Origin: Candidatus Nomurabacteria bacterium | Lineage (GTDB): Bacteria > Patescibacteriota > Minisyncoccia > Phycocordibacterales > UBA9973 | Direction of reading: 5' to 3' | Length of the DNA stretch: 64,000 nucleotides | Assembly (NCBI GenBank): GCA_020631955.1 | Contig: JACKGL010000002.1 | Location: 13,860 to 77,859 of the forward strand | In this document: piece after piece, positions 1-64,000 of the stretch | Numbering within the stretch: position 1 is the first letter of the stretch | How the letters are laid out: each line of letters opens with the position of its first letter | Notes under the pieces: generated by a model | The model's input: only the letters and a program-made list of their open reading frames with translations | What the model was told of the DNA's origin: nothing | The model's database searches: none | Made by a program: the position numbers and the translations under genes

Positions 1-1660
1 CAGCAAGGATAAGAGCGTTTTGGAAAGCGTCTACTGTTTGGTCTTGAGGAATATTTGTTCTGCCGTTGGCTATATCTGACATCCTTCTTATATATATATC
101 TACCAGAGATCTATAGTAAACATCTGACTCTGCGATACTAATAGCTGATTGTAAGTTTTGTTCTGCTTTAGACAAGTCTCCGTCTGTGTTGTAAGCAATA
201 AATGCGCTTCTGAAATACAAAGTCGCAACAAAATGTCTGATATAAAATGTAGTAAGTACTACACCTAAAATAGCTACGAGTATTTTTATAGCAAGTCCGA
301 TTTTTATATGTTTGTTTAAATAAGTTTGACCAATAAAATCAATTTTATTTTGTGTAAGTTTACCTATAGCCAAACCAAACATAATAAAAGCTAAATAAAA
401 CAAAGCTACAGAAGGGACATAAAATAAAGTGTAGTAAACAAAATACAAAGATATGGAGGGTATGATGTATTTGGATATTGGATCTTCTTTTTCGAGACCT
501 TTACCTATGAGGTTCTTTACTATCAACATCAAGAATAAGACTATAAATGCGAGTAGCGCCAACGCTCCTAGTATTCCAGAAGTAACAGCTATCGTAGGTA
601 ATACACCAAAACCATAAAGGAAGTTTGTATCCCAAAATACTGTTTGGTTTACCTCTTGAGGTTTGTATAGGGGCCATGTTTTGGAAAAGTTGCCAGGACC
701 TACACCAAACAAAGCTCTTTCTTTTATAGAAGAAATAAAGATGTCTTTGGTGCTCACAATAGAAGGTCTTATTTCTGTTTCTACATAACCAAGTTTGGTA
801 CTTACAGTATTTGTAACAATAGATCCAAGAAATATAAACACAATAGACACAAACACTACTATCAAAGACTTTATAGATATTTTCTTGTTTGTATTTTCAT
901 TGTTCGGACCAAAAAGATTGATAACACCGGTAAAAAATACCAAAGATATCAATCCGACTGCTATCCAAACATCTTTATAACCAGCAAGGGCTAGCATAAG
1001 AAGTGAAGCCACTAAAGTTGTTATGATATATTTTCTAAAATTCCCTATTGGTTTTGCAAACTCTAGCATCGATATCGATATGATAGATATAAGTCCAAAA
1101 AATATTGCTGATGAATGTAAGTTGCCTATTAGTGACTGATTTGCATTACTCAAAATTCCAAAAGAGAAAAATACAGGAAAAATAAATCGTAGTATTTGGT
1201 GTATAAATACTACCCAAAAAGAAAGTAGAAGAGCCTTGGATATATTGAGATATGATTTAGTACTATCAAAGTGTACTGCGGACAAAACCATAGCTGCTCC
1301 AGCAGATACCAATGTGAAAAATGTTCCGACTTCAAAGTTGGTACCAAATAAAGAATAGTTTATAGATGTAGATAAAAGAGCAGAGATAAGTGCTACTACC
1401 AAAAACACTCCATAAAACCTTATGATGTTACTTTTTACTATTTGCAGCTTACCATCTACCAATCCCCCTATAAACCAAGTCACGAATGATACTGTAACAC
1501 CCAACATAAAGAAAAAAGACTTGAAAGGCCCTATAGCGTACCCAGGTAATGGTAAGAAAATAAATGATATCAGAAATACCATTAAACTAAGGCTGTAATA
1601 GGAAAAATCTAGTGTTTTAGAGCTATTTTCCCTACTTGTATTTTTAAGAAATCCAAACAT
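1..1660 (-). CDS. Polytopic membrane protein, N-terminal 553 codons only (C-terminus lies beyond the window start). O-antigen-ligase/Wzy-like with a TPR-like tail; family call is tentative.
   Basis: It is absent from the ORF track because it runs off the window edge. I checked the minus-strand frame that starts at ATG (complement of cat 1658-1660) line by line. No tta/cta/tca occurs in that frame down to position 2. The translation MFGFLKNTSRENSSKTLDFSYYSLSLMVFLISFIF... has 10 or more hydrophobic spans, then a helical soluble tail (..LYFRSAFIAYNTDGDLSKAEQNLQSAISIAESDVYYRSL..). Confidence 0.6.
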   Translation of the reverse strand, partial: MFGFLKNTSRENSSKTLDFSYYSLSLMVFLISFIFLPLPGYAIGPFKSFFFMLGVTVSFVTWFIGGLVDGKLQIVKSNIIRFYGVFLVVALISALLSTSINYSLFGTNFEVGTFFTLVSAGAAMVLSAVHFDSTKSYLNISKALLLSFWVVFIHQILRFIFPVFFSFGILSNANQSLIGNLHSSAIFFGLISIISISMLEFAKPIGNFRKYIITTLVASLLMLALAGYKDVWIAVGLISLVFFTGVINLFGPNNENTNKKISIKSLIVVFVSIVFIFLGSIVTNTVSTKLGYVETEIRPSIVSTKDIFISSIKERALFGVGPGNFSKTWPLYKPQEVNQTVFWDTNFLYGFGVLPTIAVTSGILGALALLAFIVLFLMLIVKNLIGKGLEKEDPISKYIIPSISLYFVYYTLFYVPSVALFYLAFIMFGLAIGKLTQNKIDFIGQTYLNKHIKIGLAIKILVAILGVVLTTFYIRHFVATLYFRSAFIAYNTDGDLSKAEQNLQSAISIAESDVYYRSLVDIYIRRMSDIANGRTNIPQDQTVDAFQNALILA

Positions 1661-1760
1661 CGTAAAATTATCACTTTTTATTAATAAAGCTTATATTATC
1701 ACACAAAAGAGATTTTTAAATCTTTTTTTTCAACCGTTGACTGCTAGGAAAAATGTGTTT

Positions 1761-2792
1761 TTAAGACCCTAAATTGGGGAATAATTTAAGGCTTTTTAGA
1801 TATTCTACTGGTGTTATTTTGCTATTGTATATATTTGTAGCCGCATCTATACCTACATATCTCCAATGCCAAGGTTCATAAGTATAGCCTGTTATATATT
1901 CCAAACCTTCAGGATAAGAAAGTACGAACCCATACAAGTGCGCATTGTCCGAAAGCCATTGATATTCTTTTGTAAATTTCATGCTCTTAGTGGTGGGTTC
2001 ATAACCAAGCGATTGCGGAGCAAGATCAACAGCTACACCCAACTGATGCTCAGAGTGTCCCGGCATAGCTACAGAAGGATAATTATACAGACTCTGACGT
2101 TCATAATCATACAGACTGTCTTGCAACTCATATCTTCTATAGCCACTGGTGACTTTCATATCAAGACCATCTTCCTTCATACTGTTGTACATAGAGGTGT
2201 AAGCCTGAGCTGCATCACCACGAAGACAAATAATACCACTTGTATTTACGCTACTCCCAAGGACAGTAAGCTTTGGTGGGACATAGTCTTGTTGTATGTT
2301 GTTGGTACGATCTATAGGATATAAAATATAATCATTTTCTTCTGCAAACTCATTGTTGGGGCAATAAGAAGAAAGTAGATCTTGGTAAATCTTACTTTTT
2401 GTAATACCTGAAAACTCTCCATTACTAGGTAGTATAAGATTTTGTTTTTGATAATCCGATATCACTTGTTGTGTTTCTGTACCAAAATAATTGTCTGCTT
2501 TTGAAAGGTTTGTACCTATGGCCATAAGGTATTTTTCCAATACAAAAACATCCGTCCCTGTAGAACCTAGTGTCAGATCTCTATAAAATCCTCCGTTTTG
2601 TCTCCATGAGTTTATGGTGACAATATCTAAAATAGGAAAAGTATAAACAAAAGATTCGTTTTCTGTATTTGCAGAAGTTTTTTCAACTATGGATATATGC
2701 TCGTAATTATCTATCTGTATTTTTGAATATATATAAAAAACAGCCAAAAGTACAATAATCATGGTTATCCCTAACATGGCTATTTTCTTCAT
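1761..2792 (-). CDS. Membrane-anchored D-alanyl-D-alanine carboxypeptidase, VanY / peptidase M15B family, with a peptidoglycan-binding-like segment
   Basis: 343-aa ORF with an N-terminal TM (MKKIAMLGITMIIVLLAVFYIY). It carries the M15B zinc motifs SGYRRYELQ, HSEHQLGVAVDL and EPWHWRYVG. Confidence 0.85.
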   Translation of the reverse strand: MKKIAMLGITMIIVLLAVFYIYSKIQIDNYEHISIVEKTSANTENESFVYTFPILDIVTINSWRQNGGFYRDLTLGSTGTDVFVLEKYLMAIGTNLSKADNYFGTETQQVISDYQKQNLILPSNGEFSGITKSKIYQDLLSSYCPNNEFAEENDYILYPIDRTNNIQQDYVPPKLTVLGSSVNTSGIICLRGDAAQAYTSMYNSMKEDGLDMKVTSGYRRYELQDSLYDYERQSLYNYPSVAMPGHSEHQLGVAVDLAPQSLGYEPTTKSMKFTKEYQWLSDNAHLYGFVLSYPEGLEYITGYTYEPWHWRYVGIDAATNIYNSKITPVEYLKSLKLFPNLGS

Positions 2793-2828
2793 ATATTAAT
2801 TCTAACAAGAAAAATAAATAAAAAGAAT

Positions 2829-5081
2829 TTACTTTGCTACTTTAACAGCTTCTTCAAACTGAACTGTAAGTAGACGAGATCCTCCATCGGAACCCAGAGT
2901 AACACCGTAGAGAACCTGAGCTCTAGACATAGTCTCCCTGTTGTGTGTCACCACTATAAGCTGGCTATGTTTTGAAAGTTTTTCCAACATATCACCATAT
3001 CTTCTACTATTGGCTTCATCAAGAGCTGCGTCTGTTTCATCAAGTACTATAAAAGGTGGTGGATTTACAGAAGATATAGCGAACAAAAGAGCTATAGATG
3101 TAAGAGATCTTTCCCCACCAGAGAGCATCATAAGTTCTTTTACTTTTTTTTGTGGCAAATTTACATGAATATCTATACCTTTTTCCAAAGGCACATCTTC
3201 TTGTTCTAGTTCATCTTCTTCGCTCCTACGACGTCTTTTTTCTGTAACCACTTCTAAGAAAGCCCTACCTCCGCCAAACATAGTCTCAAAATATTCTTGA
3301 AATGTTTTATTTATATCATTTACTCCTTCTTGAAACTTTTCTTCTATTATCTCCTTGGTTTCTTTTATGATATCTTCGATTTGTGATTTGGAGTTTTCTA
3401 TATCTTCACTCTCTTTTTCTAAGTATTGATCTCTAGTTAAAGTTTCTTGGTACTCCTTTTCCATATCTTCACCACTAGCTCCACCTAAAGACTCTAGTTT
3501 TATCTTTAGTCTTTCAAGGTCTTTTTTCAAAGCTGTCAAATGTTCTTTGTCTATTTCTTCCTCATTTTTTTTGTTTTTGTAATCTAAAATACTAGACCCT
3601 ATCAATATAGACCCTTCTTTTACCTCTTCTTCAAAAGATGTCTCCCTCTCTTCTACAGAAGAAATCTCTCTTTCTATAAGAGTTATTTTACTTTCTAATT
3701 CTTGTTTTTTGAGTTTCTTATCAGAATATTCTTTTTCTTTTTCCAAGTTAGAAGATTGCATAGACTGGAAACCACTATAAAGAGCAGACTTTTTAGATTC
3801 TAGATCTTCTATGTCTTTTAGAAACTTGGATTTTCTTTCCGCGTAAGTGCTTATGTCTTTAGATAGATTGGCTATTTTCTCTTTTATATCAAAAAGTACT
3901 TGGTCTTTTTCTAATATATTTTCACCTTTGTAATACACCTCCACTTCTCTTTCTATCTTACCTAAAAGTTCTTTCACTAAGGATTGTATCTCGTTGGTAT
4001 CTGAAGATTTGTTTATTTTCTGAAGTATTTCTTTAGAGGAATCTACAAAACTTTTTATTTTTGTAGTATATATAGTTATTTCACTTTTTTCTGTTTTAGA
4101 ATATTTATCTAGATTGGATTTTTCTATCTCTATAAAAGCAGATATTTTTGCCTCTTCTTTTATGAGTTCATCTACTCTGGTTCTTATCTCTGCTATCTTG
4201 TTATTTATTTCGGAAACATTTTTTTCTAGCTCTACCTCCGCTTCATCTTCAGAAACATTGTTCTTGTAAGAAGACAGTGAACTCTCAACCACTGAAAGCT
4301 CACCTTTCAAAACCGATATTTGATTGGTGAGGTCTTGTTTTGTGTTTTTAATATAATGTGACTCTAAAGCTAAGTACTGCGCATAAAGACTCGTAAGCTC
4401 TTCTCTGACACTTTTTGCTTCCAATGATTTTTCTACTTGTTTTTTTAGGAATTTAAGATGAGGAGCTATTTCTCTTCTTTGGATATTTACTTCTTTCAGA
4501 TTTTCAATACTTTTTTCCAATCTTCTTTCAGATTCTTTTAGTTTGTATTGATAAGATTTTAGTCCTAGTGCGTCTTCTATCATCTCTCTTCTCTCTTTTA
4601 TTGAAGCACTCAGGAGTCTGTCGGCCTCACCTTGGGAAATAATATGATGCCCAGAAGAACCTATGTTCACACTAGAAAGAAGATCGTTTATGTCTTTGAG
4701 TCTTACTTCAGAACCATTTATGGTATATGTACTACCTCCATCTTTGAAAACCTCTCTAGCTATAACTATCTCGTTAAAATCCAAAGATATATTTAAGTCT
4801 TCTGAAAAAGAAAACTTCTTATCTTTATTATCAAAAACAATAGAAACTTTAGCTCTGTTCGGTGAGGACAAAACCTTAGAACCTTTAAATATAAGATCTG
4901 AAGAAGATTTTCCTCTAAGAGACTTCATGGATTGTTCCCCTAGTACAAATCTTATAGACTCTACGACATTTGACTTACCAGAACCGTTTGGCCCTACTAT
5001 AGCTGTGACTGGAGTATTGAAAAATAGCTCATTTTTCTTGGCGAAAGATTTGAAACCGTTTAATTCTATAGATTTAAGCAT
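2829..5081 (-). CDS. SMC-family ATPase, short (750 aa) and apparently hinge-less
   Basis: The N-terminal head has Walker A GPNGSGKSN and IISQGEADRLL. The C-terminal head has the signature LSGGERSLTSIALLFAI and Walker B FIVLDETDAALD. The roughly 450 aa between them are uninterrupted Glu/Lys-rich heptad-like sequence, with no Gly-rich globular hinge and no Cys. Confidence 0.8.
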   Translation of the reverse strand: MLKSIELNGFKSFAKKNELFFNTPVTAIVGPNGSGKSNVVESIRFVLGEQSMKSLRGKSSSDLIFKGSKVLSSPNRAKVSIVFDNKDKKFSFSEDLNISLDFNEIVIAREVFKDGGSTYTINGSEVRLKDINDLLSSVNIGSSGHHIISQGEADRLLSASIKERREMIEDALGLKSYQYKLKESERRLEKSIENLKEVNIQRREIAPHLKFLKKQVEKSLEAKSVREELTSLYAQYLALESHYIKNTKQDLTNQISVLKGELSVVESSLSSYKNNVSEDEAEVELEKNVSEINNKIAEIRTRVDELIKEEAKISAFIEIEKSNLDKYSKTEKSEITIYTTKIKSFVDSSKEILQKINKSSDTNEIQSLVKELLGKIEREVEVYYKGENILEKDQVLFDIKEKIANLSKDISTYAERKSKFLKDIEDLESKKSALYSGFQSMQSSNLEKEKEYSDKKLKKQELESKITLIEREISSVEERETSFEEEVKEGSILIGSSILDYKNKKNEEEIDKEHLTALKKDLERLKIKLESLGGASGEDMEKEYQETLTRDQYLEKESEDIENSKSQIEDIIKETKEIIEEKFQEGVNDINKTFQEYFETMFGGGRAFLEVVTEKRRRRSEEDELEQEDVPLEKGIDIHVNLPQKKVKELMMLSGGERSLTSIALLFAISSVNPPPFIVLDETDAALDEANSRRYGDMLEKLSKHSQLIVVTHNRETMSRAQVLYGVTLGSDGGSRLLTVQFEEAVKVAK

Positions 5082-5111
5082 AATATCGTTTTATTGTATC
5101 AAAAATAGACC

Positions 5112-5429
5112 TTATTCCAAAACCAAAATAATCGCAATAACTCCTAAAATGACACCTATAATTTGAGTATTGGTTATATTTTCTTTGTATATAAATACAC
5201 CTATGGCTACAGCTAAAACTATGCTAAATACAGAAAATAGAGTAGCACCTCTTGTAAGACCAGAACCGTTTTTGAGAGCAAATAACCAAGATATATTGGC
5301 TAGAATATAAAAAGCTATAGCTACAAACGCATAGTACATCTTGGAACCATGCCCAAAACTTCCGGCAAAATAGTCAGCTATTGCTTCTAATATCACGAGT
5401 AATATAAGTGGCAATATCCAGACCCACAT
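5112..5429 (-). CDS. Small four-TM membrane protein (SMR/EamA-half-like)
   Basis: 105 aa, entirely hydrophobic with about 4 helices. Size and topology fit small multidrug-resistance-type transporters, but I recognised no diagnostic motif. Confidence 0.4.
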   Translation of the reverse strand: MWVWILPLILLVILEAIADYFAGSFGHGSKMYYAFVAIAFYILANISWLFALKNGSGLTRGATLFSVFSIVLAVAIGVFIYKENITNTQIIGVILGVIAIILVLE

Positions 5430-5430
5430 A

Positions 5431-6303
5431 TTACTTACTCATTAAAGCTTTTATTCTATCTTCTACAGGAGGGTGAGTAGAAAAAAGACCCTTCACGCGA
5501 GAACCAAAAGGATTGGCTATGAAAAGATGAGCTGTGGCTTTGTGAGCTTTTTTCATCGGAGCGTTGTGTGACGATATCTTTGACAAAGCATTGGCCAAAC
5601 CTTCTGGATATCTGGTAAGCAACGCTCCAGATGCATCAGCAAGAAATTCTCTTTTTCTAGATATCGCTAATTGGACTAAAGTAGCAAATATAGGAGCAAG
5701 TATAGCTAGTACTATACCGATCAGTACTAAGATGTTGCCCTTGCTGTTTCTATCACTTCCACCTCCATATATACGTGACCTTAAAAAAGCATCGGCTATA
5801 AGAGAGATAAATCCAGCCAGTACTACAGCCACAGTGGAAACCAAAATATCTTTGTTACCTATGTGAGAGAGTTCATGAGCAGCCACCCCTTCGAGTTCAC
5901 TTCTGTCTAAAATAGAAAGTATTCCTGTAGTAAAAGCTATAGCAGCATGCTCTTTGTTTCTACCAGTAGCAAAAGCGTTGGGAACTGGGTCGTCGATGAT
6001 GTATATTTTTGGTTTTGGTAAACCAGCTGTTATTGCTAGATTCTCTATAATATTATGCAGATCACGATACTGAACTTCGTCTGCCAGTCTAGCTCCAGAA
6101 ACTCTAAGAGCTATGTTTGCACTATTCCAATATGAAAAAATATTCATAAATAAAGCAAAGATAAAAAATATATACAGTATAGAAGGGTCACCATATATTT
6201 GGGAAAAGACAAAACCGATAGCTACCACAAGCACAAAAAAAGTACTCATGAGTAGCCATGTCTTTCTTATGTTTTTATCTTGTTGTGTATAGAGTGTGGC
6301 CAT
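5431..6303 (-). CDS. htpX: HtpX-type M48 membrane zinc protease
   Basis: It has HELSHIGNKD (HExxH) between TM pairs and a C-terminal STHPPVEDRI. The ORF extends to 6414, but the conserved N-terminus MATLYTQQDKNIRKTW starts at ATG 6301-6303 (complement). Confidence 0.85.
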   Translation of the reverse strand: MATLYTQQDKNIRKTWLLMSTFFVLVVAIGFVFSQIYGDPSILYIFFIFALFMNIFSYWNSANIALRVSGARLADEVQYRDLHNIIENLAITAGLPKPKIYIIDDPVPNAFATGRNKEHAAIAFTTGILSILDRSELEGVAAHELSHIGNKDILVSTVAVVLAGFISLIADAFLRSRIYGGGSDRNSKGNILVLIGIVLAILAPIFATLVQLAISRKREFLADASGALLTRYPEGLANALSKISSHNAPMKKAHKATAHLFIANPFGSRVKGLFSTHPPVEDRIKALMSK

Positions 6304-6449
6304 AGTATTATTCAAAAATTTCTGTCCCGACAGATGGTAACTCCAAATCCGGTATATCCTTAGCAGCTTTGTTAATAGAATATGCAAAAAACACGAGTAC
6401 AAAAAGTGATACAACTATTAAAACATTCGTTAACCAATTCATGTATGTT

Positions 6450-6983
6450 TTATAAAAATCCAAAGTAGTCTAGATATTCTTGGTTTGTAGTAGATATGTC
6501 ATACAAAAATCCGTCTATCTCAATGATATAGTAATTACTTTCTCCGAATTCACCTGGTAATGTCCAATGTTCAAAAGTAAGATTACCGTTTGAAACTTCA
6601 CCTATATATGTACGAGAAGATATAAGTGTTCTCCACTCAGAAGGGTTCCCTGGTATAGTTATAAGCATCTTCTCACTATTCTCATAAATAATTTCATATG
6701 ACACGGCGGCGTACTTCCCTGTAGACATTTCTCTTTTTGTAACAGAAATATTGGGTGTATCAACATAAAAACCGTATTCTGAGTTTTCGTATTCCATAGG
6801 ATGTTCTCCTAAAAAACTATCTGAAGCATCTTCGCCTTCTGGCAAATTATATACCGTCTTTTCTTCTTCTAAATTATTTACAATATCGTTTTTAAATAAT
6901 CTGCAAATATATATACCTAAAAACACAAAGAATAGTACAAATATAATTAATAATATTTTTTTTGTTTTATTATCCATATACAA
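6450..6983 (-). CDS. Hypothetical membrane-anchored protein
   Basis: 177-aa ORF with an N-terminal TM (KKILLIIFVLFFVFLGIYI). It sits between lemA and htpX on the same strand. I recognised no family. Confidence 0.55.
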   Translation of the reverse strand: MYMDNKTKKILLIIFVLFFVFLGIYICRLFKNDIVNNLEEEKTVYNLPEGEDASDSFLGEHPMEYENSEYGFYVDTPNISVTKREMSTGKYAAVSYEIIYENSEKMLITIPGNPSEWRTLISSRTYIGEVSNGNLTFEHWTLPGEFGESNYYIIEIDGFLYDISTTNQEYLDYFGFL

Positions 6984-7000
6984 TTAATCTATCCAATAAT

Positions 7001-7558
7001 TTAAAATTTTACTTCTACCGGCTGGTTTTCTACTCCATCGTCTGGAATATCAAAGAATTCCATTTTTTTAAAATGAAATATACCTGCAAAAACATTTCCT
7101 GGAAACATTTCTATTTTTGTATTTAGATCACGTACGTTTGTGTTGTAAAATCTTCTAGCTGCTTGTATTTTATTTTCTGTATCAGAAAGTTCTCTTTGGA
7201 GTTCTAGAAAGTTTGTGTTGGCTTTTAGTTCTGGGTACGCTTCTGCTATACCGAAAAGTCCTGTTATAGCTTGTCCTAGCATAGCTTCTGTTTTAGAGTG
7301 CTCGCCAGCGGTTTTCGCACTCATAGCGCTCGCTCTAGCTTCTGTAACTTTTTCAAAAGCAGTAGACTCATGGGCAGCATAACCTTTTACTGTGTTTACT
7401 AGGTTAGGTATAAGGTCATATCTTCTTTTTAATTGTACTTCGATATCAGCCCAAGCTTCTTTTGTTCTGTTTATTAGTCTTACAAAACCGTTGTAAAATC
7501 CAATAAAAGCCAAAGCTATCAAGACTAAAATAATAATTAACATTGCTCCAAATGACAT
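7001..7558 (-). CDS. lemA: LemA family protein
   Basis: 185 aa with an N-terminal TM followed by NGFVRLINRTKEAWADIEVQLKRRYDLIPNLVNTVKGYAAHE and ..RRFYNTNVRDLN.., the typical LemA signature. Confidence 0.85.
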   Translation of the reverse strand: MSFGAMLIIILVLIALAFIGFYNGFVRLINRTKEAWADIEVQLKRRYDLIPNLVNTVKGYAAHESTAFEKVTEARASAMSAKTAGEHSKTEAMLGQAITGLFGIAEAYPELKANTNFLELQRELSDTENKIQAARRFYNTNVRDLNTKIEMFPGNVFAGIFHFKKMEFFDIPDDGVENQPVEVKF

Positions 7559-7603
7559 AGTAATCCTCTCTTATTTAATAATCCTCTTGCTATTATACAA
7601 CAA

Positions 7604-9514
7604 TTAGGACAGTGCTGAAAGCATGTCTTTTAGGCTAATAGTAGCTACACCTACCACCTTATCTGCACCTCCATAGTATATGTATATATTGCCATCTCTT
7701 AGTATTTCACCGCAAGGAAATACCACTTTATTCACCACTCCTTCCATCTCATAATCTTCTTTTGGTTCGAAGACTGGGCCTGTGGTCCTAGCCAAAACAG
7801 TAGTAGGATCATCTAGGTCCAAAAGTACAGCTCCCATTCTGTAGGTACTTGTCTTGGACACCCCGTGATAAAAAAGTATCCAGCCTTTATCTGTCTTTAT
7901 AGGCTGACCAGAGATACCCACTTTGGCACTGTCCCACATACCTACCCTAGGAGATACTATTTGTATACATCTGTTAGCTTTTTCTTTCGCAAAAGTAGGG
8001 TCAGAAACATAGTCTACACATATATGATTTCCTATTCTATGAAATATATAATACCTTCCGTGCAATTTTTCTGGTAAAAGACATGCGTCTTTATCGTCTA
8101 CACCATCAGGAGAAACTATGTTCGGCTTGGTCCATTTATCCCATTTTCTATTTAAAAAATCTTTCACCTTTATAGTAGTCATCGCTACTCTAGGAGGATG
8201 CACCCCATCATAGGCAGTATAAGTCATATATAAAGTGTCATCTATTTGCACTATCCTAGGGTCTTCACAACCACTATTTCCTGTAGGGCTACCTTTTTTC
8301 ATTTCAAAATCTTCCCGAGGAATATATATAGGATCTTTCAACCTTTCTGTAAGAGTAAATCCGTCTTTAGATACAGCCATACCTACAGTAGATGTGTTGT
8401 CTTTAGACATAGCTCTATACAAAATATATATATCTCCATCTATCTCTATAGAAGCTGGGTTGAACACCGCAAAAGCCTCCCATGCATTTTCTTCTTTTGG
8501 TAGTAAAATAGGGTTGCCGGCATATCTGACAGTTTCTTTTGTGCGTTCTTTAGGGTCTAGAGTCTTGAGCAAAGAAGATAATGACAAACTAGCTCTACAC
8601 CCAGTGGTATCAGCAGCACTGTAGTAAACAACCAAGGTATCTTTACCTTCTAGTTCCGCGTCTGTAGGAAAAACTATATTAGGTACCATACCGTATTTTT
8701 CATACACTTCTTCTGGAACCAAAAAAGGTCCTGGTGTTTTACCTATGATCATCTTAGGGTTGTTTATATCCAGCAAAGCAGCCTCTACTCCAAGCACTGG
8801 TTTTGGTGTGAAGTAGTCCTGTATATGAGAATATATCAATAGCCAACCTCTGTCTGTCTTTATAGGAGCAGCTCCTACCTCTACTTGGTCAGAAGGAAAC
8901 CTTCTAAGATCTATTAGATTTACTTCCTTGTTTTCTTGCCACTTCGCCCAATACTTCGGATCCCAAAGCTCTTCAATATTATCGAGTTCGGCAAAAGCTA
9001 TATGGGAAGGTGGTTTGTCTGTAGAGTAAGTAAAAGCTACTACAATCTTTCCATTTATTCTCTCCGGAAAAAGGGTCATGGCTTTTGCGTTGAAAGGTGT
9101 GACTAAATGTTTTTCTTTTATTACAGTAGGCTTGTCTCCTATAGCAACAGCGACTTTTATATTGTCTGCACTGAAAGGATACCCGCCCAAAGCTGTGTAG
9201 AAAATATAATACTTCCCTTCAAAAAAAGATATTCTAGGATCTTCACAACCAAATTTATCAAAATCCGTATCTGGAAATATAACTTGTTCTCTATCTTTTA
9301 TATCAAGACCATTTGTGGTATTTGCATAAGATATAGATGATATAGAAGTATGACTTCCTATTATCTGATCAGGCTCAGACATAGATCTGTAAAAATAATG
9401 TACCTTTTTACCTTCTCTAACAAGACTCCAACTAAAAGTAGCTGCTGATTCCCAAGGATGTTCTTTTATTGGTTTTAAAATAGGATTGTTATCGTCTCTT
9501 TTTACTATAAACAT
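7604..9514 (-). CDS. Tandem double GH130 (DUF377) beta-propeller protein, a putative beta-mannoside phosphorylase/glycosidase
   Basis: 636 aa built from two homologous halves. Each half has NPIL(K/L)P..E..WE.., GCEDPRI(SFFEGKYYIFYTA / VQIDDTLYMTYTAY), P(I)KTD(R/K)GWLL(I/F)YH and (Y)Y(S/G)(A/G)AD. Confidence 0.75.
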   Translation of the reverse strand: MFIVKRDDNNPILKPIKEHPWESAATFSWSLVREGKKVHYFYRSMSEPDQIIGSHTSISSISYANTTNGLDIKDREQVIFPDTDFDKFGCEDPRISFFEGKYYIFYTALGGYPFSADNIKVAVAIGDKPTVIKEKHLVTPFNAKAMTLFPERINGKIVVAFTYSTDKPPSHIAFAELDNIEELWDPKYWAKWQENKEVNLIDLRRFPSDQVEVGAAPIKTDRGWLLIYSHIQDYFTPKPVLGVEAALLDINNPKMIIGKTPGPFLVPEEVYEKYGMVPNIVFPTDAELEGKDTLVVYYSAADTTGCRASLSLSSLLKTLDPKERTKETVRYAGNPILLPKEENAWEAFAVFNPASIEIDGDIYILYRAMSKDNTSTVGMAVSKDGFTLTERLKDPIYIPREDFEMKKGSPTGNSGCEDPRIVQIDDTLYMTYTAYDGVHPPRVAMTTIKVKDFLNRKWDKWTKPNIVSPDGVDDKDACLLPEKLHGRYYIFHRIGNHICVDYVSDPTFAKEKANRCIQIVSPRVGMWDSAKVGISGQPIKTDKGWILFYHGVSKTSTYRMGAVLLDLDDPTTVLARTTGPVFEPKEDYEMEGVVNKVVFPCGEILRDGNIYIYYGGADKVVGVATISLKDMLSALS

Positions 9515-9530
9515 ATACCTATTCTACCAT

Positions 9531-11579
9531 CTAATAGGAAAAATCGTCATCTTTGTCGTGTATCATAGTGTGAAGTAATTTTCTTAGATTTGCTTTAGCT
9601 ACAGCTATATACTTATCACCCCCACCATAATATATATAAATATCTCCATCTTTTATTATAGTTCCACAAGAATAAGCTACTCCTGGTTTCCAATCATTTT
9701 CATACCAATTCCTAGGCTCTATCACAGGTGAAGTAGCTCTTGCTATTATCTTTTCTGGATTTTTTAGGTCTAGAAGAAGAGCCCCGACTTTATACCCTAT
9801 ATGAGGTTCGTATTTGTCCATGGCATGATAAAAAAGTAGCCAACCTTTATCTGTTTTTATAGGAGGAGGTCCTGCGCTTCTTATCCAAGAGTCCCAGTTT
9901 TCTCCATCTTGTGGCCATGGACTTTGTTCCAAAATACCTGGATCTACCCATTGAAAACCAGGAGTGCCTTCATTCACCATTACCCAATGAGGTGGTAAGT
10001 TGCCGTATTTTCCTCCTCTGTGCCAATATTTCGGAGCTACTACTTTACCTGTAGCAAGTTCATCTAGTGAATCAACGTATTCTATACCTATCTTTGGCCA
10101 AATATTGTGAAGCACAGCAAATTTGCCATTTATTTTTTCTGGGAATAATGCCCAGTTTTTATTCACCTCGTGATCAGGAGATATATATATAGGTTTTGAC
10201 CAATTCCATTTTTTGTCCAAGAAATCTTTTTGATCAATACTGATCACACCTACTCTTATAGAATCCCAACCCCAAAAACCATTGAAGGTCACATATATAT
10301 TTCCGTCTATGTTTACCATCCTAGGATCTTCACACCCTCCCCAGCTACCACCAGAAGGATACATAACGAGATCGTACTTTTTATCATTTTCAGATATGTT
10401 TTCTCTCGGATTTACAAGTTCGAAAATAGGAGTCTCTCCTCTTTCTATAAAGTTAAGCGCATCAAAACTCTTCGCGTAAGAAAGCCTAGACATGCCATCA
10501 TTACCTACAGCACGATACACGAGGTGAACATTGTCTTTAAGTAAAATAGCAGAAGGGTTCAAAGTAGCAGCACTCTCCCAAAAATTACCACGAAGTGGTG
10601 TGATGACTGGGTTGCCGTCATACTTCTGAACTATTTTTTCATATTTATTATTTCTTCTATTAAGAAAAGGTAGATCTAGATCGTAGACTTCCACTTTGCC
10701 AGTATTTAGATCGTAGATATATAAATAGAAACTGTTTCCACAAAACACAGATCCCAGCACAGCCATTTTTTCTCCATCAAAATATTTTTCAAAAATAGGT
10801 TTTGATGTTCTCCAAGGAGAAAGAGTACCTGGATTTGATTCTTCAAATATTGCTCCCCCAAGGACAATACTGGTACCCACACTACTTGTAAAAGATAAGT
10901 CGAGTAAGACAAATATACCAGCTGATGAGTGGAAAGATGATGTCACAATAGGTAACACTTCAGGACTGTAAGACACTATATCAGACCCCGCCACATCTCT
11001 AACATAATTGACCTTCTTAAAATCTTTCACCACTGCCATGGATATATGTCCTTCATCATTAAAATATCCTACAAAATGTCCGTTATGTTTGAAGTGAGAA
11101 GTAAATATAAGCTCTCCAGGCAAAGAAGATATATCTCTACGCATAGTAATAGAGTTGATAGTTTTTCCTGAGAACAGGAAGGTTTTTTCTTTACCTCTTA
11201 ATATAGTCTTTATCAAATATCCCTCCTCACCTTTTCTTACCTCGTTACCCAAATATATAAAGCCCGATATCTTACCTATTTGTTTTTTCTTACCAACTAT
11301 TTTTATATTTATATTTTGCCCTTTACCAGAAAACTTTTTTCCGGGTTTTGCTGTTTTGTAATATAGTTTCCCGTCTTTCTTCTTGAAAACCATATATACG
11401 GTATCTTTAAGTACAAAAACATTTAAAGGACTTATAGATCTGGATGATTTTTTCTTCATTCTCTCACCAGAAAACTCTGTTTTCTCATTCAGCTCTAGTG
11501 TAGGTTTATGTTCTGGTGGAGGTGTAGAGACCCTCTTTTTACCTAAACCAAATATTCTCTTTAAAAAAGAAAGTAGCAT
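9531..11579 (-). CDS. GH130 (DUF377) domain protein with a roughly 320-aa N-terminal domain of unknown family
   Basis: 682 aa. The C-terminal half has GNPVITPLRGNFWESAATLNPSAI, GGCEDPRMVNIDGNIYVTF, PPIKTDKGWLLFYHA and YIYYGGGDKYIAVA. I did not recognise the N-terminal half. Confidence 0.7.
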   Translation of the reverse strand: MLLSFLKRIFGLGKKRVSTPPPEHKPTLELNEKTEFSGERMKKKSSRSISPLNVFVLKDTVYMVFKKKDGKLYYKTAKPGKKFSGKGQNINIKIVGKKKQIGKISGFIYLGNEVRKGEEGYLIKTILRGKEKTFLFSGKTINSITMRRDISSLPGELIFTSHFKHNGHFVGYFNDEGHISMAVVKDFKKVNYVRDVAGSDIVSYSPEVLPIVTSSFHSSAGIFVLLDLSFTSSVGTSIVLGGAIFEESNPGTLSPWRTSKPIFEKYFDGEKMAVLGSVFCGNSFYLYIYDLNTGKVEVYDLDLPFLNRRNNKYEKIVQKYDGNPVITPLRGNFWESAATLNPSAILLKDNVHLVYRAVGNDGMSRLSYAKSFDALNFIERGETPIFELVNPRENISENDKKYDLVMYPSGGSWGGCEDPRMVNIDGNIYVTFNGFWGWDSIRVGVISIDQKDFLDKKWNWSKPIYISPDHEVNKNWALFPEKINGKFAVLHNIWPKIGIEYVDSLDELATGKVVAPKYWHRGGKYGNLPPHWVMVNEGTPGFQWVDPGILEQSPWPQDGENWDSWIRSAGPPPIKTDKGWLLFYHAMDKYEPHIGYKVGALLLDLKNPEKIIARATSPVIEPRNWYENDWKPGVAYSCGTIIKDGDIYIYYGGGDKYIAVAKANLRKLLHTMIHDKDDDFSY

Positions 11580-11581
11580 CT

Positions 11582-11926
11582 TTACTTATTTCTATTATAT
11601 TTATCTTCATACCTTTTAATATCACCTTCTTTAAAATGTCCAAATGCTATTTCAAGTATGGTGACATTGTTTTTAGGAGCAGCAAGTCTATGTATTTGGC
11701 CAGTTTTTACAAAAAAAGACTCTCCTGGTTTTGCTATAACATCTGTCTTACCTATTATTACTCTAGGGTTACCGGATACAACTCTCCAAAACTCTTTTCT
11801 TTGTTTATGACTTTGTAAACTAAGAACTCCTCCTTTTTTAATATTAAGAAATTTTACTGTACACTCTTGGTTGTTCACGAACCTTTCAAACGAACCCCAA
11901 GGCCTCTCCTCAAAATAGGTTTTCAT
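11582..11926 (-). CDS. Stand-alone cupin, mannose-6-phosphate isomerase type II C-terminal-domain family
   Basis: 114 aa: ERPWGSFERF..VKFLNIKKGGVLSLQSHKQRKEFWRVVSG...IHRLAAP..ILEIAFGHFKEGDIKRYEDKYNR. This matches the MannoseP_isomer cupin consensus (RPWG, LSLQ.H..R.E.W.V..G, HR., EDDI.R..D.Y.R). Confidence 0.8.
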   Translation of the reverse strand: MKTYFEERPWGSFERFVNNQECTVKFLNIKKGGVLSLQSHKQRKEFWRVVSGNPRVIIGKTDVIAKPGESFFVKTGQIHRLAAPKNNVTILEIAFGHFKEGDIKRYEDKYNRNK

Positions 11927-11961
11927 GCTTTAATTATACATTTTTGTGACCAAATATCTAG

Positions 11962-12717
11962 CTAAACTGTTAGTTTCTGTATGTGTTTTGCAGTGTCTTC
12001 TACGTCTATAACATTTATACATTCATAACCAGCTGCCTTAGGGGCGTAATCATTTCCACCAGGGAAAACAGCGTCACCAATATATAGTACTTCATCTTTG
12101 GAAATAGATAGTATTTTAGATAATTCATCCAAAATAAAAGCCTTATCTACACCTTTTTGCACTACATCTATAGTAGAAGTCCCCCCTATAAGGATATCTA
12201 GATTATATTTTTCTATTTTTGGCAACATTATCTCACGTATAGCTATTCTTTTTTTTCTATCAACATCCCAGTCCTTCTTAGCTTCATACGGAGCCTCTTG
12301 CCCAAAGGGAGAAAAAGATATCTGGCTTATACGATATTCTGCCACTTCTCCATATGTAGTACTCGGTAACTGTACACCCGCTTCATCACAAGAACTAAAA
12401 TATGCTTCTTTTACATCATAAAAAACATCTTGAGATAATTTCTTTTCATATATAGATTTCAAATCATCTCCCAATACTTCAAACAAAGATCCTCCGGATG
12501 TCGGGCCTATGTATAGATGACCATTTTTACTGTTCTTATTTATATTTGAAAGTAGTTGTTTTTCAAATTGTTCTAGCTTCCCACCTGATACTACCAAGAC
12601 ATAATACTTCTCGCACAACTTATCCAACAATGTAGCCATATCTTTTGTAATACTTTGCTTGCTTGTCGCTAAGGTGCCGTCTAGATCAAAAGCGACAAGT
12701 TTGTATTTATTTTCCAT
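11962..12717 (-). CDS. HAD-IIB hydrolase, phosphomannomutase-like (eukaryotic-type PMM / Cof-like)
   Basis: 251 aa with the HAD motif I FDLDGTLATSKQ, motif II VVSGG and a late IGDAVFPGGNDY. The cap size fits type IIB. The substrate is inferred only from neighbouring genes. Confidence 0.6.
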   Translation of the reverse strand: MENKYKLVAFDLDGTLATSKQSITKDMATLLDKLCEKYYVLVVSGGKLEQFEKQLLSNINKNSKNGHLYIGPTSGGSLFEVLGDDLKSIYEKKLSQDVFYDVKEAYFSSCDEAGVQLPSTTYGEVAEYRISQISFSPFGQEAPYEAKKDWDVDRKKRIAIREIMLPKIEKYNLDILIGGTSTIDVVQKGVDKAFILDELSKILSISKDEVLYIGDAVFPGGNDYAPKAAGYECINVIDVEDTAKHIQKLTV

Positions 12718-12744
12718 AAAGATATTATATTCTATTTGCCCTAA

Positions 12745-12776
12745 AAAAGAAAAACTGCCTAAAAGGCAGTTTTTCT
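12745..12776 (-). terminator. Rho-independent terminator after secF (hairpin usable on both strands)
   Basis: aaaaactgcc-taaaa-ggcagttttt, flanked by an A-run and a T-run, lies 15 nt downstream of the secF stop. Confidence 0.6.
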
Positions 12777-12790
12777 AAAAAATTTGAGTT

Positions 12791-13708
12791 TTATTTTCTT
12801 TTCCAAACAAGGATAAATGGAGCTGCTAAGAATATAGATGAAAATGTACCTATAAACATACCTACTGTCATAGTAAGAGCAAATATTTTTGTAGTCACAG
12901 GACCAAAGAAATATAGAGCTAGTAGCACGGCGATAACAGTGATAGATGTGTTGATAGATCTAGCTAGAGTTTGCTTTATACTTTTTTCTATAGTTTCAGA
13001 AAACTCTTCTTTTGTTCTGTTTTCTTCATTAGTCAAAAGATTGTCTCTTATTCTGTCGAACACAACTATAGTGTCGTTCACAGATACACCCAAAACAGTA
13101 AGTATCGCAACAACAAACAAAGAGTCTAGTTCTGCTCCCATAAACTTCCCAAAGAGCACATATATACCTGATGTAATGATCACATCGTGGACAAGACATA
13201 TCACAGCAGTGAGGCCGTACTTGAAAGAAGAAACATTTTCTCCTTTTTTATTCTCTGATGATACCGATATCTTTCGAAAAGCGTAAGCTATAAAAAGGAT
13301 GATACCTAAAGCCACCAATATAAATGCCAATGTAGCTTTCTCTTTGAGCTCTTTACCTATAGATGGACCTATAGATGTATACCTGATTTCTTCTGTAGAA
13401 TATGACCCTCCTATAGACATAGCATCTCTTAAAGCTTGTCTTTCTTCTTCTGTTAGGAATTGAGTCTTCACAGAATAACTATCTTCACCTACTGGTTGGA
13501 CAATAGATCCTCCGTATCCCAAACTATCTACTGAGCTTCTGACTTCCTCCAAAGAAGGATAGGCATCTGTATACCTTACTTCGTACAAAGATCCTCCAGC
13601 AAATTCTATACTTGGCTTGATACCTACTACTATAAGAAGTATTAAAGAAGCTGCGACAAGAACAGATGAGATGCTGAAAAATATTTTTCTGTTTTTTACT
13701 ATGTTCAT
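12791..13708 (-). CDS. secF: Protein translocase subunit SecF
   Basis: It has SecF topology and motifs (..IEFAGGSLYEV.., six TMs, FDRIRDN). The likely start is MNIVKNRKIFF at 13708, 1 nt after the secD stop. The ORF track extends to 13753. Confidence 0.85.
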   Translation of the reverse strand: MNIVKNRKIFFSISSVLVAASLILLIVVGIKPSIEFAGGSLYEVRYTDAYPSLEEVRSSVDSLGYGGSIVQPVGEDSYSVKTQFLTEEERQALRDAMSIGGSYSTEEIRYTSIGPSIGKELKEKATLAFILVALGIILFIAYAFRKISVSSENKKGENVSSFKYGLTAVICLVHDVIITSGIYVLFGKFMGAELDSLFVVAILTVLGVSVNDTIVVFDRIRDNLLTNEENRTKEEFSETIEKSIKQTLARSINTSITVIAVLLALYFFGPVTTKIFALTMTVGMFIGTFSSIFLAAPFILVWKRK

Positions 13709-13709
13709 A

Positions 13710-15089
13710 TTATTTTCTAAAACCATTACCGAATAATGCACGTGCGCTAGCACTAGCAGACTTAGGTAGAGCCAAAAGTAATGTCTTACTTATAGTGATA
13801 GCAGATATCATGCTCACCAAAGTACCAAGTCCAAATGTAAGAGCAAAACCTTTGACTAAAGAAGTACTGAAAATATAAAGCACAACCATAGATATAAGAG
13901 TAGATATATTTCCGTCTCTTATAGAAGACCAGGCTCTTTTAAATCCAATACTGATAGCTTCATTTATATCTTTACCAGCCCTAAGTTCCTCTTTCATTCT
14001 TTCAAATATGAGCACGTTGGCGTCGATAGCAAGTCCTATGGATATGATAAATCCAGCGACACCAGCAGCTGTAAGAGTAACAGGAATAAATCTAAACAAA
14101 GCGAGCATTATAACTGTATAAAATACAAGTGCTAAAGATCCTATAAGTCCTGGTAGACGATAGTACAAAATCATAAATATGATAACGAACAAAAGTCCGA
14201 TGATACCTGACTTCACACCAGTATTGATAGCATCGTTACCTAGTGTAGCACCTACTGTGGTAGTGCTTTCCAAAGATATAGAAAGTGGAAGTGCTCCTGA
14301 GTTTAGTCTTCCTACAAGAGTCTTTGCTTCTTCTGGAGTAAAGAGTCCTGTGATAACAGCTTCTCCACCTGAAATCTTTTCGTTTACTCTAGGTTCTGAA
14401 ATAGGATATCCATCTAAGAATATAGCTATAGTGTCGCCAATATTGTCTCCTGTAAGCTGTTCGAAAAGCTGTGCCCCTTCTTCATTGAACTGAAGTGACA
14501 CTATAGGTTCTCCTGTATTGTAGTCGAAGTTAAGAACAGATCTCTTTAGATATTTTCCTGTTAGATCTGTCGGTACGTATTGTGCTGCCAAATATTCTTC
14601 TGTGGTTATATTTCCTTTGTTTAATTCATCTAACAGATCTTGTTTGTCAGTCTCGTCTAAGTCTGGATTTTGAGTTTTAAATTCCAAAACCGGAGTCTCT
14701 CCTATCATAGCTACCGCTTGATCTATATCAGTCACACCTGGCAACTCTACTATAAGTCTATCCTCATCTGTGAAAGAAGAGTGTTCAGTACGCACTTCTG
14801 GTTCTGAAACACCAAAGATATTTATCCTTCTTTCTATGACATCTCTTAGAGACTCCATAGAGCTTTTGACGTCTCCTTCTGGTACAGAAGAAACATCTGC
14901 TATATATACAAGCTGGCTACCGCCACTTAAGTCAAGACCTAGTAAAAAATCTTTCTTTACTTCTTTACCATTGTTTAGACTAAGAAGGTTATAAGAAAGC
15001 AGTATGCCTATAAGTAAAATAACGCCCGCAAAAATTCTTGTTTTCATCATAATAAAAGAGAGTTTACTCCTTTTAGACTTATTTTGCAA
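13710..15089 (-). CDS. secD: Protein translocase subunit SecD
   Basis: 459 aa with GLDLSGGSQLVY, a periplasmic domain, a C-terminal 6-TM bundle (DANVLIFERMKEE) and secF directly downstream. The start may instead be MMKTRIF at 15050. Confidence 0.85.
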   Translation of the reverse strand: MQNKSKRSKLSFIMMKTRIFAGVILLIGILLSYNLLSLNNGKEVKKDFLLGLDLSGGSQLVYIADVSSVPEGDVKSSMESLRDVIERRINIFGVSEPEVRTEHSSFTDEDRLIVELPGVTDIDQAVAMIGETPVLEFKTQNPDLDETDKQDLLDELNKGNITTEEYLAAQYVPTDLTGKYLKRSVLNFDYNTGEPIVSLQFNEEGAQLFEQLTGDNIGDTIAIFLDGYPISEPRVNEKISGGEAVITGLFTPEEAKTLVGRLNSGALPLSISLESTTTVGATLGNDAINTGVKSGIIGLLFVIIFMILYYRLPGLIGSLALVFYTVIMLALFRFIPVTLTAAGVAGFIISIGLAIDANVLIFERMKEELRAGKDINEAISIGFKRAWSSIRDGNISTLISMVVLYIFSTSLVKGFALTFGLGTLVSMISAITISKTLLLALPKSASASARALFGNGFRK

Positions 15090-15118
15090 CAGTTATTTCA
15101 AGACCTGATTTACTTGAT

Positions 15119-15889
15119 CTAAAGGGCTCCAGATACCAAAAAAAGCAGTATTATGATACCTAAAATCAGTCTATACCAACCAAAAATCTTCATTCCCTTT
15201 TTCTGTATATAACTTAAGAACCATCTAACCACCACAAAAGCAACAGCAAAAGAAACTAAGGCTCCTAGGATAATAAGCCCTAGACCTCCTTCTAAAGATA
15301 TCGATTGCTTGTATATATCGTACACGCTGGCACTGAATATAGTCGGCACAGCAAGCAAGAAAGAAAATATAACAGCTGTTTTCCTAGAAAGACCTGAAAA
15401 TATACCTCCATAAATAGTAGCCAAACTTCTACTTACACCAGGAACGATAGCGATAGATTGTGCTAACCCTATATATATGGATTGTTTCCAAGATATGTTT
15501 TCTTCCTCACCTTCAGGCTCTGGTCTTTTATCTTCTTTAGAAAATATGATAAACACACCTCCTATGATAAGAGCTACTGCGATCAATAGAAAAGATTCAT
15601 ACAAAACTTTATGCACAAAAGGATAAGCCAACAGTCCTATAACAGAAGTGATAAAAAAAGCTACACATATTTTCAAAAAATATTTTTTAGAAAATATTTC
15701 TCTAAAATAGAGCACCAGTACCGCCAACATGGCTCCGGACTGTATAGCTATAGAAAAAGTTTCTTGAAATAAAGAGTTGTCAAAACGTAAGTATTGCCCA
15801 GCCAACAAAAGATGCGCCGTAGAAGAAACAGGTAAAAACTCTGTTATACCTTCTAATACACCTAGTAATATTGTATTAAGAAATTCCAT
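15119..15889 (-). CDS. uppP: Undecaprenyl-diphosphate phosphatase (BacA/UppP)
   Basis: It begins MEFLNTILLGVLEGITEFLPVSSTAHLLL and contains PGVSRS, on an 8-TM protein of 256 aa. Confidence 0.9.
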   Translation of the reverse strand: MEFLNTILLGVLEGITEFLPVSSTAHLLLAGQYLRFDNSLFQETFSIAIQSGAMLAVLVLYFREIFSKKYFLKICVAFFITSVIGLLAYPFVHKVLYESFLLIAVALIIGGVFIIFSKEDKRPEPEGEEENISWKQSIYIGLAQSIAIVPGVSRSLATIYGGIFSGLSRKTAVIFSFLLAVPTIFSASVYDIYKQSISLEGGLGLIILGALVSFAVAFVVVRWFLSYIQKKGMKIFGWYRLILGIIILLFLVSGAL

Positions 15890-16607
15890 ACTTTATTCTT
15901 ATGTCTCTTAAAAAGTACTTTTGTATAAACTTCACTACCAAATATCCGATCAAAAATCCAAACAACACATCCGAGAGATAATGCACACCCGAAGCCACTC
16001 TCGCAAAACCTATAAGTACCGCTAGTATTCCATACACTATGCCGAGCTCTCTGTTGTAATGATACAAAGCTACAGCAATAGCAAAAAATATTGCACTATG
16101 ACCTGAAGGGAAAGAGTCTAGGGAGCCAAACTGAAACAAAGAGTTGATCTCTGGTATAGACACAAAAGGTCTCGGTGTCTTAAACAGTACTTTGATAAGG
16201 ACAACAAAAACCCATGTAAATAAAGCTCCTACCATAGTATCAAAAGCTAAAAATATTGCTGACAGATACTGCTTACCCCACTCTTTGGCTCTGTCCAAAA
16301 CATATTCATAAGTGTTTTTTATATTCATATCTCCTTCTATCTTAGGGTGCTTTTGTATACCAAAAACATATCGCCAAAATACAAAGTATACAAAAACAAA
16401 GATATTTGCAAAAAGTTTCAGTGCGAGAGGAAAGAATTTTTGTTTTTTTATTTGACTATCAAGTTGTGGTCTTAGTTTGTATAAAATATATATAAGTAGT
16501 CCCAAGACCAATAAAAACGGTAGGTACCGAGCGATAAATATAACCATATCTTTGGCAAAACCTACTTGAACGTATTCATTTGTCAGTCTTACTATATATT
16601 CTTCCAT
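15876..16607 (-). CDS. PAP2-family membrane phosphatase
   Basis: It has the acid-phosphatase motifs KTPRPF, PSGHS and SGVHYLSDVLFG. It overlaps the uppP start by 14 nt. Confidence 0.8.
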   Translation of the reverse strand: MEEYIVRLTNEYVQVGFAKDMVIFIARYLPFLLVLGLLIYILYKLRPQLDSQIKKQKFFPLALKLFANIFVFVYFVFWRYVFGIQKHPKIEGDMNIKNTYEYVLDRAKEWGKQYLSAIFLAFDTMVGALFTWVFVVLIKVLFKTPRPFVSIPEINSLFQFGSLDSFPSGHSAIFFAIAVALYHYNRELGIVYGILAVLIGFARVASGVHYLSDVLFGFLIGYLVVKFIQKYFLRDIRIKYGIS

Positions 16608-16609
16608 AA

Positions 16610-17437
16610 TTATTTTTTAAACTTTGCTGCGTGTAATACATTTTCAAACAAACAAGCTATAGTCACAGGTCCGACACCTCCAGGAGTGAGTGCTGCGAAA
16701 GAAGCTTTTTCAGCAACACCATCTAATGAAACATCTCCGACAACAGCTCCAAAAGACTCACTTGTCCCTACATCTATTATTACAGATCCGTCCTTTATCA
16801 TTTCAGCATTTATCAGACTGGCTACACCGGTAGCTGATATAACGACATCGCTATCTTTTATTATACCTTCTTTATCTTCTGTACTCTTATCTATGACTTG
16901 CACATTATATCCTTTTTGGCTCAAAAGATAGGCTATGGGTTTGCCCACTAGTTCTCCTTTACCCAACACACAGATATTCTTACCTTCTAGGCTCACTCCA
17001 GTAGAAGCTAGGACGTCCATAGTGGCAATGGCTGTAGGATAAGAAAAATAAGCCTGACTCTCGTAAAACTTTTCTCTATTTACTTTGGTAAGACAGTCCA
17101 CATCTAAAGTAGGGTCTATAGCATTTACTATTTTTTCTTTATCCAAATGAGCAGGAAGCGGTAGCTGGACTATGACTCCACACATATTAGGAGTCTCGTT
17201 GAGCTCTTTGATCTTTTGTACCACTTCTTCATCTGTCACATCGCTTGGTAACCTACACTCTACTATACCCATACCCACACCCTCTGCCATCTTTTCTTTT
17301 AGCTCTACATATTTTCTAGACACTAGATCTTCTCCTACCATCACATCACAAAAGAGCGGAGTAAAGCCCAGCTCTCCTACCTGTCTTTTTATCTCAGACA
17401 ATTTTTCTTGTTGTATTTTTTTACCGTCTATCTTCAT
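16610..17437 (-). CDS. folD: Bifunctional methylenetetrahydrofolate dehydrogenase/cyclohydrolase
   Basis: 275 aa with GVIVQLPLP, VLGKGELVGKP and TPGGVGPVT. Confidence 0.9.
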   Translation of the reverse strand: MKIDGKKIQQEKLSEIKRQVGELGFTPLFCDVMVGEDLVSRKYVELKEKMAEGVGMGIVECRLPSDVTDEEVVQKIKELNETPNMCGVIVQLPLPAHLDKEKIVNAIDPTLDVDCLTKVNREKFYESQAYFSYPTAIATMDVLASTGVSLEGKNICVLGKGELVGKPIAYLLSQKGYNVQVIDKSTEDKEGIIKDSDVVISATGVASLINAEMIKDGSVIIDVGTSESFGAVVGDVSLDGVAEKASFAALTPGGVGPVTIACLFENVLHAAKFKK

Positions 17438-18586
17438 TTATATACCCACGAATTCTTTTTCATAATCCTCTTTATGTGCCCCTCTCCTATATGCAAGAGT
17501 CCCCACAAGAAAACCAATACATATATATTCTATCAAAAGATGGCTCCCTCCATAACTCATAAAAGGTAAAGGTATCCCCGTCACAGGCATGAGACCTATG
17601 TTCATACCTATATTTACTATGATGTGTCCCATAAAATACACAGCCACACCCAAAGCAAAAAGTCTTTCAAAGTTACTCGAGCTCAGTATGGCATAGTTGA
17701 GTATTCTACTTATCAATACTGTATACAGAAGAATAAGCAGTACCTCTCCTACAAAACCCCACTCTTCTGCAAAAGCTGCAAATATAAAATCTGTTTGATA
17801 TTCAGGTAAGTATTTCAATCTCGATTGAGTACCATAACCTATACCCTTACCCAAAAGCTGTCCAGATCCTACAGCAATAGTAGACTGGTACGCGTTGTAC
17901 CCTGCTCCTTGTATGTCAGAAAGAGGGTTGATGAAAGTAGCTATTCTGTCTCTTTGATAATCTTCAAAAATAAAAAAGTATGTGAAAAGTGAGGTCACCA
18001 ACATAATGCTCCCTACTATGATAAGATGCTTTTTAGAAATACCTGATATGAGTATCATTCCAAACCAGATCAAAAATATAACCAAAGCAGATCCGAAGTC
18101 GGGTTGTAGGAAAATAAGTATAAAAGGGATTATCGCATATACACCACTTATGAGTATGTGTCTAAAATAAGCTATCTGTGTATGTCTTCTAGAAAAATAT
18201 TTTGCCAAGATGATGATAAGCACTAGCTTCATCAAGTCTGAAGGTTGAAAAGAGAAAAAACCAAAGTCGTACCAGCTCTTGGCACCATTGATAGCTTTAC
18301 CAAAAACAAAAAGTCCTAGCAAAAGAGTAAGAGTGATGAGGTACACATATACTATGTGGTTTTGTCGCTTGAAAAGTCTGAGGTCTATCTTCATCGCTCC
18401 ATACATAGCAAGAAGTGATATACATATAAACAAAACTTGTTTACCAAAAAAATTGGAGTCGCCAGAAAAAGAAGCCATAGTCACAAGCCCCATAGTAGAT
18501 ATAAGTACCGCAGGTACAATAACAAAAAAATCCAACTTTTTTGCAAATTTACTCATATTAGTTTTGGTAATAGTTAGGTAATTCAA
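17438..18586 (-). CDS. SEDS-family peptidoglycan glycosyltransferase (FtsW/RodA)
   Basis: About 10 TMs, with QPSDLMKL, PDFGSAL, YLPEYQTDFIFA and IPLPFMSYGGS. The start may be MSKFAKK at 18556, which would remove the overlap with the upstream gene. Confidence 0.85.
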   Translation of the reverse strand: MNYLTITKTNMSKFAKKLDFFVIVPAVLISTMGLVTMASFSGDSNFFGKQVLFICISLLAMYGAMKIDLRLFKRQNHIVYVYLITLTLLLGLFVFGKAINGAKSWYDFGFFSFQPSDLMKLVLIIILAKYFSRRHTQIAYFRHILISGVYAIIPFILIFLQPDFGSALVIFLIWFGMILISGISKKHLIIVGSIMLVTSLFTYFFIFEDYQRDRIATFINPLSDIQGAGYNAYQSTIAVGSGQLLGKGIGYGTQSRLKYLPEYQTDFIFAAFAEEWGFVGEVLLILLYTVLISRILNYAILSSSNFERLFALGVAVYFMGHIIVNIGMNIGLMPVTGIPLPFMSYGGSHLLIEYICIGFLVGTLAYRRGAHKEDYEKEFVGI

Positions 18587-19331
18587 GCACTTTTATGACT
18601 GTCGGTTGTGCTGAAAGAGGATTACGCCAACTAAAATATATTTTCTTCGATGTTTGAGCGGCGATACTGTCGACAAATGTTTTTGATGCTTGTATAGCGT
18701 TGCCATCTTTATCAAAAAGCAAAATGATCACATCCATAGGTACAGAGTCTACATAGCTCTCATTTATAAGAGTAGCTTCAGCAGAAGGTATACCGTTCCA
18801 GTCATTGACTTGTGCATTTCTATCTCTAACCAAAGGTATAGCGCTTCTGTCTATATCCATCTTGTACCATTTTGTCTGACCAAGCTCTGAAAATACTACT
18901 CTCTTTGGTGTCTTACCAGAAAGGTCTACATTGCTATGAAGTATGGCAAATTCTCCGTTGGGCATGATGTGTGTAGTACCGGTAATACTCTTTAGTAAAA
19001 TATTACTATCATCATAAATATTTATCTCATAGTTCATACCTACGGTAAAAGCGTCTAGGTTTCTATTTTCTCCATAAACTACGACGTTGTAGAGACTGTT
19101 GCCCAAAGGGAAATATCTGGCCCAATTTATGACCACTGGGTTGTACTGGCCTTCACAATAAAGAACACATGCTCCACCACAGTCTGTGCCTTGCTCGTCT
19201 CCATTTCTCTTGCCGTCATAACAGGTCGGTTCTACTGTGAGTTTGGGTACTATGATCATAGCCATCACGCCCAAACCTATCAAAATAAGAAGGCCTATGT
19301 ATGAAAGCTGTCTTTTAGATCTCCATGACAT
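18558..19331 (-). CDS. Hypothetical membrane-anchored exported protein with an N-proximal Cys-rich motif
   Basis: 257 aa with a TM (YIGLLILIGLGVMAMIIV) followed by CYDGKRNGDEQGTDCGGACVLYC. I assigned no family. Confidence 0.55.
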   Translation of the reverse strand: MSWRSKRQLSYIGLLILIGLGVMAMIIVPKLTVEPTCYDGKRNGDEQGTDCGGACVLYCEGQYNPVVINWARYFPLGNSLYNVVVYGENRNLDAFTVGMNYEINIYDDSNILLKSITGTTHIMPNGEFAILHSNVDLSGKTPKRVVFSELGQTKWYKMDIDRSAIPLVRDRNAQVNDWNGIPSAEATLINESYVDSVPMDVIILLFDKDGNAIQASKTFVDSIAAQTSKKIYFSWRNPLSAQPTVIKVLELPNYYQN

Positions 19332-19359
19332 ACTAATGATATTAGCACACCAAAATCAT

Positions 19360-20619
19360 TTATGCATTTACCCCTGCAACGTATCCTGTAGTCCAACAAA
19401 GCTGAAGTGAATACCCTCCAGATGGTCTGTTGATATGAAGCAAATCTCCTATTACGAACAAATTGTTTATCTTTTTTGATCTCATCGTTTTTGTATCTAC
19501 TTCACTTAGATCTATCCCTCCATCAGCTACTACAGCTCTGTCAAAACCCATAAGCCCTTCTATAGTAAGAGGTAGACCTTTGAGCAGATCTACAACCTTT
19601 CTTCTTTCTTCTTTTGTTATACTATGTACTTTTTTGTCGATATCTATACTTTCACCCAAAAGTAACCCTACCACTTTTTGCATACCATCTGGCGATATTT
19701 CTTTTACAATATTTTTAAAAGTTTTATTTTTGTTTTGATCAAATTTTTTTGTTAGCTCTTTGTCGAGTGACCCGATATCTGTGTCAGGATACATGTCTAT
19801 CTTGGCTGTCACTATACCTTCATGAAGGAGATCAGCGACTTGTTTTGAACAGTTCAATATAAGAGGAGAAGATAGTCCAAAATGAGTAAACAAGATCTTA
19901 CCCTTTTTAGAAAATGCTTTTTTATTATCTACAAAAAAATCTATTTTCATAAAAGATAGTGATGTCCCAGAAATATCTCGAACCCATCGCTCTTTTGTGC
20001 GTAAAGGTACTATGGAAGGAGTAGGAGGATGGACTTTATGTCCCATTTCTTTCAACCATAAAAACCCATCCCCGGTCGAACCAGTCTCAGGATGAGAATA
20101 TCCTCCTGTTGAAAAAACAAAGCTTTTGGCAAAATATTTTTTACCACCCTTATCTTCGACATATTGAATCGAGTTTTCTTTATAAAAGACTTTTGTAATA
20201 ACAGTATTACAAACCACATCAACATTTCCTTTTTTTATATATTTATACAAAGCATCATACACATCGATAGCTTTCTGAGTACTAGGGAAAGCTCTGTTGC
20301 GAGCTTCTACCACGATATCGACACCTATTTTTTCAAAAAAAGAAAAAGTATCTTTTACACCAAACTGCGAAAATGAGGAGTAAAGAAAGTCACTTGTTTT
20401 TCCATAATTTGAAAGCAGTGACCTGACATTATATTCAGCGTTTGTAATATTACACCTACCTCCACCTGTTATTTTCAGCTTGGCTCCTGGTTCTTTGTTT
20501 TTTTCTATCACAAGTACACTTTTTCCGTTTTCAGCAGCAACACCTGCAGCCATAAGCCCTGAAGCTCCCCCACCTATCACAATAACATCATATTCTTTTA
20601 TAGCTTTAGCGTAGACCAT
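19360..20619 (-). CDS. FAD-dependent oxidoreductase, HI0933/BaiN-like flavoprotein
   Basis: 419 aa with the dinucleotide motif VIGGGASGLMAAG, ITGGGRCNITN and a C-terminal GDLLHINRPSGGYSLQ. Confidence 0.8.
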   Translation of the reverse strand: MVYAKAIKEYDVIVIGGGASGLMAAGVAAENGKSVLVIEKNKEPGAKLKITGGGRCNITNAEYNVRSLLSNYGKTSDFLYSSFSQFGVKDTFSFFEKIGVDIVVEARNRAFPSTQKAIDVYDALYKYIKKGNVDVVCNTVITKVFYKENSIQYVEDKGGKKYFAKSFVFSTGGYSHPETGSTGDGFLWLKEMGHKVHPPTPSIVPLRTKERWVRDISGTSLSFMKIDFFVDNKKAFSKKGKILFTHFGLSSPLILNCSKQVADLLHEGIVTAKIDMYPDTDIGSLDKELTKKFDQNKNKTFKNIVKEISPDGMQKVVGLLLGESIDIDKKVHSITKEERRKVVDLLKGLPLTIEGLMGFDRAVVADGGIDLSEVDTKTMRSKKINNLFVIGDLLHINRPSGGYSLQLCWTTGYVAGVNA

Positions 20620-20633
20620 AAACTTTCCACGCT

Positions 20634-20676
20634 TAATATTAGCACAGAAAATATAAATAAAAATTACTTATATATA
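20634..20676 (-). repeat. Partial copy of the junction repeat (promoter-like half only), upstream of the flavoprotein gene
   Basis: taatattagcacagaaaatataaataaaaattacttatatata matches the attagcatataaaatgtaaataaaaattacttatatata part of the full repeats. It lies 15-57 nt upstream of the 20619 start codon. Confidence 0.6.
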
Positions 20677-20703
20677 CAAAAGAGACTTGGTATATGAAAA
20701 CGA

Positions 20704-21267
20704 CTAGTCAGAAAATACAAGCGAACTTATTATTATACCAACCTCTTCTTTATTAATTTTACTATCGTCATAGGTAATTAGATAAAAATCATTTTGACCT
20801 TTATCTTCTTTATAAATATAAATATCTATATGATGTCCTCCGTCTAATGTATCCACTGAAACTTTCACTGCATTACGCCCCCCGATAATAATATCTGAAA
20901 TATTATAATATTCAACTTCATTATGGATATCCATATCCTTTTGATAATAATCAAGTAAATCCTGAACAGAGGGTTTAGTTCCATCTGAATTCTCTAAAAA
21001 ATAATAACCATTATTTAAAGAAAAATAGTGCGCTGAAAAGTCTATAGAAAACTTATTATTCAATGTATCCTGTAAAACTTCAGGTTCACCCCAACTACGT
21101 GGAAAATTAAAAGATATTCCATATTCTTCATTTATATAATTATTCGTTTCTAAATCATTAAAGGTTCCTTTTGAATGACAAAATACCATACATAATAAAA
21201 ATATAATAATAGAACATATGATAATAAAATAATTTTTTTTCATATTATTTATCTTAACTGAAGTCAT
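20704..21267 (-). CDS. Small exported/anchored orphan protein, cassette 1 (shared MTSVKINN leader)
   Basis: 187-aa ORF. Its first 8 codons and about 100 nt upstream are shared with cassettes 2 and 3. A hydrophobic N-terminus follows, and the body is unrelated to its neighbours. Confidence 0.6.
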   Translation of the reverse strand: MTSVKINNMKKNYFIIICSIIIFLLCMVFCHSKGTFNDLETNNYINEEYGISFNFPRSWGEPEVLQDTLNNKFSIDFSAHYFSLNNGYYFLENSDGTKPSVQDLLDYYQKDMDIHNEVEYYNISDIIIGGRNAVKVSVDTLDGGHHIDIYIYKEDKGQNDFYLITYDDSKINKEEVGIIISSLVFSD

Positions 21268-21367
21268 TATTGAAAACTTAATACTATATTAATGATATTA
21301 GCATATAAAATGTAAAATAAAAATTACTGATATAAACAGAACAAACACCCCCTTTAAGGGGGTGTTT
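21241..21367 (-). repeat. Cassette junction repeat, copy 1 (hairpin + promoter-like AT tract + 5'UTR + first 8-9 codons)
   Basis: catattatttatcttaactgaagtcattattgaaaacttaatactatattaat..attagcatataaaatgtaaa.taaaaattact.atata..., ending in the hairpin aaacaccccc-ttta-gggggtgttt (21343-21367). Confidence 0.85.
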
Positions 21368-21389
21368 AACAAAATATTAATCACTTTTA

Positions 21390-21845
21390 TTAAAACTTTA
21401 TAAGTTCAAACTTTTTATTATCGTAATTCCACATCACATTTACATTATCAGATATTCCTACACCTGTCTGATCAGAAATTTCTACCCCAAAAGAGTCATT
21501 ATGTTCTACAGAAAGTATATATCCATACACATCTGGAGAGACAGGAATTTCTGTTTGACCACTGTCCCCACTGAAAAATCCACTCTTATTAATTCTATAA
21601 AGAATATTATTATCTGGATCCACAATATATAGATCAGAAAACACATATATATTATCTATATATTTCACATACATATCTCCAATTTTTTTTCCGTCTCCTT
21701 CATTAAAAGAATGTACTAATTGATAAGCATCTTGATTACTTAGTGAATCAGAGTTTTTACGTAAGACAATATAAATTGACGTTAATATACTTACTATAAT
21801 TAGAACATAAATAATTATTTTTTTATTTATCTTAACTGAAGTCAT
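21390..21845 (-). CDS. Small exported/anchored orphan protein, cassette 2
   Basis: 151-aa ORF starting MTSVKINKKIIIYVLIIVSIL. This copy has no second in-frame ATG after the leader, so the shared ATGACTTCA start codon is probably the one used. Confidence 0.6.
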   Translation of the reverse strand: MTSVKINKKIIIYVLIIVSILTSIYIVLRKNSDSLSNQDAYQLVHSFNEGDGKKIGDMYVKYIDNIYVFSDLYIVDPDNNILYRINKSGFFSGDSGQTEIPVSPDVYGYILSVEHNDSFGVEISDQTGVGISDNVNVMWNYDNKKFELIKF

Positions 21846-21940
21846 TATTGAAAACTTAATACTATATTAATATATTAGCATATAAAATGTAAATAAAAAT
21901 TACTTATATATAAAACAAACACCCCTTTTAAGGAGTGTTT
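21819..21940 (-). repeat. Cassette junction repeat, copy 2
   Basis: By eye it is nearly identical to copy 3 over about 115 nt. The terminal hairpin is slightly degenerate (aaacacccc-ttttaa-ggagtgttt). Confidence 0.85.
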
Positions 21941-21969
21941 AGGAGGAAAGAATCGTGTGCTTTTTTAAA

Positions 21970-22518
21970 TTAGTGAGTAAAATAATCTAAATATTTAATT
22001 TGAAAAAGTGTCCCATCTTTAAAATAAAACTCAAACACCCAGCTTTTTTCGACAGTACCAACTTCATAAAAAGTATATTCATCTTGAATGTTAAAATATT
22101 CCTTAAAACTATCTTTACTCATTCCTATAAATACATCGCTATTAACTACAAATTCCTTTTGATTAATAGAAGCAGACATGAGTATATGTTTATCGCTTTC
22201 AATGTTCCAATAGTAAAACTCATTTATTTCGTCTCCATATACTTCAACTTTATCAATCGCTTCGTCCTGAAAAGAATAGAAATTTTTCTCAAAACTTTCA
22301 ACTAAAGGATATTTAATTGATATTTGATTATAACTTAATGTTGAATTTAATACATTAGAAACAAACTCATCATCAACGATATATAAAGAACTGTCTATGA
22401 CTTTATTATCTTGTATTTTCTCTTCCTCTTTATTCATACTAGTAAGTAAAACCAATACTAGTATAAATATACCTATTAATAAAATATTTTTCATATTATT
22501 TATCTTAACTGAAGTCAT
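21970..22518 (-). CDS. Small exported/anchored orphan protein, cassette 3
   Basis: 182-aa ORF starting MTSVKINNMKNILLIGIFILVLVLL, with the same leader/promoter module as cassettes 1 and 2. Confidence 0.6.
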   Translation of the reverse strand: MTSVKINNMKNILLIGIFILVLVLLTSMNKEEEKIQDNKVIDSSLYIVDDEFVSNVLNSTLSYNQISIKYPLVESFEKNFYSFQDEAIDKVEVYGDEINEFYYWNIESDKHILMSASINQKEFVVNSDVFIGMSKDSFKEYFNIQDEYTFYEVGTVEKSWVFEFYFKDGTLFQIKYLDYFTH

Positions 22519-22612
22519 TATTGAAAACTTAATACTATATTAATATATTAGCATATAAAATGTAAATAGAAATTACTTATATATAAAACAAACACCCCCT
22601 TTAGGGGGTGTT
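22492..22612 (-). repeat. Cassette junction repeat, copy 3
   Basis: Same sequence block as copies 1 and 2, with the hairpin aacaccccc-ttta-gggggtgtt at 22591-22612. Confidence 0.85.
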
Positions 22613-22636
22613 AAAAATGAGAATCACTAAACTTTT

Positions 22637-23086
22637 TTACCATGCACAATAACCAATAAAACTTTTATTTATATTTGAACCGTTTTCATTATTTTTAACT
22701 GTAAGCACTCCAGAAATATCGAAACGTTCTTCAGAATCTAAACTATTGCTAGGGGTTTTATTTTTTGAGATTTGCAACTGGTATTTATCACTAAAAAGTA
22801 TACCGCCTTGATTTTCAAAATTTCTTAACTCTTTATCAACAAACATAAAGAAACTATGACCAATATCTCCTACACCTAGATATTCACTGTTTTGCTTTTC
22901 AGATTCTGAACTAAATATATAACAAGAATATCCATCAATTGAACTGGGTATTGAGATAAACGTGCTAATTTTTATGTCCTTTTTATTATTAGATATATTA
23001 ATCATAAAAGTAACTATCAACACAACAAGAACAATCAAGAATAATAGTAACTTTCTTTTTATGGTTTTATTTTGAAACAGATACAT
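22637..23086 (-). CDS. Small exported/anchored orphan protein (fourth in the array, no shared leader)
   Basis: 149-aa ORF with an N-terminal TM (RKLLLFLIVLVVLIVTF). It lies between cassette 3 and the 5S gene. Confidence 0.5.
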   Translation of the reverse strand: MYLFQNKTIKRKLLLFLIVLVVLIVTFMINISNNKKDIKISTFISIPSSIDGYSCYIFSSESEKQNSEYLGVGDIGHSFFMFVDKELRNFENQGGILFSDKYQLQISKNKTPSNSLDSEERFDISGVLTVKNNENGSNINKSFIGYCAW

Positions 23087-23157
23087 GTATATGATTCTTG
23101 TGTTTTTCTACATGATAAGAAGTGTCTTTAGGGGGTGTTAAAAAAATAAAAGGCTTT

Positions 23158-23269
<112 letters not shown>

Positions 23270-23339
23270 AAACCTTTTATGAGTTTTGTACAAAATCTAA
23301 AATTAAAGAAAACTTTTCGAAGCATTAATGTGCATTATT

Positions 23340-26710
<3,371 letters not shown>

Positions 26711-26877
26711 ATGATGCACACTAACCTAATGTGCTTCTCTACTTTCACAAATACAAAATGAAAGTAGAAGTCTTCTTTAATCTATCTCAAGACTTTGACG
26801 AAAAGACCATCATATTTATGTTCTTCTGGTCTTGGATAGGATTTTGTTTACAAAAAATTCAGATCGGATTCCCGATC

Positions 26878-26913
26878 TTATTTCTAAGAATGACAAGTCA
26901 TTCTTAGAAATAA
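26878..26913. repeat. Perfect 36-nt palindrome in the region upstream of 23S
   Basis: ttatttctaagaatgac-aa-gtcattcttagaaataa has 17-nt arms. It is preceded by a second small hairpin agatcgg-attc-ccgatct (about 26863-26880) and followed by ccgcc-tttc-ggcgg (about 26952-26965). Confidence 0.7.
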
Positions 26914-27140
26914 AATAGGGACTGCATTTTTACTTTTTAAATTTTAAATCCGCCTTTCGGCGGAGACACACAAACTAAACCTTTGGCGTTTTCTCCGCTA
27001 ACTTTTAATTTGTGTTAATACAATACTCATGTAGTGGAGAGTCTATACTATCTGAGTAAAAAAGTCAAGCATCATTCGGATGATTTTGGGCTACTTTTCC
27101 ACAAGAAATAGCGTCCTAAAATAACTATATATATTCAAAT

Positions 27141-27177
27141 AAAAACACCCCATGACAAGCTGTCATGGGGTTTTCAT
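27141..27177 (-). terminator. Hairpin terminator downstream of the GC-rich small gene
   Basis: ccccatgaca-agc-tgtcatgggg is a 10-bp stem with A/T runs on both sides, about 18 nt after the stop at 27195. Confidence 0.6.
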
Positions 27178-27194
27178 ACGTCGATCTCCGGGGC

Positions 27195-27554
27195 TTACGG
27201 GCGCCGCTTCTTCCAGCGGGCGATCATCTCCCAGAGGTCCCAGTCACGAGACAGGCTGGTACCGGCTTTCCGTTTTTCCAGGATCATGTTAGCGGCCACA
27301 TTCTTGTTGGTAGCCAGCAGGTTCATCTCATCCGGGATATCCGGTGTAGTAGCAGTCGAGGTTGCAGCATACGTAAAGGTCGGATCAAGGTCAATAGCAA
27401 CGATCTTCATTTCCGGCTTGTCCGGGATCTTCAGTTGCGTCTTTTCCTTAATAACGACTCCGGCATTATTCGCCGATACATTTTGCGGTGCCATCACCGC
27501 CGCAATCATACTCATCATCATGAGCAGGATCGGGATGTAAAACATCTTCTTCAT
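27195..27554 (-). CDS. Small secreted protein of unknown function, compositionally foreign (GC-rich)
   Basis: Starts at MKKMFYIPILLMMMSMIAAVMAPQNVSA (signal-peptide-like; ATG = complement of 27552-27554), about 119 aa. Hand GC counts are 40/60 for 27181-27240 and 33/60 for 27241-27300, against about 19/60 in typical genes. The overlapping plus-strand ORFs translate to low-quality sequence. Confidence 0.6.
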   Translation of the reverse strand: MKKMFYIPILLMMMSMIAAVMAPQNVSANNAGVVIKEKTQLKIPDKPEMKIVAIDLDPTFTYAATSTATTPDIPDEMNLLATNKNVAANMILEKRKAGTSLSRDWDLWEMIARWKKRRP

Positions 27555-27635
27555 AAGAGAAATGTTTAAAGGGGTTAACAATAAAGAATATCGATTACTT
27601 TTTATCACGTATTATATTTCCTGTCAAGAAACAGA

Positions 27636-27661
27636 AAAAGCTGGTTTTAACCAGCTTTTTC
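27636..27661 (-). terminator. Hairpin terminator after the 27684-28373 gene
   Basis: aaaaagctgg-ttttaa-ccagcttttt lies 23 nt downstream of the stop. Confidence 0.55.
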
Positions 27662-27683
27662 TTAAAAGATTTTTAGATAAGTA

Positions 27684-28373
27684 TTATCTTCTTCCTCCCA
27701 TTTCGTCTCTTACTCTTTCTATTGTTCTAGAAGCAGCGTCGCGACCACCTAGACCAAAAGCAAGTCCTCCGGCTATAGCAAGCATAGCTATAATACCAGT
27801 GAATAGTATTTGCATAAATTGCACAGCAATACCTAGCTCTGATAGAGCGATGATAAATGCAAATATCCAGATAGCGTAAACAGTAACTGTACCTAGCATG
27901 TTTGCTGAAGATACACCTGCTGCTTTAGCGCTACCTACTACTATCTTCTTCATAGCGTTAGATACAAATGTAGCGATAAGAAGCACAAATGCTGCTATTA
28001 CTACGTTTGGTAGGAAGTTCACAACTACGTCTCTTAAGAAAACGTTTACTTGTGTAAGACCTACTATATCTAGTGAAGCCATCAAAAATAGTACTATAAA
28101 GAACCACTTTACTATGCCTCCGAAGAAACCACTCACTGATACTTTCATACCAGATTTTTGTAGAGCTTCGTCAAAAGCAGTACCTTTAAATAGAGAGTCG
28201 AATTTTAGAGTAGAAAATAGCTGAGCTACACCTCTACCCAAAGCGCGACCTAGGAACCATCCTGCGATAAATAGGATGATCGCTATAACTAGATTTGGCA
28301 CAAAAGCGACTACGCCAAACCAAAGATTTTGAAAAGATGCGTTGAGGACATCTCCCCATGTTTGAAGTAACAT
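27684..28373 (-). CDS. Multi-TM membrane protein with 'conserved TM helix' repeats (mechanosensitive-channel-associated type); tentative
   Basis: 229 aa. The N-terminus WGDVLNASFQNLWFGVVAFVPNLVIAIILFIAGWFLGRALGRGVAQLF and later similar helices resemble the TM_helix repeat family. Confidence 0.45.
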   Translation of the reverse strand: MLLQTWGDVLNASFQNLWFGVVAFVPNLVIAIILFIAGWFLGRALGRGVAQLFSTLKFDSLFKGTAFDEALQKSGMKVSVSGFFGGIVKWFFIVLFLMASLDIVGLTQVNVFLRDVVVNFLPNVVIAAFVLLIATFVSNAMKKIVVGSAKAAGVSSANMLGTVTVYAIWIFAFIIALSELGIAVQFMQILFTGIIAMLAIAGGLAFGLGGRDAASRTIERVRDEMGGRR

Positions 28374-28454
28374 AATAATGTATACATTAATAAACTAATA
28401 ATCGAACGTTCGACCACTTATCTTACTTTATAAGTGATACTCTAATTATATCAT

Positions 28455-29108
28455 TTATCTACGACTCCTTATAAACATTGTGGAAAACTGTTTTTTATCC
28501 AAAGTGACTTCATGAGGAAAGTCAAACATATCCCATATAAGCTTATCGAACATTTGAGTTCTATATAGAAACTCTTCTGTGTCAAAAACAGCGTAGGTAA
28601 GCTCCTTTCCTATCTCAGCCTCTAGGTCTGTCATGGATTTACGGAATTTTTTCTCGTCTATTTTATCTATTACAAAAAGGGCATCCATTCTAGACTTATC
28701 TTCGCCTATAAGAACACCAGATATAGCTATAAATCTAAGTACTCCTGACTTGGAGAACCTATCTGTAAGACTATTTTTATCTAAAAGCTCACTTTCCACT
28801 AATAAAGCTCTGATTTCTTCCAATATAGGGAAATTGATGTTTAATATAAAACCATTTGTTTGTTTTCTTCTGGTCCCCCTTTTTGTCTTTATTTCTTTAG
28901 AATAACTCTTCTTTTTTATCATACCTGAAGCTAAAAGGTTGTTTATCTCTTGTCTGGTACTAGAAGGAGATATTTTTAATTTTGAAGCAGCTTCTGCCAC
29001 ATCAAAAGGAGTTTCTGGATTCATGAGGAAAAGTCTCATAACTTTGACCTTATTTTCTCCACCTAGGATTTTAGCCAGTGTTTTTATCATGCAACGAGTA
29101 TAAACCAT
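28455..29108 (-). CDS. Putative winged-helix DNA-binding protein (ArsR/MarR-like N-terminus) with an uncharacterised C-terminal domain
   Basis: 217 aa. The stretch KVMRLFLMNPETPFDVAEAASKLKISPSSTRQEINNLLASGMIKKK looks like a wHTH. The likely start is MIKTLAKILGG at 29090. Confidence 0.45.
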   Translation of the reverse strand: MVYTRCMIKTLAKILGGENKVKVMRLFLMNPETPFDVAEAASKLKISPSSTRQEINNLLASGMIKKKSYSKEIKTKRGTRRKQTNGFILNINFPILEEIRALLVESELLDKNSLTDRFSKSGVLRFIAISGVLIGEDKSRMDALFVIDKIDEKKFRKSMTDLEAEIGKELTYAVFDTEEFLYRTQMFDKLIWDMFDFPHEVTLDKKQFSTMFIRSRR

Positions 29109-29192
29109 TTTCCTGTTTTGGCAAGATTTTTCATATCCAAAACAAAAAGCCCCAATAAAGGGCTTTTTGTTAGAATTTTTCGATAAAATAGA

Positions 29193-29675
29193 TTATTTAA
29201 GTTCTACTTTACCTCCAGCTTCTTCGATAGATTTCTTTAGTGCTTCTGCTTCATCTTTCTTAGCACCAGATTTTAGTGTTGAAGGAGCTCCATCTACTAG
29301 ATCTTTTGCTTCTTTAAGACCAAGTCCTAGTACTTCTTTTACTACTTTCATAACACCGATCTTAGCATCACCAGCTGAAGCTAGTACTACTTCAAAAGAA
29401 TCTTTTTCTTCTGCTGCACCTTCAGCGCTAGCGGCTCCACCTCCTACTGCTACAGCAGCAGCTGTGATCCCGAATTTCTTTTCTAGTGTTTTTACTAATT
29501 CATTTAGTTCAAGAACGCTCATCTTTTCTATAGATTCGATAAGAGATTTGAATTGTGCAGGTACTTCAAACTCAGTAGCGCTTTCTTGTGCAGGCGCTGG
29601 AGTTGCAGCAGCTGGAGTTTCTACTGTAGTTTCAGTTGCTGTAGTTTCTGCTTGTGTTGTTTCTTTTTCGTCCAT
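29193..29675 (-). CDS. rplL: Ribosomal protein L7/L12 with a roughly 35-aa acidic/Thr/Ala-rich N-terminal extension
   Basis: The canonical part runs ..[95 protein letters not shown]. It is preceded by [36 protein letters not shown]. Confidence 0.9.
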
Positions 29676-29700
29676 ATTATTAATTGTATAAATTTATAAA

Positions 29701-30189
29701 TTATTCTTTACTTTTTGATATCTCAGAAATTGCGATAGCAAATTTTTGAAGAGGTGACCTGATAAGGAAAGCAAACTGTGCATATAGCACCTCTCTGCTT
29801 GGAATGGTCGCCACACTTTGCATTTTTGCCATATCAGCAAAAGTGCCTTCAAAAACTCCACCGACAATACTTATCATATCTTTGTGAGTCTTCGCAAACT
29901 CGTGTATACCTCTAGCTGGCGCTATCGCATCTTGCGTACCCCAAGCTACAGCTATCTCTCCTTCTAAGTTTGGCATTTCACCGGAGAATTTGTCTCCAAT
30001 AGCTTTCTTTAGAAGGGTCTTCTTTACCACGCGATACTCTACACCTTCTTCTCTTAATTTACTTCTTAGTTCACTTGTATCTTTCACAGAAAGGTTTTTA
30101 AAGTGAGCAAAAACTATAGAAGAAGCAGATGGTAAAGCTGCGGTAAGGTCTTTTAGTATTTCTGCTTTTTTTGTTTTTGTAAGTGCCAT
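29701..30189 (-). CDS. rplJ: Ribosomal protein L10
   Basis: MALTKTKKAEILKDLTAALPSASSIVFAHFKNLSVKDTSELRSKLREEGVEYRVVKKTL.. sits directly upstream of rplL. The ORF track extends to 30291, but the conserved N-terminus begins at ATG 30187-30189 (complement). Confidence 0.9.
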   Translation of the reverse strand: MALTKTKKAEILKDLTAALPSASSIVFAHFKNLSVKDTSELRSKLREEGVEYRVVKKTLLKKAIGDKFSGEMPNLEGEIAVAWGTQDAIAPARGIHEFAKTHKDMISIVGGVFEGTFADMAKMQSVATIPSREVLYAQFAFLIRSPLQKFAIAISEISKSKE

Positions 30190-30344
30190 AATGATTTTTA
30201 AAATAAAAAAACGGCTAAGCGCCGCGTTCGGAAAAACCGAAATAATGTGATCGACCATTGGGTAGGATTTATAGAGGATTTCTCCCTCCACCTACTTTCT
30301 TCACGGCAAGAAGATATTACCAGATACCTTTGTTTTTGGCAAGA

Positions 30345-30512
30345 TTATTGGTTATCAGTAGAAAATGTAGAAAATAAAGCTGAATTTTCAGTGGAGATAG
30401 GGCTAGTTCCATTGGTCTCGTAATACTTGTTAGTAAAATACAAAGACACAATACCTAGAAAAATAATCAATGCAAATACGGCTAATCTCCTTAGAAAATG
30501 TTGGGCAAACAT
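30345..30512 (-). CDS. Possible 55-aa single-TM protein (below the ORF-track cut-off)
   Basis: My translation is MFAQHFLRRLAVFALIIFLGIVSLYFTNKYYETNGTSPISTENSALFSTFSTDNQ*. It fills the gap between two same-strand genes. There is no other support. Confidence 0.3.
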   Translation of the reverse strand: MFAQHFLRRLAVFALIIFLGIVSLYFTNKYYETNGTSPISTENSALFSTFSTDNQ

Positions 30513-30530
30513 GCTTATATTTTACTAAAA

Positions 30531-31733
30531 TTATTGTCCAAAGAAAAGAAAGGCGTCTTCTGTCTCTTTTGGTATAGCTATACTGTATCTATCAGAAGAA
30601 AGTATAAAAGAACCTTCATAAATAAGACTCTTGTATAATTCTTCATACGAAGACTTTTTAATATCAAAAGTTTTTACAAAATACTCGCTATTGGAGTGGT
30701 TTTTATACTTATATATTATTTCCCCTCCTGGCAGAAGTCTTATGTCATCACAAGTACCTTCACTTTCTAATGTGTATTCTTGTAAAAGAACACCTTGAGG
30801 ACTGACAAACTGTCCTATACAGTTGTTACTCACCAAAAAATTACCGTCCCAATAGTCCACACTAGTAGCCCCAGCTCCCACTATGGTGTTTTTCTTTGTA
30901 TCTATATTGAATATACTATGTTTAACATCTATAGATTTGCGATATCTTAGATAAAGATCGTCTTTTGTATCAGCCCATTTAACAGAAATTATCTTGAAAT
31001 CCGGTTCTGTAAAAAGAATATCTTCTGTCATATCACTAAGATCAAGAGAAATTAGTGTTTGATCTGGGTCAGAATTTTCACTCCTTTCTGTATTTTCTCT
31101 AGAAAAGAAAAGTATATTTTTATCTTTGTCATAAAACAGAGGTCTGTCATACGGAACATCAGTAATATCTTCATATACCTGCCCAGAGTTGCCGATTATT
31201 TTTATACCCAACTGTGTAGAAATAAAAGATTTACCGTTATCATAATCATACACCAAAGGAGAATATGAGAGATCCCCTTCTACTATTTTAGATACAGACT
31301 TTTCAAGATAACTATAATAATACAACCCTTCCTTTGCGGAAAATACAAAACCATACCTGTTCCAAGCGGGTGATCCGTAAATAAAATCTTTTCTTATTAT
31401 ACTCGCACTACCAGACTCGAAGTCATAAAAAGCAGTCCAAATATCGTATTCAAAATCTTTTCTTTTATTTTCACCGGTAAAAATAAAGTTCTCACCAGAA
31501 GGAGAATAATAAGCAATACCCCCGTAACTATCTAAAGACAACCCTAAAGATGTGAAGTCTTGTGAAAAGTCAGTTATTTTTACTTCTTGCACAGATACTG
31601 GAGTAGTGTTTTGCACATCTTCTTTTAAGAAGCTATTGAAAACGAGTATACCTATAAATATAAATACACCTATAGAGAAGATAAGAATTATTAATTTTTT
31701 TAGAAAACTATTTTGGTAGATATATTTCATCAC
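30531..31733 (-). CDS. Hypothetical membrane-anchored protein (possible beta-propeller ectodomain)
   Basis: 400-aa ORF with a TM (KKLIILIFSIGVFIFIGILVF). It is rich in aromatic/Gly beta-strand-like repeats, and its start overlaps the HlyD-like gene end by 26 nt. Confidence 0.55.
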   Translation of the reverse strand: MMKYIYQNSFLKKLIILIFSIGVFIFIGILVFNSFLKEDVQNTTPVSVQEVKITDFSQDFTSLGLSLDSYGGIAYYSPSGENFIFTGENKRKDFEYDIWTAFYDFESGSASIIRKDFIYGSPAWNRYGFVFSAKEGLYYYSYLEKSVSKIVEGDLSYSPLVYDYDNGKSFISTQLGIKIIGNSGQVYEDITDVPYDRPLFYDKDKNILFFSRENTERSENSDPDQTLISLDLSDMTEDILFTEPDFKIISVKWADTKDDLYLRYRKSIDVKHSIFNIDTKKNTIVGAGATSVDYWDGNFLVSNNCIGQFVSPQGVLLQEYTLESEGTCDDIRLLPGGEIIYKYKNHSNSEYFVKTFDIKKSSYEELYKSLIYEGSFILSSDRYSIAIPKETEDAFLFFGQ

Positions 31734-33264
31734 CAGCTTTTAGACCAGATAATATTTCCACGACAGCTCCGTCAGCCTCTTTACCTATAGTCACTTTTAC
31801 TTCTTCTTTTTTATCACCATTTTTTCTAGTGACAAATATTTCTCCGTCTTTTATATCAAGTACTTTTTTAGAAACATAAAGCGCATCATCTATTTTAAAA
31901 ACTTCTATATCCAAAGTAGCTGTCATACCTGATCTGAGTTCTGGTATATCATCTGTTATAGCGACTATCACCTTATAGTTTACTACTCCTTCGTCGTACT
32001 TAGGAGATAGGTCTACTTGTGTTACTTCACCATGATAAGTGTTGGCTCCTCCAAGCGCATCAAAACTTATAGACACAGGTAGTCCTGGTCTTACACCTAC
32101 AATACTAGCTTCGTTCACATAACTCTCTACATACAAAGAACTAGGATCTTTAAGGTCAACAACTTCTGTAAACGCTTGAACTATATCACCTATCTCAATA
32201 TCGACTCTAGTTACTGTCCCATCTGCAGGAGCTCTGATATAAGTATCTTCGAGTATAGCGGCAGCGTTGGCCACATCAGCTTTGGCTAAAAGTATATCTG
32301 GAGTAGTACCAGTGTTTGTGTAAGAAAGAAGCTCTGTTTCTATACTATCTACCTCTGCTTGAGATATAGATATCTGGAGATCTCTGGTAGCTTTAGCGCT
32401 TTCATAAGCTGTATAGTTAGCTACATAAGAGTCTCCGTCTTTGTTAGGTATATTTATAAGCCAGTCTGTATCGTATCCAGAGTAAGTAAAATCGTCTGGG
32501 AACATTAAAGAAAGCCCCATGGTACCCAAAGGAAGTGTTTTTCCTAGTATTATGTCTTCACTATCTTCACTATCTTCAAGACCTCTATATGTATAAACAG
32601 CGTTTGTGTAAAGAGATCCTAAGTCAAACCCTACCACCACTCTATATTGACCTTCGACATTACCCAAGTATAAACCTTTCACTTCAGGTGGGGTTTTTAT
32701 GGTCTCTTTTGATTTTGGAATAGCCTCTAAGTCACTAGACAAAAGAGTTCTGTAAGCACTGCTCACCAAAGCGTCTTGTACTTTTATAGTATTCTCAAGA
32801 TTTTTCTTAGCATTTGCTAAGGAAGTATTTAACACATCTAAATCACTCTCGGCTTGTTCTAGGTTTGCCTGAGCTTTTGCTAGATCAGCTTTTTCTTTTG
32901 CGTTATAAAGAGACGCCAGTATAGTACCTCCTTTAACAACTTCTCCAGAAGAGACAAAAACTTTTTCTACTTTACCAGACTTTTGAAATGATAAACTGAG
33001 GTTTACATCACTAACTACTTCTCCTGTGGCTGGAACATTTTTAGATATCATACCTTGCTTTACCACCTCTACATTATCATCAGCTCCTTTATGTTTACCA
33101 CCAAAAATAAGAACCAGTAACACCACAACAACAGATGCGATGATAATATTTTTTCTTCTTAATTTAGAACGAAAATAACTTGGAGAACCTTTTACAGTAT
33201 CTTTTAAGCTTATGAACATGTTTTTCATTACTGTCCTAGTATAGCAAATACTAAATACTTTCAC
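31708..33264 (-). CDS. HlyD/MacA-type periplasmic adaptor (membrane fusion protein)
   Basis: It has an N-terminal TM, a lipoyl-like hairpin half (GEVVSDVNLSLSFQKSGKVEKVFVSSGEVVKGGTILASL), a coiled coil (KADLAKAQANLEQAESDLD..) and a second half (IRAPADGTVTRVDIEIGDIV). The likely start is MKNMFISL near 33228. Confidence 0.75.
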   Translation of the reverse strand: MKVFSICYTRTVMKNMFISLKDTVKGSPSYFRSKLRRKNIIIASVVVVLLVLIFGGKHKGADDNVEVVKQGMISKNVPATGEVVSDVNLSLSFQKSGKVEKVFVSSGEVVKGGTILASLYNAKEKADLAKAQANLEQAESDLDVLNTSLANAKKNLENTIKVQDALVSSAYRTLLSSDLEAIPKSKETIKTPPEVKGLYLGNVEGQYRVVVGFDLGSLYTNAVYTYRGLEDSEDSEDIILGKTLPLGTMGLSLMFPDDFTYSGYDTDWLINIPNKDGDSYVANYTAYESAKATRDLQISISQAEVDSIETELLSYTNTGTTPDILLAKADVANAAAILEDTYIRAPADGTVTRVDIEIGDIVQAFTEVVDLKDPSSLYVESYVNEASIVGVRPGLPVSISFDALGGANTYHGEVTQVDLSPKYDEGVVNYKVIVAITDDIPELRSGMTATLDIEVFKIDDALYVSKKVLDIKDGEIFVTRKNGDKKEEVKVTIGKEADGAVVEILSGLKAGDEIYLPK

Positions 33265-34771
33265 TAGATACCAAACCTCTCACTTTTCTATACCAAAAGA
33301 ATAACACCAACCCTAAAGAAAGATAAATTATGAGTAAAATATACAAAGGAAAAGGAGCTACAACTTTATAAGCAAAATTAGTACTACCAATCACGTCTAT
33401 ACACCATAGTACTATATGGTTTAAGTAATAAGTGAAAAAACCAAATACTCTTCCTAAAAGTGGTAATAGTATACCTCCTATACCTGTAGTAAAAGCAAAA
33501 AACATAGCTAGCGGCATAATAGGTCCTATTATAAAGTTTGCCAGTGGTGAAACTATAGAAAATACCCCTGTTGTATATAAGATAAGAGGTAACACTGCTA
33601 CTTGGGCTGCTAAAGTAGTACTGACTATATCTATAACAAATCTAGATTTTAAAAATCTAAAAGCTCTGACAAAAAGAGGGTTGATAAAAATAATACCCAA
33701 AGTCGCAACGACAGAAAGATGGAAAGACACATCATATAAAAGTGTAAATGGGTTTATAAGCACCATTATAAAAGTAGCTACCACAAGCGAACGGAACACG
33801 CTATACATATGACCACTATTTATAGCCATCATGGCAATAAGAGCCATAAGCCCTGCACGTAGGCTCGTAGCTTGAGCCCCTACAGCGAGTACAAAAAGTA
33901 TTATCGAAAGACCTCCTATATACACTGATATCTTTTTAGGAAGAAAAAGCCCAAATAACGACTGGAAAGTCCTAGCAACTATAGTGACATTGTATCCAGA
34001 CAAAGCTACGAGATGTATAGTGCCTGTAATGATAAAAAGATCTCTCAACTCTTTAGGTAATGCGGTCCGAGTACCAAAGGTAATACCAGAAGCAAATATA
34101 CCCTCTGATCCAGGTATAAAAGTCTGCATATTTTGGACAATTTTATTTTTTATACTATATAAAAAACCTATAAGACTACCGCTGGACTCAGATATTATTT
34201 CCTTACCTTCAGCAAAAGCTAATATGTAAAAAATATAGTCTTTTTTCAAATATGCCGGATAATCAAATTCTCTGTTTGTATCTGTAATAAAACTTTCTGG
34301 TTTTTGTAATGTGCCTTCTACTTTTATATATTGTCCATATTTATATACTGGGTACTTGGGTAAAATAACCAAAAAAGTACTGTCTTTCTGGGAGTTTTTA
34401 TTTTTGCTACGTAAATACAATCTTTGGTTATTATCTCTTTGATCAATATCGGAGACTATTTTACCTTCGATAACTATTTTTTCTCCTACCAGATTTTCAT
34501 AGCTAGAGTCGTACTTGTTTTGTGTTTTATTTTCAAGATAAAAACTTCCAAAATAAGCGGCTGGTAATATAAATATTATAGATAAAAATATTATTGAAAA
34601 ACTCTTATTTTTAAATATGATCAACAATAAGGAAAGTATTATTATTGCAAATAAAAAAATATACAGATAAATATTTGTATCTGTATATTTAGAAAAAATA
34701 ATACCTAAAAAATATCCTGCTATTATGGAGAAAAAAATCGTGTCTACTTTTTTATATACCCCGCCAAGCAT
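33251..34771 (-). CDS. comEC: ComEC/Rec2-family DNA-uptake channel (no beta-lactamase-like domain)
   Basis: 506 aa. It has an N-terminal TM plus an OB-like segment (GEKIVIEGKIVSDIDQRDNNQRLYL), then the competence domain ITGTIHLVALSGYNVTIV.. with about 9 TMs. Confidence 0.75.
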   Translation of the reverse strand: MLGGVYKKVDTIFFSIIAGYFLGIIFSKYTDTNIYLYIFLFAIIILSLLLIIFKNKSFSIIFLSIIFILPAAYFGSFYLENKTQNKYDSSYENLVGEKIVIEGKIVSDIDQRDNNQRLYLRSKNKNSQKDSTFLVILPKYPVYKYGQYIKVEGTLQKPESFITDTNREFDYPAYLKKDYIFYILAFAEGKEIISESSGSLIGFLYSIKNKIVQNMQTFIPGSEGIFASGITFGTRTALPKELRDLFIITGTIHLVALSGYNVTIVARTFQSLFGLFLPKKISVYIGGLSIILFVLAVGAQATSLRAGLMALIAMMAINSGHMYSVFRSLVVATFIMVLINPFTLLYDVSFHLSVVATLGIIFINPLFVRAFRFLKSRFVIDIVSTTLAAQVAVLPLILYTTGVFSIVSPLANFIIGPIMPLAMFFAFTTGIGGILLPLLGRVFGFFTYYLNHIVLWCIDVIGSTNFAYKVVAPFPLYILLIIYLSLGLVLFFWYRKVRGLVSSESI

Positions 34772-35525
34772 TTATTTGCTTTTCTTTTTCTTCATCGTTG
34801 GTAACTTTCTTAAACTTTGCTCCTTTTATACCAGTCACAGCATTTTTACAACTCTCCCAAGTCTCGTGCTCTTTTAGTTCTCCGTCTACATAAGATAGAT
34901 AAAGTACATAGTCTTTAGCTCCTTTAGACCCTCCTTCTACACTAAGAGAACCGTCATTTTTAAACAAACTTCCCCCCATGAGTTTTTCATAATTAGCCAA
35001 AGACCCAGTAAAAAGTTGTACTCTGTTTCCATCGGCAAATCCAGTCGCTATTTTATCTGCTCTTTCATTACCAAAGACACCAGAGTGTCCATCTACTTTC
35101 ACATAGTTCACGCTGCGATCTAGCCTGAAAGAAAAAGCAAACTTAAGTAGCTCTTTCCATATGTCTTGGTTCTGCACATCATCCCCTCCTGCTGTTTTCC
35201 AATTATTTTTTTCCCAAGCATATATCCATCCGATCATACCGTCATGTACATATCTAGAATCAGTATATATTTCTATATCTCCTTCAATGTTTCTATCTAT
35301 CACTGTCTGAAATGTTTTTAGCACAGCGGACATCTCCATACGATTGTTGGTAGAGACATCAAAACCTCCACCTATTTCCATGACTTTTATTTTCTTCTTA
35401 TCTTCCTCTTTCACGCTACCTATAGGATAAGGATATACTATTATCGCACCATAACCAGCCGGCCCTGGGTTGCCTCTGGAAGCTCCATCTGTGAAAGCTA
35501 TTATTTTAGTTGAATTATTCTTCAT
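34752..35525 (-). CDS. rnhA: RNase HI with a C-terminal hybrid-binding-domain-like (caulimovirus VI / RNase H1 HBD-like) module
   Basis: The RNase H core is FTDGASRGNPGPAGYGAII (D), NNRMEMSAV (E), IYTDSRYV (D) and HSGVFGNERADKIA (H..D). The C-terminal 60 aa read YVLYLSYVDGELKEHETWESCKNAVTGIKGAKFKKVTNDEEKEKQINAW, which resembles the HBD consensus (W.EC...V.G..GA.FKKF). Confidence 0.8.
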   Translation of the reverse strand: MKNNSTKIIAFTDGASRGNPGPAGYGAIIVYPYPIGSVKEEDKKKIKVMEIGGGFDVSTNNRMEMSAVLKTFQTVIDRNIEGDIEIYTDSRYVHDGMIGWIYAWEKNNWKTAGGDDVQNQDIWKELLKFAFSFRLDRSVNYVKVDGHSGVFGNERADKIATGFADGNRVQLFTGSLANYEKLMGGSLFKNDGSLSVEGGSKGAKDYVLYLSYVDGELKEHETWESCKNAVTGIKGAKFKKVTNDEEKEKQINAWRGI

Positions 35526-35634
35526 TTATAAGACTATTTTAGCATAGTGTAAGAAAAATTACATTTCATACGTCTATATAAATGTAGGGCAAAAATGCCT
35601 TACAAAATAAACTAATAATAATTACGACATACTT

Positions 35635-36042
35635 ATGAAAAAAATATTAAGCTCAATCGCTGTAGCAATATTTATTTTCTCCGGTACAGCAGCTTATGCT
35701 GCTATGCCAACTGCTCTAGAAGCAAAAATCAATGTATTAGACGCAAAGCATGATCAAGCAGAAGTGATCTGGGAAAGAATGAATCATTTTCTAGACAATG
35801 CTGAAGCTCACGGTGTAGACATAAGTGCTGCTCATGATGAGTACGAACTTGCTAAAGAAACTCATACACAATTACTTGTTGCAATAGACGGACTAAAAGA
35901 CGAACTATCTGGTGATGTTACACCAGCAGAAGTCGCAGGGGGTGTTTCCGATCTAAAAGATGCTTTCCTAGCTTGGAAAGATGCAATGAAAAATCTTATC
36001 GATCAAGTAAAAGAAATAAGAGAAGGTATAGCTACAGCATAA
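35635..36042 (+). CDS. Small secreted helical protein, unknown function
   Basis: 135 aa with the signal peptide MKKILSSIAVAIFIFSGTAAYA. It is followed by a strong terminator. Confidence 0.6.
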   Translation: MKKILSSIAVAIFIFSGTAAYAAMPTALEAKINVLDAKHDQAEVIWERMNHFLDNAEAHGVDISAAHDEYELAKETHTQLLVAIDGLKDELSGDVTPAEVAGGVSDLKDAFLAWKDAMKNLIDQVKEIREGIATA

Positions 36043-36068
36043 GACAAAACATATAAATAAACACGGAA

Positions 36069-36098
36069 AGCAGCGGGCCAAAGGCCCGCTGCTTTTTT
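36069..36098 (+). terminator. Rho-independent terminator
   Basis: agcagcgggcc-aaa-ggcccgctgct is an 11-bp GC-rich stem followed by tttttt. It abuts the recJ stop on the opposite strand. Confidence 0.8.
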
Positions 36099-37740
36099 AG
36101 TCTACTATTTTAAACCTCACCTCTTCGTTTCCTCTAAAATAACTTTTTTCAACATGTCCAAATATGTGCTTAGCTTTGTGATTTTTGTATTTATCCAAGT
36201 CTTCCTCGTCAGCAAAAAATTTAATAGCTCTTATTTCTTTATCTTTAGATATTACAGACAAAGAAAGGTGGTTTTTGGTTTTGCCGAACATATCAGCACT
36301 GACGACATCTATATCTACAAGACGAAATACAGGTTTGGGGTTGCTAACACCAAAAGGACCCAAAGTGTCTAGGGTCTGGTGTAAGCTCTGGTCTATAGAA
36401 TATAAGTCTATATCAAAATCCACTTCTACGTTTTCATTATTTTTTGATACTGCTTCTTCTATTTTTTCTCTTAAAGAATCCTCCAACGTGTGTACGTTTT
36501 CCAAAGATATAGTAAACCCGCCAGCTTCTTTGTGTCCACCAAAAGTCTCAAATTTATCACTAGAATTTTCCATAATCTTTACTATATCTACACCACCAAC
36601 ACCTCTGACAGATCCTTTATAATACTCTCCTCCATTTCCTCCCCAAACAAAAGCTGGCACATTATATTTATCAACAACTTTACTGGCAATGAGACCCAAG
36701 ACACCCGCTCTCCAAGAAGGATCTCCGACTACTATTACCTTTTCATGATTCCTGTGATCCAACCTCTTGTAAACATCTTTCATTATATGAGTGACCATTT
36801 TTTTGCGTTCTTGATTTAGAGTGTACAACTTGTTAGCAAGTTCCCTGGCTGTGGCTTCATCTTTTGCGCAAAGTAAATCAAAAGCTATGCGGGGGTTATC
36901 CATACGAGAGGCAGAGTTGATAGCAGGAGTCACCGAAAAATAAACATCATCTTCTGTTATATATTTATACATCACACCAAACTTTTTCAAAAGCTCTCGC
37001 AGTCCTAGTCTTCTCGCCTTTTTCATCACTAAAAGTCCATACTTAGCAAAAACTCTATTTTCACCCAACAGAGGTACCATGTCAGATAAAGTAGCCAGTC
37101 CCACCATATCCAAAGACCATTTCTCCCACCCAAGGGTAACACCAAAATCTTTTCTGTGTTTATTCAAAAAACCTTGCACGAGTTTGAACACCACCCCGCT
37201 ACCACAAAGCATCTTTTCTGGATACTCATCTATCTTTGGGTTTAAGATAGCGAAAGCCTCAGGTAACTCATCTTTTGGTAAGTGATGGTCTGTTATTATC
37301 ACATCAACACCTTTTTCATTTGCATAACGAACCTCTTCTATAGCAGTGATACCCAAATCTATAGTTATGATAAGATCTGCTCCATAAGAAACAGCTTCAT
37401 CTACCCCGGAAATAGAAAGTCCGTACCCTTCTTCTTCTCTGTGGGGAACATGCACATAAAAATCTTCATGTTCGACTTTTTTCAAAAAATCATGGAGTAC
37501 AACCGCTCCCGGTATGCCGTCACAATCATAATCAGTAAATATAAATATTTTTTCTTTATTATCTATAGCTTTTTTAATACGAGATACTGATTTTTCCATA
37601 TCACGCATCAAATATGGATCGTGTAAATGTTCGTCATAAGAAGGAGATAAAAAAGCATCTTTTTCTTCTTTAGAATTCAAGCCTATTTTTTCTAACCATT
37701 TTTGTATCAAATCTTGCTTCACAGACTCTAATTGTATCAT
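36097..37740 (-). CDS. recJ: Single-stranded-DNA-specific exonuclease RecJ
   Basis: It has DHH motifs (IFTDYDCDGI, ITIDLG, ITDHHLP), the DHHA1 motif GGHKEAGG and a C-terminal OB-like region. The likely start is MIQLESVKQ at 37740; the ORF extends to 37788. Confidence 0.85.
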   Translation of the reverse strand: MIQLESVKQDLIQKWLEKIGLNSKEEKDAFLSPSYDEHLHDPYLMRDMEKSVSRIKKAIDNKEKIFIFTDYDCDGIPGAVVLHDFLKKVEHEDFYVHVPHREEEGYGLSISGVDEAVSYGADLIITIDLGITAIEEVRYANEKGVDVIITDHHLPKDELPEAFAILNPKIDEYPEKMLCGSGVVFKLVQGFLNKHRKDFGVTLGWEKWSLDMVGLATLSDMVPLLGENRVFAKYGLLVMKKARRLGLRELLKKFGVMYKYITEDDVYFSVTPAINSASRMDNPRIAFDLLCAKDEATARELANKLYTLNQERKKMVTHIMKDVYKRLDHRNHEKVIVVGDPSWRAGVLGLIASKVVDKYNVPAFVWGGNGGEYYKGSVRGVGGVDIVKIMENSSDKFETFGGHKEAGGFTISLENVHTLEDSLREKIEEAVSKNNENVEVDFDIDLYSIDQSLHQTLDTLGPFGVSNPKPVFRLVDIDVVSADMFGKTKNHLSLSVISKDKEIRAIKFFADEEDLDKYKNHKAKHIFGHVEKSYFRGNEEVRFKIVD

Positions 37741-37778
37741 ATTTCCATAACACGGCTTCTGCCAGCTTTTTTGATATA

Positions 37779-38093
37779 ATGAACTCATATATGATAAACA
37801 TAGAAAAACACCTCAATAGTGAAGATATTGAGCACTCGATGGTAGAAACCATATACAATTTTTTGTTAGATTATTTTGGCGAAATAACTTGGAAAGAAGT
37901 CTACATAAATAAAAAGGCTACTAAGGAGGAAAAAATACAGGCAGTAAATAAGTTGAAAGAAATAGTAGCAAACATGTCCTCTGAAACTAAAAAAGATTTC
38001 TTAGAGCAAGTATTTACCGAGAAAATCAAAAAACAAACTATGGAAAACACCCAGAACATTGAAGTAGATTTAGAAAATTATTTTAATTTTTAA
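37779..38093 (+). CDS. Hypothetical small acidic protein
   Basis: 104-aa ORF. Its stop overlaps the HIT gene start (TAATG at 38091-38095), which suggests translational coupling. Confidence 0.5.
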   Translation: MNSYMINIEKHLNSEDIEHSMVETIYNFLLDYFGEITWKEVYINKKATKEEKIQAVNKLKEIVANMSSETKKDFLEQVFTEKIKKQTMENTQNIEVDLENYFNF

Positions 38094-38488
38094 TGGAAAA
38101 AACAATTTTTGAAAAAATAATAGACAGAGAAATACCAGCCAGTATAGTGTATGAAGATGACAACTTTTTGTCTTTCTTAGATATCCAGCCTGTAAATAAA
38201 GGACACCTGCTTATTGTCACTAAAAAACCTTATAGATGGATGCAAGATGTCCCAGACGATATTCTTTCTGAAGCTTTTGTTTTGACCAAAAAAATAATGT
38301 CTCATATGATAAAAGTCTTGGGGTGTGATTTTGTACAAGTAGGAGTAGTAGGTAAAGATGTACCCCATTTCCATATACACCTTATACCGCGAATGCTCTC
38401 CGGAGATGATGTAAATACACTTTCTGCTGGAAACAAATACAAAGAAGGTGAAATGCAAACTTTCGCAGAGAAACTCAAAATTAACTAA
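38093..38488 (+). CDS. HIT-family (histidine triad) nucleotide hydrolase
   Basis: 131 aa with IFEKIIDREIPA..VYEDD..FLDI.P...GH.L...K and the triad motif HFHIHLIP. Confidence 0.85.
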   Translation: MEKTIFEKIIDREIPASIVYEDDNFLSFLDIQPVNKGHLLIVTKKPYRWMQDVPDDILSEAFVLTKKIMSHMIKVLGCDFVQVGVVGKDVPHFHIHLIPRMLSGDDVNTLSAGNKYKEGEMQTFAEKLKIN

Positions 38489-38490
38489 TA

Positions 38491-38520
38491 AAAAAGAGGT
38501 CGCATAATGCGACCTCTTTT
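38491..38520. terminator. Bidirectional hairpin terminator between convergent genes
   Basis: aaaaa-gaggtcgc-ataat-gcgacctc-tttt lies between the HIT stop (38488) and the minus-strand stop (38523). Confidence 0.75.
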
Positions 38521-38522
38521 GC

Positions 38523-39326
38523 TCATGCATCCATATCTACATGAGCAAAAAACACTATTGAAGTCCTAGTATACTTCTTCTTACCAGGTACTCCTAATAC
38601 TCTGTGTTCTGCAGGAGCTATAGCTCCTTGAGAAACAAAGTCTTGTTCTTTTTTCTTCTCTTCTACAAACACTCCCCGAGTAAAGGGCATACCTCCTGTA
38701 AGGAGCCCCATTTTCATACCTGGGAAGATAAGCGTACTCCCTTCTTTCATCTTGACGTTCTGCCAGTTTTCACCTATGAGAAGTTGAAGTCCTGAGTGAG
38801 ACTCATACAAAGGACTGGTCAAACATGATATGTCCTGGTGAGGCATCGCCAGTATCTCCTGCTCCTTACTGACATCTTTGTATCTTAAAAGACGCAGTAC
38901 GAGCATTTCCTTCCGGGCTGCTGAACGGAACTTTTCATAGATCTGTGACAGATCTTCGTCCAAATCCATATATATCTGGTCGTAGAAATGTAACATCTTG
39001 TGATACACGTCATCACAAAGCCCGAGGAAATTATCCATCATAGGACTTCTACGTAAATGAAGACTTAGATATCGCCCCACTACAGGCCTGTAATGGAAAT
39101 AAGCTTTTTCGTCATGACCTGTATCATTACTCCTTATCACCAGAGCGTCATCAGGATCGAGTCCGATCTCTTCTTTGATATAAGAAGGTATACGAATTCT
39201 TTCTTGATAATTTTCCAAAATCTTAAGAAAGCTGTCATTGAGTAATGATAGGGTCAAAGAACTCTCAAACGGGCCAGGTATGTATACATACCCATGCTCT
39301 TGTATAGATGTAAATGTATTATTCAT
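38523..39326 (-). CDS. 2-oxoglutarate/Fe(II)-dependent oxygenase-like protein (isopenicillin-N-synthase-like fold)
   Basis: 267 aa. LAMPHQDISCLTSPL..HSGLQLLIGENWQNVKMKEGSTLIFPGMKMGLLTGG...APAEHRVLG fits the H-x-D ... H facial triad and the GLQV..W..V...G.lv.N.Gd pattern. Confidence 0.6.
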   Translation of the reverse strand: MNNTFTSIQEHGYVYIPGPFESSLTLSLLNDSFLKILENYQERIRIPSYIKEEIGLDPDDALVIRSNDTGHDEKAYFHYRPVVGRYLSLHLRRSPMMDNFLGLCDDVYHKMLHFYDQIYMDLDEDLSQIYEKFRSAARKEMLVLRLLRYKDVSKEQEILAMPHQDISCLTSPLYESHSGLQLLIGENWQNVKMKEGSTLIFPGMKMGLLTGGMPFTRGVFVEEKKKEQDFVSQGAIAPAEHRVLGVPGKKKYTRTSIVFFAHVDMDA

Positions 39327-39411
39327 AGTCTGTTATTTTCCTCAAATGTACTATAAAAGCAACTAGAGTGCAATAAATAAAAAAGCCCCTCTCTGGAAAG
39401 AAGGGGTATAT

Positions 39412-40116
39412 TTAAATAAAAAATTTTGTGCTGACAGATATTCTGCTAGCTTTTGCGTCCTCTGCTGACGTGATCCTCACCAAATGTTGTGTTGGTTTTA
39501 TCCTGGAATACTCTTCGAGCTGAGATCCAGGAATGACTGTAGTAAGGTGGCTTCTTACTTTTTTTTCTGCACCATCATTTTCTAGTAGCACAAGCTCTCC
39601 ACCTTTACTATATGTAAAGAAAGTAAAAGCATTGTCGTCACAGTGATTTCTCAGCATAACATTGTCTTTGGTAACAAAATACCAAGACAGTCGAAGTATA
39701 TGCCTGTCTTCATTGGTAGCATTTGCAAGCATGCTATGAATGTTTTTATCTATCTTAACCAGATTACTCTGAAGTAGATAGTGTTCATAATAGATAAGCT
39801 GCTTTGCTAAAGACATCATATAATTTACACTTTCCCTGACATCACGTCTTTCTTGGCCGACTTTTTGTAGTATATAGTTTATAGCGTATTTATTTAGCTG
39901 TAATCCATATATATTTTGACAATCTACATTATGCCGCCTACGAAATAATTCATCCTTGAAGACAATCCCGAGATCATCCTTATCGGTATTTAAAAACACA
40001 TCATATCCATTGGCATGAATGTTTTTAAATGCCAAAGCAAACTCTTCTGACAACCTGTAAATTTCAGGGTCATCAAACTCCGCATATCCTTTGGAGATAA
40101 AGTTTCTTATTAACAT
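39412..40116 (-). CDS. Second, divergent 2OG/Fe(II)-oxygenase-like protein
   Basis: 234 aa. LRNHCDDNAFTFFTYSKGGELVLLENDGAEKKV..TVIPGSQLEEYSRIKPTQHLV has H-x-D and a distal H with the same spacing as its neighbour. Similarity is weak. Confidence 0.4.
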   Translation of the reverse strand: MLIRNFISKGYAEFDDPEIYRLSEEFALAFKNIHANGYDVFLNTDKDDLGIVFKDELFRRRHNVDCQNIYGLQLNKYAINYILQKVGQERRDVRESVNYMMSLAKQLIYYEHYLLQSNLVKIDKNIHSMLANATNEDRHILRLSWYFVTKDNVMLRNHCDDNAFTFFTYSKGGELVLLENDGAEKKVRSHLTTVIPGSQLEEYSRIKPTQHLVRITSAEDAKASRISVSTKFFI

Positions 40117-40185
40117 TTATTGGGGTTTTGGTTGAAAAAAACAATTCCAATATAATTTATGAAATAATCCTTTTTTAGTCAAGGA

Positions 40186-41304
40186 TTATTTCAGTACGTC
40201 TATACCAGGTAAGCTACCTTTAGATAAAAATTCCAAAGCTGCTCCTCCCCCCGTAGAAACAAAAGTCAGCTTTTCTTCTATACTTTTTGTAGACACGGCA
40301 GTGATATCTCCTCCCCCTATAACACTAAAACACTTTCTGTTGGAAGCCAGAGCGTTGAGTACTTTCATGGTAGCCTTCTTACCTCCTTTCTCTTCATATT
40401 TACCTAAAGGTCCGTTCCATAAAACTGTCTTGGAGTCAGCTACTATCATAGATAGTGCTTTTGTTGTATCTATACCAGCATCTATGATCACATCGTTCTT
40501 ACCAATATCCGCTATATCAACATTTAGTATTTTACTTCCTCTTTTTACTATAAGGTCACTAGGTAAAAGTAATCTTGTACTTTTCAAAAGAGGCTTTAGA
40601 TCATATCCAGGTTCTACTAGAGACTTACCTACAGAAAAACCAGCTTCTTTCAAAAGATCGTTAGATAAAGCTCCCCCAACAAAAACATAGTCAGCTATTT
40701 TAAGAAACTTTTTTATCAATGGTAACTTTGTAGAAAATTTTGCACCTCCTATGATCACAAAGAAAGGGCTCTTGGCTTTATTGGTCAAAACACCTAGATG
40801 ATCTATTTCTTTTTTGAGCTGAATACCTGGATAAGATTTCATTATTTTCGGTAGATGATAGACACTAGTATGTTTTCTGTGTGAAACAGGAAAAGCTTCG
40901 TTTACATATATATCACCCAAAGCAGCTATCTTTTTGGCAAAAGTAGCAGAACCCTCTTTTTCTTCTTTGTATTTTCTTATATTGTCTACTAGTAGTATTT
41001 GTTTAGGTTTTAGCTTTGGTTTTTTATCTGGTAAATCCTCACTAAACAAAACATCGTATTTTTTAGATAATATTTTATATACAGGCATTAGAGACTGCGC
41101 CCCATCTTTACCGTTGTGGGAAAGTATAATTATGCTGGCGTTTTTCTTAAGTAGAAGGTTTATAGTAGGATAACTAGCTTCTATACGAAGAAGGTCTACT
41201 ACTTTGTCACCTTTTATTGGCACATTGTAGTCGGTACGAAGTATGACAACTTTATTTTTAAGAGACTTTAAACTATTTAGATCCTTCATTTTTTGCAAAA
41301 TCAA
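40186..41304 (-). CDS. pgk: Phosphoglycerate kinase
   Basis: 372 aa with VILRTDYNVP, GGAKFSTKL, NGPLGKYE and FVSTGGGAALEFL. Confidence 0.9.
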   Translation of the reverse strand: MILQKMKDLNSLKSLKNKVVILRTDYNVPIKGDKVVDLLRIEASYPTINLLLKKNASIIILSHNGKDGAQSLMPVYKILSKKYDVLFSEDLPDKKPKLKPKQILLVDNIRKYKEEKEGSATFAKKIAALGDIYVNEAFPVSHRKHTSVYHLPKIMKSYPGIQLKKEIDHLGVLTNKAKSPFFVIIGGAKFSTKLPLIKKFLKIADYVFVGGALSNDLLKEAGFSVGKSLVEPGYDLKPLLKSTRLLLPSDLIVKRGSKILNVDIADIGKNDVIIDAGIDTTKALSMIVADSKTVLWNGPLGKYEEKGGKKATMKVLNALASNRKCFSVIGGGDITAVSTKSIEEKLTFVSTGGGAALEFLSKGSLPGIDVLK

Positions 41305-42055
41305 TTACTTCTAATACCATCTTTGAAAATACTTCAGGTTCAAGACTTGCTCTTCCAGGTAAAAACCCCATGGCCCCAGCTTCTAAGAAAGGCAAAATAT
41401 TTGTATCATCGGCTGATCCTCCATATATGATACTTACTTCATCCGCTGTTTTTCTGTTTGAAAGATCTGTGATAACTTTCTGTATATATATTTTTATTTC
41501 TAAAAACTCATTAGCCGAAGCTGGTCTTTTAGCATCTTTACCTATAGCCCAGACTGGTTCATAAGCTATTATTATATCTGTGTATCTTGTCTTTGGTATG
41601 TTAGACAAAGCAGTTTCTATTTGTTGTCTTATTATATTGAAATAAAAACCATTTTGATCTCTTTCATTTTCTCCTACACACAAAACAGGAGTCATGCCTT
41701 CTTTCAGACAATTTTTCAAAGATCCTGACACCATCTCGTCTGTCACACCTTCTCTCCTTTCTTCCGAGTGACCTATGATACCAAATTTTGCTCCTGCAGA
41801 AGCGGCCATGCTGGCGCTTATTTTAGTAGTAAAAGCACCTTTTGGTTCATGATGTATACCTTGATGGCCATATTTTGTTTTACCTTTTATCTCTTTTTGT
41901 AAAGTGTACAAAAATACAGACGGCGGACATATTACCGTCTCAACATATTTTGAGTTAGGAGTTATTCTTTGTAATGTTTTAGCGGTTGATTTAGCTTCAT
42001 TTAGATTTCCTGGATTCATCTTCCAGTTACCTATAACATAATACTTCTTTTCCAT
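41273..42055 (-). CDS. tpiA: Triosephosphate isomerase
   Basis: VIGNWKMN, IGHSEERRE, AYEPVWAIG and IYGGS are present. The likely start is MEKKYYV at 42055; the ORF extends to 42097. Confidence 0.9.
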   Translation of the reverse strand: MEKKYYVIGNWKMNPGNLNEAKSTAKTLQRITPNSKYVETVICPPSVFLYTLQKEIKGKTKYGHQGIHHEPKGAFTTKISASMAASAGAKFGIIGHSEERREGVTDEMVSGSLKNCLKEGMTPVLCVGENERDQNGFYFNIIRQQIETALSNIPKTRYTDIIIAYEPVWAIGKDAKRPASANEFLEIKIYIQKVITDLSNRKTADEVSIIYGGSADDTNILPFLEAGAMGFLPGRASLEPEVFSKMVLEVIDFAKNEGSK

Positions 42056-42081
42056 TAGAAATATTATATCATGAAAGTATT

Positions 42082-43548
42082 TTAAATTTCTTCCCAAGAC
42101 ACTACTTGGTACTCAGAAGAAGCTTCTGGAAATCCAGGAGGTGGATCCATAAGCAGATTGGCATCGTAGTTGACCTCTACCACCTGATATCCCCCAGAAG
42201 TCGCAGGGTAATAGAAAGCATAATTTTCATTGGATGCTATCATACCATACACCTCTAGTGAAGCCCTTTGTCTATATGTACTACAAGCCGTGCTGCCGTT
42301 GTTGTAATGCATTCTAGACACACCACCATTTTGAGCTACCATAGCAGCATCTATCTCCATAGTGTCATCAGATACAAGACCTATGAGTATATCGTCTTGA
42401 GCTATAAGACCTATAGCATCAGTACCATCATAGTTTGTATACTTCAAATCATGGTTGATTATTATATGTTTTCTGTTTGGTTCTGAATCAGGCAATATAC
42501 CAGCAGCTATAGTAATACGGTCACCATCTATAGTACCGTCCACCCAAACATGATCTTCAAAGAAGAGTTTTCCATCAGCAGGAAAAGAATAATTCCCTAT
42601 ATAAGACTCTCCTCCAGAAAGCTTTATGGTCCATCCTCCCCAATCAGGATCGTTTGGAGGAGCATCAGGGTCTGCACACCCACCACCTATATTTTGTTGA
42701 AGAAGTACAGTATATAAATCATAAGTACCATCAGTATTCAAGACAACATGGTATCCTTGATACCCAGAAGCTGGATAGTAATTACCGGAAGCTTGAGCGG
42801 CTGTTTTTATCTCTGCTAAGTCTTGAGTAATACCGACAAAATCAATAGCAGCTACACCTACTTCTCGTCCAGCCGCAAAAACATCAGATCTAGTAGCTAT
42901 ACTGCTCGGTGGGGCTTCTGCGGGTACAAAGTTGGCATAAGTACCTGTAAGAGGTGGAGGCTTTACGTGAGTATGAACAGCGTGTTCATTGTCTCCAGTA
43001 TGAAGAGGATCATCGTAGTCAACCATAGCGCTAGTAACTATATTATAAATAGTTCCGTCTATTCTAACACCTTGGTTCGAATGTATCGCTCCTGAGACAG
43101 TAGTGTTTTCTGGTATATAGATATTACTATTAGAAACAATAGCCCATTGAACTAATGACTCCTCAGATAAAGTAATTCTTATTGTTCTTGATATAGTAGA
43201 GTCTTCAACTAAAGTACCAGTAGACTCTATTATCACTAGACCAGAGCCTTCTCCTGGTGGAGTGATATCCAAAGAAAATTCTCCTACTTTAAGATCAAAA
43301 AAATCATAGTAGTCATGAATATAAGGACCTGCCACACCTGTGCCATCTTGGAAGTCGTCTGGGTCGTGAGATAAGTGCCATCTATAGTATTCTATTCCAG
43401 CTTCAGCTATTTGAAGGGCTTGCTCACTTAGTGCGATATGATGATTCAATCTTTGCAAAGAAATAGCCCACCCGACAAGTGCTGTCATGGCAGTAATAGC
43501 AACAGAACTAAAAACAATTACTCCGAGTAATAAACTTCCTTTTTTCAT
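42082..43548 (-). CDS. Pilus-associated protein with a PilX-like N-terminus
   Basis: 488 aa. MKKGSLLLGVIVFSSVAITAMTALVGWAISL...ALQIAEAGIEYY resembles the PilX N-terminal domain. It is the last gene of the pilB-pilC-pseudopilin run. Confidence 0.55.
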   Translation of the reverse strand: MKKGSLLLGVIVFSSVAITAMTALVGWAISLQRLNHHIALSEQALQIAEAGIEYYRWHLSHDPDDFQDGTGVAGPYIHDYYDFFDLKVGEFSLDITPPGEGSGLVIIESTGTLVEDSTISRTIRITLSEESLVQWAIVSNSNIYIPENTTVSGAIHSNQGVRIDGTIYNIVTSAMVDYDDPLHTGDNEHAVHTHVKPPPLTGTYANFVPAEAPPSSIATRSDVFAAGREVGVAAIDFVGITQDLAEIKTAAQASGNYYPASGYQGYHVVLNTDGTYDLYTVLLQQNIGGGCADPDAPPNDPDWGGWTIKLSGGESYIGNYSFPADGKLFFEDHVWVDGTIDGDRITIAAGILPDSEPNRKHIIINHDLKYTNYDGTDAIGLIAQDDILIGLVSDDTMEIDAAMVAQNGGVSRMHYNNGSTACSTYRQRASLEVYGMIASNENYAFYYPATSGGYQVVEVNYDANLLMDPPPGFPEASSEYQVVSWEEI

Positions 43549-43558
43549 CTATATTATA

Positions 43559-44173
43559 TTATAGATTAGTTTTTAAGTTTCTGATAGAAACTTGTGTGGA
43601 TATAGTTATAGGTTCTGGCAATTTAAGTGGGTCTGTATCTATAGTAACTTCTATTTCAACAAGTCTAACATCTTCTACACTCACAGGTTGAGTAAGCGGA
43701 TCTGTAGAACCATCATAATTCTCATCATAATATTGGAAAATATATCCTACAGAAGTATCGATACCACTAGCTATTGTGGTGATAGACTCGGCCCCAGAAT
43801 CATATACAGCTGGCACACCTGAAGGCTCTATTATTCCTCTTTTAAAATCTGTCCCATCCAAAAAGTACCTCATTCTCTCTGTCTGCCCATCAGCATCGTA
43901 GTCAGTATAAAAAGTAAATTCATTATCTCCTGCTGTTTCTATAGCATACGCACCGTTTTCTGAGGTCCGTGCAGCTCTTACTTCTCCAGCTATAGGACGC
44001 ATTATTCCACGTAGCTCATCAGCTGCTTTGAGGAATTGTGAAAACATTCTATTGTAATTAAGAACATTTGCTTGAAACTGACCGGCCACTACTGCAACCA
44101 CAGCTGTTATAGCTACAGCCACCAACAGCTCTATATAAGAAAATCCTCTATTTTTATTTTTAATATTTTTCAT
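43559..44173 (-). CDS. Type IV pilin-like protein (prepilin N-terminal cleavage/methylation motif)
   Basis: It starts MKNIKNKNRG|FSYIELLVAVAITAVVAVVAG, the classic class III signal. The start at 44173 avoids overlap with the upstream gene; the ORF extends to 44212. Confidence 0.8.
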   Translation of the reverse strand: MKNIKNKNRGFSYIELLVAVAITAVVAVVAGQFQANVLNYNRMFSQFLKAADELRGIMRPIAGEVRAARTSENGAYAIETAGDNEFTFYTDYDADGQTERMRYFLDGTDFKRGIIEPSGVPAVYDSGAESITTIASGIDTSVGYIFQYYDENYDGSTDPLTQPVSVEDVRLVEIEVTIDTDPLKLPEPITISTQVSIRNLKTNL

Positions 44174-44175
44174 AA

Positions 44176-45996
44176 TTATGTTTCTGACATAAATATTTCT
44201 ACGTTTTGCCAAGAACCTGTTGATACATTTATGACAGCCACCCCTTCATTATAACCAGATTTTTCTACTAAAACATCATACGTACCAGTAGAGACTCCTT
44301 GGAAAGCAACCTGTCCTGATGGTGTACAGTCAGTAGAGTGTGTTATTGCAACATCTGTCACTGTAGGAGTATAAGCTGTATCAGCGGTTGTAAGATATGC
44401 TCTATATCTTACATATTGGTCCCCATCATGTATGCTATTTATCGTTTGGTTGCTGGTAGTATAATAAGTACCAGTTGTGCCGTCAGGACCAAGAAAATTC
44501 CAAGTTGCATTGTCATTGTTTGTAGCTATTTGGAATCTAACACTGTCTGTACCTGTCTCTGCTGGTTGAGAAATTGGAAGCCAAGTGATTTCACCCCATG
44601 TAGATGGTGATCCAGTATCATAGGTAGATGAACGCAAGTTACCAGCAGACACATACGCGCCTAATGTACCAGATATAGTAAGCTCTCCAGCGACGTTGTA
44701 TCTTACATTAGACCTGTTCCAAAACATAGTTTCATCTACAAAGTCTGCCTGCCCTGCTCCTCCTACCCAATCTGTCTGTTGAAAAGTTCCTCTATATGTA
44801 GTGTCTGTAAGTATATCTGTACCACCAGATGTCTGAGTAAGTGTCACATAAGCATCGTCTAAAGGTAACCCACTATTTAGATCTCTTACTGTCACAAGTA
44901 CTGTAGGTGTATTCTTTGCCGCCACAATAAGTTGTACCGATTGTGACTGGCTAGGCTCAACTGTAAAATCTAGAAGAGGGTTGGCTCCTACTATTTCATA
45001 AGAAGCATCATTGGATTCTATACTATATGTATCCCACTCAAGTGAAGATATAGACAGGTTTCCTCCTGAGTCAGTTGTTAGACTCTGATCATATTTATAC
45101 ACACCATAAGTGGGAAAATATCCTATGGTTTTTGCTCCATGCATATCAAAGTCAAAGCTTGCTATAGGTGTACAGGCAGCATCGACAGAGGTTATGTTTC
45201 CGCTACCGTATTTATCAATAGACAAGGTTATTTGAGTGAGATCGTTTTCTAGTACAGTAGCGTGTGGAAGTGTTGGTGTGGCTCCCCCTAGGTCTGTAGA
45301 GTCATATGTTTGGTCTGAGGAGAAAGAAGATGTCTTATCAACATATATTTCATACGCTTGTGTATAAGGTGGAGCATCTACTATAGTAAGTTCTCCATCG
45401 GCCCCCACTTGGTCATCTATAGCTATGGTTGGAGAAGCTTCATAATTCCTTATTCGTACATTGGCTGCTGGAACAGGGTCTCCTTCTGCGTCTATAACTA
45501 TTATCTTGAGTGACCCATTACCTGTGCTGTTTTCTAGACCTTTTGGTGACACTAGAGTTGTAAAAGTCTCCATATTAACAGTGCTTCCTCCTTCTACATA
45601 TCTTATTTTGAGCTCTACTTGCTTTTGATCCGCTGGAGCATCATCATCAGGAGTACCACCTTCAGTACCGTCAAAATCGTTATCTATATTACGTACTGTC
45701 CTATCTACACGAAAAGTCAATCCTTCTTTTATGTAATTAGTAGATGGATCCAATGTTCCCGGAGGAACACCCCCTGCACCGACACCTATGTTTGCATAAG
45801 GCATATTCCTAACTCTCTCAAACTCCTCGTTGGCGAGAGTCGTCATTATTTCTTTTATTTTTATTTTATTATTTAGCTTTACTATAGTAGCCCAAGCTTG
45901 ATATATAGCTAAACTCACCACCAGGAAAAAAGCAGTGGCGACTAAAGTCTCTATCAAAGTAGTACCTTTATTTCTTTTTGAAAAATAATTATACAT
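44176..45996 (-). CDS. Giant pseudopilin (606 aa) with a prepilin-type N-terminus and Ig-like/carboxypeptidase-regulatory-like repeats
   Basis: It starts MYNYFSKRNKG|TTLIETLVATAFFLVVSLAIY. Later segments such as IIVIDAEGDPVPAANVRIRN, VTVRDLNSGLPLDDAYVTL and YDVLVEKSGYNEGVAVINV resemble CarboxypepD_reg-type beta-sandwiches. Confidence 0.7.
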   Translation of the reverse strand: MYNYFSKRNKGTTLIETLVATAFFLVVSLAIYQAWATIVKLNNKIKIKEIMTTLANEEFERVRNMPYANIGVGAGGVPPGTLDPSTNYIKEGLTFRVDRTVRNIDNDFDGTEGGTPDDDAPADQKQVELKIRYVEGGSTVNMETFTTLVSPKGLENSTGNGSLKIIVIDAEGDPVPAANVRIRNYEASPTIAIDDQVGADGELTIVDAPPYTQAYEIYVDKTSSFSSDQTYDSTDLGGATPTLPHATVLENDLTQITLSIDKYGSGNITSVDAACTPIASFDFDMHGAKTIGYFPTYGVYKYDQSLTTDSGGNLSISSLEWDTYSIESNDASYEIVGANPLLDFTVEPSQSQSVQLIVAAKNTPTVLVTVRDLNSGLPLDDAYVTLTQTSGGTDILTDTTYRGTFQQTDWVGGAGQADFVDETMFWNRSNVRYNVAGELTISGTLGAYVSAGNLRSSTYDTGSPSTWGEITWLPISQPAETGTDSVRFQIATNNDNATWNFLGPDGTTGTYYTTSNQTINSIHDGDQYVRYRAYLTTADTAYTPTVTDVAITHSTDCTPSGQVAFQGVSTGTYDVLVEKSGYNEGVAVINVSTGSWQNVEIFMSET

Positions 45997-45997
45997 T

Positions 45998-47197
45998 TTA
46001 TCCTACAGTATCTAATATAGAATACATTGGTGTAAGCATGGAAATAGCAAAGAAACCTACGGCACCTCCGATAAATATCATAAGTACAGGTTCTATGATA
46101 GTAGATAAATCTTTTGTCTTTTGTTCTACTTCTCCTTCATAAAATATAGCGATCTCATCTAGCATGTTGGAAAGCTCTCCTGTCTCCTCACCCACCTCCA
46201 TCATCTCTCCAAGCATAACAGGGTAAACTTCGGTGTGTTCTTTAAAAATTTTAGATATAGGAATACCTTTTATAACATCTTCTCTGGCCTTATCTATTAT
46301 TCTCTGGAAATATACATTTTGTACTACATCGTGAGTGATCTCCAAAGCTCTAGTAACAGGTACGCCCGCCGCTAGAAGAGATGCCATGGTTCTAGCTGTC
46401 CTAGCAGCATTCATTTCTTTGACTATATTTTTTACAACAGGTAAACGAAGGACTATAAACTGGATATATTTTTTCAATTTTGGATTTTTAACCATATAAA
46501 CGATTCCACCCAAGAAAGCAGCAAACCCTAAGAATATAACGGCTGGATGATTTATAAATAGACTGGAAATCCCTATCACAAACCTAGTAGTAGGCGGCAA
46601 CTCAATACCAAGTCCTTCAAAAGTAGAAGTAAGAGAAGGCACCACAAATATCATCATCAAAACTCCGATAAGACCCATAGCCGCAACTATAATAGAAGGG
46701 TATGTCATTGCTCCTTTTACTTTTTTAGTAAGCAGATAAGATTTCTCAAGAGTTTGACCTATTTCAAGAAGAGTTTTTGAAAGCTGTCCAGACTCTTCAC
46801 CAGCACGTACCATAGAAACAAATATTACGGAAAATACTTTTTTGTGTTTTTCCATTGACTCAGAAAAACTAGCTCCTTTGTCTATATCAGATATCATAGA
46901 AGCTATTATTTTTTTGAATTCTTTATTTTTTGTTTGTTTCTCAAAAACATTCAAGGCTCTAGACAAAGTAAGTCCTGCTTTTAGCATGTTTGATAAGTTC
47001 TTAGCAAAAAGCATTTTCTCAGAAGTCTTTACACTTGAAAACAAAGAGAGAGCTTTCTTTTCTTTTACTTCAACCACTTCTAAAGGGTGGAATCCTTCAG
47101 ATTTGAGAGTCTCTAGTAGTTCTTGTCTTGATTTTGCTTCACGTACTTCGTCGACTCTTTCTCTATTTTGATTTATAGCTTTGACTTTGAAAAACAT
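45998..47197 (-). CDS. pilC: Type IV pilus / T2SS platform protein (PilC/GspF family)
   Basis: 399 aa with two GspF-type repeats (..LSRALNVFEKQTKN..; ..VTRALEITHDVVQN..), three TM segments and a C-terminal MTPMYSIL. Confidence 0.85.
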   Translation of the reverse strand: MFFKVKAINQNRERVDEVREAKSRQELLETLKSEGFHPLEVVEVKEKKALSLFSSVKTSEKMLFAKNLSNMLKAGLTLSRALNVFEKQTKNKEFKKIIASMISDIDKGASFSESMEKHKKVFSVIFVSMVRAGEESGQLSKTLLEIGQTLEKSYLLTKKVKGAMTYPSIIVAAMGLIGVLMMIFVVPSLTSTFEGLGIELPPTTRFVIGISSLFINHPAVIFLGFAAFLGGIVYMVKNPKLKKYIQFIVLRLPVVKNIVKEMNAARTARTMASLLAAGVPVTRALEITHDVVQNVYFQRIIDKAREDVIKGIPISKIFKEHTEVYPVMLGEMMEVGEETGELSNMLDEIAIFYEGEVEQKTKDLSTIIEPVLMIFIGGAVGFFAISMLTPMYSILDTVG

Positions 47198-47214
47198 CTA
47201 TATAAATTATACAC

Positions 47215-48969
47215 TTATTCGGTGATAACTCGAAGCACTTCTTCGGTAGAAGTAAGTCCTAAGACTGCTTGGTATATACCGTCTTCAAGCATAGTCATCA
47301 TTCCTTCTTTTTTCGCCTGAGCTTCAATATCATCTGATGAAGCACCTTTTAATATAAGTTCTTTTATAGTAGGAGTGACATCCATAACTTCGTGTATACC
47401 TACTCTACCTTTATACCCATCTTCACATTCTGCTCCTGGTTTTGGTCTATAAAGAGGAACTTCTTTCCAGGTGTCTGTATTTTTTATAAGTTTTTCTGCT
47501 TTTAAGAAGTCCAGCATTCTATCTAGATCGATAAGCTTACCGAGAGCTTGTATTTCAGCATCTTCCATAAAATATTTTTCTTTACTGTTGCAAAGTCTTC
47601 TAACAAGACGCTGAGCAATGATTGTCTTTACCGTAGATACAATAAGAAAAGATTCGGCTCCCATGTCTATCATACGAGGAATAGCTCCAGCTGCTGAGTT
47701 GGTGTGGATAGTAGATAACACAAGGTGTCCTGTAAGAGCGGCGTTGATGGCCAAAGACACAGTTTCTCCGTCTCGAATTTCCCCCACCATGATGATGTCT
47801 GGGTCCTGACGAAGAAGTGTACGAAGTCCGTTGGCAAAAGTAAGCCCTATTTCACTCTTCACCTGAGTCTGGTTTATTCTAGGCATTTGGTATTCTATCG
47901 GATCCTCGACTGTAGATATGTTTACATCTGGAGTATTTAACATATCAAGTACAGTATAAAGCGTAGTAGTCTTACCAGAACCAGTAGGTCCAGTAGCCAA
48001 AATCATACCCGTAGTTTGTCTCATAGCGTTGTGTATTTTTTCAAGGCCTTCTCCATGAAAACCAAGTCCTTCCAAAGTAAAACCTTTTGAGTTTTCTTTC
48101 AAAAGACGGATAACAACTTTTTCTCCGAAATAAATAGGCAAAGTAGATACACGGAAAGAAACTCTATCCCCCGCCTCTGTAGTAATACGAAATCTACCGT
48201 CTTGAGGAAGTCTTTTTTCATCCAACTTCAGATTAGAAAGCACTTTTATACGTGCCACTATACCGGCTGCTGTTTCTTTAGGTAAAACCATGGCATCATG
48301 CAAAATACCATCTGTTCTATACCTTACCAACAAAGAAGCTTCTTGTGGTTCTATGTGAATATCGGATGCGTTTTGTATTATGGCGTGAGATATAAGAGTA
48401 TCTACTATTTTTATAATAGGAAGATCTTCTGCCATTTCTTTAAGATCTTTTTCACTTGCTCCACCTTCATCACTTTCTGATACAGCTTTTAGACTCTGTG
48501 ATTCTTTTTGAATAATAGCATCGAAGTCTGCTTTAAGACTTTTTTTGTATTGGTTGAGAGCGTCTTTCATTGAAGAAGCATCTGTAAGACGAGGAAGTAT
48601 TTTAAGTCCGACTTTTTTCTTTATAAAGTCCAGCACCGGTAGGTCGTCTATATCGAGCATAGCCACCTCCAGGCCTCTGTCGCTTCTTCTGTAAGCTACG
48701 ATATTGTTCTTGGCGGCTAGAGGTTCTGGTATAAGAGAAAGCACTGCTGTGTCTATCTTTTGATTCACAAGACTCACAAAAGGTATACCTAAAACATAAG
48801 CTTCCATCCTGCGAAGCTCATCTTCTTTTACTTTACCTTCACGTAATAGAATATTTTCAAAAGGCTCTCCTGTTTTTTTGGATTCATTCGAAGCTGTTTT
48901 TATATCTTCAGCACTTACCAACCCGGATTGTTCTATGAATTTTCGGAGCTCATTTTCCTTAATGTACAT
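47215..48969 (-). CDS. pilB: Type IV pilus assembly ATPase (PilB/GspE family)
   Basis: 584 aa with a GspE-N-like N-terminus, Walker A ATGPTGSGKTTTLYT, an Asp box, Walker B IMVGEIRD and a His box LTGHLVLSTIHTN. Confidence 0.9.
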   Translation of the reverse strand: MYIKENELRKFIEQSGLVSAEDIKTASNESKKTGEPFENILLREGKVKEDELRRMEAYVLGIPFVSLVNQKIDTAVLSLIPEPLAAKNNIVAYRRSDRGLEVAMLDIDDLPVLDFIKKKVGLKILPRLTDASSMKDALNQYKKSLKADFDAIIQKESQSLKAVSESDEGGASEKDLKEMAEDLPIIKIVDTLISHAIIQNASDIHIEPQEASLLVRYRTDGILHDAMVLPKETAAGIVARIKVLSNLKLDEKRLPQDGRFRITTEAGDRVSFRVSTLPIYFGEKVVIRLLKENSKGFTLEGLGFHGEGLEKIHNAMRQTTGMILATGPTGSGKTTTLYTVLDMLNTPDVNISTVEDPIEYQMPRINQTQVKSEIGLTFANGLRTLLRQDPDIIMVGEIRDGETVSLAINAALTGHLVLSTIHTNSAAGAIPRMIDMGAESFLIVSTVKTIIAQRLVRRLCNSKEKYFMEDAEIQALGKLIDLDRMLDFLKAEKLIKNTDTWKEVPLYRPKPGAECEDGYKGRVGIHEVMDVTPTIKELILKGASSDDIEAQAKKEGMMTMLEDGIYQAVLGLTSTEEVLRVITE

Positions 48970-49011
48970 GTTTATATTATAGCAGTTATTTAAACTGTTT
49001 TTAAATATAAT

Positions 49012-49695
49012 TTAAGACTTTTTACTATCCGCTATGACTTGCCCGTCTTTGAGAGTGATTATTCTATCTGTCATCTCAGCATATTCATCTTCATGAGTCA
49101 CCATAACAATAGTTTGTCCATTATCATTTAGATTTTTAAATACTTCCAAGACTTTGGCAGATGTTTCAGAGTCTAGGTTGGCTGTTGGTTCATCAGCAAA
49201 AAGCACTTTTGGTTTGTGTGATATGGCTCTGGCTATAGCTACTCTTTGTTGTTCACCTCCTGATAAAGCGCTAGGAAGGTTATCCAATCTGTGCCCTAAA
49301 CCTACTTCTTCTAAAGCGGCATGAGCGAGTTCTCTGGCTTCATCATAAGTCATACCTTGAGCTAAAAGAGGAGCCATAACATTTTCGGTAGCAGTAAGAG
49401 AAGGTATGATAGCGTAATCTTGGAAAACATACCCCAGCTTGGTGAGTCTAATATATGTTCTGTCATCAGCGTCTATGTTATCTACTCTTTGTCCTTCTAT
49501 ATATACTTCTCCAGATGTAGGGTGGTCTAAAAGTCCTAGTTGATAAAGCATAGTGGACTTACCAGAACCAGACTTACCAGTGATAGATACAAACTGACCT
49601 TCTTCTATACTAAAAGAGACGTCGTCTACGGCTTTGATCACCTTGCCACCGTTTTGGAAATGTTTATTCAAATTTTTTATTTCTATTATATTCAT
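49012..49695 (-). CDS. ABC transporter ATP-binding protein (MacB/LolD/FtsE-like)
   Basis: Walker A GKSGSGKST, signature LSGGEQQRVAIARA and Walker B LFADEPTANLD. Confidence 0.9.
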   Translation of the reverse strand: MNIIEIKNLNKHFQNGGKVIKAVDDVSFSIEEGQFVSITGKSGSGKSTMLYQLGLLDHPTSGEVYIEGQRVDNIDADDRTYIRLTKLGYVFQDYAIIPSLTATENVMAPLLAQGMTYDEARELAHAALEEVGLGHRLDNLPSALSGGEQQRVAIARAISHKPKVLFADEPTANLDSETSAKVLEVFKNLNDNGQTIVMVTHEDEYAEMTDRIITLKDGQVIADSKKS

Positions 49696-49696
49696 A

Positions 49697-50986
49697 TTAT
49701 CTTCCTAGTATGGCACTTAATGTATTTTGTTTGACCACTATTCTAGCTGGTATAAACCCTGCAAATATTGTAGCTATCATAAGTATAGTCGCTCTTATCA
49801 TGGTAGAAGGTACAGTAGCTACCAATATTCCATCTGAAAACGGGAAGTTAATAGGGTTTTGAGCTATGAAAGGTTTGAGCACAAAAAACAAAACAAAACT
49901 CGCTACCAATATACCTAGTACTGCATAAAAAAGAGACTGGAAAACATAAGATATTTCTATAGACTTTTCACTAACACCTATCCCTTTTAAGATGCCTATG
50001 TATCTTCTTCTTGTTATGGCGTTAACGAAGATCACTATAAATATAGTAATACAAGCCACAACAAGTCCGATAGATCCTATGACATTACCTAATATCGCAA
50101 ATGTCGCCTTTATGTCTTTGAGGAATTTGGGTTGAGCATCTTCAAATGTCTGCACTTTTCCATATTCAGAAAGACCGCTGTCTACCAAGCCTTGTTTGAA
50201 CTCTTCAGCTGAAACAATATTTTCATCTATATCTACTACTATCTCATCTACGTTAAAGTCAGTCCGTCCTATTATGTTTCTTAGCTCAGTATCATTCATA
50301 TATACTCTGGCGTCTACGTCTCCTGCTTTACTCTTTATGATACCTTTTACTATCACCTCTTTTGTTGCTTCACCTATCTTAAGTCTCACACGCGAACCCA
50401 CCTCTACATTTTTAAGCGTTGTATAACTTGGAGACTCTATAGGTGTATATTTAAAAAGCAGGTCTGAACCTATCATGATATAACCAGCATCGTTTTTAGT
50501 AAGATATTCTCCTTCTATCATTTTTTGAGATATCCCAGTCACAGCATCTTCTTGATCAGGGTCGATACCTACCAAAAGAGCTCCTGCACTATTTATCTTT
50601 TCTCCTCTTTCTAAAGAGTCTCTGTAGTTGGTCTCTACAGTACCACCAGAAGCGTATCTAGAAGTGAGAGCGATATATCCTTTTGCGTTTTTCACTACGC
50701 TCTCTACATAAGGAGAATTTTTTATATATTCAAACTCGTTTTTAGGAGTGATCATCACGTCTCCTGTGTAATATTCTCTGTTGGCTTCTACTGACCCTTC
50801 TATCAGACCGACAAGTATACCGGTAACAACAGTCAGGTTTAGAAAAGTCAGCATCATAACAAACACGATGAGAGCTGTGGTCCACTTGTTGGCTCTTTTT
50901 ATTTCTCTAAAAGCCAAGAACCAAGCAAGTCCAAGTATAGTAGAAAAACTCTGTGCATCTCTTTTCTTCTTTGATTCAGCTGTCAT
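49697..50986 (-). CDS. ABC transporter permease, FtsX/MacB-like with a large periplasmic domain
   Basis: 429 aa with a TM1, a roughly 230-aa extracytoplasmic domain and 3 TMs (the FtsX topology). It is adjacent to the ATPase with a 1-nt gap. Confidence 0.8.
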   Translation of the reverse strand: MTAESKKKRDAQSFSTILGLAWFLAFREIKRANKWTTALIVFVMMLTFLNLTVVTGILVGLIEGSVEANREYYTGDVMITPKNEFEYIKNSPYVESVVKNAKGYIALTSRYASGGTVETNYRDSLERGEKINSAGALLVGIDPDQEDAVTGISQKMIEGEYLTKNDAGYIMIGSDLLFKYTPIESPSYTTLKNVEVGSRVRLKIGEATKEVIVKGIIKSKAGDVDARVYMNDTELRNIIGRTDFNVDEIVVDIDENIVSAEEFKQGLVDSGLSEYGKVQTFEDAQPKFLKDIKATFAILGNVIGSIGLVVACITIFIVIFVNAITRRRYIGILKGIGVSEKSIEISYVFQSLFYAVLGILVASFVLFFVLKPFIAQNPINFPFSDGILVATVPSTMIRATILMIATIFAGFIPARIVVKQNTLSAILGR

Positions 50987-51070
50987 ATAAAGATAATTTT
51001 ATCACATGATCTTGGGAAAATGTATTTACTATAGTATGATTTAGATACTTTAAATTTAATCAGAAATAAA

Positions 51071-51466
51071 ATGGCAAAATATTCAAAAGGGAAAAAAGTG
51101 AAGGTTGGTAAATCATATGCTGGTTTAGGGCTTTTCGCAGATGAAGACATAAAAAAGGGAGAGTATATAATAGACTACACAGGAAAAGCGCTCACAGAAG
51201 AACAGGCTGATAAAAAAGGTGGTAAATATCTTTTTGAAGTAAAAAAGAACTATTACCTAGATGGTGCAGACAGGAAACATACAGCTAGATATATAAATCA
51301 TGCTTGCAATCCAAACTGCGAACCAGACATATATGGCAAAAGAGTAATAATAAGTGCGATAAAAAATATAAAAAAAGGTGACGAACTCACCTACGACTAT
51401 GGAAAAGAATACTTTAACGAATTCATAAAACCTCACGGCTGCCGCTGCGCGAAGCATAAGAAATAA
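51071..51466 (+). CDS. Minimal SET-domain protein (putative protein-lysine methyltransferase)
   Basis: 131 aa with GLGLFADEDIKKGEYIIDYTG, RYINHACNPNCE (NHxCxPN), GDELTYDYG (ELxYDY) and the C-terminal GCRC. Confidence 0.8.
   Translation: MAKYSKGKKVKVGKSYAGLGLFADEDIKKGEYIIDYTGKALTEEQADKKGGKYLFEVKKNYYLDGADRKHTARYINHACNPNCEPDIYGKRVIISAIKNIKKGDELTYDYGKEYFNEFIKPHGCRCAKHKK
51421..51466 (+). repeat. Direct repeat, left copy (last 15 codons plus stop of the SET gene)
   Basis: attcataaaacctcacggctgccgctgcgcgaaGcataagaaataA recurs at 53198-53243 with 2 mismatches. Confidence 0.9.
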
Positions 51467-51476
51467 ATAATAAAAT

Positions 51477-53120
51477 TTAAGTTAGACTTTCTTTCATATA
51501 CAAAGCTTTTTCTGGATTCTGTATCTCAAATAAATGAACATTATTTTGATCATTATCTTTACTTCGCAGATAATTCGCGTACATTTCTTCTTCTATTATA
51601 TCATCTTGGTTTAGTGCTATTGTGTTAAATATTTGTTTTAAATATTCTTTTTTTGTCATTCGAAGAAATTCCTCAGAGCCTCGAGATAGACCGCCCCGTA
51701 CTAAGAGTTCATATAATATATCTATATGTTCATCTTTAAAAATTTCATCGTATTTTTTTATACCCAACTGATCCATTTCATACTCCAACACTCTTTTTCT
51801 AGCATCTCTTTCCGCAGGAGATAAATAGTAACCTACGTCTGACGTTTCATACTCATTCAATCTAGTGCTATCAAAAGATTCTAAATATAATTCATAAGCA
51901 TAATCTGACATAAGATAGTTACCCTCGGTGGACTGGTGTTGACGTTCATGCACCACCAAAGTTGACATCTCTTTTTCCCTTTCCAAGTTACTGTCATATA
52001 TATCACTTTCATTCTTCAAAAAAGTGGGTAAATGTATATCTTTACTTCCAGGTTCGTAAAAACCTATGACGAGCCCGGACTTACTATTGGACCCACTCAC
52101 GGAAAACATATCTGTAGAATATATAAGAAAACTCTTACTTATATTCTCAATTCTACGTTTGTATATATCGTCCCATTTTCCATGACCCCCAAACTCGTTT
52201 TCGAGTTTTTTCTTATACATATTTGAGTTCATTATTTTACTTATCCAATCTGACTGAAATACATATTCATCTATTGTTGTATTGAGTTCAGATCTTAACT
52301 TAGAAGCAAACATCTTAATGTAAGCTACGTCTTTTGTCTCCCCTAAATATCCTTTTATTTTTAGTTCTGGATTTGTAAAGTACCCATCATATTTATTGTA
52401 TTCATAAAGCAAATCCTCATATCTCTGCTTGCGTTCTAAAGCCTCTTTCACAATAGAATCCTCCATTATCTTATCTATTTGGATCTCAATATCATTCATC
52501 TCTTGCTCCGATTCAATATTTTCTTTACCTTCTAAACCTGAACTATAACTTTGGTAAAATAACTCATTGTATCTGTCTATCAATGAGTCTATTTGCATAA
52601 TCTCTGTTTGTTTTTGATTGCTCGTTTGATCATATTCACGAAAGGATTTGGCAATATCTTTCTTTAATAGTTGGATACGATAAACCTCACCTCGGAAGAA
52701 AGACTCCACTAGATCTACATCAGAAATGTTATCTATTATCTCTTTTAACTCATCTCCTCGCATTTTATACATTTCTGAATTCGCAAAAAAATGAATCATT
52801 TTATCTACATCTGAAAGATCTTCTGAGGAAAACTTTTTATCACTTTCTATGTTTTCTATTTTTTGCTTGTCTAAAATATCTTTTTCATGTTTTTTTTCTA
52901 GATATGAATCAATAGATTGGTAAGAAAAAATACCGGTAGAAAGACCTACGAGAAATATATGACATGTATGTAAAAGTCTATTTCTTTTTTGAATCTTTTC
53001 TACCTCCTCAGGAGTAAGTTCTTTTTTTTCTTCCTTTACTTTCTCTTTCCCTGTACCTGGAAATTCTTCAAATTGAGGCACCCCATCTTCCCACCCATTG
53101 GGAGTAAAATTTTCTTTCAT
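51477..53120 (-). CDS. Orphan 547-aa membrane-anchored protein with an HExxH motif (putative zincin-like)
   Basis: It has one TM (LLHTCHIFLVGLSTGIFSY), a long helical Glu/Lys-rich region and a C-terminal third with STLVVHERQHQSTEGNY. It is the only gene between the two 46-bp direct repeats. Confidence 0.6.
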   Translation of the reverse strand: MKENFTPNGWEDGVPQFEEFPGTGKEKVKEEKKELTPEEVEKIQKRNRLLHTCHIFLVGLSTGIFSYQSIDSYLEKKHEKDILDKQKIENIESDKKFSSEDLSDVDKMIHFFANSEMYKMRGDELKEIIDNISDVDLVESFFRGEVYRIQLLKKDIAKSFREYDQTSNQKQTEIMQIDSLIDRYNELFYQSYSSGLEGKENIESEQEMNDIEIQIDKIMEDSIVKEALERKQRYEDLLYEYNKYDGYFTNPELKIKGYLGETKDVAYIKMFASKLRSELNTTIDEYVFQSDWISKIMNSNMYKKKLENEFGGHGKWDDIYKRRIENISKSFLIYSTDMFSVSGSNSKSGLVIGFYEPGSKDIHLPTFLKNESDIYDSNLEREKEMSTLVVHERQHQSTEGNYLMSDYAYELYLESFDSTRLNEYETSDVGYYLSPAERDARKRVLEYEMDQLGIKKYDEIFKDEHIDILYELLVRGGLSRGSEEFLRMTKKEYLKQIFNTIALNQDDIIEEEMYANYLRSKDNDQNNVHLFEIQNPEKALYMKESLT

Positions 53121-53197
53121 GTTATTTATTATATAATAATGTTCTAAATAAGCTAACCCCTATTCAAAAACCAAGCTATACTCAATAAAACAGCGAA

Positions 53198-53243
53198 ATT
53201 CATAAAACCTCACGGCTGCCGCTGCGCGAAACATAAGAAATAG
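53198..53243 (+). repeat. Direct repeat, right copy (orphan copy of the SET 3' end)
   Basis: attcataaaacctcacggctgccgctgcgcgaaAcataagaaataG would encode the same ..FIKPHGCRCAKHKK* but has no gene body upstream. Confidence 0.9.
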
Positions 53244-53430
53244 TTATTTATCTGGTTCCAGGAGGAGGGGTTGGGTATATCTTTACTATAACAATAACTA
53301 TTTCAGGCCAATTTTTGTATCCTTACTTATATCTATCATGAGGTTTCTACGAGGTAAATACCCTCTATAATATATTTGTAATAAGTGATATATTAAAAAT
53401 ATCCGATCTTTAATGGAAAAGTATTAAAAA

Positions 53431-54663
53431 ATGGAAAACAACCTAAATTCACATATAAGTAAAAACATTCCTGGATCAATCCTTAACATGTATAAAATAC
53501 CTGGATTGAAAGAAGTTGTATATGAAAAATACTTAAAAAGTAGAGAGGCGTTTAATCGTGAAGAGTTGGAGAGTTTTGATTATGAGTATTCAATATCAAG
53601 ATTAAAAAATAATATTATTTCAAGTAAAAAAGATGATATCTACGCATTAATTTTAGAGTCTTTAAATAATGATAATATTGAAATACAGAGAGCTGGGGCA
53701 TCATTTATTTACATGACAGATAAAAACACTCAGCAGAAATTAGAAAAATTAGTACTCAATAAAGTTTTTAGTGCGTTAAATACTTCTGATATTCAAATAC
53801 AAAGAATAGGTATGAATATGATACAGTTCACACCTGAAAAAGACCAAGCAGAATTAAGATTTTTAACTAAAAATATAATTGAGTCCGGTCTAAACTCCGA
53901 AGATATACAAATATTCAGAGTCGTGGCAAAAAAAATAAACTTGGCACCGGAAGAATATCAAGAAAAATTAAAAGAGCTTTTATATTTAAAAATTAAAGAA
54001 AAACTGAGTGAAAAAAGCATAATAACTCAAAGAATTGTTGCGACTTTAATAAAATACATACCAGTTAGTAAACAAGATGAATTGAATCGTCTAGTTATAT
54101 CTAAATTCGAGGAAGCAAAAAAGGGTGGAAAAAGTAATGAAATAGTAGAACCTCTATTATACTTAAAAACTAAAATGCCTAATAATTCCAAATTATCAAG
54201 AGAGCAGTTTTCCAAAACAGGTTCAAAAACTACATTATTTTTAGGAGAGAACCTAAAAAATAATTTAATAATGCGCCACATAGAAACTGCTTGTTTCATT
54301 GCATGGAAAGAAGCCTATGAAAATTTTGAGAAATGGAAGTCTGTTGGTTTTGACTACGTACCAATAGAACCTATATATTCTTTTAGCAAAGAAAAAAACA
54401 CCAGCCTTACAAATGTTGTCTCTGGCGTGTTAGATTTAAATCTCGAAGAATGGTATTCGTTTTCTTGTAATTTATTTAAGTCAGATTTAGACGAAAAGAA
54501 AAAAGTTATTATTTCTACACTTGAGAGTATGGGTATTGAACATGGTCACCCTAACAATGATAATTTTTGTTTACGTTTTAATAGAAATGAAGACGGAACT
54601 GTAGATCTTGATACAGTTCCTCGTATATACATGATAGATTTTGATAAATCCTTTAGAAAATAG
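53431..54663 (+). CDS. Protein with four exact-period 38-aa helical (HEAT/ARM-like) repeats and a possible kinase-fold-like C-terminal domain
   Basis: Repeats at aa 78-115, 116-153, 154-191 and 192-229 share L(N/S)..(D/S)I.IQR(A/I)G....I.(F/Y).P...Q.(E/K)L. The C-terminus ..MGIEHGHPNNDNFCL....VPRIYMIDFDKSF vaguely resembles the HGD.H..N / IDF(D/G) blocks of small-molecule kinases. Confidence 0.6.
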   Translation: MENNLNSHISKNIPGSILNMYKIPGLKEVVYEKYLKSREAFNREELESFDYEYSISRLKNNIISSKKDDIYALILESLNNDNIEIQRAGASFIYMTDKNTQQKLEKLVLNKVFSALNTSDIQIQRIGMNMIQFTPEKDQAELRFLTKNIIESGLNSEDIQIFRVVAKKINLAPEEYQEKLKELLYLKIKEKLSEKSIITQRIVATLIKYIPVSKQDELNRLVISKFEEAKKGGKSNEIVEPLLYLKTKMPNNSKLSREQFSKTGSKTTLFLGENLKNNLIMRHIETACFIAWKEAYENFEKWKSVGFDYVPIEPIYSFSKEKNTSLTNVVSGVLDLNLEEWYSFSCNLFKSDLDEKKKVIISTLESMGIEHGHPNNDNFCLRFNRNEDGTVDLDTVPRIYMIDFDKSFRK

Positions 54664-54705
54664 GCGGTATTGAAAAAAATATCTAATTCTGATATAAGTT
54701 TAGCT

Positions 54706-55272
54706 ATGGCTAAGTATATTTTTGACTTTGACGATGTGCTTTTCTTTAATACAGAAAAGTTCAAAAAACATATGTACCAATGTTTTGAGGAAATCGGAGT
54801 ATCGTACGATACAGTGAAAAAATACTATAAAATCGAAAAAGAAAAAGGTTGGGTTCTGCAAAATCTTGTTGAATCAGTTTTGGATGGTGAGAATATAAAA
54901 ATAACCACTAAAGAAGACTTATCTGAAAAGATCATGAGGGTATGTAAAGAGTACACCAATACTGATCTAATAAATAGAATCAAAAAACTAAATAGAGAAG
55001 ACTGCTATATGGTGACTCATGGAGTAAAAGAGTACCAACTAGAGAAAATACAAAGGACTGGTGTGGGTTCATTGTTTAATCAAATTTTTATTGTACAAGA
55101 TACAAAAAAAGATCCTGTTGAAATGATATGTGAGAAGTTTAGAGACGAAGAGGTTATTTTTGTAGACGATAAAGAAAAACGCTTTGCAGATCTTAATTTT
55201 GAAAAATATCCTAACTTGAGAAAAGTATTATATGTAGACAACGAAAGTATTAATAAAATTTTTAATGAGTAA
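54706..55272 (+). CDS. HAD-superfamily hydrolase (phosphatase-like)
   Basis: MAKYIFDFDDVLFFNT is the DxDx(V/T) motif I, and FVDDKEKRF is motif IV-like. The ORF track starts it at a TTG at 54670; ATG 54706 is the more plausible start. Confidence 0.65.
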   Translation: MAKYIFDFDDVLFFNTEKFKKHMYQCFEEIGVSYDTVKKYYKIEKEKGWVLQNLVESVLDGENIKITTKEDLSEKIMRVCKEYTNTDLINRIKKLNREDCYMVTHGVKEYQLEKIQRTGVGSLFNQIFIVQDTKKDPVEMICEKFRDEEVIFVDDKEKRFADLNFEKYPNLRKVLYVDNESINKIFNE

Positions 55273-55278
55273 TTATTA

Positions 55279-57393
55279 ATGAACGATAGTTTTACAAAGT
55301 TTATACCAGAAGATAAATCGTGGCTCACAAGGGTAGGTGTATTAGATATAATAAATGGTTACACAGATATTGAAAAGTTCATCGACCAACTATCTAATGC
55401 AAATGAAGATGTACTCGCTATTAGAAATGCTAGTAAAGACTGGAGAAGTAATAGTAAAATACGTGTTGGTGAATCAGCTACTTTATATAGACTTCTCAGA
55501 TTTGCTGCTTGGAAAATGGATTTAAATAAAACATTTATAATAAAAGGTAGCTTAAAAAAAAGACATATAACAAACAACCCGGAAATAATTAAACTTAAAC
55601 AGAAAGATCTACTTAAATTAGATAATGAAACCACCCAATGGGCGACTGCTTCGGTTATATGTGGTGATTTAGAAAGGTTACCTAACCCACCATTAAAGCT
55701 TAAAGAAACATATGAGGCAGTAGATCATTGGAATTTAAAAAGGGGTCAGGGTTTGTGTTGGGATGTTAAATATGATGTAACGATTGAAAGACAAGCTCAT
55801 ACTTTTCTTATGTTACTTAAAAATAAACCCGTTGATTATACTCCTTTGTGTTCTGATGATTACTGTTTTGCAAGAGTGTTTGATTTTATAAATAAAGAAA
55901 GCGGGGCTAAGTTCTGGCCCAGTTTAATTGGACACGAAACTAACCGTATTGAAGAAATGGAAATAGCTATAAAAGAAGCAGAAAGTACTCTTCACATCAC
56001 ATCAGAAGATCACCGGGTGATACAAGCTCTATCAATGTGGGGTGTATTAAAAAACAAAAATCTTATCTTTAAACATAAAAAAGCTGTGAACAAATCATGG
56101 CCACTTTTTTGGGATTTTTTAGAGTATGCAAAAAAAGAATCAAAAAATGAAAACATTTTAAATGATACCGTAGTTAACAAAACTCATAAAGACATCTTGG
56201 GTATGATTTCTCAAGAAGTAAAAAAAGAGAATGATACTATTTCATTAATACCCTCTGAAAATATAATGAGTAAATTGGCAACTAGTGCATATACACTTAA
56301 CAGTAATAACCGTTATATTATAAAATCTAAAATAGGCTCAAGATATTTCATGCCAGGTAGAGAAAATTTGGGTAATTTAATATCTATTCTTGAGAAAAAA
56401 TTGTGTCAGGCATATAATGTTGAGTTTTGTATAACAAAAGGTCTTTCTGGTATTCACAATATGGATATAGTAATGTCAGCTATTAATAAAATTTCTAATA
56501 AAATTATTATTATAGATACTTTGAGTGGTGGGCATAGTAAAACTAAAGGTATTGCAATAAAAAATGGTTTCCAGGTTGAAACGATAAAAATAGACTTTGA
56601 TACTTGGGATTTAGATTATAAAATTTTAGATAAGCTAATTAAAAAGTGGGAAAAAGAAAGTGTTTTTATTTATATAGACCACACAGTATCAGTTAACCCA
56701 TTAGATATGCACAAGCTTGTAAAGAAAGTTCCCTCTAAGTGGATCATTTATTATGATATCTCCCATTTACAACTGTTTTACTTTACTCAAATTTTTAAAT
56801 TTCCTAGGGGAAAAAACTTCTTTTTTGGTGGAAGTACACATAAAACATTTCCTGGCCCACAAAAGTCTATAGTATTATTAAATAATAGATCATTATATGA
56901 GTTAGTTGATTCTGAATTCGTAAAAAACACCTCTAGTGTACATACCGGCAGTTTATTAGCTCTACTTATAACTGTAATTGAGATGGAGAAGTTTGGTAAA
57001 AAATATGCAGAAGATATATTACTAAAAACAAGAAAGCTCGCTAAATTACTGAGTAGAGAGCTTGATGTGATTGGTCCGAAACCCACTCTAACAAACACTC
57101 ACCAAATCTGTATTGATGTTCCTAATATAGTTGAAATTACTCAACGTCTAGCATCTGTTGGTATTATTACTATGCCCATGAGAACCCCCTCAAAAAATAA
57201 AAGCGGTCTTAGGCTTGGTATACAAGAATTATGCAGACTGGGGTTAAAAGATAAACATTTAGAAACGATATCTAAGGCTATAATTACTTGTGTAAAATAT
57301 GAAGACTTTGAAAGTCAAAAAAGAAACATTTACAGATTAGCTAAAAAGCTAAATAATATAAAATATACATTTCCTAATAAAAAATACTTCTAA
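55279..57393 (+). CDS. Fusion protein: shortened EPSP-synthase (AroA)-like N-terminal domain + divergent serine hydroxymethyltransferase (SHMT)-like PLP domain
   Basis: SHMT half (about aa 300-704): ISLIPSENIMS (vs IELIASENYTS), RYFMPG, SGGHSKTKG (vs HGGHLTHG), DISHLQL (vs DMAHVAGL), GGSTHKTFPGPQ (vs TTTTHKTLAGPRG, the PLP-Lys), NTHQICIDV (vs DNHLFLVDL) and SGLRLGIQELCRLG (vs SGIRVGTPAITRRG). N-terminal half: KSWLTRVGVL (vs AroA KSVSNRALLL), VGESATLYRLLRFAAW...IIKGSLKKRHI (vs LGNAGTAMRPLAAAL...LTGEPRMKERPI) and SEDHRVIQALSMWGVL......KSWPLFWDFLE (vs YNDHRMAMCFSLVAL......KTFPDYFEQL). Confidence 0.7.
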   Translation: MNDSFTKFIPEDKSWLTRVGVLDIINGYTDIEKFIDQLSNANEDVLAIRNASKDWRSNSKIRVGESATLYRLLRFAAWKMDLNKTFIIKGSLKKRHITNNPEIIKLKQKDLLKLDNETTQWATASVICGDLERLPNPPLKLKETYEAVDHWNLKRGQGLCWDVKYDVTIERQAHTFLMLLKNKPVDYTPLCSDDYCFARVFDFINKESGAKFWPSLIGHETNRIEEMEIAIKEAESTLHITSEDHRVIQALSMWGVLKNKNLIFKHKKAVNKSWPLFWDFLEYAKKESKNENILNDTVVNKTHKDILGMISQEVKKENDTISLIPSENIMSKLATSAYTLNSNNRYIIKSKIGSRYFMPGRENLGNLISILEKKLCQAYNVEFCITKGLSGIHNMDIVMSAINKISNKIIIIDTLSGGHSKTKGIAIKNGFQVETIKIDFDTWDLDYKILDKLIKKWEKESVFIYIDHTVSVNPLDMHKLVKKVPSKWIIYYDISHLQLFYFTQIFKFPRGKNFFFGGSTHKTFPGPQKSIVLLNNRSLYELVDSEFVKNTSSVHTGSLLALLITVIEMEKFGKKYAEDILLKTRKLAKLLSRELDVIGPKPTLTNTHQICIDVPNIVEITQRLASVGIITMPMRTPSKNKSGLRLGIQELCRLGLKDKHLETISKAIITCVKYEDFESQKRNIYRLAKKLNNIKYTFPNKKYF

Positions 57394-57560
57394 TTTTATT
57401 TCCATGCACATCAGCTAGTTATGTGGGGGAAAATGGTTTGACAAAAGGGTAAAATAATGATTCAATAGAGATAAGAGGATTTGTTGGGAATACTACGTAA
57501 ATTTCCAACCTCAATCCCCTGAATTCCTTAAAAATTTTATAACACTAAACCCTAACTATC

Positions 57561-58820
57561 ATGAAAAAGTTAACTATTTTTTTGTTAACCTCTATCATGA
57601 TGATAGGGGTAACTTTTGGACAATTTAACACCTACCACTTCGAAGGAGTGGAGGCGTTCTCTTTTGACTGGGAAAATGGTGAAGAAGCCACCACTTCCAA
57701 TTCGTTCTTCGAGATCGATGAGGAGAAATTTGGCTACAGCCACCTGAATATCCAGAAAGAAGACGGCAGAACGTTCTTGGTGAATTCCAAGAATGATGTG
57801 GCCGAGTACTTCAACTACACCTTAGCCGACAGGCCGGTGGATGTAGTAACCGTAAATAGCGGTGTGATATTCGTATCCACCAAAAACGGAATCTACAACC
57901 TGGAAACAGGGGAAATGCTCTCTGGTATCGAAGGTTTCATCACTGGAACCAATGGTAATATCAGGATGGATTACGACCCCGTGCTCAACCGCTTGTATTT
58001 CGCAGGTGGAAAAGTAGAAGGGTTCGGCTTCAGAGACTTTGAAAGTGGTATAACCACTTTTTACGGTTATCTGGATGAATTTCCTGACTATGCTGTCAAC
58101 GATATCGAAGTAGTGGATGGTGATGTATACATCGGAGCTGGTGAGCTTTGGGTGTATAACGTCATATCTGAAGACTTCGGACTGATCGAAGGTGTGCCGA
58201 GCTTCCTTTCAGTAGGAGGTATCGATGAACTCCCGGACGGATCTATATTTGTAGGTGGTGCTGACCTAAGCAACCAGAACACACTGGTATGGATCAAGAA
58301 TGGAACATACCAGAACGAGTACGCTTTATCTGGCATCCCTTTCTTCTACAATGGTGAATACTTCCTTAGTGGAAGTGCCGGACCTGCAGACGACGGGTAT
58401 TTCCATTACTTTGATCCTGTAACTGGTATCACGTCATCTGTGGTGGCTAGTGGAGTGGATATGCAAAACAACATCCAAGTAACTTTAGTTGATGGAGAGT
58501 TTTGGTTTTATTCACAATACGGAATAGCTACAAACATTGTAGGTGTAATGGGCTACTATGGTTATCCTGTGGCCAGACTGACCGATGACGAGATCGTGGG
58601 TATCCATGATACACAGATACTGTCATTTACTATCTACCCCAACCCCACCACTGAGTGGGTGAAGGTAGAAGGGCTCCCTGCCGGGACTCCTTTGTGGATG
58701 ACAGATGCCATTGGTCGTAGCATAGAGGTTACCCTCATCGCTGCCAACACCATCGATGTGAGTCGACTCCAATCAGGAATTTACTTCCTCAATGGAAAAA
58801 AACTCATAATCCAAAAGTAA
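57561..58820 (+). CDS. Secreted beta-propeller-like protein with a type IX secretion (Por) C-terminal sorting domain; compositionally foreign
   Basis: It has the signal peptide MKKLTIFLLTSIMMIGVTFGQ. The last 65 aa or so, LSFTIYPNPTTEWVKVEGLPAGTPLWMTDAIGRSIEVTLIAANTIDVSRLQSGIYFLNGKKLIIQK, match the T9SS CTD pattern (YPNP...., .D..G(R/K)........ID.S.L..G.Y). Hand GC count is 27/60 at 57661-57720 against 19/60 at 56401-56460. Confidence 0.75.
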   Translation: MKKLTIFLLTSIMMIGVTFGQFNTYHFEGVEAFSFDWENGEEATTSNSFFEIDEEKFGYSHLNIQKEDGRTFLVNSKNDVAEYFNYTLADRPVDVVTVNSGVIFVSTKNGIYNLETGEMLSGIEGFITGTNGNIRMDYDPVLNRLYFAGGKVEGFGFRDFESGITTFYGYLDEFPDYAVNDIEVVDGDVYIGAGELWVYNVISEDFGLIEGVPSFLSVGGIDELPDGSIFVGGADLSNQNTLVWIKNGTYQNEYALSGIPFFYNGEYFLSGSAGPADDGYFHYFDPVTGITSSVVASGVDMQNNIQVTLVDGEFWFYSQYGIATNIVGVMGYYGYPVARLTDDEIVGIHDTQILSFTIYPNPTTEWVKVEGLPAGTPLWMTDAIGRSIEVTLIAANTIDVSRLQSGIYFLNGKKLIIQK

Positions 58821-58829
58821 CGTTTTTAC

Positions 58830-58859
58830 AGATCCTGACTGAAAAGTCAGGATCTTTTT
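58830..58859 (+). terminator. Rho-independent terminator of the T9SS-CTD gene
   Basis: agatcctgact-gaaa-agtcaggatct is an 11-bp stem followed by ttttc. Confidence 0.8.
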
Positions 58860-58894
58860 CGTTTCTACACTAGTATATATACTTATCAAATATT

Positions 58895-58918
58895 AAATCC
58901 CGACTTGAGTCGGGATTT
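58895..58918 (-). terminator. Terminator of the minus-strand secreted-protein operon
   Basis: aaatcccgac-ttga-gtcgggattt lies 23 nt downstream of the stop at 58941. Confidence 0.7.
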
Positions 58919-58940
58919 AATTCAACAATAAACGTGAAAT

Positions 58941-59759
58941 CTATAGACAAAGGTTGTTGTTCTGAGCCGCTACACCACCATAGTGAGTGCTAGAGTTTTT
59001 ACCTGTGACATCTGTGACGTCTAGGTCTATACCCCAGCTATATAGTGGATAGTTCTTGTCTACTACTAGAGTAATACTAGAAGAAGTGGTGCCTCCTGAT
59101 ATGGTAGCATCTCCTACGAGAGAGTGCCAAGAATATGTATATGGAGGAGCCCCTGCACCACCTATGGTAGCAGAAAGTGATATGGTCTCACTACAAGTAC
59201 CACTAGATATAGTGCTCTTTGTGATGGTAATAGGGAGACTCTGGCTACATATGACCACCTTGCCATCTGCGTCTGCACAAAGCGGCGCTCCGTATAGTAT
59301 GTCTGGATTTTCAGCTGAAGAAAGTGAGTTTATTTTAATTGAGTTACTATTAGGAAAATCTATATGTAAAGCCTCAGTTGGAGATGACTCTGCAATTCCA
59401 ATCTTTCCACCCACGAAAACAGAAGCATCTTCATTGTAAGGAATAGTACCCACAAAAGCAGATCCTTCTTCTAAAATGGATGACCCTTCAACATAGGTGC
59501 CTTTCGTAAATGATATACCCCCGGCGTCAAACTTATAGTTTACCAAGTCAGCAAGAGCTGGGTCTGCATATCCTACAGCCACAGAACCTTGTCTGGTCTG
59601 GTCTGGTGAAAGTCTGTTCACTGGTGTAGCGACATTGTTTAGTGGTGGCGCACCGTCAGCGTTGGTCCATGTAGCATCTGCTCTATCCATACGAGCCATA
59701 CCTATAGCTAGTACTAGAGCAAGACTTATTATTCCTATTGTACGATAAATTTTTTTCAT
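58941..59759 (-). CDS. Secreted Gly/Thr/Ser-rich protein, paralog C (W..PP..N...P(I/V)N motif, Cys-loop, C-terminal P.TY.W Ig-like domain)
   Basis: The start MKKIYRTIGIISLALVLAIG is signal-like. Motifs are TWTNADGAPPLNNVATPVNRLSPDQTRQGSVAVG, GGKIGIAESSPTEALHI, LCADADGKVVIC and GGAGAPPYTYSW. The ORF extends to 59792. Confidence 0.7.
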   Translation of the reverse strand: MKKIYRTIGIISLALVLAIGMARMDRADATWTNADGAPPLNNVATPVNRLSPDQTRQGSVAVGYADPALADLVNYKFDAGGISFTKGTYVEGSSILEEGSAFVGTIPYNEDASVFVGGKIGIAESSPTEALHIDFPNSNSIKINSLSSAENPDILYGAPLCADADGKVVICSQSLPITITKSTISSGTCSETISLSATIGGAGAPPYTYSWHSLVGDATISGGTTSSSITLVVDKNYPLYSWGIDLDVTDVTGKNSSTHYGGVAAQNNNLCL

Positions 59760-59763
59760 AACA

Positions 59764-60747
59764 CTAATCACATATACTTGTATCTGGTCCACCGTCTGCG
59801 GCTTCTACATAATCTTGAGACAATACCCAAAATGGTCCGATAGAAGCACTCTCTGTGCTACCCCCAGAGCTGACTGAAAGGTTGATACTGTATGTAGTAC
59901 TTAGGTTGTCAGCTGTATTTCTATACACTTTTATTTTTGGAGCAGAACTGCTGTATGGTGCAGATGTAGTCACTACCGGTGCACCACCAGCCTCACCTGC
60001 TACATATGTCACTGTCCATGTGTATGTATAGCTCCCTGTTCCACCTGTAGCGTACACAGTAGGGAAATGATTGAGATATTCGCATTCTTGAACCGCTGAA
60101 CCATAAGAGAGATTGGCAGAAAGACTGGCTCCACCTTCTTCACAAAGACTCAATACTCCACTAGAGCTGACACATATCTCTACTGGGTTTTCTTCACCGT
60201 GAGCAAGTCCTGCTAGTCTAAGAGACCCTCCATCACTAGCAATATGTAGACCTTGTTCTGGACTATCAGTACCCACTCCTATCTTCCCTCCTACAAGAAG
60301 TTTAGAAGAAGGCTGATAAGGAAGTACTCCTACAAATACTCCGTCTGTAGTAAGTACATCAGATGTGCTTCTAAGCCCTCTTGAGACAGTGGCTCCGTTT
60401 ACATCTAGTCTATAAGTATCTAAGTCGTAGTCAGACACTCCTGGTATACAACCTAGAGCTAGCCCTCCGCTTTTAGTACCACTAGCTGTATCTTTATTGA
60501 AAATATCTTTTATCTGTCCACCTGGAAAACCCGCTACAGGCTCTGCCCAAGGAGAGTCTACATAGCAGCTACCTAAATATACATCATCAGCATCTGCCAG
60601 GTCAGTGTCTGCTGTACCTACTTCTTCTACTGGAGGACCTGGATCTATATCTTCTTCACCTACAATATCAGCACTGGCTTGTCCGAGACCTATCACCAAA
60701 AGCAGTGCAAGGAAAAATATTTTTAGTGTATTAAAATCTTTTTTCAT
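59764..60747 (-). CDS. Secreted Gly/Thr/Ser-rich protein, paralog B
   Basis: The start is MKKDFNTLKIFFLALLLVIGLGQASA. Motifs are GGKIGVGTDSPEQGLHI, ICVSSSGVLSLC and GGTGSYTYTW. The ORF extends to 60765. Confidence 0.7.
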   Translation of the reverse strand: MKKDFNTLKIFFLALLLVIGLGQASADIVGEEDIDPGPPVEEVGTADTDLADADDVYLGSCYVDSPWAEPVAGFPGGQIKDIFNKDTASGTKSGGLALGCIPGVSDYDLDTYRLDVNGATVSRGLRSTSDVLTTDGVFVGVLPYQPSSKLLVGGKIGVGTDSPEQGLHIASDGGSLRLAGLAHGEENPVEICVSSSGVLSLCEEGGASLSANLSYGSAVQECEYLNHFPTVYATGGTGSYTYTWTVTYVAGEAGGAPVVTTSAPYSSSAPKIKVYRNTADNLSTTYSINLSVSSGGSTESASIGPFWVLSQDYVEAADGGPDTSICD

Positions 60748-60748
60748 A

Positions 60749-61597
60749 CTAACACTCAGTATCATAAGTTACTAATCCTGTTACTGTACCTGTGTATGTA
60801 TCACTTCTAGTGTATCCGTTGTCATCTGTCACTGAGACTGATACTGAGTAGTTGGTTATAGGAAAAGTATCTCTCTCTACTCGCACTATGACAGAAGAAG
60901 CAGAACTAGTACCTATGATAGAGTTGCCACTCGTATCACCAGTAAGAGTCCATGAGTATGTAAATGGTGACTTCCCTGAGGTGTTTGGATAAGCTGCTAT
61001 TATGGCGTCATAGTTACAGTTGTTGGCTGGCTGTGCGTCGTAGCTGTTTACAAACTCTGCACTTACTTCAAAAAGGTTTTGGCAAAGGTTGAATACCCCA
61101 TCTTCGTCAGCGCAAAGTCTAGCAGGATACACTGTACCAGGAGCTTGGTTGGCTGAAGCAAACTTTTCTATCTTAGCTGTGCCATCTATGTCAACACTAG
61201 CTTGTGCTGCTAGTGAGTAACCATTTTTAAGTGATCCATTTAAAATCAAGTTCGAGTCTGGTGAAGTAAAAGCAGAGTCTACCCAACCAACATCCAAAGT
61301 ACTAAATTCATCTGTCCCTTGTATTATAATATTTCCCTCATTAGCAAGGCCAGATGTCTTCAGGCTCCCACACACTTCAAGCGTACCTTCTCCTCCAGGA
61401 CATGTTCCGTTACCCACACGAAGACCTCCTTGTTTTACTTGGTTGGTAGTAGTGGTATTTATCGGAGCTGGAGTATTGCCTAGTGGCGGATTGTCTGAAG
61501 GTTGATTCCAAGCAGCACTAGCAAGCCCAGCAAACCCAACTATCACTAGAGCTAGGAGAAATGTTTTTATCAAGTTTTGATCATTTTTTCTCATCAT
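60749..61597 (-). CDS. Secreted Gly/Thr/Ser-rich protein, paralog A
   Basis: The signal is ..FLLALVIVGFAGLASA|AW. Motifs are AWNQPSDNPPLGNTPAPINTTTTNQVKQGGLRVG, LCADEDGVFNLC and SGKSPFTYSW. Confidence 0.7.
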   Translation of the reverse strand: MMRKNDQNLIKTFLLALVIVGFAGLASAAWNQPSDNPPLGNTPAPINTTTTNQVKQGGLRVGNGTCPGGEGTLEVCGSLKTSGLANEGNIIIQGTDEFSTLDVGWVDSAFTSPDSNLILNGSLKNGYSLAAQASVDIDGTAKIEKFASANQAPGTVYPARLCADEDGVFNLCQNLFEVSAEFVNSYDAQPANNCNYDAIIAAYPNTSGKSPFTYSWTLTGDTSGNSIIGTSSASSVIVRVERDTFPITNYSVSVSVTDDNGYTRSDTYTGTVTGLVTYDTEC

Positions 61598-61609
61598 TTG
61601 TATTATACA

Positions 61610-63580
61610 CTATCTTTCTATAATAATAGGTGGCACCCCTCTACACTCTGGTGAAGTAGATTCTGCAGTACAAAGCACAGGACATTCTTCTGTTTCTGGA
61701 TCACAAGGTTCTTCTCCTACTCCCACGTACGCATATGCAGCTATATCTGACCCTCCATAAAGTGGAGTACATCTTAGGGTAAATGTAGTAGAAGCTGTCA
61801 CTGAAACGTTTTCACTACCATCACCATCTTCACAGTCCACCGGACCAAATGATGATGAAGGTAAGGACAAAGCTTCTCCTCCTGTAGTGTTAGAAGTAGT
61901 CCAAGAAAGATTTACTGTTCCACCAGGATAAGCAAGTGTAGTAGGACTAGCAGTAAGAGTCAGAGTAGCTTCTGCATCACATTCTTCTCCGTTTGGATCG
62001 TTTGGATTGGAGTCTACACACTCTCCATCTACTACTACTGGTGCGTTGATAGCTGCACTACATGAAGAAGATGTTCCGTCAGTACTTGTTACATTTACTG
62101 TATAGACTGTTTCTGGTGCTGTGAAAGCAAGGTTGTTTGCACTACCGTTGACCGCGACTGCTCCTCCCCATGAGGCTGTAGCTGAAGTAGCGTTGGTAGA
62201 TGTCCAAGCTATGTCTACTTGTCCGTCTTCTAATGTTGCTGAAGTGATGTTACATGAAGGAGTAAGTGTACCTCTAGCTACTACTGTTTCTGCAGTGTCT
62301 ACTGCTCCGCCGACTGCTTGAGTACATTGGATTCTAAATATTGTAGGGTTGGTACCGACGTATACGTTAGGCAATGAAGCTGAAGGTGTAGTCGCATTTA
62401 TAGCTGCACGAGGTCCGTCAAATCCTGAAGGTGGTGTAGAAGGAGGAATAGTGGTACCTGTACATGAAAGATAGTTTGTTCCTGAAGGAGTAAACCATGT
62501 CAAAGTAGTTTTATATCCTCCAGTAGAAAATACAGGTGAAGGAGTAGCTTGAAGTACAAGTCTTGTTCCTGCATTACATTCTAGAGCTACTGTGACAGAA
62601 GATGAGTAAGGGTTTCCATCAGCTCCAGTACAGTTGAGAGTATAGGTGGTAGGATTGGCACTCGGTGTGACTGTGGTAGATCCTGAAGGTATAGTCACTG
62701 ATTCTCCTGTAATAATAGCGTCTGAAGAAGAAAGTGAACAAGAAGCCATGTCTTGTGTAGACCATGAAAGAGTAACTGGTTCAGTACATGTAGAAGCAGA
62801 TGAAGAAGTAAGGTTCACTTGTGGTTGGTCCATATCTACTACTACAGAATAAGTAGGACCTGAAAACTTAGTCCATCCTACTACTTCATCTCCCCAAGCA
62901 TAACCTGAAAATTGCCCTGCTCCGTAAAGATCAGGTACAGAAACGCCATAAGATGATCCTCCAAATATTCCAGAACATCCAAATATTCCACTGTTGTCAC
63001 ATGAAAGTGATATCCATCCGTCCCAATCATCACCGTGAGCCAGCACTCTAGCCCATCCTGTAATATCACCAGAAGCCAGATCTACTTTAGGAGTACATGT
63101 TCCTTCTGGACAACCTCCTTCGTTGAAAGATATCCATCCTACTTCACTACTCCAAGCATATCCACTCATGTTACCTGTAAGAGGGTCTACGTTTACTCCG
63201 TAGTTTGATCCATCATAAGGAATGTCTACTGCTACAGCTTTTTTGGTGGAAAAAACATTGGAAGCTATCTTGAAAAGATTGAACTTAGCTACTTTGTCTA
63301 CAAAAGAAATATTTTTAGGATTTTCATAGTAGGCAGCAAGCTCTCTATAGTCTTGGTATGTAGGACCGAAAGTTATATCTTCTCCTACACCTCCATCTTC
63401 TGTATCTGCTGTCAGACATGCATCGTTGTCTGTACAGTTGAAAGATATATAACCAATATTTTTAGACCAAGCTAGACCAGACACGTTGTCGCCAGAATCG
63501 GCAAAAGCCTTTCCAGTAAAAGCAAAGGCTACAAAGAGTATTAAGGCAACTAATTTAATTTTATTAAGCATATTTAACAT
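61610..63580 (-). CDS. Large secreted protein: four G(Y/L/W)AW....GWISF repeats followed by four or more Ig-like L.W.T domains
   Basis: The signal is MLNMLNKIKLVALILFVAFAFTGKAFA. The repeats are SGLAWSKNIGYISFN, SGYAWSSEVGWISFN, TGWARVL..WDGWISLS and SGYAWGDEVVGWTKFS. The later domains are VTLSWSTQDMASCSL, TTLTWFTPSGTNYLSC, VDIAWTSTNATSATAS and VNLSWTTSNTTGG. Confidence 0.7.
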   Translation of the reverse strand: MLNMLNKIKLVALILFVAFAFTGKAFADSGDNVSGLAWSKNIGYISFNCTDNDACLTADTEDGGVGEDITFGPTYQDYRELAAYYENPKNISFVDKVAKFNLFKIASNVFSTKKAVAVDIPYDGSNYGVNVDPLTGNMSGYAWSSEVGWISFNEGGCPEGTCTPKVDLASGDITGWARVLAHGDDWDGWISLSCDNSGIFGCSGIFGGSSYGVSVPDLYGAGQFSGYAWGDEVVGWTKFSGPTYSVVVDMDQPQVNLTSSSASTCTEPVTLSWSTQDMASCSLSSSDAIITGESVTIPSGSTTVTPSANPTTYTLNCTGADGNPYSSSVTVALECNAGTRLVLQATPSPVFSTGGYKTTLTWFTPSGTNYLSCTGTTIPPSTPPSGFDGPRAAINATTPSASLPNVYVGTNPTIFRIQCTQAVGGAVDTAETVVARGTLTPSCNITSATLEDGQVDIAWTSTNATSATASWGGAVAVNGSANNLAFTAPETVYTVNVTSTDGTSSSCSAAINAPVVVDGECVDSNPNDPNGEECDAEATLTLTASPTTLAYPGGTVNLSWTTSNTTGGEALSLPSSSFGPVDCEDGDGSENVSVTASTTFTLRCTPLYGGSDIAAYAYVGVGEEPCDPETEECPVLCTAESTSPECRGVPPIIIER

Positions 63581-63581
63581 A

Positions 63582-63980
63582 CTATTGTAAAAATCTCGAT
63601 ACCATATCTATTTGTTCGGCACTGGCTTCAATACCGTTGTCTTTTGCAAATTCAGCGTTGATAGCAGCTTCTTTCTCAGGATCAACTTCACTAGAAGCTA
63701 CTGCTTGGCGACTCTTTAAGAATTCGTATATTTCTGTTTTTTGTTCTAAAGTAAGTCCTTCTTGTGTGGTCTTTTTACTTTCAAGTATAAGCACTAAGAA
63801 AATAACAATAGCTGCTACTATAAGTGAAACAAAAAACATAACTCTAGCAGGAGACATTTTGTTGTTTCCTCCAGGTGTGATTATAGGTGCATCATAATGC
63901 GTTGGCTCCATTGATTGAACACTGTCCATATAAAAAATTATATCACTTTTAATGTTCACAGCACAAGACATGTACTGCAT
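63582..63980 (-). CDS. Small single-TM protein at the head of the secreted-protein operon (start uncertain)
   Basis: 132-aa ORF with a TM (VMFFVSLIVAAIVIFLVLIL). Possible internal starts are MDSVQSM and MSPARVM. Its stop is 1 nt before the next gene's start. Confidence 0.5.
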   Translation of the reverse strand: MQYMSCAVNIKSDIIFYMDSVQSMEPTHYDAPIITPGGNNKMSPARVMFFVSLIVAAIVIFLVLILESKKTTQEGLTLEQKTEIYEFLKSRQAVASSEVDPEKEAAINAEFAKDNGIEASAEQIDMVSRFLQ

Positions 63981-64000
63981 AAATATGTACTATCTGTAGT

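Follow-up and report, generated by a model that had tools for sequence, protein, structure and literature searches.

A Candidatus Nomurabacteria contig carries the 3′ end of a SET-domain gene twice, once on each side of a single convergent gene, and the locus raises the question of whether this duplication marks the attachment site of a mobile element or arose by another form of recombination. The analysis covered the window, a 64-kb stretch of DNA that includes the locus, together with contigs from closely and distantly related genomes.

Anatomy of the repeat and its insert

The locus consists of the following features, given in window coordinates.

51071-51466, plus strand: SET-domain gene, 131 aa (Pfam PF00856, E = 8e-25), a conserved core gene and the left border of a variable interval
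51420-51466, plus strand: repeat copy 1, AATTCATAAAACCTCACGGCTGCCGCTGCGCGAAGCATAAGAAATAA, the SET 3′ end (last 15 codons and TAA), with G at 51454
51467-51477, no strand assigned: 11 nt past the SET stop, ATAATAAAATT, matching the native post-stop sequence ATAACAAAATT of the relative L110
51477-53120, minus strand: cargo gene, a 547-aa ORF with an N-terminal hydrophobic helix, a long helical region and a conserved C-terminal domain (about residues 270-510)
53121-53196, minus strand: cargo upstream region, 76 nt, starting with GTTATTTAT (53121-53129)
53197-53243, plus strand: repeat copy 2, an orphan SET 3′ end that ends in GCGAAACATAAGAAATAG, with A at 53231 and a TAG stop
53241-53247, plus strand: left copy of the 7-nt direct repeat TAGTTAT, from which copy 2 and the empty allele take their TAG stop
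53248-57415, plus strand: three-gene block with a GC content of 0.296, encoding a 410-aa protein of unknown function, a 200-aa HAD-like protein and a 704-aa SHMT-like protein
53249-53277, plus strand: terminator-like hairpin, directly past the SET stop in the empty allele and displaced by 1.8 kb in the filled allele
57416-57422, plus strand: right copy of TAGTTAT, the partner of 53241-53247, which bounds the downstream block
57424-57667, plus strand: promoter region and start of the Por_Secre_tail gene (gene at 57561-58820), the right border of the variable interval

The direct repeat is 47 nt long (51420-51466 versus 53197-53243) and its copies differ at 2 positions, a synonymous AAG/AAA difference at 51454/53231 and the TAA/TAG difference at the last base. 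Uninterrupted identity between the copies amounts to 34 + 11 nt. The first-pass annotation had described an insert bracketed by a duplicated SET 3′ end, and the duplication is real but starts one base further to the left (51420, not 51421). Taken as 47 nt the repeat has 2 mismatches, and taken as 46 nt it has 1. Recurrence of the 46-mer with ≤3 mismatches was seen in 0 of 100 dinucleotide-preserving shuffles, and the 64-kb window contains no third copy. Similarity upstream of copy 2 stops at the repeat, and a decayed second SET gene was rejected at this position. Nor was a decayed third 46-mer found near 57.4 kb, the right end of the 4.2-kb block, where local alignments scored no better than shuffles and only TAGTTAT is present.

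The interval between the copies (51467-53196) has a length of 1,730 bp, not 1,731 bp as first reported, and it does contain a single minus-strand gene. This one long intact ORF fills 1,644 of the 1,730 nt (95%), leaving 10 nt to the SET stop and the 76-nt upstream region, and there are no gene remnants. TATAAT can be seen by eye on the minus strand in 53121-53196, where the promoter scan reported no promoter-like site. GTTATTTAT occurs at 53121-53129 and again at 53243-53251, with 3 occurrences in the window when both strands are counted, and TAGTTAT occurs 7 times on the plus strand of the 64 kb. DNA folds of 53121-53250 on both strands gave no stable single-strand fold compared with shuffles (z = +0.87 and +0.98), and the insert ends contain no pair of inverted repeats ≥14 nt long.

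Two other features were considered at the strand switch. Inspection by eye gave no convincing dif-like core for a dif/Xer-like site, and a replication origin was rejected on the absence of a DnaA-box cluster and on a GC-skew minimum that merely tracks gene orientation.

Filled and empty alleles at a hypervariable interval

The filled allele is present in the window and in contigs L001, L004, L005, L008 and L010. Samples that contain it are SRR14234116, SRR14234118, SRR6747803, SRR28338157 and the runs underlying ERZ27309384. The empty site that the first-pass annotation had looked to in related genomes was found exactly in L002 (GCA_041402165.1), L006, L007 and L009. Filled and empty alleles come from four assembly sources and coexist within the same studies, and the flanks of the empty-site strains are ~99.9% identical or better. 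An identical SET protein, named SET domain-containing protein of Candidatus Nomurabacteria bacterium at NCBI, is encoded on 14 contigs in filled and empty states alike. Each empty junction consists of exactly one repeat copy, and there are two junction types. L006, L007 and L009 have A...TAG, which is equal to copy 2, and L002 has G...TAG, which combines parts of copy 1 and copy 2. Contig L003 ends exactly at the TAA/TAG branch. The segment is truly polymorphic for presence and absence, its junction being the repeat, and it provides a base-resolved case of gene content change in an uncultivated CPR bacterium whose strains are almost identical.

The two sides of the site differ in their divergence. 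The window and L002 are separated by 1 SNP in 43,420-51,465 and by 23 SNPs in 53,197-57,420. SNP positions around the locus include 45184, 53231, 53532 and those from 54122 onwards. Filled and empty strains thus match to the left of the site and have ~45-fold more differences to the right of it. This jump in SNP density at the junction indicates that the segments on either side have different histories. None of the observed empty genomes is a simple deletion derivative of the window, nor is the window a simple insertion derivative of any of them.

The site forms the left boundary of a hypervariable interval between the SET and Por_Secre_tail genes (51467-57423), a context that the first-pass annotation had overlooked. 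At least 5 different contents occupy this interval where the flanks are kept (the window, L002, L107, L109 and L110), and L006 and L007 add a common further breakpoint after 53615. The sister species L109 is syntenic at ~80% nucleotide identity over window 41090-51467 and lacks all of 51467-57423; its SET stop is followed by 17 nt and then by a homolog of window 57424-57667 (L109 10486-10737, 82.6% identity by BLAST). L110 carries a YcaO-nitroreductase and a DUF2268 gene at this position. L107, an allele from SRR14234119 that is 98% identical in the FtsX-SET region, has a different convergent gene 10 nt past the stop, and a search for the rest of this allele with its 127-aa fragment matched nothing. 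The 4.2-kb block is present in all strains of the species examined except L006 and L007, whose contigs depart from it after 53615; it is absent from the sister species L109 and is not bounded by the 46-mer. Across the interval the GC content is 0.30-0.31 versus 0.38-0.42, and the borders coincide with core gene ends.

Differing gene content between conserved flanks places the interval among flexible genomic islands, which it also resembles in its fixed position between core genes and its low GC. It differs from them in the 46-nt duplication of a border gene and in having two contents in tandem, and neither an integrase nor a tRNA gene marks the site. The duplication was absent from 80 other SET loci (GTDB), which are too distant for synteny (best 63% aa identity).

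Comparison with the relatives distinguishes the two repeat copies. The TAA stop of copy 1 is common to L107, L109 and L110, and the BLAST alignment with L110 reaches window 51477, which is past the SET stop. The 11-mer after the L110 stop has one match within 1 mismatch in the window (1 of 127,980), and this match lies at 51467-51477. Copy 1 and the next 11 nt are therefore the native, ancestral-type SET end. Copy 2 is the SET end found in the empty-type haplotype, a derived form joined to TAGTTAT. In L110, TAGTTAT lies 15 nt past the SET stop. The synonymous G/A site of the repeat also varies between the relatives.

Origin of the duplicated SET end

The first-pass annotation had proposed site-specific integration with att sites. 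The parts of that proposal concerning a repeat-bounded insertion/deletion, an intact SET gene and an empty site stand, and the relatives do carry the attB-like counterpart of the attL/attR-like repeats. No recombinase, no circular form in the assemblies and no movement to other genomes or sites were found to go with them. Pfam, PHROGs and PADLOC searches detected no mobility gene in the insert, in agreement with the first-pass annotation, and the sole ORF has an HExxH...E motif and no recombinase motif. Across the genes called in window 1-21.6 kb and ~27-61 kb (~55 kb), no Pfam domain of a recombinase or transposase was detected; this search covers called window genes, and the remainder of the genome is ~0.6 Mb or more. 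Searches for the unit at another locus or in another genome, plasmid or virus found none. The suggestion of a decayed element remnant fits poorly with an insert of which 95% is one intact ORF. Given a native copy 1 and the hypervariable context, recombination between haplotypes of the same locus explains the data at least as well as foreign att-type integration.

The repeat is tentatively interpreted as a scar of recombination at the margin of a hypervariable island and not as the att site of a self-contained mobile element, a reading that may well be right but falls just short of being probable. Because the copies differ, they are not a target-site duplication, and two pre-existing homologous sequences must have recombined. 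The proposed partners are two haplotypes. Haplotype X would have the ancestral SET end (TAA and ATAATAAAATT) followed by the convergent 547-aa gene. Haplotype Y has SET fused to TAGTTAT, giving the TAG stop, and then the 410/200/704-aa block. In the window genome, X and Y would lie in tandem. One haplotype's DNA would have been joined to the other by a homologous crossover in the shared flank and an illegitimate joint at 53196/53197, through homology-facilitated illegitimate recombination (HFIR) that followed the uptake of DNA, or through the equivalent Campbell-type single crossover. Carried along as a passenger, 46 nt of the second haplotype's SET would have become copy 2. Once made, the 46-nt repeat would be a deletion substrate, and its loss would regenerate an empty-type site. 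Two island contents would thus be stacked, with the joint kept as a 46-nt orphan gene end able to mediate gene loss. Haplotype X as a free-standing parent (SET and the 547-aa gene without copy 2 after it) is presumed and occurs in no contig.

[quoted passage not shown] (2002), work that PMC6382021 summarizes. The window encodes a competence toolkit consisting of ComEC, RecJ, PilB, PilC and a pilin-like gene. Natural transformation has been demonstrated in Patescibacteria (PMC10633639), and several competent bacteria are known to show HFIR (PMC6382021), so transformation would be a plausible route of DNA delivery. The locus would resemble HFIR or Campbell-type insertion-duplication (PMC6382021) in having one side of perfect homology, one non-homologous joint, a competence-equipped host and a passenger gene fragment at the joint. 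The divergence jump at the site and the orphan gene fragment fit an HFIR product, whose illegitimate joint would have 3-10 nt of microhomology; at 53196/53197 this could be read only from the parental sequences. The locus differs in that both segments are kept with no insertion-deletion, and it is known in this organism from sequence alone. Classical HFIR usually gives insertion-deletions, and with a recipient of type Y the joint would have to lie within the homologous tract; both points count against the recombination-scar reading. A directly duplicated homologous segment is likewise what textbooks describe for circle integration by a single crossover, whether RecA- or integrase-mediated. If the haplotype recombination is correct, the locus would be an indirect sign from the field that Patescibacteria genomes are shaped by the uptake and illegitimate joining of DNA.

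A rather unlikely but substantial alternative is that a minimal 1.78-kb cassette circle, with the SET 3′ end as attP and one gene with its promoter, was moved in trans by an integrase encoded elsewhere in the genome or by a helper, as a CIME-like or hotspot cassette. CIMEs are an established concept, namely att-flanked, integrase-less ICE/IME remnants at a gene 3′ end (PMC5704250). The formal attL/attR/attB anatomy with a regenerated target gene suits this explanation, as does the non-identity of the copies, which would mean that the incoming DNA brought its own site copy. The coexistence of both alleles in the same studies and the termination of L003 at the branch are also in its favor, and a cassette system would be expected to give a different single convergent gene with an unchanged 10-nt gap after the stop, as in L107. 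The locus shares with CIMEs the direct repeats that include the target gene 3′ end, the lack of recombination and transfer genes and the empty site in relatives. It departs from them in having no parental remnants or traces of lost genes, no known cognate ICE/IME, a length of only 1.7 kb, a single intact gene, and a host from the CPR. Against a trans-mobilized cassette, no integrase was detected in the insert or in the ~55 kb of the window whose called genes were scanned, and the insert, almost entirely ORF, shows no larger-element remnants. The unit or its core is in no other site, genome, plasmid or virus searched, the 80 other SET loci have no duplication, the neighboring 4.2-kb block lacks the 46-mer at its borders, and relatives of the cargo elsewhere lie on the chromosome as ordinary genes. 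Filled and empty strains carry different flank haplotypes, which argues against very recent hopping. If the cassette explanation is true, it would point to an unrecognized trans-acting integration system.

The two cargos at the same 10-nt spacing in the window and L107 are the basis for a broader proposal, that the SET 3′ end is the attachment site for a family of minimal, integrase-less single-gene cassettes in CPR that an unlinked recombinase moves in trans. This extension is doubtful. Its further reading as an integron-like cassette economy without attC, in which the duplicated gene end serves as the site, is equally doubtful. The likeness to integron cassettes lies in a single promoter-proximal gene unit without its own recombinase and a site with varying cargos. 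The differences are the absence of an attC-like hairpin fold (z = +0.9), of IntI or another integrase domain among the called genes (~55 kb), where an integron would have intI and attI adjacent, and the presence of 46-nt direct repeats of a coding gene end instead of a 7-nt core site.

Deletion is an unlikely explanation for the polymorphism. Here the filled allele would be the older state, and empty alleles would derive from it, possibly in more than one event, when RecA-dependent unequal exchange or replication slippage at the 46-nt repeats deleted the insert. Empty junctions of exactly one repeat copy are the expected product, the stretches of uninterrupted identity (34 + 11 nt) are on offer for pairing, and the G...TAG and A...TAG junctions fit crossovers at different points. 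The value of the two junction types as proof of homologous deletion is weakened because the G/A site is synonymous and polymorphic in relatives and L002 is ~0.5% diverged to the right; L002 differs at ~1 per 180-600 nt right of the junction, which gives a chance SNP within the 47-mer of ~8%. Deletion also leaves the origin of copy 2 unexplained, and no empty genome has the right-flank haplotype of the window.

Transposition or staggered-cut insertion with a 46-47-bp target-site duplication would likewise produce an insert flanked by direct repeats and is very improbable. The copies have mismatches at 2 of 47 positions although strains are identical over 14 kb of flank, there are no terminal inverted repeats and no transposase, and the 11 nt past copy 1 are native sequence. 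An assembly artefact, such as a chimeric join or a collapse at the short repeat, is scarcely credible. De Bruijn assemblies do break here: L014-L016 (~1.8 kb) contain only the insert, L003 ends at 51465 and L018-L022 start at 53201. L023, from SRR17907852, starts at 53259. Long independent contigs nevertheless span both states (140 kb from ENA, filled; 644 kb from NCBI, GCA_041402165.1, empty), and several short contigs from other samples cross each junction. The insert-only contigs were considered as circles and rejected, since k=31 graph breaks at the 34-nt identical stretch explain them.

The cargo gene

The exact cargo protein is encoded on 8 contigs and only in the SET context. Two NCBI assemblies encode it, as MCA9355953.1 (locus tag H6790_00330) and MCB9820382.1. 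JGI metagenomes, IMG/VR, plasmids and phages gave no matches to the cargo, its close relatives or the repeat core. No match to the cargo was found in Pfam, PHROGs, PADLOC or PDB sequences, and a role as a defence gene was rejected on the lack of a PADLOC match. Its family comprises 258 representative proteins at E ≤ 1e-3. The two relatives whose neighborhoods were fetched have housekeeping surroundings and no repeats, so in these other CPR genomes the family sits in ordinary chromosomal neighborhoods.

H391, E392 and H395 of an HExxH motif and a downstream E437 show no variation in sets of 31 and 66 family members, an arrangement that has the third ligand Glu of zincins. The 66 members match no Pfam family and there is no PDB sequence match, so neither fold nor sequence family assigns the protein to the zincins. 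AF2 models of the cargo have pLDDT values of 77 and 87. The full-length model gave only coiled-coil noise against the PDB, and the domain-only model with a pLDDT of 87 had no Foldseek match with E < 1 in the PDB. The cargo is thus predicted to be a membrane-anchored protein with a zincin-like HExxH...E motif from an uncharacterized family. As a strain-variable member of a sizeable family (at least 258 proteins) with a confident model and no solved-structure relative, it is a candidate for a strain-specific surface or host-interaction function.

Duplicated SET gene end and its alleles

The final 47 nt of the SET gene are present again 1,777 nt downstream, and a single long open reading frame lies in the 1,730 nt between the two copies. 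A three-gene block follows the second copy. The features of the locus are as follows.

51071-51466, SET-domain gene, 131 aa (Pfam PF00856, E = 8e-25)
51420-51466, repeat copy 1, ending in ...GCGAAGCATAAGAAATAA
51477-53120, minus strand, cargo ORF, 547 aa, the sole long ORF between the copies
53197-53243, repeat copy 2, ending in ...GCGAAACATAAGAAATAG
53241-53247 and 57416-57422, TAGTTAT, a 7-nt direct repeat bounding the three-gene block
53248-57415, three-gene block, 4.2 kb, encoding a 410-aa protein of unknown function, a 200-aa HAD-like protein and a 704-aa SHMT-like fusion

The copies differ at two positions: one is a synonymous AAG/AAA difference at 51454/53231, the other the third base of the stop (TAA/TAG). 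In 100 dinucleotide-preserving shuffles, 46-mers never recurred at ≤3 mismatches, and no third copy was found in the 64-kb window. A 10-nt gap separates the cargo ORF from the SET stop, and its upstream region spans 76 nt. Re-examination of the sequence bore out the first-pass annotation of a repeat with two mismatches enclosing one gene on the opposite strand; only its left end was off by one base.

A lookup of the exact SET protein in public assemblies yielded 14 contigs, with NCBI protein labels of Candidatus Nomurabacteria or Paceibacterota bacterium. The insert is arranged as in the window in a 140-kb ENA contig (L001) and in the short contigs L004, L005, L008 and L010. In a 644-kb contig (L002, NCBI assembly GCA_041402165.1) and in the short contigs L006, L007 and L009, which derive from two studies other than that of L002, the SET gene passes through a single repeat copy directly into the sequence from 53244 onward. 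The insert is therefore present in some strains and absent in others. Empty sites, which the first-pass annotation had proposed to seek in relatives, exist in these four contigs; the refuting condition set there, one arrangement in all relatives and no empty site, therefore fails. Both alleles are genuine because each is spanned by independent assemblies, which rules out an assembly artefact for either. In several short contigs the assembly stops at the repeat (at 51465 for L003, whereas L018-L022 start at 53201), and L014-L016 consist of the insert alone (~1.8 kb). All these breaks are expected of a k=31 graph at the 34-nt identical stretch and were rejected as evidence of a circle.

Strain divergence and variable gene content

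The window and the filled contig L001 have zero differences across 43,000-57,000. Comparison with the empty contig L002 gives 1 difference in 43,420-51,465 and 23 in 53,197-57,420, a roughly 45-fold rise in divergence located exactly at the site. The empty contigs L006 and L007 have their own SNP at 53532. These two contigs, which come from different studies, also have a common second breakpoint at 53615/53616, inside the 410-aa gene, past which L006 (1475-1497) continues as unrelated GC-rich CGGCACCCGTGTCTACACCTCGG with no match in the other sequences compared. Given the divergence step and the L006/L007 breakpoint, none of the empty genomes observed can be obtained from the window haplotype by deletion alone, nor can the window be obtained from any of them by insertion alone. 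The site divides DNA segments of different histories.

Between strains that share 14 kb of otherwise identical sequence, divergence is gathered in two patches, 42300-43000 and 57500-61500. One, around the Por_Secre_tail protein and its neighbors, is markedly more diverged (~93% identity over 58947-63073 against L002); the other has 87% identity in large proteins adjoining a pilin-like gene. The patches suggest recombination-driven diversification of surface proteins.

The interval between SET and Por_Secre_tail is a hotspot of variable content. Outside the species, the SET homologs nearest to that of the window are those of L109 and L110. L109, a syntenic sister species with ~80% nucleotide identity over 41090-51467, has the SET stop, 17 nt, and then the homolog of 57424-57667 (promoter and start of the Por_Secre_tail gene); it lacks everything in 51467-57423, the three-gene block included. 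The L110 interval holds a YcaO-nitroreductase gene and a DUF2268 gene. L107 (Logan SRR14234119) matches the window at 98% identity over FtsX-SET and has a third allele (1038-1431), in which a different convergent gene starts 10 nt after the SET stop, the same spacing as in the window. The 127-aa C-terminal fragment by which this gene is known had no Pfam match and no homolog was found. The GC content is 0.314 in the insert, 0.296 in the three-gene block and 0.376 and 0.42 in the flanks. The block contains no mobility gene. The plus strand of the 64 kb has 7 occurrences of TAGTTAT, and the left copy at the block supplies the TAG stop in both repeat copy 2 and the empty allele.

Origin of the duplicated end

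The SET stop is TAA in all three outgroup alleles (L107, L109 and L110), as in copy 1, and the 11 nt following copy 1 (ATAATAAAATT) match the 11 nt following the L110 SET stop (ATAACAAAATT). ATAATAAAATT is the sole window 11-mer within 1 mismatch of the L110 sequence (1/127,980), and the BLAST alignment runs through it. Because the outgroups share TAA and L110 shares the next 11 nt, copy 1 and its downstream bases look like the ancestral SET end, which the 547-aa gene abuts. The empty-type L006, L007 and L009 have exactly the copy 2 sequence at their SET end (A...TAG), a derived fusion in which ...GAAA is joined to TAGTTAT. The copies are unequal, which rules out a target-site duplication; two pre-existing homologous sequences were therefore brought together. 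The simplest reading is that the window joins two alternative haplotypes of one locus head to tail, haplotype X, SET(TAA)-547-aa gene, and haplotype Y, SET(TAG)-410/200/704-aa block, copy 2 being the truncated SET end of Y.

A recombination scar is the most likely reading of the repeat, and we hold it tentatively. It would take one homologous exchange in the flank common to both haplotypes plus one illegitimate joint at 53196/53197. The route could be homology-facilitated illegitimate recombination, described in several competent bacteria (PMC6382021, citing de Vries & Wackernagel 2002; Prudhomme et al. 2002), or, with the same result, a Campbell-type event in which a circularised fragment enters by a single crossover. 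A haplotype X recipient and a donor Y fragment beginning 46 nt before the SET stop would give the standard insertion-deletion outcome. The window carries a set of genes for taking up and processing DNA (ComEC, RecJ, PilB, PilC and a pilin-like protein), and natural transformation is experimentally demonstrated in Patescibacteria (PMC10633639). To the observed anatomy, alleles, native and derived ends, divergence step and competence genes, the scar reading adds the presumed existence of haplotype X alone, the type of joint and the way in which the DNA entered.

The main rival is a minimal cassette, comparable to a CIME (definition: PMC5704250), that an unlinked recombinase integrates and excises in trans. 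The formal att anatomy and the second, different cargo in L107 favor such a cassette, but it is rather unlikely given the searches for its machinery and for copies elsewhere. No recombinase or transposase domain was found in the called genes of ~55 kb of the window (1-21.6 kb and ~27-61 kb), and the cassette end has no attC-like fold (z = +0.87 and +0.98). The exact cargo protein was seen only next to SET, its 90% cluster has no variants elsewhere, and neither the repeat core nor close cargo relatives occurred in JGI metagenome contigs, IMG/VR, PLSDB plasmids or GenBank phages. In the 80 SET loci of GTDB species representatives, the cargo is absent and no gene end is duplicated. P0001, the nearest homolog of the cargo (41-42% identity), has a KH-domain gene on one side and NUDIX/trmD on the other and lies downstream of rpsP; P0002, a weaker homolog, adjoins uvrB, and neither neighborhood has flanking repeats. 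Of the att-type integration proposed in the first-pass annotation, the empty site and repeat junctions stand, and no sign of a dedicated mobility mechanism was found. A further alternative concerns direction only: the filled state would be older and the empty alleles would arise by deletion between the repeats. The L002 junction, G...TAG, is a hybrid of the copies, which fits such a deletion, but it can also be an ordinary SNP, as this synonymous position varies among relatives and L002 is ~0.5% diverged on that side; we consider this order of events improbable. On the evidence, the event was of an ordinary kind, at a flexible genomic island, and a new mobility mechanism is less likely; the chance that the insert marks an unrecognised trans-acting cassette system is modest. 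The locus is a well-resolved further case of a known event type in a little-studied lineage.

Cargo protein family and other window features

In the 547-aa cargo, a hydrophobic helix at the N terminus is followed by a long helical region, and the C-terminal domain is conserved. HMMER, run in full against 1.84 billion representative proteins, recovered 258 relatives (E ≤ 1e-3), usually 330-420 aa in length. H391, E392 and H395 (HExxH) and E437 are invariant in both 31- and 66-member alignments, a signature that is gluzincin-like by motif; Y431, A440, R441, K442 and others are invariant in the former and ≥90% conserved in the latter. No Pfam family matched any of the 66 members, a PDB sequence search with the cargo gave no match, and Foldseek of its confident AlphaFold models (pLDDT 77 for the full length and 87 for the conserved domain) against PDB returned nothing at E below 1, so the putative metallopeptidase function derives from the motif. 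The family (at least 258 representatives; P0001, P0004-P0150) could represent a novel zincin-like family of CPR bacteria.

The 9-mer GTTATTTAT has only 3 occurrences on both strands of the window, two of them 122 nt apart, one abutting the cargo start codon (53121-53129) and the other repeat copy 2 (53243-53251). This pair could be a further microhomology exploited as the locus evolved. The 23S rRNA gene (23340-26707, minus strand) is 3,368 nt long where the model has 2,925 nt, corresponding to ~440 nt of insertion(s). It is followed by the 5S gene (23159-23266, minus strand), no 16S gene adjoins it in the window, and ARAGORN called zero tRNA genes in the entire 64 kb. Four small tandem minus-strand ORFs at 20636-23086 (149-187 aa), in DNA of very low GC (0.24-0.26), form a tandem paralog array adjoining the rRNA genes; the spacers between them, 131 and 51 nt long, recur. 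Two neighboring GH130 glycoside-hydrolase paralogs (636 and 682 aa) at 7604-11579 carry a 36-nt motif three times, spaced ~1 kb.

Follow-up and report, generated by a model that had tools for sequence, protein, structure and literature searches.

A mosaic gene with a T9SS-type C-terminal domain in a conserved slot of a Paceibacteria-type surface module

Introduction

Cassette-type variable surface proteins, such as those of the neisserial pilE/pilS locus and of polymorphic adhesin and toxin loci, diversify via gene conversion or recombination. The type A C-terminal domain (CTD) of T9SS cargo proteins is a compact, seven-stranded, Ig-like β-sandwich (PMC12618676), and the occurrence of Gln directly after the signal-peptide cleavage site (Q-rule) has been described as specific for Bacteroidetes (PMC5837995). 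The Patescibacteria are monoderm, do not have an outer membrane and carry many competence genes (PMC11665869). Near-identical DNA fragments common to CPR MAGs and other bacteria of activated sludge were reported by Wang et al. 2023 (PMC10031880); the accessible part of that work lists 84 such events in generic form. No link between T9SS CTDs and Patescibacteria was found in the literature that we searched.

The present study concerns a gene for a protein with a T9SS-like CTD within a window of 64,000 nucleotides, by which we mean the whole stretch of DNA that was analysed. The organism is labelled by NCBI as Ca. Nomurabacteria / Ca. Paceibacterota (CPR), and the gene content of the window is typical of CPR.

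Results

Anatomy of the CTD gene and its product

The gene encodes a protein of 419 aa that consists of a signal peptide, a β-propeller body and a type A T9SS-like CTD (Table 1). The NCBI annotation of the same gene (MCB9820386.1) gives 327 aa with a later start, at which the signal peptide is lost; since homologues are conserved from Met1, the 419-aa reading is favoured. An earlier note, made from the letters of this DNA, had described a T9SS CTD, a signal peptide ending in FGQ and a strong terminator of the gene's own. All three are borne out: the signal peptide was recognised by eye, the terminator has a stable stem followed by a T-tract, and the CTD reaches 29.9 bits with PF18962 (aa 358-411) and 26 bits with TIGR04183, each slightly above the curated cut-off (27 and 23 bits). 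The CTD (aa 358-419) forms the very end of the protein, the N-terminus of which is a Sec signal peptide. In the AlphaFold2 model this region (residues 357-418) shows 7-8 short strands, 7 of them when strands of at least 3 residues are counted, at a pLDDT of only 54-71. Allele comparisons gave dN/dS values of 0.15-0.38 for the CTD, which by this measure is under purifying selection.

Table 1. Positions of the features of the CTD locus and of related genes in the window.
Feature	Position	Strand	Remarks
ComEC	33251..34771		DNA-uptake gene
Pilin/PilC/PilB	43559..48969		DNA-uptake genes
-35 box TTGACA	57438..57443	+	in flank 100% identical among CPR strains
-10 box TTCAAT	57461..57466	+	17 nt past -35; followed by conserved AGAG..TAAG stretch
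Mosaic hypervariable segment	57470..58850		flanks 100% identical among conspecific CPR genomes
Leader hairpin	57484..57508	+	8-bp stem TTGGGAAT/ATTTCCAA, 9-nt loop ACTACGTAA
CTD gene (CDS)	57561..58820	+	419 aa
Sec signal peptide, aa 1-21	57561..57623	+	MKKLTIFLLTSIMMIGVTFG then Q (end FG/Q); predicted cleavage exposes Gln22; by eye from sequence
Variable β-propeller body (predicted), aa 22-340	57624..58580	+	AlphaFold2 and Foldseek
416-bp exact tract	57636..58051		identical at every position to cassette A (L010:690-1105) of the Chitinophagales insertion
Linker (RLTDDE..) and type A CTD	58581..58817	+	Pfam match aa 358-411, nt 58632-58793
Intrinsic terminator of CTD gene	58830..58862	+	11-bp stem 58830-58855, then T-tract; dG -18.2 kcal/mol, z = -4.8
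Second hairpin	58892..58921		13-bp stem; dG -17.6 kcal/mol, z = -4.9; probably terminator of convergent gene p283
p283, p333, p282	58941..61597	-	three small surface-protein genes of one CPR family; homologues in L085, L088, L089, L092
p656	61610..63580	-	anchor gene of the CPR surface module; 36-46% identity among five CPR lineages

A search of 1.84 billion representative proteins with the family profile returned 3,644 proteins that match via the CTD part, and the body is essentially an orphan in this set. A PDB sequence search with the slot protein likewise gave only CTD matches, all of them to CTDs of T9SS cargo proteins. No relatives were detected among the GTDB species representatives scanned with family peptide patterns or among the viral contigs searched, and the 59 matches in JGI metagenomes were all at the level of the CTD, none being accompanied by CPR module genes. 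No Pfam family matched the body. A first AlphaFold2 model was too poor (pLDDT 46.7), and a slightly deeper alignment was needed for a usable one (m6a715ecdd832), which has a pTM of 0.60 and a pLDDT of 80-90 at residues ~80-290. The best 50 of 536 Foldseek matches of the body (E ≤ 1e-3, probability 1.0) were all β-propellers, with the sensor domain of BT4663 on top (E = 5e-8, TM-score 0.40), followed by BamB, fucose lectins and NHL domains. The body is accordingly modelled as a β-propeller, a prediction of medium confidence with TM-scores of only ~0.4, at which no family can be assigned.

Composition of the gene and its surroundings

The GC contrast of about 45% to about 32% that had been counted by hand in the earlier note was determined as 44.8% for the CTD gene and 30.4% for its left neighbour, and codon usage is foreign as well. 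The GC3 of the gene is 0.495, compared with a mean of 0.262 (sd 0.047, maximum 0.384) in the 47 other ORFs of the window (z = 5.0), and its RSCU correlation with native genes amounts to 0.44, a value that is at least 0.77 in every other long ORF of the window. In the GC-richer downstream genes (58941-63580) the excess GC resides in the first and second codon positions, and GC3 is native (0.21-0.30). GC3 lies between 0.46 and 0.60 across all modules of the cassette. The assumption that CPR have harboured the CTD module for a longer time than the body (amelioration test) was rejected, because the CTD modules have the highest GC3 of all (0.54-0.60). GC-biased gene conversion was also rejected as the cause of the high GC3: the equally mosaic genes p283, p333 and p282 have native GC3, and the slot gene of the CPR lineage L092 has a GC3 below that of its flanks. 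Codon usage did not reveal a donor, as no sampled CPR or Bacteroidota genome fits the cassette (RSCU r ≤ 0.33).

Pfam scans of the 48 window ORFs of at least 150 aa detected no component of the T9SS core (SprA/Sov, PorK/L/M/N, PorV, PorU) and no second CTD in the other 47. Since Patescibacteria are described as monoderm and these ORFs include no T9SS component, the CTD is unlikely to direct T9SS export from the cell that makes it. The same note had also suspected a common higher-GC donor of the CTD gene and of a gene at 27.2 kb. This idea is not supported: the GC-rich stretch at 23-27 kb is 23S/5S rRNA, and a separate small GC-rich ORF at 27195-27608, a patch for which Rfam gave no match, is not tied to the CTD gene by anything.

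A conserved slot beside a CPR surface module

The slot was compared between the window and four more CPR lineages (L085, L088, L089/L090 and L092) that were picked via p656. In all five lineages p656 adjoins small genes and the CTD slot. The small genes are represented in the window by p283, p333 and p282, the proteins of which have an N-terminal membrane helix and the motif W..P..PP.N.P.P.N...Q.K.G, p282 being weakly PKD-like; in the four other lineages this family is located between p656 and the CTD gene. The slot of L085 harbours a full-length distant homologue (P0099, 29% identity, PF18962 40.4 bits), and that of L089/L090 a 476-aa gene (PF18962 49.8 bits) with a native GC3 of 0.325 compared to 0.28-0.37 in the flanks. 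The slot protein of L092 scores below the PF18962 threshold (24.5 bits). In these three lineages the CTD gene is convergent with the homologues of p283/p282 and p656. L088 has a truncated CTD copy that follows the module on the same strand. The CTD gene is thus not absent from the orthologous locus, which is occupied in L085, L089/L090 and L092 and holds a truncated copy in L088. Two close relatives of the window's organism (L013, L014) keep a trio of genes for 410, 200 and 704 aa, and the module is not located beside p704; they were rejected as clean empty sites, because the sequence diverges directly downstream of the trio.

In profile comparisons the window family matches the slot proteins of L089 and L092 over the CTD only. 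Homology of the bodies cannot be demonstrated across lineages, and we therefore address the slot genes as the same gene by their position, leader, signal peptide and CTD. With the cleavage site assigned by eye, the hydrophobic leader of the slot protein is predicted to end with G or A followed by Q in five of five CPR lineages, a feature that the neighbouring module proteins do not have. The GC3 of the slot differs from that of the flanks in three of the four lineages measured (window +0.23, L085 ~+0.12, L092 ~-0.15).

A promoter-like element, TTGACA-N17-T(T/C)(G/C/T)AAT (TTGAAT form), precedes the slot gene in all five lineages. It is followed by a leader hairpin, the stem sequence of which varies by lineage and yet always pairs (56 of 56 cells, with compensatory changes in 8 of 8 pairs). 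In a register picked by eye, covariation was 1.13 compared to 0.26 in shuffles, none of 500 of which reached the observed value; in slid registers the pairing drops to 23-59%. The loop follows the consensus C/A-W-T-A-S-S-T-A-A, and Rfam contains no match to the hairpin. We regard this covarying hairpin with its conserved loop as a candidate for a new cis-regulatory element, possibly a new RNA element. The terminator of the CTD gene is kept among CPR alleles.

Mosaic alleles and DNA shared with Chitinophagales

Three mosaic alleles of the cassette were found in the species of the window. The window allele shares 85.9% identity with that of L001 and 61.6% with that of L022, and in sliding-window comparisons with both, blocks of 100% identity alternate with blocks of 50-80% at sharp edges. 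The flanks are nearly invariant: four of the seven genes compared (p410, p704, p429 and p656) are 99.1-100% identical across three conspecific genomes. The small module genes p283, p333 and p282 are also mosaic, with 85-99% identity across these genomes, and have native GC3. The junctions between the CPR flanks and the gene recur in nine independent assemblies (the window contig, L001-L005, an 84.5-kb NCBI contig, L022 and L023), which differ in sample and assembler (MEGAHIT, a scaffold set, Logan unitig-based contigs, NCBI MAGs) and comprise A-type and B-type alleles.

CPR alleles share exact tracts of 1,134, 998 and 416 bp with the Chitinophagales contig L010, identities that may be inflated by consensus formation or bubble merging in metagenome assemblies if both organisms occur in one sample. 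In the B-type allele the N-domain shows no difference in 340 codons between CPR and Chitinophagales, at a dS of 0.72 in the CTD. L010 and L011 have Chitinophagales flanks on both sides that correspond to exact proteins of Chitinophagales MAGs, and the segments L010:1-445 and L010:3299-5509 fall on adjacent positions in six contigs (L016-L021) that do not contain the 2.85-kb insert. Judged from these alignments, the insertion is specific to a minority strain. The possibility that L010 itself is an assembly chimera was rejected, because both flanks return to one Chitinophagales intergenic site; it is further ruled out by the unique junction sequence, by CTDs of its own and by a second assembly with 99.77% identity. 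A Por_Secre_tail protein of 420 aa that is encoded close to the Chitinophagales site (L016:311-1573) was rejected as a relative, its similarity being confined to the CTD.

In the Chitinophagales cassettes the leader hairpin of CPR is present together with a -10 box, the latter common to the window and cassette A of L010; the -35 box and the terminator are missing. Because the insertion has the CPR-type leader, the direction of the reconstructed transfer was most likely from CPR into Chitinophagales. All non-CPR carriers that were found are Bacteroidota. Three Bacteroidota contexts (L006, L010 and L083) are mutually non-syntenic, and two of the three (L010 and L083) have the CPR-type leader hairpin; the L006 contig encodes a 73%-identical homologue at native GC3. 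Start-codon lesions are present in two Bacteroidota copies (ACG and ATA), the ACG in place of ATG being that of cassette A in L010.

Discussion

The explanation that we hold with moderate confidence is that the CTD gene is a genuine resident of a conserved cassette slot, which borders a Paceibacteria-type CPR surface module, and that it codes for a variable host-interaction protein, the alleles of which turn over piecewise. The slot provides a sigma-70-type promoter, the structured leader hairpin and a terminator, and the cassette encodes a presumably Sec-exported protein with a constant signal peptide (predicted Gln+1), a type A CTD and a highly variable body, here presumably a β-propeller. 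Alleles would be swapped piecewise by recombination with breakpoints close to the borders between modules (leader/signal peptide, body, CTD), and such piecewise recombination would account for the foreign GC3 as well as for the occurrence of three mosaic alleles within a near-clonal population. Cassettes have moved between the CPR species of the window and a co-occurring Chitinophagales population, the uptake route on the CPR side likely being ComEC together with type IV pili, both of which are encoded in the window. The slot protein is presumably exported by Sec and then serves extracellularly in host interaction or adhesion as a variable factor, the targets of which may be Bacteroidota with a T9SS. 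Its CTD may be retained because it docks to the co-encoded module, or because it interacts with those T9SS components of Bacteroidota hosts that recognise CTDs. Within this explanation, the data directly show how the gene is built, the conserved slot with its leader, the mosaic alleles and the identical tracts in two phyla, and it is the transfer direction, recombination as the mechanism, action outside the cell and the tie to a host that are inferred. Re-use of the CTD for another purpose, one of the options of the earlier note, is plausible in view of its persistence across lineages of a monoderm phylum.

The earlier note had also considered an assembly or binning chimera, in which the GC-rich gene would be foreign to the CPR contig. 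The composition does shift abruptly at both gene ends, and tracts that are 100% identical in another phylum could mislead assemblers. However, nine independent assemblies repeat the junctions for A-type and B-type alleles, and a chimera is therefore excluded for all practical purposes; moreover, the junctions bear a promoter, a leader and a terminator that are conserved in CPR, and both flanks of the Chitinophagales contig place it at a single intergenic site, with CTDs that are distinct and its own. Horizontal acquisition from Bacteroidota, the other origin that had been suggested, is supported as far as the cross-phylum exact tracts and the foreign composition are concerned, but not as an isolated recent import, since the gene is present at the orthologous slot of three diverged CPR lineages (truncated in L088) with a shared promoter and leader. 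Relatives with the gene at native GC, which had been named as evidence against this origin, do exist in part: the slot gene of L089 has native GC3, and CTD genes are found in other CPR lineages. That a T9SS cargo gene was simply acquired from a Bacteroidota donor in one recent, unidirectional step, its CTD being a vestigial passenger bound to decay, appears quite unlikely to us. Such a step would accommodate the GC3 deviation of five sd and the foreign codon usage, the combination of a CTD with a Q-rule signal peptide as hallmarks of Bacteroidota (PMC5837995, PMC12618676), the near-identical DNA in a Chitinophagales genome, the 73%-identical homologue at native GC3 in a Bacteroidota contig (L006), and the two close relatives (L013, L014) without the gene beside p704. 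It is at odds with a CTD gene at the orthologous slot of three to four deeply diverged CPR lineages (p656 36-46% identical) that share the promoter and the covarying leader, with the native GC3 in L089 and with the purifying selection indicated by the dN/dS of the CTD. The Bacteroidota copies, too, are rare and mutually non-syntenic, the one in Chitinophagales being a minority-strain insertion with a CPR leader and one damaged cassette start codon.

A related explanation, which we consider unlikely, is that the conserved CPR slot has been refilled repeatedly with T9SS cargo genes of Bacteroidota hosts, so that the two signals would be re-imported rather than selected. Two constant signals that are hallmarks of Bacteroidota fit repeated import as well as retention in CPR, and CPR bacteria encode DNA-uptake machinery (PMC11665869); the departure of slot GC3 from that of the flanks in three of four lineages and bodies without detectable homology between lineages, at constant CTD and Q+1, point in the same direction. 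Against this, the exhaustive profile search retrieved almost no Bacteroidota relatives of the body, the Bacteroidota copies look derived (strain-specific insertions, a CPR-type leader in L010 and L083, ACG and ATA starts), and recombination into the slot would require a 5' arm that unrelated cargo genes do not have. The CTD could also be an Ig-like structural or anchoring domain for the module of p656 and the small proteins or for the cell wall, without any tie to a T9SS host, and the Chitinophagales insertion would then be an incidental uptake of environmental DNA. The ancient and tight linkage of the slot gene to the module genes, the compact seven-stranded β-sandwich of type A CTDs (PMC12618676) and the absence of an outer membrane in CPR (PMC11665869) speak for this possibility, which we nevertheless regard as rather unlikely: it leaves unexplained why the predicted Gln+1 is conserved in the slot protein and not in its module neighbours, and why the non-CPR carriers are Bacteroidota only.

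If we return to the conserved slot with piecewise allele turnover, a more specific version would be that a Paceibacteria clade keeps a dedicated slot for a Gln+1/CTD protein aimed at the PorV/PorU shuttle-attachment machinery of Bacteroidota hosts, with Chitinophagales as the host. We judge this version unlikely. If such targeting of PorV/PorU were true, an episymbiont would exploit the secretion system of its host, either to attach or to present the protein on the host's surface, and if the host assignment were true, the letter-perfect sharing of alleles would name Chitinophagales as the host of a Nomurabacteria species. Hosts and modes of host recognition are known for hardly any Paceibacteria/Parcubacteria, and a cassette locus together with identical tracts of kilobase length offers a concrete and testable host hypothesis, with the slot protein as a candidate interaction molecule. 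Evidently a T9SS CTD can persist over long periods in a phylum that lacks an outer membrane. Caution is thus needed before a match to PF18962 or TIGR04183 is taken to prove a T9SS or an FCB origin, and CTD genes in CPR bins do not warrant an automatic contamination flag.

Comparison with known systems

The slot protein resembles type A cargo of the T9SS such as RgpB, RemA and AmyB in its Sec signal peptide with a predicted Gln at +1, in the order of a functional body and a following CTD, and in the C-terminal domain of ~70-80 aa with YPNP, D..G and G.Y motifs that lies above the curated HMM cut-offs. In contrast to such cargo, the gene resides in a monoderm CPR genome without T9SS parts in 64 kb, at a conserved locus of CPR where promoter and leader are of CPR type as well, and its body is an orphan propeller by prediction. 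The periplasmic propeller sensors of Bacteroides hybrid two-component systems (BT4663, PDB 4a2l), which are among the best Foldseek matches, combine a multi-bladed β-propeller with a following Ig-like domain. Unlike sensors of the BT4663 type, the slot protein has no above-threshold match to the Reg_prop Pfam families, and no ligand specificity can be inferred; its likeness to BT4663, BamB and the fucose lectins of Photorhabdus is one of fold only (TM-score ~0.4, 12-17% identity).

The DNA shared with Chitinophagales is comparable to the fragments of Wang et al. 2023 (PMC10031880), which, in the accessible part of that work, exceed 99% identity and 500 bp and connect a CPR bacterium with a co-occurring non-CPR bacterium. 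Its text and supplements, as far as they are accessible, contain no T9SS-type gene, conserved slot or Chitinophagales partner, and in contrast to the events given there, what is exchanged in the present case is a defined cassette together with its conserved regulatory DNA. In loci of the pilE/pilS type variation is organised in a similar way. The slot differs from these in that no silent donor copies were detected in the CPR region examined and in that its donor pool appears to be other genomes, including those of another phylum; it shares with them constant ends, a variable middle and sharp-edged mosaic alleles in an otherwise clonal background.

The target gene and the composition of the window

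The target protein ends in a type A T9SS-like C-terminal domain (CTD), which matches PF18962 (Por_Secre_tail) at residues 358-411 with 29.9 bits (gathering cut-off 27) and the NCBIfam model TIGR04183 with 26 bits (cut-off 23), the margin being small in both cases. A profile of the target family matched 3,644 proteins via the CTD part, and the PDB sequence matches were solely CTDs of T9SS cargo proteins. The body was modelled as a beta-propeller (AlphaFold2, pTM 0.60), for which Foldseek returned BT4663, BamB, lectins and NHL domains at a TM-score of about 0.4. The GC content of the gene is 44.8% compared to 30.4% in its left neighbour. The decisive compositional figure is GC3, at 0.495 vs 0.262 +/- 0.047 (maximum 0.384) for the 47 other ORFs of the window (z = 5.0), and in RSCU the gene correlates with native genes at 0.44 vs at least 0.77 for the others. 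The genes to the right (58941-63580) have a higher GC but a native GC3, their extra GC stemming from amino-acid composition. As to a donor, the codon usage of the cassette (leader, signal peptide, body and CTD) matches no sampled genome. By its ORF, its scores above both cut-offs, its deviating GC, GC3 and codon usage and its own strong terminator, the odd CTD gene pointed out in an earlier note is real.

Features of the window discussed in the text
Feature	Position	Strand	Remarks
5S rRNA gene	23159-23266	-	after 23S gene
23S rRNA gene	23340-26707	-	3,368 nt vs 2,925-nt model
Small ORF	27195-27608	-	137 aa, N-terminus secreted-looking (MKKMFYIPILLMMMSMIAAVMAPQNVSA)
ComEC	33251-34771	-	
RecJ	36097-37788	-	
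Type IV pilus cluster	42082-48969	-	pilin with N-methylation motif, PilC, PilB
-35 box	57438-57443		TTGACA
-10 box	57461-57466		
Leader hairpin	57484-57508		
CTD gene (target)	57561..58820	+	ORF, 419 aa
Intrinsic terminator, strong	58830-58855		3' of target; dG -18.2 kcal/mol, z = -4.8

An identical protein, MCB9820386.1, stems from a 206,827-bp contig of 'Candidatus Nomurabacteria bacterium'; its annotation begins at a later start, by which the signal peptide is dropped. The window carries CPR-typical genes (SecDF, FtsW, BacA, L10/L12, PGK/TIM, GH130, ComEC, RecJ, type IV pilus, unlinked 23S-5S), and Patescibacteria are described as monoderm with many competence genes (PMC11665869). Neither T9SS components nor further CTDs were found among the window genes, so the absence of T9SS context claimed earlier holds within the 64 kb. 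Ribosomal RNA accounts for the GC-rich stretch at 23-27 kb. From its length the 23S rRNA contains about 440 nt of insertions, and since a 16S gene and tRNAs are absent throughout the 64 kb, the rRNA genes are unlinked. The '27.2-kb GC-rich gene', for which a common higher-GC donor with the target had been suggested, is the small 137-aa ORF; it sits within a GC-rich patch of ~400 bp (GC 0.48, GC3 0.61; RNA fold z-score -3.7), is followed by its own hairpin and has no match in Pfam or Rfam, and so far no link connects it to the target. A second compositional outlier, of opposite direction, adjoins the rRNA genes: three small ORFs (20704-22518, -; 187, 151 and 182 aa) with a GC of 25-27% and a GC3 of 0.16-0.20, without Pfam match. 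The 704-aa protein at 55279-57393 (+) combines a short piece resembling the C-terminus of EPSP synthase (aa ~234-283) with a diverged SHMT-like domain (aa ~300-700); its gene and the two upstream genes are conserved jointly in the Patescibacteria contigs L013, L014 and L088, and L015 has the N-terminal part only.

A mosaic gene in a near-clonal population

The same neighbours surround the CTD gene in the CPR contigs L001-L005, an 84.5-kb NCBI contig, L022 (643,671-bp contig) and L023, which come from various samples and various assemblers. The assembly or binning chimera that the earlier note had considered is thereby refuted. The window, L001 and L022 share 99.1-100% nucleotide identity in the flanking genes p410, p704, p429 and p656, whereas the CTD gene of the window is 85.9% identical to that of L001 and 61.6% to that of L022, where the allele is of a second type, 'B', with 40% amino acid identity to the window protein. 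Between window and L001 the identity is 100% up to 57470, falls to 64-80% over leader and signal peptide, is 100% for 57650-58020 and 82-98% up to 58420 in the body, drops to 56-78% in the C-terminal part and returns to 100% from 58850. With L022 the window has an identical leader and signal peptide in common, and identity amounts to about 50% in the body and about 75% in the CTD. The target locus is hypervariable inside a near-clonal population, and this mosaic identity fits recombination between diverged alleles, with putative breakpoints near module borders. The small surface-module genes p283/p333/p282 (58941-61597, -), which adjoin the CTD gene, are likewise mosaic between otherwise identical strains (85-99% nucleotide identity, dropping abruptly in blocks near 59300-59375 and 59425-59575); they differ from the CTD gene in their native GC3.

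A conserved slot in CPR lineages

A distant relative of the target, P0099 (29% identity; PF18962 40.4 bits), lies in a low-GC genome (L085-L087) beside a gene whose best named match is 'Ca. Parcubacteria'; convergent downstream are a gene with the p283/p282 N-terminal motif and a p656 homologue (39% identity over 700 aa). With p656 as search anchor, three further CPR lineages were obtained. In L089/L090 ('Ca. Pacebacteria') p656 is accompanied by two small genes and, convergent to them, by the gene of a 476-aa PF18962 protein (49.8 bits), with a GC3 equal to that of its flanks (0.325); L092 has the same arrangement with a 443-aa protein (24.5 bits, under cut-off), and L088 a 398-aa slot protein with truncated CTD. 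Across these lineages p656 is 36-46% identical and the small module genes are one family. In L088 a giant protein (14611-20016, +; > 2,100 aa) with SpvB/RHS/YD-repeat domains is encoded after the module, which hints that the neighbourhood gathers genes of inter-cellular interaction.

In five of five CPR lineages one layout precedes the slot gene: a GTGGATAA-like box, a TTGACA box separated by a 17-nt spacer from a TTGAAT-like -10 box, and an 8-bp hairpin with varying stem and conserved loop (CATAGCTAA, ACTACGTAA or CTTACGTAA). In the register, picked by eye, 56/56 cells of the stem are paired, with compensatory changes in 8/8 pairs and a covariation score of 1.13 vs 0.26 +/- 0.09 after shuffling (0/500 shuffles as high); slid registers gave 23-59% pairing. 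A search of Rfam gave no match to the hairpin. A further family member (60% identical, GC3 0.31) on the 1,386-bp contig L012 has a degenerate leader that retains, of the window-type hairpin, the loop and the 3' arm of the stem (ACTACGTAAATTTCCAA), and may represent another CPR lineage with an ameliorated copy.

By profile comparison the L089 and L092 proteins match the target family over the CTD alone, and the L088 protein weakly, at propeller level only. The signal peptides of all slot proteins end at a putative (G/A)|Q cleavage site, which the neighbouring secreted module proteins lack; glutamine at +1, the 'Q-rule', has been described as Bacteroidetes-specific (PMC5837995, PMC10653852). Promoter/leader, Q-rule signal peptide and type A CTD are thus constant and the body varies, a pattern that recurs among the alleles of the window's species.

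DNA shared with Chitinophagales

Only five homologues of the target were found among 5.8 billion proteins, and an exhaustive profile search (1.84 billion representatives) added merely fragments and one distant relative. In L010/L011 an A-type and a B-type gene stand in tandem between genes that exactly match Chitinophagales MAG proteins. L010:1-445 and L010:3299-5509 map to the adjacent positions 7523 and 7509 in six long Chitinophagales contigs, at a terminator hairpin between two convergent genes (TonB-receptor, MBL-hydrolase), so the 2.85-kb pair is a strain-specific insertion with Chitinophagales anchors at either end. No transposase, integrase or other mobility gene is present inside it (L010:446-3298); at its left junction the site hairpin recurs as a partial, inverted copy (GTCCCCACAGAGTTACCCGC), and at its right junction it is present in full (vs L016:7509-7523). 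The 3' ends of both cassettes are 85% identical to each other, which is consistent with gene conversion. Exact tracts shared between CPR and insertion measure 1,134 bp (B type, L022/L023), 998 bp (A type, L001/L002) and 416 bp (window, 57636-58051); this 100% identity stems from metagenome assemblies, and read-level confirmation is advisable. Between the phyla, B-type signal peptide and body show 0 differences in 340 codons (CTD dS 0.72) and the A-type body 8 in 318 (CTD dS 0.62). The CPR species and the Chitinophagales population are present in the same sample series.

Among its possible explanations the earlier note had listed horizontal acquisition from a Bacteroidota neighbour or host. DNA shared with Chitinophagales bears out part of this, but the slot, which other CPR lineages also have, is old in CPR, and a conserved cassette slot replaces the reading as an odd recent import. 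As to direction, the Chitinophagales cassettes have the leader hairpin of the window-species type and the -10 box, and lack both the -35 box and the CPR terminator. L010 cassette A has ACG instead of an ATG start (L010:615-617), and a second copy in Bacteroidota context, L083, between an aconitase and a SusC-like gene and with a similar hairpin, has ATA (about 815-817); these lost start codons suggest decay after transfer. The third Bacteroidota copy, L006, next to rpsL (its S7 protein at least 90% identical to Bacteroidota MAG S7), is intact, with native GC3 and without the hairpin. The L006, L010 and L083 contexts have no mutual synteny, whereas the CPR contexts are syntenic. It is most parsimonious that the cassette family is at home in CPR and leaks into Bacteroidota.

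Proposed function and comparison with known systems

The gene anatomy, the conserved slot, the mosaic alleles and the identical tracts across phyla are direct observations; beyond these, we infer that the protein serves as a variable factor in host interaction. It would be exported via Sec from the monoderm cell, in which the CTD presumably has no T9SS role; the CTD could dock to the co-encoded module or engage CTD-recognising T9SS components of Bacteroidota, where the PorV shuttle recognises type A CTDs (PMC12618676). DNA may enter the CPR cell via ComEC and type IV pili, and alleles may be replaced by homologous recombination at conserved ends; ComEC, RecJ and the pilus cluster, 9-24 kb away from the cassette, are a plausible route for DNA uptake and processing. 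The picture is that of a CPR clade with a conserved cassette slot bearing Bacteroidota-type sorting signals and with an ongoing exchange of DNA with Chitinophagales. Fragments shared across phyla by CPR and other bacteria of sludge are on record in generic form (PMC10031880), and a literature search turned up no mention of T9SS CTDs in Patescibacteria. At the domain level the target C-terminus belongs to the type A CTDs, whereas at the level of the system the protein differs from T9SS cargo in that it is presumably not a cargo in its own cell.

Follow-up and report, generated by a model that had tools for sequence, protein, structure and literature searches.

Three tandem paralogs of a Patescibacteria-specific superfamily in a Candidatus Nomurabacteria genome: candidate adhesive fibres with exchangeable tips

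The ultrasmall CPR bacteria are host-dependent and need means of recognising and attaching to other cells. PilY1-type tip adhesins, known from type IV pili, are Sec-exported non-pilins. Attachment of CPR bacteria to their hosts has so far been linked to nothing beyond type IV pili and, in Saccharibacteria, a small number of adhesins (PMC11665869). In Bdellovibrio bacteriovorus, the trimeric beta-helices of the MAT fibres carry a capping-loop motif (Caulton et al., 2024, PMC10769870). The superfamily described here addresses the question of host recognition in CPR, and its fibre motif is common to the prey-recognition fibres of this predatory bacterium. A literature search found no paper describing its N-module, the GWISF repeat of its partner protein or MAT-like fibres in Patescibacteria.

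The window, a stretch of 64,000 nucleotides, comes from contig JACKGL010000002.1 of a Candidatus Nomurabacteria genome, the 23S rRNA of which carries a group I intron. It contains three tandem, collinear genes on the minus strand, as the first-pass annotation had reported, and their products are true paralogs, since they resemble one another over nearly their full length in pairwise BLASTP (E = 1.6e-9 to 6e-17, 25–27% identity). In the order of transcription they encode proteins of 282 aa (paralog 1, 61597..60749), 327 aa (paralog 2, 60747..59764) and 272 aa (paralog 3, 59759..58941); the last two lengths are counted from an MKK start, the longest ORFs being 333 and 283 aa. Paralog 2 is identical to NCBI H6790_00360 (Candidatus Nomurabacteria). 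A co-directional gene for a 656-aa protein ends 12 nt upstream of paralog 1, and the spacers from there through the three paralogs are 12, 1 and 4 nt (TAG-12nt-ATG, TAG-T-ATG and TAG-TGTT-ATG). In a scan of the transcription unit for promoters and terminators, internal hits did not exceed what chance would give. The probable end of the unit is a perfect 9-bp hairpin, AAATCCCGA-CTCAAG-TCGGGATTT, just 3' of the last paralog (58895..58918, minus strand), which the scan missed because of its weak T-tail. The GC3 of the paralogs is at the genome norm, so the genes are native, and we reject horizontal acquisition; it is codon positions 1 and 2 that raise the GC of these genes, the proteins being rich in Gly, Ala, Ser and Thr.

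Each paralog begins with a Sec-type signal peptide, read from the sequence as a basic n-region, a hydrophobic core of 15–17 aa and an AxA end, which bears out the secretion claimed earlier. It spans residues 1–28/29 in paralog 1 (..LASA before AW), 1–25 in paralog 2 and 1–29 in paralog 3 (..RADA before TW). There follows a Pro-rich N-module of about 35 aa with the consensus W(T)xP(T)xxPPxGNxxxP(I/V)NxxxxxQxKxGxLxxG, located at residues 30–62 of paralog 1 (61412–61510), 67–100 of paralog 2 (60448–60549) and 31–63 of paralog 3 (59571–59669). An HMM of leader and module made from other family members recognises the 282-aa, 272-aa and 327-aa proteins with E = 1.9e-24, 4e-19 and 3.5e-10, respectively; in the last, the match is split by a 41-aa acidic insert between signal peptide and module. 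The motif of the middle paralog, previously called more diverged, is thus displaced by this insert and not merely divergent. No further ORF in the window matches the leader and module HMM.

The stalk carries the repeat GxVGIGTxxPxxxLxV. With a leave-out unit HMM it is found in paralog 2 (GGKIGVGTDSPEQGLHIA, residues ~153–170, 60238–60291, E = 1.5e-7) and in paralog 3 (GGKIGIAESSPTEALHID, residues ~116–139, 59343–59414, E = 1e-3), and the GGKIG(I/V)...P...LHI segment formerly attributed to all three proteins holds for these two; paralog 1 has a degenerate version that is not significant. Beyond the stalk lies a Cys loop, LCADEDGVFNLC, ICVSSSGVLSLC and LCADADGKVVIC in the three proteins, at residues 161–172 of paralog 1 (61082–61117), 191–202 of paralog 2 (60142–60177) and 160–171 of paralog 3 (59247–59282). 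Ig-like tips occupy the remainder (residues 173–282, 203–327 and 172–272). The other motifs of the first-pass annotation are present, namely W..PP..N...P(I/V)N......Q.(K/R).G after the AxA end, the Cys loops, (Y/F)TY(S/T)W and a Cys as last or penultimate residue. A family alignment of 17–23 sequences shows no variation at the motif W, at the four Cys or at the tip W.

The breadth of the family came to light through an exhaustive profile search, which returned 1,960 clusters at E ≤ 1e-3, almost all of them patescibacterial; word-indexed protein searches gave 6, 9 and 14 matches with little annotation. Leader and module are present in 104 of 159 retrieved proteins, which have very different C-termini, and the leader is conserved to an unusual degree across the family. 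The 64 N-module loci identified in GTDB come almost entirely from Patescibacteria, and one genome carries several of them. Scans of the three paralogs and of canonical family members found no Pfam, NCBIfam or PHROG model for the N-module or stalk. Judged from these sequence matches, the paralogs belong to a large, unannotated, Patescibacteria-specific N-module superfamily.

It had been stated that the proteins could not be assigned to any characterised system. That no longer applies to the stalk, since its repeat is the capping-loop motif of the MAT fibres (V-G-G/N-pi-x-x-P-x-x-x-L). A profile of 36 stalk units searched against the PDB, in which the MAT entries are of tips only, matched only Bdellovibrio MAT structures, 8ond with E = 2e-19 followed by 8oml, 8ojn, 8on4 and 8ol4. 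Because the stalk carries the capping-loop repeat of trimeric fibres, it is probably trimeric by analogy. In AF2 monomer models made with 23 sequences only the tip was confident, with pLDDT below 50 over almost all of residues 25–141; with 6 sequences pLDDT was 42.7. Such low values for the stalk would be expected of an obligate oligomer, and disorder would give the same.

The tip of the 272-aa paralog is modelled with pLDDT above 90 (residues ~175–268), Foldseek with this model retrieves Ig-type sandwiches, with generic Ig and nanobody matches only, and the family profile matches multi-repeat proteins that Pfam calls SprB or K319L-PKD. The earlier description of an Ig-like, SprB/PKD-like terminal domain is upheld by these results, and in Pfam the best tip match, K319L-like_PKD in the 282-aa protein only, reached 16 bits against a gathering cut-off of 27. 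Some family members stop directly after the Cys loop, others go on with Ig, Gly_rich_2 or other domains, and dozens of unrelated tips occur in the superfamily, including collagen-IV NC1-like, Gly-rich and SprB-like ones. Phylogenies of the N- and C-terminal parts conflict, and the best matches of the two parts disagree. The module proteins L002_3 and L004_3 are 83% identical in their N-terminal part and have unrelated tips; the 327-aa protein of the window has a stalk 70% identical to that of P0006 and a tip 54% identical to that of P0012. In each orthologous pair conservation is lowest in the tip. These sequence comparisons show the Cys loop, CxxxxGxxxxC, as a module junction beyond which orthologous stalks have exchanged their tips; such exchange would be expected of binding domains under diversifying pressure. 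Disulfides within the loop and between the Cys pair of the tip are plausible, as CPR have MdbA-like and VKOR-like proteins (PMC6744442).

The three genes do not form a stand-alone module, but make up the variable portion of a cassette that is otherwise conserved. Its first gene, at 63582..63980 on the minus strand, encodes a small single-pass membrane protein (ORF of 132 aa, start probably at M42, ~63857) with homologs in L002 and L003 by HMM. Its tail has a motif of the type 'L(T)xEQKxEIxxFL', akin to the '(S/T)xEEKxxILxxL' units that are repeated in tandem in the small TM proteins preceding other cassettes; 31 of 125 cassettes have a small TM ORF immediately upstream. The second gene (61610..63580, minus strand) encodes the 656-aa GWISF-repeat protein, with a signal peptide, 4–5 Trp-rich hairpins (GLAWSKNIGYISF, GYAWSSEVGWISF, GWARVL...DWDGWISLSC and GYAWGDEVVGWTKF), Cys-rich Ig-like domains and a conserved C-terminal tail (...VPPIIIER); it is 40% identical to a 666-aa protein of L002. 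Scans of the 656-aa and 132-aa neighbours and of eight GWISF proteins found no Pfam, NCBIfam or PHROG family for the GWISF domain, and a PDB sequence search with the 656-aa protein and with the 419-aa protein described below gave nothing useful.

The general order, small membrane protein, GWISF-repeat protein and 1–5 module proteins, recurs in L002, L004 and L069. A GWISF gene is present in 20 of 64 loci anchored on the N-module, always co-directional and in 18 cases within 700 bp; conversely, 40 of 80 GWISF-anchored loci have an N-module gene, 39 of them co-directional and within 1 kb, and at least 7 well-flanked GWISF loci have no detectable module gene. This linkage of genes shows that function is shared, not that the proteins dock physically. 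Strict one-to-one orthology, the prediction of a fixed heterotrimer, is not supported: cassettes carry 1–5 module genes (a single one in 50 of 64 module loci), and the three of the window do not map onto the trios of L002, L004 and L069.

Convergent with the cassette is a gene (57561..58820, plus strand) whose 419-aa product has at its C-terminus a sorting domain of the T9SS type, Por_Secre_tail. It had been regarded as foreign, and its codon use is indeed atypical, with GC3 of 0.50 vs 0.21–0.30 in its neighbours; yet in four other loci (L002, L004, L069 and L070) a Por_Secre_tail-type gene follows the cassette in the corresponding position, and the protein of the window resembles the products of these genes only in the CTD. 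It may belong to the cassette.

We consider it moderately probable that the paralogs form adhesive fibres that are exported and anchored to the cell, are probably trimeric and bear heads that can be exchanged; the cell-surface or host-contact role proposed at the outset is still the best reading. The leader ending in AxA would direct Sec export and be cleaved. The Pro-rich N-module would form the constant, cell-proximal end, by which every member of the family is probably retained on the cell, and would run straight into the first fibre turn of a trimeric stalk of ~100 aa built on the capping-loop repeat. A disulfide-stapled CxxxxGxxxxC loop would serve as the recombination junction, beyond which an Ig-like (SprB/PKD-like) head would be closed by the second Cys pair. 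The best candidates for docking of the N-module are the GWISF-repeat protein and the small membrane protein. Three different heads could then be presented for recognition of host or prey surfaces, alongside type IV pili.

The pili themselves suggest another explanation, that the cassette is a type IV pilus accessory in which GWISF and module proteins form a non-pilin tip or shaft adhesin complex, PilY1/PilC-like and positioned by the pilus, not by a wall anchor of its own. PilB in the window ends at 48969, so that the pilus cluster is some 10 kb away, as had been noted, and the link goes beyond proximity: in at least 10 loci related cassettes abut PilB, PilC or pilin genes co-directionally within 400 bp (for example L050, L077, L105, L119, L144, L132, L115 and L117). 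L070, which is related to this genome, has the order cassette, Por, FtsX, ABC, and these same genes precede PilB in the window. Type IV pilus genes lie in the flanks of 25 of 148 related loci (a raw count), which leaves ~83% without one there. The class III signal (G followed by F/M-T-L-x-E, N_methyl) that Pfam finds in the pseudopilin of the window (43559–44212) is absent from the three paralogs and the 656-aa protein, and Pfam, NCBIfam and PDB searches revealed no similarity to PilY1 or minor pilins. On this balance we think a pilus accessory unlikely. We give still less credence to structural envelope proteins, S-layer-like or a wall scaffold, without a role in cell recognition and with paralogs as structural redundancy. 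Signal peptides, Ig-like domains, Cys pairs and a W-rich partner resembling a wall-binding repeat protein would all suit a scaffold, but its distal domain would not be expected to be the fastest-evolving part, swapped between stalks and replaced by dozens of unrelated tips across the superfamily, and the motif in the stalk belongs to adhesive fibres. Structural layers usually consist of one abundant conserved subunit.

The unusually high conservation of the leader can also be read as a secretion or maturation signal, together with the module, for a dedicated signal peptidase, which would make the proteins released effectors (toxin, bacteriocin-like or host-manipulating). Their tips are polymorphic, and an S26 signal peptidase gene lies between fibre gene and partner gene inside the cassettes of L016 and L024, recalling SipW with TasA/TapA; it is absent from the cassette of the window and from most loci. 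Against release, no toxin, enzyme or immunity-like domain is seen in the three proteins or their neighbours, the tips are plain Ig sandwiches, and the module would be kept in the mature protein, where it leads into the fibre repeat; we find this explanation quite improbable. An origin from phage tail-fibre genes in a prophage or remnant, the alternative named in advance, is scarcely credible. S74-type phage fibres do share the stalk repeat (PMC10769870) and P0041 has a faint match to Phage_T4_gp36 (E = 0.045), but no PHROG match was better than E = 0.03, tblastn against 50,697 phage genomes gave no match and IMG/VR held no relative of the N-module. The genes nearby are those of PNPase, a sigma factor, ABC/FtsX and the pilus, and none serves phage structure or integration; the codon usage is native, Sec signal peptides are present, and Pfam finds no Peptidase_S74 domain.

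The adhesive-fibre reading can be extended, tentatively, to a possibility that we hold to be less than probable. The Parcubacteria/Paceibacteria branch may have an undescribed, lineage-specific surface-display system made up of the small membrane protein with EEKxxILxxL repeats, a Trp-rich GWISF dock and a genome-wide repertoire of interchangeable MAT-like fibres, alike in leader and N-module but not in their heads, often within type IV pilus operons, which would set the host range of the epibiont; the paralogs would be three heads on one dock. The aromatic hairpins would grip the Pro-rich N-module, by analogy with the WW, GYF and SH3 domains that grip PPII peptides. If the adhesive-fibre reading is right, N-module and GWISF domain together would be a searchable marker for host-recognition candidates in thousands of uncultured genomes, and would supply concrete protein pairs for structural and binding studies.

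With respect to described systems, S74-chaperone tail fibres and tailspikes such as T5 pb1 and K1F endosialidase are alike in the capping-loop type motif (PMC10769870) and in modular receptor-binding tips; the paralogs, unlike them, are Sec-exported and have neither S74 domain, phage context nor phage homologs. PilY1/PilC adhesins are also Sec-exported, encoded beside pilus genes and similar in the attachment role proposed, but share no detected sequence similarity, and pilus adjacency is found in a minority of loci. The TapA-SipW-TasA operons of Bacillus likewise encode fibre or matrix proteins that are secreted and have leaders of unusually high conservation, and a dedicated S26 peptidase occurs in two related cassettes; in sequence, the paralogs do not resemble TasA or camelysin. 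To our knowledge no T9SS is known in CPR. The Bacteroidota T9SS adhesins with SprB/PKD-like Ig domains resemble the paralogs in the Ig sandwich tip with its PYTYSW signature, and a gene with a T9SS-type CTD is next door here; the paralogs differ in having a single tip domain, a family-specific Cys pair around it and no T9SS CTD.

The MAT fibres, too, are among the closest known systems, and differ in several respects. MAT fibres, at ~600–1,150 aa, have long beta-helices, whereas the paralogs, 3–4 times shorter at 272–327 aa, have 1–2 units and no S74 chaperone. The constant end of MAT fibres is a beta-rich N-domain of ~130 aa, with which the Pro-rich module of ~35 aa is unlikely to be identical. 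The stalk-tip junction here is a Cys-stapled loop, different from that of MAT fibres, the cell is of the monoderm-like CPR type and not Gram-negative, and no MAT counterpart has been described for the partner that serves the fibres here, the GWISF protein together with the small TM protein. Common to both are the signal peptide, a constant N-terminal end, a fibre stalk with the capping-loop motif (here in the 327-aa and 272-aa proteins) and an exchangeable C-terminal binding head. Both also come as many paralogs per genome, and Bdellovibrio, too, lives on other bacteria.

The three paralogous genes follow one another, all in the same orientation, on the window’s minus strand, where open reading frames encode exported proteins of 282 aa (61597..60749), 327 aa (60747..59764) and 272 aa (59759..58941), the latter two counted from their MKK starts. 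Upstream on the same strand are genes for a 132-aa single-pass membrane protein (63582-63980) and a 656-aa secreted protein (61610..63580). The junctions read, in order, TAG-12nt-ATG, TAG-T-ATG and TAG-TGTT-ATG, and a perfect 9-bp hairpin is found directly 3′ of the last paralog gene. The packing of this cassette is operon-like and its leaders are Sec-type. The paralogs can be aligned over their whole length at 25–30% identity (BLASTP, E = 1.6e-9 to 6e-17), bearing out the tandem, collinear arrangement proposed in the first-pass annotation. All of the motifs it listed were found again, though one of the three proteins has no recognisable GGKIG..P...LHI unit. The middle paralog, whose proline-rich motif had been called more diverged, carries a 41-aa acidic insert between the signal peptide and that motif.

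The proline-rich motif is the core of a conserved N-terminal module, the N-module, which is covered by no Pfam, NCBIfam or PHROG model. An exhaustive profile search returned 1,960 clusters (50% identity) at E≤1e-3. The leader and mature N-terminus are near-identical in 104 of 159 retrieved proteins, with the consensus MKKKIIQTIKIILLALVLSVGVSYVSA|AWTEPTATPPGGNVSAPINVSSTSQTKSGGLTVGG; the Trp, two Asn, the Gln and the Gly are invariant, and the Lys almost so. What follows the N-module is very diverse, including tail-fibre-like repeats, a collagen-IV NC1-like domain, Gly-rich domains, SprB-like Ig domains and Cys-rich knots. With each GTDB species represented by a single genome, 64 N-module loci were retrieved, nearly all in Patescibacteria (Nomura-, Yonath-, Kaiser-, Taylor-, Wolfe- and Nealsonbacteria, Paceibacterota, Minisyncoccia) and frequently several per genome; a profile check of the window found no ORF with the N-module besides the three paralogs. 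Two loci come from metagenome-assembled genomes labelled otherwise, L054 (Omnitrophota) and L059 (Gammaproteobacteria, with a 2043-aa protein), and these labels may reflect mis-binning or rare transfer.

Many members of the superfamily carry two to five copies of a unit, GNVGIGTTxPxxKLxVxG, represented in the paralogs by GGKIGVGTDSPEQGLHIA and GGKIGIAESSPTEALHID. A search of every PDB sequence with a profile built from 36 of these units matched five entries, all of them mosaic adhesive trimer (MAT) fibres of Bdellovibrio bacteriovorus: 8ond (Bd2133; three units, E=2e-19), 8oml (2e-8), 8ojn (2e-7), 8on4 (1e-5) and 8ol4 (5e-4), with no other PDB entry below E=0.6. In the MAT structures this motif forms “capping loops” on an intertwined trimeric beta-helix, and it is common to MAT fibres and phage fibres of the S74 chaperone type (PMC10769870). 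With the paralogs’ own subfamily left out of the training set, an HMM still detected the unit in the 327-aa (E=1.5e-7) and 272-aa (E=1e-3) proteins but gave no significant match in the 282-aa protein; by this profile evidence the MAT-type repeat is present in two paralogs out of three. A looser first copy of the unit seems to be present where the N-module ends (GxLxVG....P......LDVxG), in which case the proline-rich segment would be part of the fibre, extending it at its N-terminus. In AlphaFold2 monomer models the tip alone is confident and the stalk has pLDDT below 50, a value that would fit an obligate oligomer, and a disordered chain would look alike.

Stalk and tip meet at a loop, [LIV]C[AV]D..G.L.LC, that is found across the superfamily. 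Some proteins stop directly after it and others continue into Ig-like, Gly_rich_2 or further domains; the Cys loop is a module junction. The paralogs’ subfamily has four invariant Cys: the loop contributes two, and the others mark the beginning of the tip and the C-terminus. AlphaFold2 models residues ~175–268 of the 272-aa protein as an Ig-like sandwich with pLDDT above 90, which retrieves generic Ig-type folds only in Foldseek and falls below the threshold of every Pfam model. The label “SprB/PKD-like” given earlier to this domain is fair, because the large proteins that match it are SprB-repeat and K319L-PKD adhesins.

Division of the proteins at the Cys loop and separate comparison of the halves revealed that tips are exchanged. 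L002_3 and L004_3, module proteins of two related loci, are 83% identical before the loop and have unrelated tips, the nearest tips being those of the related proteins P0009 and P0013, respectively. The window’s 327-aa protein shares 70% identity with P0006 in the stalk, and in the tip it shares 54% with P0012, the stalk of which differs; the P0006 tip is nearest to that of the window’s 282-aa paralog. Conservation is lowest in the tip in every orthologous pair. A constant base with a mosaic, quickly changing head is the signature of receptor-binding proteins.

The 656-aa protein defines a second unannotated family, here named GWISF-repeat proteins, whose GWISF domain spans residues ~28–245 of that protein. 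Behind the signal peptide come four to five Trp-rich hairpins (e.g., GYAWSxxIGWISF, GWDGWISLSG, SGYAWGGEVVGWIxFSG), Ig-like domains and a short conserved C-terminal tail. These tails include PDFEEI and PKFEEF (P[DK]FEE[IF]), PPIIIER, KPWYYER, HPHYIEN, KQF and WQF, and could be a sorting or interaction signal. In the window the tail is encoded at 61610-61640; similar tails occur in GWISF proteins of loci L016–L066, and those of L048 and L054 have an extra hydrophobic segment behind the tail. A GWISF gene is present in 20 of the 64 N-module-anchored loci, on the same strand in all 20 and within 700 bp in 18. Conversely, 40 of 80 GWISF-anchored loci contain a module gene, which in 39 is co-directional and within 1 kb; these 80 are a subset of at least 448 relatives, and most loci lacking a module gene have truncated flanks. 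The linkage thus holds both ways.

Small membrane proteins with two or three tandem (S/T)xEEKxxILxxL(S/N) repeats, which belong to no known family, are encoded directly upstream of 31 of 125 cassettes, as in the window (minus strand), L003 (5748-6044), L010 (5589-5975), L011, L113, L146 and others. Loci L002 and L004 share an order of small membrane protein, ~660-aa protein (38–40% identity), three module proteins and a protein with a T9SS tail; L004 ends at its 5′ side inside the ~660-aa gene, and the position of the small membrane protein thus lies outside it. L069 has a ~700-aa protein, three module proteins and a T9SS-tail protein whose gene is convergent, as in the window, and L003 has a variant gene order. 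A double cassette on one strand occupies 942-7128 of L109, where two N-module genes and a GWISF gene are followed by three N-module genes and a second GWISF gene. In L016 (6488-7054) and L024 (6626-7018) a gene for an S26 signal peptidase stands between the module and GWISF genes, a hint of dedicated cutting of the conserved leader, like SipW; the window cassette has none. The number of module genes per cassette ranges from one to five, and the window’s paralogs lack a one-to-one match to the three of L002, L004 or L069; a fixed heterotrimer of the paralogs is therefore not indicated.

T9SS is a system of Bacteroidota. A gene for a protein with a T9SS-type C-terminal sorting domain (CTD; Por_Secre_tail) follows the cassette in five loci: the window (57561-58820, plus strand), L002 (5411-6748), L004 (4173-5498), L069 (8283-8894, minus strand) and L070 (9203-10513). 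The window copy is convergent, has a GC3 of 0.50 vs. 0.21–0.30 in its neighbours and resembles those of the other loci in its CTD only, as if a non-orthologous gene had been substituted at a conserved position. L070 belongs to a relative of this genome, with FtsX and ABC proteins 64–65% identical to those of the window. Its order is cassette, T9SS-tail gene, FtsX, ABC, and in the window FtsX and ABC lie directly before PilB, so that the plus-strand block 53431-58820 looks like an insertion or inversion in an older arrangement. At 53431-57393 three low-GC plus-strand genes (0.29–0.30), for a 410-aa protein, a HAD-like 200-aa protein and a 704-aa protein with a divergent SHMT-like domain, interrupt an otherwise minus-strand region; to judge from the gene order of L070, this segment is probably an insertion or inversion.

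In NCBI, the 327-aa protein has an identical counterpart, H6790_00360 of a Candidatus Nomurabacteria bacterium. The window’s rRNA region (23159-26707) holds a 5S gene (23159-23266, minus strand) and a 23S gene (23340-26707, minus strand) that is ~440 nt longer than the model and contains a group I intron (23680-23879), typical of CPR bacteria. G+C is raised in the cassette region (0.42–0.44), an excess at codon positions 1 and 2 that stems from the high Gly, Ala, Ser and Thr content of the proteins. In the paralogs and the 656-aa gene, GC3 (0.21–0.30) equals that of housekeeping genes, and these genes are therefore native to the genome. With native codon usage, no phage context and no viral relatives, a prophage tail fibre, a possibility that the first-pass annotation had itself named, is scarcely credible. 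Released effectors are very improbable, since toxin or immunity features were not found, and an envelope scaffold, a poor fit with mosaic tips, is improbable.

A role as a pilus accessory complex is somewhat less remote, if still unlikely. The window has a pilus cluster at 43.5–49 kb (PilB, PilC, an N_methyl pseudopilin and a ComGE-like protein), and in at least 10 related loci the cassette adjoins PilB, PilC or pilin genes co-directionally at less than 400 bp. Such adjacency is compatible with an accessory role; against it, the proteins are without pilin signals and most loci are without nearby pilus genes, which occur in the flanks of 25 of 148. Within the window cluster, a 606-aa protein (44176-45996, minus strand) with a ComGE/pseudopilin-like N-terminus and a CarboxypepD_reg domain, and a 488-aa protein (42082-43548, minus strand) with a faint bactofilin-like match only, are possibly modular minor pilins.

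For adhesive fibres, the following steps may be proposed. The leader would be cut at AxA, where the predicted site reads A|W or A|TW, the stalk would trimerise like MAT fibres and the two Cys pairs would form disulfides; MdbA-like and VKOR-like proteins are encoded in CPR (PMC6744442). The fibres would share the invariant N-module as the end nearest the cell, with the GWISF protein and/or the small membrane protein holding it; the aromatic hairpins of the former may grip its proline-rich segment. The three heads would bind different host-cell structures, acting together with pili.

In the literature searched, neither the N-module nor the GWISF repeat is described, and MAT-like fibres are not reported from Patescibacteria. 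We file the proteins with adhesive fibres, as members whose constant end is specific to the lineage and which have a dedicated partner protein. At 272–327 aa they are shorter than MAT fibres (~600–1,150 aa), their conserved N-terminal stretch of ~35 aa is unlikely to be the ~130-aa MAT N-terminal domain, and a trimeric state like that of MAT fibres is putative. The proteins described here would work in the manner of the MAT fibres of B. bacteriovorus.
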